From Candidatus Eiseniibacteriota bacterium (GTDB lineage Bacteria; ARS69): 15,974 nucleotides of DNA. The translations under genes were made by a program, and so were the position numbers. The notes below the pieces were generated by a model that saw nothing but the letters and a program-made list of their open reading frames with translations, was not told the origin of the DNA and did not search any database. Below, piece after piece: positions 1 to 15,974 of the stretch; the stretch's first letter is position 1, and each line of letters begins with the position of its first letter. The stretch is taken from the NCBI GenBank assembly GCA_052390515.1, contig JBQTGV010000013.1:1-15974 (forward strand), read 5' to 3'.

Positions 1-510
1 CGTCTCGAAGCGGCCGGCGTGACAGGCCCCGGACCGGAACTCCTCCCCGAGGCGAAGCGCCCAGGGCTTCCGCGTGAGATCCGGGAAGATCGTCGCCAGA
101 CCGTCGCTCCCGCGCAGCGTCTCCGCCGCGGCGGACAGCGCTCCGAGGTGCGCGGGGTCGAGGTGCGAGTTGGCGAGGACCAGCGCGCGGGCCCCGTTGC
201 GCCGCAGCGCGCGGCCCAGCTCGACGACGTACGCGGCCACTCGCTCCGGATCGAGCGACAGCGTGCCGGCAAAGCCCTCGGCGAACGGCGCCGCGGTGAA
301 GGCCAGCGGCGGAAGCAAGACGACCTCGGCTCCTCGCTCGACGAGCTTCGCCGCACCCGCACGAGCCATCGCCCGCGCGATGATGACGTCGGTGCCGAGC
401 GGGAGGTGCGGGCCGTGGGCTTCGACGGCGCCGACGGGCAGCACCGCGATCCACTTGCCGGCGGCGAGAGCGGCGGCTTCCTCCCAGGTCATGAGCTCGA
501 GCTGCGACAT
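1..510 (-). CDS. Creatininase/ArfB-family metallo-amidohydrolase (3' end lies beyond the window edge)
   Basis: Hand translation of the minus strand from ATG at 510 gives MSQLELMTWEEAAALAAGKWIAVLPVGAVEAHGPHLPLGTDVIIA...LANSHLDPAH...GACHAGRFET. It has the family motifs MTW.E, LPVG..E.HGPHLPLGTD, N.H and HAG..ET. The frame is open to position 1, and an SD-like GGGAGA lies upstream. It is not in the ORF track because no stop falls inside the window. Confidence 0.9.
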   Translation of the reverse strand, partial: MSQLELMTWEEAAALAAGKWIAVLPVGAVEAHGPHLPLGTDVIIARAMARAGAAKLVERGAEVVLLPPLAFTAAPFAEGFAGTLSLDPERVAAYVVELGRALRRNGARALVLANSHLDPAHLGALSAAAETLRGSDGLATIFPDLTRKPWALRLGEEFRSGACHAGRFET

Positions 511-535
511 GCGCGCGGCGTCTCCCAGGCGGTCG

Positions 536-565
536 TTGACCGCGTTTCGCGCTCGTTCGTATCAT
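536..565 (+). promoter_or_regulatory. Sigma70-type promoter for the CoA ligase gene (probably leaderless or near-leaderless)
   Basis: TTGACC (536-541) - 18 nt - TATCAT (560-565), ending 8 nt before ATG 574. No SD in between. Confidence 0.65.
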
Positions 566-573
566 GACGCGCC

Positions 574-2112
574 ATGTCCTTCAAGCCGCCGGAACGCTTC
601 TGCATCGCCGACTACTTCCTCGACGACCGCATCCGGGAGGGCCGCGGCGATCGGCCGGCGCTGCTCACCGCTGAGCGCGCCTGGACCTATTCCGACGTGC
701 AGCACCTGGCCAACCGCTTCGGCAACGCCCTCCGTGCAGCCGGGGTCCGGCCCGAGGAGCGCGTGCTGATCGCCATGCCGGACGGCGCGGACTACGTCGG
801 AGCGCTCTTCGGAACGCTCAAGATCGGCGCGGTCGTCGTCATGGTGAATCCGGAGCTTCGTGCCGACGCGGTGGCGTACTTCCTGGACTACACGCGCGCC
901 TCCGCGCTCGTCGTGCACGAGTCCTCGGCGGCCGAGTTCGGCGCCGCCGCGCGCGGCGCAATGCACCTGCGGACGGTCCTGACAGCCGGCTCGCCGGCCT
1001 TCGCGAAGGCGCTCGATGCCGCTTCGCCGCAGCTCGAGAACTTCCCGTCGCACAAGGACGACGCGGCCGTCTGGCTCTTCTCCGGCGGCACGACGGGGCG
1101 GCCCAAGGCCGTGGTGCAGACGCACCGCTCCTTCGCCAACACCACGGAGTGCTACGCCAAGGGAGTGATCGGCTACTCCGCCGACGACGTGACGCTCTCC
1201 GTGCCGAAGCTCTACTTCGGCTATGCCACGGGATCGAACCTCTTCTTTCCGTTCGCGGCCGGCGCGCGCGCCGTGCTCTTTCCGGAGCCGGCCACGCCCG
1301 AGGCGCTGTTCGCGCACGTCGCGCGCTTCCGACCCACGATCCTCGTGAACGTGCCGACCCTGATCCATCGCATGGTGAGCCATCCCGACGCCGCGCGTCA
1401 GGACCTCTCCTGCCTGCGCCTGGCGACCTCCGCGGGTGAGGCGCTGCCGGCGGAGCTGCACCGGCGATGGATGGACACGTTCGGCGTGGAGCTCCTCGAC
1501 GGTCTGGGCACGGCGGAGATGTGGCACATCTTCCTCTCCAACCGCCCCGGCGATGTTCGCCCGGGGACGCTGGGCAAGGCCGTTCCCGGATTCGACGTCC
1601 GCGTCTGCGACGACGACGGCCGATGCCTGCCCGACGGCGAGACCGGCTGGCTCCGCGTCCGCGGAGATTCCCGGGCGCTCGGCTACTGGCAGCAGATGGA
1701 GAAGACCGCCGAGGCCTTCCAGGGCGAGTGGTACGTGACCGGCGACATGGTGGTGCGCGACGCCGACGGGACGTTCACCTACTGCGGCCGCGGCGACGAC
1801 ATGCTGAAGGTCTCCGGGAAGTGGCTCTCGCCCAAGGAAGTGGAGAGCTGCCTGCTGCGGCATCCCGCCGTGCGCGAGGCGGCGGTGGTGGGCGTGGCCG
1901 ACGCGGCGGGGCTGACCAAGCCGCACGCTTTCGTGGTGGCCGAGGGCGAAGGACGACCCGAGCTCGGCGAGGAGCTGAAGTCCTTCGTGCGGGAGCAGCT
2001 CGAGCCGTACAAGTACCCGCGCGAGGTGCGCTTCCTGACCGAGTTCCCCCGAACGCACCTGGGCAAGGTCGACCGCGGGAAGCTCCGCGCGCTCGCCGGA
2101 TCAGCCGAGTAG
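574..2112 (+). CDS. Benzoate-CoA ligase family aromatic acid-CoA ligase (AMP-forming); anthranilate-CoA ligase candidate from context
   Basis: 512 aa. ANL motifs include the P-loop WLFSGGTTGRPK, DGLGTAEMWHIFLSN (benzoate-CoA-ligase-type DG.G..E..HIF.SN), WYVTGD, GRGDDMLKVSG, YKYPR and the catalytic Lys in PRTHLGKVDR. Confidence 0.9.
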   Translation: MSFKPPERFCIADYFLDDRIREGRGDRPALLTAERAWTYSDVQHLANRFGNALRAAGVRPEERVLIAMPDGADYVGALFGTLKIGAVVVMVNPELRADAVAYFLDYTRASALVVHESSAAEFGAAARGAMHLRTVLTAGSPAFAKALDAASPQLENFPSHKDDAAVWLFSGGTTGRPKAVVQTHRSFANTTECYAKGVIGYSADDVTLSVPKLYFGYATGSNLFFPFAAGARAVLFPEPATPEALFAHVARFRPTILVNVPTLIHRMVSHPDAARQDLSCLRLATSAGEALPAELHRRWMDTFGVELLDGLGTAEMWHIFLSNRPGDVRPGTLGKAVPGFDVRVCDDDGRCLPDGETGWLRVRGDSRALGYWQQMEKTAEAFQGEWYVTGDMVVRDADGTFTYCGRGDDMLKVSGKWLSPKEVESCLLRHPAVREAAVVGVADAAGLTKPHAFVVAEGEGRPELGEELKSFVREQLEPYKYPREVRFLTEFPRTHLGKVDRGKLRALAGSAE

Positions 2113-3261
2113 ATCGCCGAGCCTCTCGCCCAGCTCGTCGACGTCCGCCTCGTCCTGATAGACGCCGAACCCGAAGCGGATCCGCTCCCCGCGCCAATCG
2201 GTGACGACGCCCTTCTCGCGGAGGCGCGCATGCAGGCGCTCCGCGTCCGACTGCCGGAAGGTGAGGAAGTGACCGCGCTCGGCGAAGGAGCGGTCGGGCA
2301 CCAGGCGACCGGAGTGCAGCTCCCGCGCGCCGAGTCCGTCGAGGCGCTCCAGGAAGCGGCGCTCCAACGCGAGCGCGTGCGCGTGGATGGCGGGGACGTC
2401 GACTCCCTCGCTAAGCCAGAGCTCCATGACCGCGTCGAACCGGTAGAGCCCGCTGGGATCGAATGTCGCGCCGACGAAGCGCGTCCCGTCCTTCGCGTAC
2501 TCGACCGCGCCGCGCCCCTCGCCCGACTCGAGCTTCCCGAAGCCCGCGTACCAGCCGGTGTCGACCGGCCGCTCGCCGAACCCCGGCGGGCAGTGCAGCA
2601 AGCACACCCCTTCGCCGCTCATCGCGTACTTGTACCCGCCGGCGAGGTAGAAGACGCGGTGCTCGACGCCCGAGAGATCCGTGGGCACGGCGAAGAAGCC
2701 GTGATAGCCGTCGATCACGACGAGCGCGTCGTCCCGGGCAGCGTCCGCCACGTCCCGAAAGTCCTCGAACAGGAACCCCGAATTGAAGAACACTTGGCTC
2801 ACGTAGACGAGGTCGTGCTCGCGGGAGGCGGCGCGTTCGAGGAAACGCTGGGCGAAGCTCGGGAACGGCTCCGTCTTCACGCGCTCGACGGCCATGCGTC
2901 CGGCCTCCTCGAAACGGCGGCTCTGCCGCTCGAAGCTGTGGAATTCCGAATCGGTCGTCAGCACCCGGATCGTGCCGGGCGGCAGGCAGGACACGATGCG
3001 CATCAAGAAGTCGTGCGTGTTCGGCCCGAACGCGATCGTCGCGGGATCGGAGAGCGAGAGAACGCGTGCCACGTGCTCCTGTGCGCGTGGAACCAGCTCC
3101 CCGAAGATCCGCTCCCACTTGAAATCGAGCGAGGCCGCGGCGTCGAGCCAGGCGCGCTGCTGCGCCTCGAAGGACACGTCGGGCCAGGGGTGGTGGCTGT
3201 GCGCGGCGAAGTGCAGCCGTCCCGGCGCCGCCGCCAACGTGCGCGAGAAGTGCCGCTTCAG
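2101..3261 (-). CDS. Kynureninase-like PLP-dependent enzyme (aminotransferase class V fold); start codon uncertain (CTG 3261 or TTG 3237)
   Basis: C-terminal part of ORF 2101..4197: LHFAAHSHHPWP, TTDSEFHS, VSQVFFNSG, VIDGYH (PLP Asp), GGYKYAMSGEG (PLP Lys, similar to kynureninase YKY..SG.G), GWYAGF and RFGFGVY. It lies directly downstream of kynA. Confidence 0.8.
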   Translation of the reverse strand: MKRHFSRTLAAAPGRLHFAAHSHHPWPDVSFEAQQRAWLDAAASLDFKWERIFGELVPRAQEHVARVLSLSDPATIAFGPNTHDFLMRIVSCLPPGTIRVLTTDSEFHSFERQSRRFEEAGRMAVERVKTEPFPSFAQRFLERAASREHDLVYVSQVFFNSGFLFEDFRDVADAARDDALVVIDGYHGFFAVPTDLSGVEHRVFYLAGGYKYAMSGEGVCLLHCPPGFGERPVDTGWYAGFGKLESGEGRGAVEYAKDGTRFVGATFDPSGLYRFDAVMELWLSEGVDVPAIHAHALALERRFLERLDGLGARELHSGRLVPDRSFAERGHFLTFRQSDAERLHARLREKGVVTDWRGERIRFGFGVYQDEADVDELGERLGDLLG

Positions 3262-4340
3262 AGCTGGAAGCTCATCTTCCGCGCGACCTCCGGGGGCAGC
3301 TTGGGCAGCGCGGAACGCGGCAGGAAGAACGTGGACAGGTCGAACAGGTCGGTGAAGATCTTGTAGCGCTCGGCCGCCTCCCGCAGGTAGTCGGTGCCGG
3401 AGGTGCCGCCCGTGCCGACCTTGCCGCCGATCATGCGCCAGGCCATCAGCGCATGGCGATGGCGCCAGCTGGTGAGACCCTCGTCCACGTCCATGAGCAG
3501 CTGCAACAGCCGGAAGGGCAGCTGCAGGATCGGCTCGTCGCGGTACAGGTTGATCAGCAGCGCGGCGAGCAGCGCAGGATGGGAAAGGCGGCGACGTCCG
3601 GCGCGGAGCAGTTCGTCGTGCTTCCCGCGCTCGAGCAGCGTCTCGAAGTTCGCCTCGGTGCGCCGGAAGCGGTCGAGCAGCGCGGTCCGTTCCGGCTCGG
3701 TGAGCGCCGCGTTCTCGCGGATCTGCGCCTTGTCCCGCTCCAGCGTGGCGCGCACGGCCCGCTCGTACTCCCGCCAGAAGTCGTACGCGCCGAGCTGCAG
3801 GAACGGCGTCCGAGCGAGCCAGCGGTCCACGAGCGCCAGCAGCGAGGGCTCGATGACGGACTGCTCCACCGCCTTCCGGTCCGTGTCCGACAGCCGCGAC
3901 GTGTATGCCGCACCCTCGATGGTCATGCGCACTTCCGGCGGCAGGCCCAGCCGGTTCTCGAGCAGGCGGAACTGCGCGCTCTGGAAGCCGGACGCGGGCA
4001 CGAGCAGGCTGCGGAAGTCCAGGAAGTCGAGCGGAGTCATGGTCTCCAGCACCTCGATCTGGCCCAGCAGCACGCGCTCGATCGAAACGATACGCCGCAG
4101 GTGAGCCTCGACCTTGCCCATGTCCCGCTCGTCGATGGACGGCGCGCGGAAGAGCGCGAGCACCGCGTCCAGCTCGAAGAGGATCTGCTTGAACCACAGC
4201 TCGTAGGCTTGGTGCACGACGATGAAGAGGTGCTCGTCGTGCACGGCCTTACCGCGCTTCGCGCTCTCCAGCTCCTGGGCGGAGAGCAGCTTGTCCAGGC
4301 AGAGGTAGTCCGAGTAGTAGAGAGGACGCGGCGGCGACAT
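3258..4340 (-). CDS. kynA: Tryptophan 2,3-dioxygenase (long, about 360 aa type)
   Basis: From ATG 4340: MSPPRPLYYSDYLCLDKLLSAQ, HDEHLFIVVHQAYELWFKQ, LETMTPLDFLDFR, PASGFQSAQFR, WRHRH (heme His) and RMIGGKVGTGGTSG..YL. All are TDO hallmarks. Confidence 0.95.
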   Translation of the reverse strand: MSPPRPLYYSDYLCLDKLLSAQELESAKRGKAVHDEHLFIVVHQAYELWFKQILFELDAVLALFRAPSIDERDMGKVEAHLRRIVSIERVLLGQIEVLETMTPLDFLDFRSLLVPASGFQSAQFRLLENRLGLPPEVRMTIEGAAYTSRLSDTDRKAVEQSVIEPSLLALVDRWLARTPFLQLGAYDFWREYERAVRATLERDKAQIRENAALTEPERTALLDRFRRTEANFETLLERGKHDELLRAGRRRLSHPALLAALLINLYRDEPILQLPFRLLQLLMDVDEGLTSWRHRHALMAWRMIGGKVGTGGTSGTDYLREAAERYKIFTDLFDLSTFFLPRSALPKLPPEVARKMSFQL

Positions 4341-4346
4341 GGCCGG

Positions 4347-4355
4347 AAAGTAGCA
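4347..4355 (-). promoter_or_regulatory. Extended -10 promoter (TGn-TACTTT) for kynA, leaderless
   Basis: The minus strand reads TGC-TACTTT-CCGGCC-ATG. The -10 hexamer ends 6 nt before the start codon and there is no SD. Confidence 0.55.
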
Positions 4356-4376
4356 CGATTCCGGCCCCCGGTCGTC

Positions 4377-4405
4377 TTGCCCGCGGGCGCTCCGGCCGCT
4401 AGACT
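4377..4405 (+). promoter_or_regulatory. Sigma70-type promoter for mqnD, leaderless
   Basis: TTGCCC (4377-4382) - 17 nt - TAGACT (4400-4405) - 7 nt - ATG 4413. No SD. Confidence 0.6.
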
Positions 4406-4412
4406 CCGGCGC

Positions 4413-5258
4413 ATGCGCCCGCACACCCTGACGCTCCGGATCGGCCACAGCCCCGACCCCGACGACGCCTTCATGTTCTACGCGCTGGCCCGGGAGGTCG
4501 AGGGCGAGGATGGCGGCATCGAGGTGGAGCACGTGCTCGAGGACATCGAGTCGCTGAACCGTCGCGCTGCAACCGGGGAGCTCGAGGTCACGGCCGTGTC
4601 TGCTGCCGCGTATCCGGGGCTGGCGGACCTGTACTGGATCATGCGCTCGGGGGCGAGCATGGGGCGCGGCTACGGTCCGATCCTCGTCGCGCGGGAGGAG
4701 ATGGACCCCGCGGATCTGGCCGGCCGGACGGTCGCCGTTCCCGGCCTGCAGACCACCGCGAACCTGCTGCTCGGCATCCACTGTCCCGGAGTCGAGCGCG
4801 AGGTCGTCGCCTTCGACGCCATCCCGGACCACGTGCTCGACGGCCGCTGCGACGTCGGACTGCTCATCCACGAGGGGCAGCTCACCTACGCGGACCTCGG
4901 CCTGCGCAAGATCCTGGACTTCGGTGTGGTCTGGCAGGAGGAGACTGGCGGGCTGCCGCTTCCCCTCGGGCTGGACCTCGTCCGCAAGGACCTCGGCCGC
5001 GAGACGGCCTCGCGCATCTCCGCCACGCTCCGCCGCTCCATCGAGCACGCGCTGGCACACGAGGACGACGCGCTCACGTACGCGCTCGGGTTCGGCCGTG
5101 GGATCAGCCGCGACGTCGGGCGCCGTTTCGTGCGCATGTACGTCAACGAGGACACGCTGGACATGGGCGAGGAAGGGCTCGCCGCGCTGCGCCATCTGTA
5201 CGCGCGTGCGAAGGAGAAGAGCCTGCTCGACCGCATCCCGGATCTCGAGCTGGTTTGA
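4413..5258 (+). CDS. mqnD: 1,4-dihydroxy-6-naphthoate synthase, MqnA/MqnD family (futalosine menaquinone pathway)
   Basis: 281 aa from ATG 4413: GHSPDPDDAFMFYAL, DIESLN, GASMGRGYGP, VAVPG..TTA, GLLIHEGQLTY, LPLPLG and MYVNE, matching the MqnD pattern. Confidence 0.85.
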   Translation: MRPHTLTLRIGHSPDPDDAFMFYALAREVEGEDGGIEVEHVLEDIESLNRRAATGELEVTAVSAAAYPGLADLYWIMRSGASMGRGYGPILVAREEMDPADLAGRTVAVPGLQTTANLLLGIHCPGVEREVVAFDAIPDHVLDGRCDVGLLIHEGQLTYADLGLRKILDFGVVWQEETGGLPLPLGLDLVRKDLGRETASRISATLRRSIEHALAHEDDALTYALGFGRGISRDVGRRFVRMYVNEDTLDMGEEGLAALRHLYARAKEKSLLDRIPDLELV

Positions 5259-5260
5259 TG

Positions 5261-5410
5261 CCGTCTCGGAGGATCAGATGGCCGAGCGTCGTAGCCGCCG
5301 TGTCCGGAGACACGGACGACGGAGGAAGGCTCCCACGAAGCGAGCGAGGCACGGATGCCGAGCGAGCGTGAGCGCGGCGATCTGATCCGTCTCTCTCGAG
5401 ACGGATCACT
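5261..5410. repeat. Palindromic intergenic element (REP/MITE-like) with nested inverted repeats
   Basis: Inverted pairs: CCGTCTCG 5261-5268 / CGAGACGG 5397-5404; GGATCAGAT 5271-5279 / ATCTGATCC 5380-5388; CGTCGT 5287-5292 / ACGACG 5316-5321; CCGTGTC 5298-5304 / GACACGG 5309-5315. Confidence 0.55.
5383..5408. terminator. Perfect 11-bp hairpin between convergent mqnD and SLC13 genes; possible terminator or RNA-stabilising stem
   Basis: TGATCCGTCTC-TCTC-GAGACGGATCA, 5 nt past the SLC13 stop codon. There is no U-tract on either side, so intrinsic termination is not certain. Confidence 0.45.
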
Positions 5411-5413
5411 CGA

Positions 5414-7234
5414 TCAGAACAGGCCGACCTTCAGCGGGATCCCGATCGACACGATGATCCAGGCGATCACCGTGAGCGGCAGCCCCAAGCGCAGGTAGTC
5501 CGAGTAGCGGTAGCCGCCGGGCCCCATGACCATCAGATTCACCTGGTGGCCCGCCGGCGTGGCGAAGCACATCGACCCGCCGAAGGCGATGGCCAGCACG
5601 CACCCGCGGACCAGCGCCTGCGCGTGCGGATCCCCTGGCGCGAGCCCCTGCGCGGCCGCGTAGGTTTGCGCGGTCAGCACCGCGATCGGCGTGAGCAGCA
5701 CGGCCACCGCCGCGTGCGCGATGAGCATGTTCAGCAGGATGCAGAGCAGCACGAATCCGGAGATGAGCGCCGCCGCGCCCCAACCGGCGGCCACTCCGAC
5801 GATCGCGCCGGCCACGAGAGACGCGGCTCCGGTCCTCTCCATCGCCGTCCCCAGCGAGAGCGTTCCGACGATGAACAGCAGCACCGGCCAGTCGATGGTG
5901 TGATACACGCGCCGGGGTGTGACGCAGCCGGTCCCGATCATGGCCAGCGCTCCCATCATCGCCACGAACGGCAAGGGCAGCCACGGCGTGTCCCACACGG
6001 CGCTGGTAGCGAACAGCACGACCACCGACCCCGCGATGGTGAGTGCGCGCCTCCCCCGCTGCCGGAGCCGGACCGCCCCGTCCGCGCCGGTCAGCACGTA
6101 GAAGTCGTCGCTCGCGGCGAGGCGCGTCTCCGCCTCCTCGTCGCCGAGTACGAGCAGCAGGTCCCCGGCGCGCAGGTGCAGCTTGCTCACGCGCTCGCGG
6201 ATGTGCTGGCCGGCGCGCAGCACGGCGACGGTGACGGCACCGTAATCCCGCCACAGCTCCAGCTCCTGCGCGGAGCGTCCCACCAGCGGCGAGTGCGGGG
6301 CTATGGCCACTTCGAAGAAGGACATCTCCTTGTCGGTGGAGCGCGTGCCGGCGGCGTAGCGCAGGCCGAGCTCGCGCTGCAAGTCCACGATCTCGTCCAC
6401 CCCGCCGCGAAGCATGACGACGTCGCCCTTGGTCACGGTATGACCCGGGAACGGGCCGAAGACCATCTCCTCCTCCCGCACGTAGAAGACCAGCTCGGCC
6501 TTGACCTTGCCGAAGACGTCGTCGTACGGGCGGCCGATGAGCGTCGACGTCGGCCCGATCACGAGCTCGGTCACGTACCGGCGGTGCCCCCGGCCGCCGC
6601 CCATGAGCACGGTCAGGCTCTTGCGGTCCGGCAGGATCTTGCGGGCGAAGAGCGTCAGGTACAGGAGCCCGCTCATCGTCAGGAAGATGGCCACCGGCGT
6701 CATCTCGAACATGCCGATCGGCGCCTGCCCCCACTCCTCGGCGACGCCGCTCACGATCAGGTTCGTGGACGTTCCGATCAGCGTGTTCATCCCGCCGAGC
6801 AGTGCGCAGAACGAGAGCGGCATCAGCAGGTGCGACACCGGCGAGCCCGTCGTCCGGGCCATCTCCACCATGATCGGCAGGAAGACCACGACCACGGCGG
6901 TGTCGTTCAGGAAGCTGGAGACGAACGCCGCGACGCCCCCGGCCAGGAGGATCATGCGCCGCGTGCGCCCCAGCGAGACCCGCAGCAGGGTCCGCGCCAC
7001 GAACTCGAGGGACCCGGTGCGCGTGAGCCCTTCGCCCACGACGTACAGCCCGGCGATGGTCAGGATGGCCTTGTTGCCGAAGCCGGCGACGGCCTCGCCG
7101 TAGGACAGGATCCCGGCGAGTACCGGCGCCACCATCAGCAGGATGCCGATGGCGTCGATCCGCACGCGACCGGCGACCAGCATCGCCAGCGTGGCGAGAG
7201 CCAGTCCGAGGACGAAGGTGACCTGCCAGTCCAT
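5414..7234 (-). CDS. SLC13/DASS-like permease with central TrkA-C (RCK_C) domains
   Basis: 606 aa with hydrophobic N- and C-terminal halves. Motifs [29 protein letters not shown] and [26 protein letters not shown]. The soluble centre has S.LIGR/SPLVGR and L.AGDLLLV.G segments typical of TrkA-C. Confidence 0.9.
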
Positions 7235-7243
7235 GAGCCCCGA

Positions 7244-7252
7244 ACCCTATCA
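7244..7252 (-). promoter_or_regulatory. Candidate extended -10 (TGn-TAGGGT) for the SLC13 gene
   Basis: The minus strand reads TGA-TAGGGT-TCGGGGCTC-ATG, 9 nt before the start codon. Confidence 0.4.
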
Positions 7253-7293
7253 CGGCTGCCGGGAGCCGTCGTTCCCTTGTCGGCCGGGAGGGC

Positions 7294-7363
7294 GGCGGGT
7301 TCGAGCCGTGGCGCAACCCACCGGCGGGCTGCTTCGAGCCGCTGGGCAACCCACCCACCGGCG
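7294..7363. repeat. Imperfect tandem direct repeat (two copies, 33-bp period) in the divergent intergenic region
   Basis: TTCGAGCCGTGGCGCAACCCACCGGCG (7300-7326) versus TTCGAGCCGCTGGGCAACCCACCCACCGGCG (7333-7363). GGCGGG lies just upstream of each copy. Confidence 0.7.
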
Positions 7364-7411
7364 AATCCGTCATACAATCCGCACATTCGCGCCGATCCTG
7401 CTTCCTGGAGG
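7346..7411 (+). promoter_or_regulatory. Candidate promoter elements and RBS for the GYF-AIM24 gene
   Basis: GCAACC (7346-7351) - 16 nt - CGTC (7368-7371), an ECF-sigma-like AAC...CGT spacing. TACAAT at 7373-7378 is sigma70 -10-like. SD GGAGG at 7407-7411 lies 7 nt before ATG 7419. Confidence 0.5.
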
Positions 7412-7418
7412 AACCGAC

Positions 7419-8441
7419 ATGGACGCGCAGGCCGCTTGGTACATCGCCGTGCAGGGCAAGAACGAGGGCCCGTTCACTCGGGACGAGATCGCGGCGAAGC
7501 TCGCCGCGGGACAGATCACGGAGGAGACCTTCGTGTACACCGCGGGAATGGCTGGCTGGGAGCCGATCAAGAGGGTCGGAGCGCTCCGCGGCGGGAACGG
7601 GGCGCCGCCGCCCCAGCCGCCCGCCGCCCTGACCGGGAAGCGCTCGGACGAGATCGACTACGAGATCTTCGGCGAGGAGATGCAGTTCGTGGAGATCACG
7701 CTCGATCCCGGCGAGGCAACCGTCGCCGAGGCCGGTTCCTTCATGTACATGGATCCGGCCATCCAGATGGAGACGATCTTCGGCGACGGAAGTCACCGCG
7801 CGCAGAGCCAGGGCTTCCTGGACAAGATGCTGTCCGCCGGCAAGCGCGTGCTCACCGGAGAGTCCCTGTTCATGACGCTCTTCGGAAACGCCGGCGCGAC
7901 GCGGCAGAAAGTGGCCTTCGCCTCTCCGTATCCCGGCCGCATCCTCGCCATCGACCTGCCATCGCACGGAGGCACGATGCTCTGCCAGAAGGACTCGTTC
8001 CTCTGTGCCGCGAAGGGCGTGTCGGTCGGCATCGCGTTCCAGAAGCGGCTGGGCGCCGGCCTCTTCGGTGGCGAAGGCTTCATCCTGCAGAAGCTCGAGG
8101 GCGACGGCATCGCCTTCGTGCACGCGGGGGGCCACGTCGTGCAGCGCGAACTCGCCCCCGGAGAGACGCTGCGGCTGGACACCGGCTGCCTCGTCGCGTT
8201 CGAACAGCACGTGAGCTACGACATCCAGTTCGTCGGCGGGATCAAGACGGCGCTGTTCGGCGGCGAAGGTCTCTTCTTCGCCACCCTGACCGGACCGGGG
8301 CGCGTGTTCGTGCAGTCGCTGCCCTTCAGCCGGCTCGCCAGCCGGGTGATGGCCGCGGCGTCGCGCACCGGCCGCCGCCGCGAGGAGGGTTCGCTGCTCG
8401 ACCACGTCGGTGGTCTGGGCCGTCTCATCGACGGGGATTGA
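7419..8441 (+). CDS. TIGR00266/AIM24-family protein with N-terminal GYF_2 (DUF4339) domain
   Basis: 340 aa from ATG 7419 with a strong SD. The N-terminal WY...G...GPF...I......G.I..ET.V...GM.GW fits GYF_2. A Pro-rich linker is followed by [53 protein letters not shown] and [14 protein letters not shown] (AIM24). Confidence 0.9.
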
Positions 8442-8452
8442 GAAAGGGCGCG

Positions 8453-8479
8453 CAAGGTCGCCGGGGTCGAGGCCGATGA
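8453..8479 (+). promoter_or_regulatory. Sigma28 (FliA/SigD)-like promoter upstream of the hybrid kinase
   Basis: CAAG (8453-8456) - 15 nt - GCCGATGA (8472-8479), compared with the consensus TAAA/TCAAG-N15-GCCGATAA. Confidence 0.5.
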
Positions 8480-8518
8480 GTAGGGCATCGCGCGCCCCGA
8501 GCCTCCCGGAACGACCTC

Positions 8519-10444
8519 TTGACCGACCCTCACTCCGACGACGACCCCCCTGCGCTGCGCCGCTGCCTGGAGCGTGAGCGGTCGCAGCGGCGGGCGGCGG
8601 AGAGCCGCCTCTCCGAGAAGAGCCGCGAGCTGCTGGACACCTACCAGAGCCTGCAGCGCGCGGACGAGGAGCTGGACGCCCGCGTGGCCGAGCGCACGCG
8701 CGCGCTGCAGGAAGCGAACCTACTGCTGCAGTCCGAGGTGGCCGAGCGGCAGAAGGCCGAGGGCCACCTGCGCGAGGCTCGCGACCGCGCCGAGGTGGCG
8801 ACGGACGGACTGCGCTTCGCGCTGGACGAGTCCGAGCGGCTGCGGCAGGCCGCGGAGGTCGCGGCCCGCACCAAGGCGGAATTCCTGGCGAACATGAGCC
8901 ACGAGATCCGCACGCCGATGAACGGCATCCTCGGCATGGTGCAGCTGCTGGAGACGACCATGCTCTCCGGCGTGCAGCACCAGTACCTCGAAACGGTGCG
9001 CACGTCGGCCGACGCGCTGCTCGCGCTCATTAACGACATCCTGGATCTCTCCAAGATCGAGGCCGGGGGGATGGAGATCGAGGAGATCCCGTTCGACCTC
9101 GTCGAGACGATCGAGAACGTCGGCGATCTCCTGGCCATGCGCGCGCACGAGAAGGACGTGGATCTGATCGTGCGCTACGGCTCCGGACTTCCCGGCGTGC
9201 TGCGCGGCGACCCCGATCGCCTTCGCCAAGTCCTCGTGAACCTCCTCGGCAACGCGGTGAAGTTCACGCCGGCCGGGCACGTCCTCCTCCAGGCCGCCTG
9301 CGACCGGACCGAGGAAGGGCGCGCCCACCTCGTGCTCGAGGTGAAGGACACCGGCATCGGCATCGACGCCGACAAGCTGGAGATGATCTTCGAGAAGTTC
9401 ACCCAGGCGGACGGCTCCACGACCAGGCTCTACGGCGGGACCGGGCTCGGCCTGTCCATCAGCCGCGAGCTCGCCGAGATGATGGGCGGCACGCTGACGG
9501 CGGAGAGCCGCCGCGGCGAAGGTTCCACGTTCCGGCTGCGGATCGCGCTGCCGATCGTCGAGGCGGCCCCGGCTGCGGTCCCGACTCCCCATGCCGGCGG
9601 GCGTGCGCTCGTGCTCGATCCCTCGCCGCTCTCTCGCACCGTGCTGGCCGAGCTCCTGGGGCAGCTGGGCGTCGCCGTGGACGAGGCAGCGTCGGCCGAG
9701 GACCTCGTGCGGATCCTGGCCTCGGCGCACACGCCGGCCTGGCGATGGATCCTCGCCGAGATCACGGACGCGAACGCGGCCTCGGAGATCGCCGGTTCGG
9801 TGCGGGAGCGCTACGGCGAGATCGCTCCGACGCTCATCGCCGTGACCCGGCTCGGCTCCGGCGCCGACCGGCTGCAGCTCCTGGAGCACGGCTTCCAGGG
9901 GCTCATCATGAAGCCGGTGCGCCCGTCGCGCCTCCCCGATCTGCTGGAGAAGGCACGCGGCGGCGCGCTCGAGGTGCCCAAGGTCTCCCGCCGGCCGCAC
10001 CCCAGCACGTCGCTCAGCCGCCCGCCCTCCGGCACGGCCCGTCAGATCCGCATCCTTGTCGCCGAGGACAACGTGGTGAATCAACGCGTGGCCCAGGGAA
10101 TGCTGGAGAAGATGGGCTGCCGCGTGGAGATCGCCGGGGACGGACGCGAGGCGCTCGCCCGCGTGGCGGCGGAGTGCCCGGACCTCGTGTTCATGGACTG
10201 TCAGATGCCGGTCATGGACGGGTACGCGGCCGCGCGAGAGATCCGCCGACTCCAAGCGCCCGCGCGCGACGTCCCCATCATCGCCATGACCGCGCACGCC
10301 ATGGCCGGCGACCGGGAGAAGTGCCTCGAGGCCGGGATGAGCGACTACGTGGCGAAGCCGGTGCGCATCGCCGCCGTCCGCGAGGCCATCGAGAAGTGGT
10401 GCGGCGGTGACCTGCGCGTTCCGGAGCTCAGCGCTCCTGCCTAG
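8519..10444 (+). CDS. Soluble hybrid sensor histidine kinase (coiled coil - HisKA - HATPase - degenerate REC - REC)
   Basis: H-box FLANMSHEIRTPMNGI, N-box NLLGNAVKFT, G1 DTGIGI, F-box FEKFTQAD and G2 GGTGLGL. The C-terminal receiver has AEDN...FMDCQMP...MTA...KP. No TM segments. The TTG start is uncertain. Confidence 0.93.
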   Translation: MTDPHSDDDPPALRRCLERERSQRRAAESRLSEKSRELLDTYQSLQRADEELDARVAERTRALQEANLLLQSEVAERQKAEGHLREARDRAEVATDGLRFALDESERLRQAAEVAARTKAEFLANMSHEIRTPMNGILGMVQLLETTMLSGVQHQYLETVRTSADALLALINDILDLSKIEAGGMEIEEIPFDLVETIENVGDLLAMRAHEKDVDLIVRYGSGLPGVLRGDPDRLRQVLVNLLGNAVKFTPAGHVLLQAACDRTEEGRAHLVLEVKDTGIGIDADKLEMIFEKFTQADGSTTRLYGGTGLGLSISRELAEMMGGTLTAESRRGEGSTFRLRIALPIVEAAPAAVPTPHAGGRALVLDPSPLSRTVLAELLGQLGVAVDEAASAEDLVRILASAHTPAWRWILAEITDANAASEIAGSVRERYGEIAPTLIAVTRLGSGADRLQLLEHGFQGLIMKPVRPSRLPDLLEKARGGALEVPKVSRRPHPSTSLSRPPSGTARQIRILVAEDNVVNQRVAQGMLEKMGCRVEIAGDGREALARVAAECPDLVFMDCQMPVMDGYAAAREIRRLQAPARDVPIIAMTAHAMAGDREKCLEAGMSDYVAKPVRIAAVREAIEKWCGGDLRVPELSAPA

Positions 10445-12389
10445 TGTTCCGTCTCGGAACATTGGCCCGGCGCCGGAGCAGCGTGATCCCGAGGGCGATC
10501 AGCACGGCGCTTCCCGTCCAGCCCGCCGGACCCGAGAGCCAGGGCGGCAGCGTGCCCGAGCGGCCGGCGAGGATGGCGATGCCGTTGTAGGTCGCGTGGA
10601 AGACCATCGCCGGAAAAAGCGAGCCGGTTCGCACCACGATCGTGCCGAGCACGGCGCCCAACAGGAACGTCGGGGCGAGGCGGAAGACGTTCAGGTGGAT
10701 AGCCGCGAACATCGCCGACGACGCCAGCACCGCGGCGCGAGCGGTTCCGGTCCGGCGGAGCAGCCCGAGGAACACGCCGCGGAACACCAGCTCCTCGCAG
10801 ACGCCCGGGCTCAGCGCGACGAGGAACAGCAGCCGGCCGGTGCTCAGCTCGGCGAGTCCCTCCTGCACCGGGCGAAGCGCGTCCTCCGGCATCGGCAGGA
10901 AGAGAGACTGAATGCGCGCCAGTCCGTCCACCATGGGTAGGACCGCGCCAGCACCGAGCGTCGCGGCGCCGAGCAGCTCGGGGAGCCTCGGGCGGCGGAG
11001 CGCGAGCACTTCGGCGAGCCGCCCGCCGGCCCACGCGAACCGCAGCGCGAGCGCGCCCAGCACCGGGAGCACGATCCACAAGCTCTGGGCTAGGCCGGCC
11101 TGCAGGTCACGGGACTGCAGCTGCTGGCCCACGTAGAAGAAGCCGAGCACCGTGCCGGCCATCCCCAGCCAGGCGGCGCGGCGGCGCCCCGCGGGCGTCC
11201 CTCCGAAGAGCGGCTCCGGAGCGAACCCCAGGATCGTGTCCTCGCGGGAGAGCACGCCGGCGGTCCAGCGCACCACGAGCGCCGCCCAGGCCAGGGACGA
11301 CGCCGCCACCAAGGCGATGCGCATCAGCGGCACGTCGCCGAGCAGCACGTCGCGCAGCGCGACGGCGACGTTGGCCACCGGCAGCAGCGCCACGAACGGA
11401 TCCAGGCGCACGTCCTGCGTCCGCGAGAGGATCGCCGGGACGAAGGCGAGCAGCATCGCGGGAAGGACGTAGTACTGCGCTTCCTTCTGGCTGCGCGCGA
11501 ACGCGGAGATGCCGAGCAGCAGGCCGCCGACGAGCGCGGACAGCGGAGCGACCAGCACGAAGCACAGCAGGATGCCGCTCGGGGAGAGGGCCGTCGCCTC
11601 GGCGCCGCCCTCGCTGATCAGCCCGAACCGGTAGCACAGCACCAGGCTCGCGAGGCTGAGTGCTCCGGTGAGCAGCGTCCCCGCCGCCACGACGACGAAC
11701 TTGGCCCTGGCGATCTCCGCGCGGCGTACCGGTGCGAGGTACAGCGTCTCCAGCGTGGCACGCTCCTTCTCGCCGGCGACGACGTCCACGGCGAGCGGCG
11801 CCGCGCCGAGGAACAGCGTGAGGATCACCAGGAACGGCACCAGCCGTCCCGCCTCGGCGCCGCCGGCCTCCTCGGCGGTGGCGACATCGATCTCGGTGAC
11901 GGCCACGAGGGCGTCGAGGTCCTCGCGACCTCCGGCCTCGCGGTAGCGGCGCTCCCGCTCCCGCTCCCTGGCCTCGTCGACGGCCGAGCGCACGCGCTCG
12001 AGCGCGGCCGCCGCGTTCGGTTCGGTCCCCTGGTGCACGAGCCGGACCTTCGCCGGGCCCTTCGCCGCGTCCACCCAGACCTCCAACCGTCCTTCGCGCA
12101 CGCGCTCGAGCAGGAGCTCCGCGTCCGAATCGCCGACCAGGACGAGACCGCTCGTGCGTCGCAGCACCTCGCGCAGCGGCTCCGCCTCGCCGGTGACGGC
12201 CACGCGGAAGGCGCTGTCCTCCGAGCGCTCCGCCTGCCGCCGCTCGAGCCAGGTCTGGAAGGTGAACGTCGCCGGGTAGATCAGGATGGGCAGCACCACG
12301 GAGGCGAACAGCATGCGCCGGTCGCGGCGAAGCTCCGCGACCTCTTTCGCCACGAAGGCGCCGCTTCGCCCCCACCAGCGGCGGATCAC
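10428..12389 (-). CDS. NatB-like ABC-2 permease fused to a C-terminal CPBP (Abi/CAAX) intramembrane metalloprotease
   Basis: 653 aa from GTG 12389, a GTGA overlap with the ATPase stop. Permease motifs are KE..ELRRDRR, D.VAGEKERATLETL...PV.R and FARSQKEAQ.Y. CPBP motifs are CEELVFRG, FAAIH and H.TYN. Confidence 0.9.
   Translation of the reverse strand: MIRRWWGRSGAFVAKEVAELRRDRRMLFASVVLPILIYPATFTFQTWLERRQAERSEDSAFRVAVTGEAEPLREVLRRTSGLVLVGDSDAELLLERVREGRLEVWVDAAKGPAKVRLVHQGTEPNAAAALERVRSAVDEARERERERRYREAGGREDLDALVAVTEIDVATAEEAGGAEAGRLVPFLVILTLFLGAAPLAVDVVAGEKERATLETLYLAPVRRAEIARAKFVVVAAGTLLTGALSLASLVLCYRFGLISEGGAEATALSPSGILLCFVLVAPLSALVGGLLLGISAFARSQKEAQYYVLPAMLLAFVPAILSRTQDVRLDPFVALLPVANVAVALRDVLLGDVPLMRIALVAASSLAWAALVVRWTAGVLSREDTILGFAPEPLFGGTPAGRRRAAWLGMAGTVLGFFYVGQQLQSRDLQAGLAQSLWIVLPVLGALALRFAWAGGRLAEVLALRRPRLPELLGAATLGAGAVLPMVDGLARIQSLFLPMPEDALRPVQEGLAELSTGRLLFLVALSPGVCEELVFRGVFLGLLRRTGTARAAVLASSAMFAAIHLNVFRLAPTFLLGAVLGTIVVRTGSLFPAMVFHATYNGIAILAGRSGTLPPWLSGPAGWTGSAVLIALGITLLRRRANVPRRNTRQER
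10443..10463. repeat. Short hairpin at a convergent gene junction, related to the 5261-5410 element
   Basis: AGTGTTCCG-TCT-CGGAACATT (9-bp stem with one G-T pair). 10443-10456 matches the reverse complement of 5397-5410 at 13 of 14 positions. Confidence 0.5.
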
Positions 12390-13150
12390 GCCGTCCCCAC
12401 CCCCTCCGGCGCCACGATCTCGCGGAACACATCCTCGAGGTAGTGCCGGGCGGTCCGCTCGCGCAGCTCGGGCAGCGTGCCCGAAGCGCGGATCGTCCCC
12501 TGGTGGATCACCGCGATGCGGTCGCACAGCCGCTCCGCCTCGCTCATGATGTGAGTGCTGAACAGCACGCACTTGCCCGCGTCCCGGCACTGCTCGACGA
12601 AGGACAGCGTGGACTGCGCGGCGAGCACGTCGAGCCCGGACGTGGGCTCGTCGAGCACCAGCACCGGGGGATCGTGCACCACCGTCCGCCCGATGTTCGT
12701 CTTCTGCTTCATGCCGGTGGACAGCTTCTCGCAGCGCTGATCGGCGAAGCCGGCGATGCCGAAGGTCTCCAGCACGTGCGTCACCCGCGCCTCCAGCGCG
12801 GCGCCCTCCAGGCCGTGGAACTGACCGAAGAACCGCAAGGTCTCGCGCGGGGTGAGCCGGTGATAGAGCCCGGTCGTGCCCGACAGGAAGCCGATGGACT
12901 CGCGCACGCGGGTCGACTCCGCGCGCACGTCGTGACCGGCGACGCGCGCCGTGCCCGCGGTGGGCGTCAGCACCGTCGAGAGCATGCGCAGCGTCGTCGT
13001 CTTCCCCGCCCCGTTGAGACCGAGAAGACCGAAGATCTCGCCGGCACGGCACTCGAACGAGACGCCGTCCACGGCGCGGACCTCGCCCCCGTCGTGACCG
13101 GCGAAGACCTTGGTCAGTCCGGCGACCTCCACCAGCACGCGTCCGCTCAC
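12386..13150 (-). CDS. ABC transporter ATP-binding protein, NatA-like
   Basis: 254 aa from GTG 13150 (GTGA overlap). Walker A GLNGAGKTT, signature variant LSTGMKQK, Walker B LVLDEPT and H-loop FSTHIM. Confidence 0.93.
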   Translation of the reverse strand: MSGRVLVEVAGLTKVFAGHDGGEVRAVDGVSFECRAGEIFGLLGLNGAGKTTTLRMLSTVLTPTAGTARVAGHDVRAESTRVRESIGFLSGTTGLYHRLTPRETLRFFGQFHGLEGAALEARVTHVLETFGIAGFADQRCEKLSTGMKQKTNIGRTVVHDPPVLVLDEPTSGLDVLAAQSTLSFVEQCRDAGKCVLFSTHIMSEAERLCDRIAVIHQGTIRASGTLPELRERTARHYLEDVFREIVAPEGVGTA

Positions 13151-14406
13151 GCTTTCCCCCTCCACCGCCCGGGGATGAGTCGCCGGAGCGCACGCCCCGG
13201 ATCGAGGTAGGTCTCCTCGCGCGTGGCGATGCGGGCCGCCAAGGCGAGCGCCGCCGCCGCCGTCACCGCGAGCACCACCAGCGTGACCGCGATCGGCCCC
13301 GGCGGCAGCTCGCCCTCGAGAGCGCTCTCGAACAGCGCCACCGCGTTCAGCACGGGAACGGTCGCGTGCGCGAGCGAGAAGGGCTGGTCGTCGAACGACA
13401 CGAGCATCCCGGGGATCAGGATCAGCACGTACACCGGGGTCAGCATGGCCTGGCCTTCTCGGTAGTTCCTGGAGAAGGCGGCGATGACCATGAAGACGGC
13501 GGCGAGGAACGCGGCGGTGAGGAACGCCGCCGGCACGATGGCCAGCAGCGCTTGCGGCGCGAGCACGATGCGGATCTCGCCGCTGGCGTCCACCTGATCC
13601 AGCAAGAAACCCAGGAACAGCGTGAGGCTGGCCAGGTTGAGCACGAGTGCGACGACGCTGGAGAGGACAACCATCAGGAACTTGCCGAGGAGCAGCTCCC
13701 CCCGGCCGAGCGGCGCGGTGAGCAGCGTCTCCAGCGTGCCGCGCTCGCGTTCGCCGACGATGGTGTCCAGCGTGGAGTAGAACGCTCCCTGCCCGAGCAT
13801 CAGCAGCAGCACGAGCGGCAGCGCGACCGCCAGGAGCCTCCGGCCGCGCTGTTCCGCGGAAGCCGTGTTCTCCTCCTCGACGCTCCACAGGTCGACCTCC
13901 GCCTCGCCGAGGCCGACGGCGCCGAGCGCCGCCAGGGTCCGTTCACGCCGCCAGGTCTCGACCGCCGCTTCCACGTCCTCGCGCGCCTTCGCCGAGCGCT
14001 CGCGGGAGCGGTCCCAGTACACCACGGCGGAGTCGCCCTCTCCGCCCTCGCCCCGCCTCCACACCAGGGCCGCGGCCAGGCCCTCGCCCTCGGTCTCCGC
14101 GGCGCTGCGGTTCCGGAACTCGTTCGCGGAGAAGAGATCGGTGCGGCGAACGACCTCGACCCCTTCCCGCGCGGCGAGCGAGTCGACCAGGCTCTCCGGC
14201 ACGCCGGATCCCGTGGCGATGCGCGTCACCTCGTCCTCGGACATTCCCCGCATCACCAAGAGGACCTGGAACAGCGCGAAGCCCAGCACCGGGTACAGGA
14301 AGAGCGGCACGAGCACGACGTGCACGACGAGGTTGCGGTCGCGGAGCGTCTCGCGCAGCTCCTTGGCCAGCACGCGGAGCACCCGGGAGGTGCGCAGTCC
14401 AGTCAT
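13147..14406 (-). CDS. NatB-like ABC-2 permease
   Basis: 419 aa from ATG 14406 (ATGA overlap with the APC stop). KELRETLRDR, one TM helix, an extracytoplasmic domain, DTIVGERERGTLETLLTAP, GKFL, FSRNYREGQ and further TM helices. Confidence 0.9.
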   Translation of the reverse strand: MTGLRTSRVLRVLAKELRETLRDRNLVVHVVLVPLFLYPVLGFALFQVLLVMRGMSEDEVTRIATGSGVPESLVDSLAAREGVEVVRRTDLFSANEFRNRSAAETEGEGLAAALVWRRGEGGEGDSAVVYWDRSRERSAKAREDVEAAVETWRRERTLAALGAVGLGEAEVDLWSVEEENTASAEQRGRRLLAVALPLVLLLMLGQGAFYSTLDTIVGERERGTLETLLTAPLGRGELLLGKFLMVVLSSVVALVLNLASLTLFLGFLLDQVDASGEIRIVLAPQALLAIVPAAFLTAAFLAAVFMVIAAFSRNYREGQAMLTPVYVLILIPGMLVSFDDQPFSLAHATVPVLNAVALFESALEGELPPGPIAVTLVVLAVTAAAALALAARIATREETYLDPGRALRRLIPGRWRGKA

Positions 14407-15776
14407 GCCGCGGACGCTGCCTTGTGCCGGCGCCACAGCCGGTAGGCCGGCGCCGAGGAGAGCAGCACGAGGATCCCGATGCCGCTCCGCACCGGGCTCC
14501 TCGCGATCTCGCTCGCGGTCACGCCGAGCGCGGCCAGCACGAAGACCGCGGGGACGACGGGATACCACGGAACGCGGAACGGCCGCTCCCGGTCCGGGAA
14601 CTTCGCCCGCAGGCGGAACAGAGACGTGACCGTGAGCACGTTGTACAGCAGCGACACCGCCACATAGTAGCCGAGCAGCTGCTCGAACGTCCCGGTCAGC
14701 ACGTAGATCGTGGTGACGGCGAAGAGCGCGGTGGCTCCCCAGCGGGGTGCTTGCGTTCCGGGGGACAGGCGCGCCGCGCTTTCGAAGAAGAGCCCGTGGC
14801 GAGCCATCGACCAGAAGTAGCGCGGACCGGCGATGCCTATCCCGAACAGCGCGCCGAACGCGGAGACGACGACGAGCAGGGCGATCAGCCGGCCCCCGGC
14901 GGGCCCGAGCACGGCTTCGGCGGCCGCGGACGCTGCCGACTCGGCGCCCATGAGCTCGTCGAGAGGCACCAAGACGAGGTAGCCGACGTTCACGGCAAGG
15001 TAGAGCGCGGAGACGGCCCCGATGGTGAGCAGCAGCCCGCGCACGATGCGGCGCCGTGGATCCCCGATCTCGCCCCCGACGACGGTGAGGTTCTCCCACC
15101 CGTCGAACGTCCAGAGCACGCCGACGAGCGCCGCGGCGAAGGCTCCGACGGGGGGCCAGCCGGCATCGCCGCCGCCGCTGAGCCGCGCCCAGTTCGCCGG
15201 GCCGACCGCCACGGCGAGGACCGCGAGGAGACCGATCGCCCCGACCTTCGCCAGCGTGAGCGTCGTCTGCACGCCCGCGGAGAAGCGCGTGCCGCGCAGG
15301 TTCAGCAGCCAGACGACCGCCGCGGCGCCGATCGCGAAGGGCTTCACGAGAGCGTCGCCGGCGCCGGCGGCCTGAGCCAGATAAGTGGCGAGGATCGTGG
15401 CGATCGCGGCGGAGGAGGCAGGGTAGCCGACCAGGAACGAGCCCCAGCCCTTGAAGAATGCCGCGAACGGACCCCAGGCGTGCAGCACGAAGAGGAAGCC
15501 GCCGCCCTGGCGCGGATACTGCGCGCCGATCTCGGCATAGGACAGCGCCCCGCACAGCGCGATGATCCCGCCGGCCAGCCAGGCGAGGAGGATCGGCCCC
15601 GGAGCGCGGAGCTCCGCGGCGACGAACCCGGGAACCGCGAAGATTCCGGTGCCGACTACGATGCCCACGGCGATGGCCCAGGCGTCCACTCCGCCGAGAA
15701 CCCGGGAGAGCCCATCGCTCGTCTCCGTGGAGCCCCCGGCGCCCCCCGACCCGACCGGCGGGATCTTTTCGTTCAA
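14403..15776 (-). CDS. APC-superfamily amino acid permease (LAT/SteT-like)
   Basis: 457 aa with about 12 TM helices. Motifs VGTGIF (TM1), GALSYAEIGA.YP..GG, FDGWE (TM6), GEI.DP.R and RPFRVP.YP. TTG start with SD-like GAGGGGG 9 nt upstream. Confidence 0.92.
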   Translation of the reverse strand: MNEKIPPVGSGGAGGSTETSDGLSRVLGGVDAWAIAVGIVVGTGIFAVPGFVAAELRAPGPILLAWLAGGIIALCGALSYAEIGAQYPRQGGGFLFVLHAWGPFAAFFKGWGSFLVGYPASSAAIATILATYLAQAAGAGDALVKPFAIGAAAVVWLLNLRGTRFSAGVQTTLTLAKVGAIGLLAVLAVAVGPANWARLSGGGDAGWPPVGAFAAALVGVLWTFDGWENLTVVGGEIGDPRRRIVRGLLLTIGAVSALYLAVNVGYLVLVPLDELMGAESAASAAAEAVLGPAGGRLIALLVVVSAFGALFGIGIAGPRYFWSMARHGLFFESAARLSPGTQAPRWGATALFAVTTIYVLTGTFEQLLGYYVAVSLLYNVLTVTSLFRLRAKFPDRERPFRVPWYPVVPAVFVLAALGVTASEIARSPVRSGIGILVLLSSAPAYRLWRRHKAASAA

Positions 15777-15799
15777 AGTGCCATGCCCCCTCGCCGATT

Positions 15800-15965
15800 C
15801 CCATATGGGCGCGACCGTCCGGGCTCACCGGGCGGCCGCGAACGTGGACCCCGGGCCGTTTCGCTCCCGAACATTCCCCACTCCCGCAGTGCCGGCTGCG
15901 GGTGGGAGCCATTACAGCGGCGGACTACCGTTGGAACGGGCGATCCACCCGGGTCCACCTTCGCG
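15800..15965. other. Extensively self-complementary region upstream of the APC-ABC operon (candidate structured RNA or palindromic element)
   Basis: CGCGAA-C-GTGGACCCCGGG (15837-15855) pairs with CCCGGGTCCAC-C-TTCGCG (15948-15965). Inner pairs are TCGCTC/GGGCGA and CCCA..CCCGCAG/CTGCGGG-TGGG. There is a separate hairpin at 15810-15840 and a palindrome CCCATATGGG at 15800-15809. Confidence 0.45.
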
Positions 15966-15974
15966 CGGATTCCC

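Follow-up and report, generated by a model that had tools for sequence, protein, structure and literature searches.

The eukaryotic kynurenine formamidases AFMID and Bna7 are serine hydrolases of the alpha/beta-hydrolase fold. The same reaction in bacteria is assigned to KynB, which is described as a kynurenine formamidase with a binuclear zinc site (PMC4243253). Hydrolysis of an aromatic N-formylamino group is described as the characterised activity of BrbF, an enzyme that had originally been annotated as a creatininase (PMC9478397). An Arthrobacter strain is reported to use a CoA route for growth on anthranilate (PMC3534580), and the portions of the literature dealing with this route present the steps downstream of the 2-aminobenzoyl-CoA monooxygenase/reductase (ACMR) as lacking experimental establishment (PMC3534580, PMC4539516, PMC9007349). 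A literature search found no paper joining creatininase with 2-aminobenzoyl-CoA monooxygenase, creatinine amidohydrolase with kynureninase, or 2-aminobenzoyl-CoA with kynureninase; what it returned for creatininase with kynurenine formamidase or with anthranilate was a mouse kidney study and a uremic toxin review, which look unrelated.

The window analysed here is a stretch of 15,974 nucleotides on a contig (C13) of a Candidatus Eiseniibacteriota assembly, and its genes were called from third-position GC and Pfam/NCBIfam scans. These calls confirmed the initial annotation in that genes for a tryptophan 2,3-dioxygenase (TDO, kynA), a kynureninase-like enzyme (KYNUL), an aromatic CoA ligase and a creatininase-family protein (CRE) are contiguous in positions 1-4340 (Table 1), and that the products of the window's 12 genes include neither a KynB-type cyclase (PF04199) nor an alpha/beta hydrolase. 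The four genes form three transcription units, with CRE and the ligase pointing away from each other, the ligase and KYNUL converging with an overlap of 12 nt, and TDO and KYNUL running in the same direction. No inverted repeat or operator-like element was found in the spacer between CRE and the ligase. The creatininase gene is indeed missing from the ORF track, because it runs off the contig end and only its N-terminal part lies in the window.

Table 1. Features of the locus at positions 1-4340 and continuation of CRE on contig C186
Feature	Coordinates	Strand	Remarks
CRE, creatininase-family (PF02633) gene	1..510	-	N-terminal 170 aa of ~249 aa; putative aryl formamidase
CRE remainder	contig C186, bases 2-262	+	PF02633 46.6 bits, cut-off 31.3
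Divergent intergenic region, CRE/LIG(a)	511..573	.	63 bp; probable shared promoter region
LIG(a), aryl-CoA ligase, benzoate-CoA ligase family	574..2112	+	TIGR02262; proposed anthranilate-CoA ligase
KYNUL, divergent kynureninase-like PLP enzyme, 378 aa, TTG start	2101..3237	-	KYNU_C, Aminotran_5
TDO, tryptophan 2,3-dioxygenase, long eukaryote-like type, 360 aa	3258..4340	-	PF03301

The ends of C13 and C186 share an exact overlap of 25 nt, and C186 continues the CRE frame with PF02633 profile positions 160-236. It is hardly credible that the association is a by-product of assembly or binning, with C13 and C186 lying apart and the piece of CRE being no more than a loose contig end; the assembly is in 223 contigs and the join does depend on 25 shared nucleotides, but reading frame and Pfam profile run exactly across the ends, and two related loci (L083, L098) show the same gene order, MqnA-TDO-kynureninase-ligase-CRE-SDR-RidA-ECH-ACAD-ACMR, on single contigs. 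On C186, CRE heads an operon comprising SDR, RidA, enoyl-CoA hydratase (ECH), acyl-CoA dehydrogenase (ACAD) and ACMR genes, and for this reason the locus appears to encode the route from tryptophan via anthraniloyl-CoA to a dearomatised CoA ester. ACMR is a protein of 752 aa with FAD_binding_3 and Oxidored_FMN domains; across 99% of its length it shares 55% identity with a Ralstonia protein encoded beside an annotated 2-aminobenzoate-CoA ligase.

The ligase scored 503 bits against TIGR02262 (cut-off 375), its top PDB relatives were benzoate-CoA ligase 2v7b (406 bits) and anthranilate-CoA ligase 4wv3 (395 bits), and orthologues 59-71% identical to it adjoin CRE in related loci. KYNUL matches KYNU_C (36 bits, cut-off 27) and Aminotran_5 (34.7 bits) weakly, gave no match in NCBIfam and has kynureninase 1qz9 as its sole PDB match (32 bits); it is 36-37% identical to canonical-type kynureninases from related clusters and contains GGYKY, which we take to be the kynureninase lysine motif. 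TDO, the only one in the genome, covers the whole PF03301 profile (356 bits) and reaches ~322-325 bits against full-length PDB TDO chains (355-403 aa) and 103 bits against the short bacterial TDO 2nw7.

The part of CRE in the window matches PF02633 with 143 bits (E 1.4e-41, profile positions 2-167, cut-off 31.3). On the creatininase equivalog TIGR04448 the protein scores 62-92 bits (cut-off 235), on the mycofactocin peptidase MftE (TIGR03964) 82-114 bits (cut-off 172) and on the 3-dehydro-scyllo-inosose hydrolase IolN (NF041098) 33-46 bits (cut-off 245), thus reaching none of these cut-offs; no mycofactocin genes were seen among its neighbours, and profile searches gave no match to PF04199 or TIGR03035. 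Its closest solved relative is creatininase (1q3k / 1j2t, ~78-80 bits, profile positions 6-182), presumably from Pseudomonas putida. In the alignment to 1q3k, CRE keeps E, H, D, H, H and E at the site positions; in creatininase we take Glu, His, Asp, His and Glu plus a catalytic His to be the metal-binding and catalytic residues, and the residues aligned with them do not vary within the CRE subfamily. Among 19 sequences the blocks EAHGPHLPLxTD, NxHLDPxH and CHAGxFE show little or no variation, and they align with the corresponding blocks of 1q3k. The nearest database relatives carry the source names 'creatinine amidohydrolase' or 'creatininase family protein', and the protein atlas returned solely 'creatininase family protein' clusters.

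We hypothesize that the locus makes up the upper half of a supercluster for tryptophan catabolism and leads to anthraniloyl-CoA, in which CRE probably acts as an aryl formamidase. TDO would convert tryptophan to N-formylkynurenine; CRE, as a binuclear-metal amidohydrolase, would remove the formyl group and thereby serve as a non-homologous replacement for KynB; the kynureninase-like enzyme would release anthranilate and the ligase would turn it into anthraniloyl-CoA, a CoA ester that SDR, RidA, ECH, ACAD and ACMR would dearomatise and degrade. CRE may act on N-formylkynurenine, on N-formylanthraniloyl-CoA or, should the kynureninase come before it, on N-formylanthranilate. We infer the reaction and the substrate from the gene identities, the contig join, the conservation of the cluster, the co-occurrence with TDO and the anti-correlation with KynB. 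The genome itself (95% complete) carries TDO, the kynureninase-like gene, the ligase and ACMR, but a PF04199 search found no member of that family in it and tblastn with two Gemmatimonadota KynB proteins gave no match, and this pathway hole favours the formamidase reading.

Among 67 related loci with enough upstream flank, CRE adjoins a ligase of this type divergently in 59, and SDR follows CRE directly in 56 of 67 loci. TDO or kynureninase is present in 38/80 CRE loci and in 30/44 of those with at least 9 kb downstream, which bears out the expected linkage of creatininase homologues to kynA/kynU; KynB-like sequences were found in none of the 80. CRE is the sole hydrolase of these clusters, here called type a, in which a further OYE-like gene and genes for a Ser/Thr kinase, a 2-hydroxyacid dehydrogenase and a TPR protein also recur as neighbours, and examples of the CRE operon also occur in Acidobacteriota, Planctomycetota and Myxococcota. 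The proposed four-gene module from tryptophan to anthraniloyl-CoA is found on its own in L043, where the order is ligase | CRE-TDO-kynureninase and ACAD-ACMR lie on a different contig, and in L028, where the order is TDO-kynureninase-ligase | CRE and the genome has no ACMR match. CRE is set apart from the lower cluster in genomes G010, G267 and G268, its pair with the ligase in G010 lying 4.7 Mb away from a complete abm-type (type-b) cluster. Two genomes with CRE, G011 and G269, have no ACMR match, and in G011 CRE, SDR and RidA adjoin TDO-kynureninase. In three Myxococcota loci (L050, L053, L063) the ligase-CRE pair stands alone, neither TDO nor kynureninase being encoded within 10 kb; TDO occurs somewhere in all five tested genomes with odd CRE loci such as these. 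In G003, a relative with the same cluster, CRE has been lost and PF04199 members are likewise absent; as a natural loss it proved non-discriminating, with BNR-repeat, DUF1905/OmdA and YjbR genes in the place of CRE and no substitute hydrolase.

Co-occurrence was scored in 251 Gemmatimonadota genomes and in 101 genomes of a second phylum, with thresholds (E<=1e-44 for CRE, E<=1e-28 for KynB-like matches) that were chosen after the bimodal scores had been seen. PF04199 was rejected as a KynB marker; it is too broad, since cyclase-family proteins of ~285 aa score ~150 bits on it and only 75-95 on the KynB equivalog, and KynB was therefore scored by TIGR03035 and by adjacency to TDO. CRE is present in 80 of the Gemmatimonadota genomes and in 29 of the second sample. 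TDO accompanies it in 78/80 Gemmatimonadota genomes, compared with 78/171 of those lacking CRE, and ACMR in 77/80, i.e., CRE is as tied to ACMR as to TDO; in the second phylum both genes are present in 29/29, so that the anticipated co-occurrence with kynA holds in both samples. A strong KynB-like match was found in 10 of the 77 ACMR-bearing Gemmatimonadota genomes with CRE versus 21 of the 27 without it, and KynB adjoins TDO in 1/78 genomes with both CRE and TDO versus 26/78 with TDO only. The single case, G260, looked like a counter-example, its creatininase gene adjoining ACMR in a genome that has TDO-KynB as well, and counts were made with and without it: the protein, at 42% identity and in a context of hydantoinase A/B and ABC transporter genes, is a paralogue in another pathway. 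In the second phylum, the strong KynB-like matches amount to 2/29 genomes with CRE versus 6/9 with TDO and no CRE, and the sole genome with ACMR and no CRE has KynB. The predicted anti-correlation with kynB thus emerged in two phylum samples, also with ACMR held constant, but it would be inflated by kinship because type-a and type-b clusters may be no more than two lineages. Of the 156 Gemmatimonadota genomes with TDO, 34 have no CRE and no strong KynB-like gene; the formamidase step is thus often left without either enzyme, and there are other ways of filling it. In G263, for example, an alpha/beta hydrolase and a GDSL hydrolase adjoin TDO. Many genomes with CRE also carry a ~285-aa cyclase-family paralogue (75-95 bits on TIGR03035), which could be a formamidase; genome G000 has none.

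All computational checks proposed with the initial annotation came out in favour of a creatininase-family enzyme at the KynB step. The initial annotation had also allowed for an action of CRE after formation of the CoA ester, and because CRE opens the SDR-RidA-ECH-ACAD-ACMR operon, its position alone fits such a downstream role. CRE would then act after ACMR and hydrolyse 2-amino-5-oxocyclohex-1-ene-1-carbonyl-CoA or a derivative, by vinylogous-amide deamination or IolN-like ring C-C cleavage; SDR is the usual next gene, ACMR occurs in nearly all CRE genomes, the creatininase family includes the carbocycle-opening IolN, despite the weak match of CRE to it, and the post-ACMR steps lack experimental establishment, as noted above. 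Nevertheless, we regard this role as unlikely. Type-b clusters, e.g., in Ralstonia (CP023017.1), G136, G239, G263 and G010, have one-to-one counterparts of SDR, ECH, ACAD, RidA and ACMR and a ligase, and the same six enzymes do without CRE there; a tblastn search of 72,556 plasmids, among them 240 with a near-full-length ACMR, gave no CRE match at E<=1e-20; the genomes with CRE apart from the lower cluster or with no ACMR match point the same way; and a formamidase hole would be left in 67 of the 77 genomes with ACMR and CRE. The earlier alternative is weakened but keeps some probability, CRE being at the head of an abm-like operon on the next contig.

It appears quite improbable that CRE acts on an unrelated substrate, or on a different amide or lactam by which the anthranilate pool would be fed or protected (N-acetylanthranilate, anthranilamide, isatin-type lactams), with deformylation left to an unrecognised enzyme elsewhere or to unspecific hydrolases. 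This role would accommodate the solitary ligase-CRE pairs of Myxococcota, the 34 genomes with TDO and neither enzyme, G003 without both, and the creatininase paralogue of G260 in a hydantoinase A/B cluster; however, TDO was found in every odd genome tested and in almost every CRE genome of the two samples, L043 has a CRE-TDO-kynureninase operon, and such a role does not predict a specific anti-correlation with KynB. Closer to the proposed pathway is a different order of steps, in which the divergent kynureninase would cleave N-formylkynurenine directly to N-formylanthranilate, and CRE and the ligase, as a tightly paired module of two steps, would deformylate the acid or its CoA ester and supply 2-aminobenzoyl-CoA to ACMR. 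This order, which appears unlikely, would explain why the ligase and not TDO is the most constant partner of CRE; we know of no dedicated enzyme for deformylation of N-formylanthranilate or its CoA ester.

If CRE is indeed the aryl formamidase of this route, it would represent a third unrelated protein family for kynurenine/aryl formamidase, in addition to the cyclase fold of KynB and the alpha/beta hydrolases of eukaryotes, and a function would be gained for an uncharacterised creatininase subfamily. The complete conserved operon, with CRE present in 80/251 and 29/101 genomes of the two samples, provides a connection between the kynurenine pathway and the route through 2-aminobenzoyl-CoA monooxygenase/reductase.

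Compared with the known systems, CRE has its site residues in common with creatininase but differs in context, which is tryptophan/anthranilate catabolism and not creatine/sarcosine genes. BrbF and ArfB, the latter presumably a member of the creatininase superfamily, are formamide hydrolases of riboflavin synthesis that act on the N-formyl group of an aromatic amine (PMC9478397) and are annotated to the same protein family as CRE, their substrate being a formylaminopyrimidine nucleotide. AFMID and Bna7 represent a third unrelated fold relative to CRE and KynB. As for the abm-type clusters, we assume that those of Azoarcus evansii have the gene content typical of this group. Clusters of this kind, described also for Ralstonia and Arthrobacter, share with type a ACMR (an FAD monooxygenase fused to an OYE reductase), SDR, ECH, ACAD, RidA and an aryl-CoA ligase (PMC3534580, PMC4539516). 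Type a differs in the addition of CRE, often with TDO and kynureninase within the same operon, in its ligase of the benzoate-CoA-ligase type, which is 35% identical to the type-b ligase, and in having no MarR, unlike type b. KynB, finally, catalyses the very reaction proposed for CRE and is a metal-dependent hydrolase, as CRE would be according to its creatininase-like metal site; its place is equivalent, with KynB-TDO directly following the type-b ACMR cluster in G136 just as CRE accompanies type a, yet the two belong to unrelated families (PF04199 / TIGR03035 versus PF02633) and are largely mutually exclusive across genomes.

Because the window DNA has about 70% G+C, reading frames were picked by third-position GC, and the genes were named with Pfam and NCBIfam. 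The initial annotation had noted four genes in positions 1-4340 without KynB, the usual formamidase (PF04199/TIGR03035), and this was confirmed: they encode tryptophan 2,3-dioxygenase (TDO), a kynureninase-like protein, a CoA ligase and a creatininase-family protein (CRE). There are three transcription units among the four genes, with the creatininase gene incomplete at the contig end. In a PDB comparison, the best solved relatives of the ligase were benzoate-CoA ligase 2v7b (406 bits) and anthranilate-CoA ligase 4wv3 (395 bits). The kynureninase-like protein had a single, weak PDB match, kynureninase 1qz9 (32 bits), and contains a GGYKY lysine motif. By Pfam/NCBIfam naming there is no cyclase-fold or alpha/beta hydrolase among the remaining eight window genes (MqnA-like, CitMHS transporter, AIM24/GYF, hybrid histidine kinase, ABC-2 transporter parts, amino-acid permease). 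The window TDO is of a long type, with about 322-325 bits against full-length PDB TDO chains (355-403 aa), presumably animal enzymes, and 103 bits against the short bacterial TDO 2nw7. The long type is common to the small phylum of the window (about 362-365 bits in G003-G007), and most Gemmatimonadota clusters have a short bacterial TDO (31-36% identity). The neighbourhood of TDO and the MqnA-like gene is kept at 73-80% identity in three related loci (L083, L097, L098), with no evident pathway link.

The window begins at the start of its contig, C13, part of a 223-contig, 4.27-Mb assembly that is 95% complete. Contig C186 opens with 25 bases that match window positions 1-25 exactly as their reverse complement, and the CRE frame continues there through Pfam profile positions 160-236, for a total protein length of about 249 aa. 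On C186, CRE is followed on the same strand by genes for an SDR, RidA/L-PSP, enoyl-CoA hydratase (ECH), acyl-CoA dehydrogenase (ACAD) and a 752-aa fusion of an FAD monooxygenase with an Old-Yellow-Enzyme (OYE) domain, 55% identical to Ralstonia proteins over 99% of its length. The Ralstonia fusion gene neighbours 3-hydroxyacyl-CoA dehydrogenase, MarR, enoyl-CoA hydratase, acyl-CoA dehydrogenase, an annotated 2-aminobenzoate-CoA ligase, thioesterase and RidA. Passages in PMC4539516 and PMC3534580 assign that gene set to the aerobic 2-aminobenzoyl-CoA pathway, in which 2-aminobenzoyl-CoA monooxygenase/reductase (ACMR) is the key enzyme. The join is backed by the single-contig loci L083 and L098, the latter from the same phylum, in which the whole order MqnA, TDO, kynureninase-like, ligase, CRE, SDR, RidA, ECH, ACAD, ACMR is found. 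Since the CRE operon continues on C186 with the ACMR genes, the locus would encode more than a four-gene module, namely a predicted route from tryptophan through anthraniloyl-CoA to a dearomatised CoA ester. The genome also holds a second, distant creatininase-family paralogue.

Coordinates of genes in the window and of features at related loci
Feature	Location	Strand	Assignment or content
CRE	window 1..510	-	PF02633, 143 bits; cut by contig end, 170 N-terminal residues present
Benzoate-CoA-ligase-family gene	window 574..2112	+	TIGR02262, 503 bits (cut-off 375)
Kynureninase-like gene, divergent	window 2101..3237	-	KYNU_C 36 bits, Aminotran_5 34.7 bits (weak)
TDO	window 3258..4340	-	PF03301, 356 bits
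MqnA-like gene	window 4413-5258		VitK2_biosynth, 241 bits; divergent from TDO
AIM24-domain protein	window 7143-8441		N-terminal GYF_2 domain; unrelated to the finding
ABC-2 permease	window 10428-12353		fused to CAAX-protease (Rce1-like) domain; unrelated to the finding
Creatininase-family paralogue	G000:C159:15119-15802		own genome; 92 bits to CRE profile
L027 (G011, Acidobacteriota)	10001-14511		CRE-SDR-RidA-TDO-kynureninase; no ACMR match in genome, no ligase within 10 kb
Extra OYE-like gene, L040	14287-15735		about 480 aa; Oxidored_FMN, 117 bits
L094 (G260:C22)	3758-15742		ABC transporter, ACMR-like protein, 42%-identical creatininase paralogue, hydantoinase B, 46%-identical ligase, hydantoinase A
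L096 (G263:C120)	4592-6084		next upstream neighbours of TDO: alpha/beta hydrolase (283 aa), GDSL-type hydrolase (215 aa)
L097 (G003:C12), same phylum	9041-12310		BNR-repeat, DUF1905/OmdA/DUF5655 and YjbR genes in place of CRE; rest of cluster intact

The CRE fragment had 5,972 matches, of which the best 120 are 59-80% identical, mostly 240-275 aa long, and named in their sources only 'creatinine amidohydrolase' or 'creatininase family protein'. A one-genome-per-species scan gave at least 600 pattern matches and 571 confirmed relatives; the best 80 loci, from Gemmatimonadota, Eisenbacteria, Acidobacteriota, Planctomycetota, Myxococcota and one Burkholderiales, were taken for study. Neighbours were counted by tblastn with own-genome proteins at loci with enough flank. 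The ligase accompanies CRE at 62 of 67 loci (divergent and adjacent in 59), SDR at 60 of 67 (directly after CRE in 56) and ACMR at 36 of 45. TDO or kynureninase is found at 38 of the 80 loci overall and at 30 of the 44 with at least 9 kb downstream, in line with the linkage to kynA/kynU expected in the initial annotation. The commonest layout, type a, is ligase(-), then CRE-SDR-RidA-ECH-ACAD-ACMR-TDO-kynureninase. Clustering of all called neighbours at the 80 loci revealed no recurrent hydrolase besides CRE; the other recurrent families were an extra OYE-like gene, a Ser/Thr kinase, a 2-hydroxyacid dehydrogenase and a TPR protein. The extra OYE-like gene lies between ACAD and ACMR in 9/80 loci.

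The absence of KynB extends to the genome at large (95% complete), as had been anticipated: a profile search found no PF04199 member, and the KynB proteins of two Gemmatimonadota genomes had no match there or in the 80 CRE loci. The anticipated anti-correlation with kynB was likewise seen. In 251 Gemmatimonadota genomes, each searched with the CRE profile, PF03301, TIGR03035 and the ACMR protein (minimum completeness 90% as the requested setting, the genomes carrying no quality figures), CRE scores were bimodal: 76 genomes reached at least 270 bits, G260 210 bits, three had split genes, and all others stayed below about 110 bits. TDO was present in 78/80 genomes with CRE and 78/171 without, and ACMR in 77/80 and 27/171, after five matches over the OYE half only (G029, G075, G085, G202, G216) were dropped. 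As one genome alone passed the curated TIGR03035 cut-off, a strong KynB-like match was set at E<=1e-28 (about 100 bits or more; 85 genomes), the thresholds being fixed after the score distributions were seen. Such a match occurred in 10/78 TDO-positive genomes with CRE versus 44/78 without, and in 10/77 versus 21/27 of those with ACMR (Fisher p 1e-9, but kin are not independent). KynB lay within about 3 kb of TDO in 1/78 versus 26/78 TDO-positive genomes, seven genomes without a listed TDO position being entered as not adjacent. The sole CRE genome with this adjacency is G260, where the creatininase is a paralogue (42% identity) encoded in a hydantoinase/ABC-transporter cluster that seems to serve some other aromatic or cyclic amide. 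The tallies take in unpublished genomes (G191, G166, G066 and G106 in the first sample, G289 in the second), none of which underlies a named example here; without G260 and the four of the first sample, the ACMR-positive comparison is 9/75 versus 21/27.

The pattern recurs in a second, independent set of 101 genomes, drawn from the phylum to which locus L015 belongs. CRE is present in 29, all with TDO and ACMR, and a strong KynB-like match in 2/29 of these versus 6/9 TDO-positive genomes without CRE (Fisher p 7e-4); the one genome with ACMR and without CRE, G310, has KynB. Among 12 genomes of the window's small phylum, six carry CRE, all six with long-type TDO and ACMR, and PF04199 is absent in four of the six. 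Of the 31 second-sample genomes that carry a strong KynB-like gene, 23 show no TDO match, and among these 23 are five of the seven above the curated cut-off; the KynB-like enzymes there must act on a different substrate or alongside a different dioxygenase.

We propose that the N-formylkynurenine made by TDO would be deformylated by CRE in place of KynB, and from the comparative sequence data we consider an aryl formamidase the rather probable identity of CRE. It might act instead after ACMR, downstream of the CoA ester, as its place at the head of SDR-RidA-ECH-ACAD-ACMR and a linkage to ACMR as tight as to TDO favour, but this is unlikely, since ACMR is found in two cluster types and type b does without CRE. 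The type-b ACMR is 50-59% identical to that of our genome and is accompanied by one-to-one SDR, ECH, ACAD and RidA counterparts and a ligase, in Ralstonia, in Gemmatimonadota G136, G239 and G263 and in the myxobacterial G010. CRE likewise had no match at E<=1e-20 in 72,556 plasmids, 240 of them with near-full-length ACMR. Because type-b clusters and ACMR plasmids lack CRE, the lower pathway does not need it. Type-b genomes have KynB in its stead: immediately after the G136 type-b cluster comes a convergent KynB-TDO pair, and this is the same supercluster with KynB in place of the type-a CRE. Split clusters also speak against a role after ACMR, as CRE remains with the upper pathway: L043 has the ligase beside CRE-TDO-kynureninase on one strand and ACAD-ACMR on another contig, L028 has TDO-kynureninase-ligase beside CRE in a genome without an ACMR match at E<=1e-60, and in G010 a ligase-CRE pair lies 4.7 Mb away from the complete type-b cluster. 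TDO was present somewhere in 5/5 tested genomes with such odd arrangements. Some other amidase role for CRE is less likely still. As the ligase is its most constant partner, deformylation of N-formylanthranilate (kynureninase acting first on N-formylkynurenine) or of its CoA ester would also fit.

Several observations count against the formamidase reading. A KynB-like gene is present in 12 CRE genomes (two samples together), 34 Gemmatimonadota genomes with TDO lack both CRE and a strong KynB-like gene, and in G003 the cluster is present with CRE and all PF04199 members absent. A cyclase-family paralogue of about 285 aa, present in many CRE genomes and absent from our own, could be a formamidase. 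The G011 sub-module fits neither the formamidase role nor one after ACMR cleanly. Moreover, the CRE/KynB statistics are inflated by kinship, and types a and b may simply be two lineages. The type-b cluster of G263, which also holds a thiolase and a 3-hydroxyacyl-CoA dehydrogenase, has neither KynB nor CRE, and the alpha/beta and GDSL hydrolases upstream of its TDO might be additional stand-ins for the formamidase. It would seem from this that lineages differ in the hydrolase that takes the formamidase step.

CRE is a PF02633 member under the NCBIfam cut-off of every characterised equivalog, i.e., MftE (82-114 bits, cut-off 172), creatininase (62-92 bits, cut-off 235) and IolN (33-46 bits, cut-off 245), and among solved structures creatininase 1q3k is nearest to it (80 bits). 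Invariant in the CRE subfamily are the blocks aligning with those of creatininase that presumably hold the metal ligands and the catalytic histidine. The CRE operon layout is conserved and so far undescribed, and the enzyme probably represents a known reaction done by an unrelated protein family. Titles and abstracts from a full-text literature search indicated no creatininase-family role in tryptophan or anthranilate breakdown, and a passage of PMC9007349 leaves out tryptophan degradation via ACMR 'due to a lack of knowledge'. BrbF, at first annotated as creatininase, is described as a biochemically characterised hydrolase of the N-formylamino group on a pyrimidine ring (PMC9478397), and because of it aromatic-formamide deformylation is established chemistry in the family of CRE. 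The two proteins share that family by annotation, the difference being that the formylamino group on which BrbF acts is that of a pyrimidine ring.
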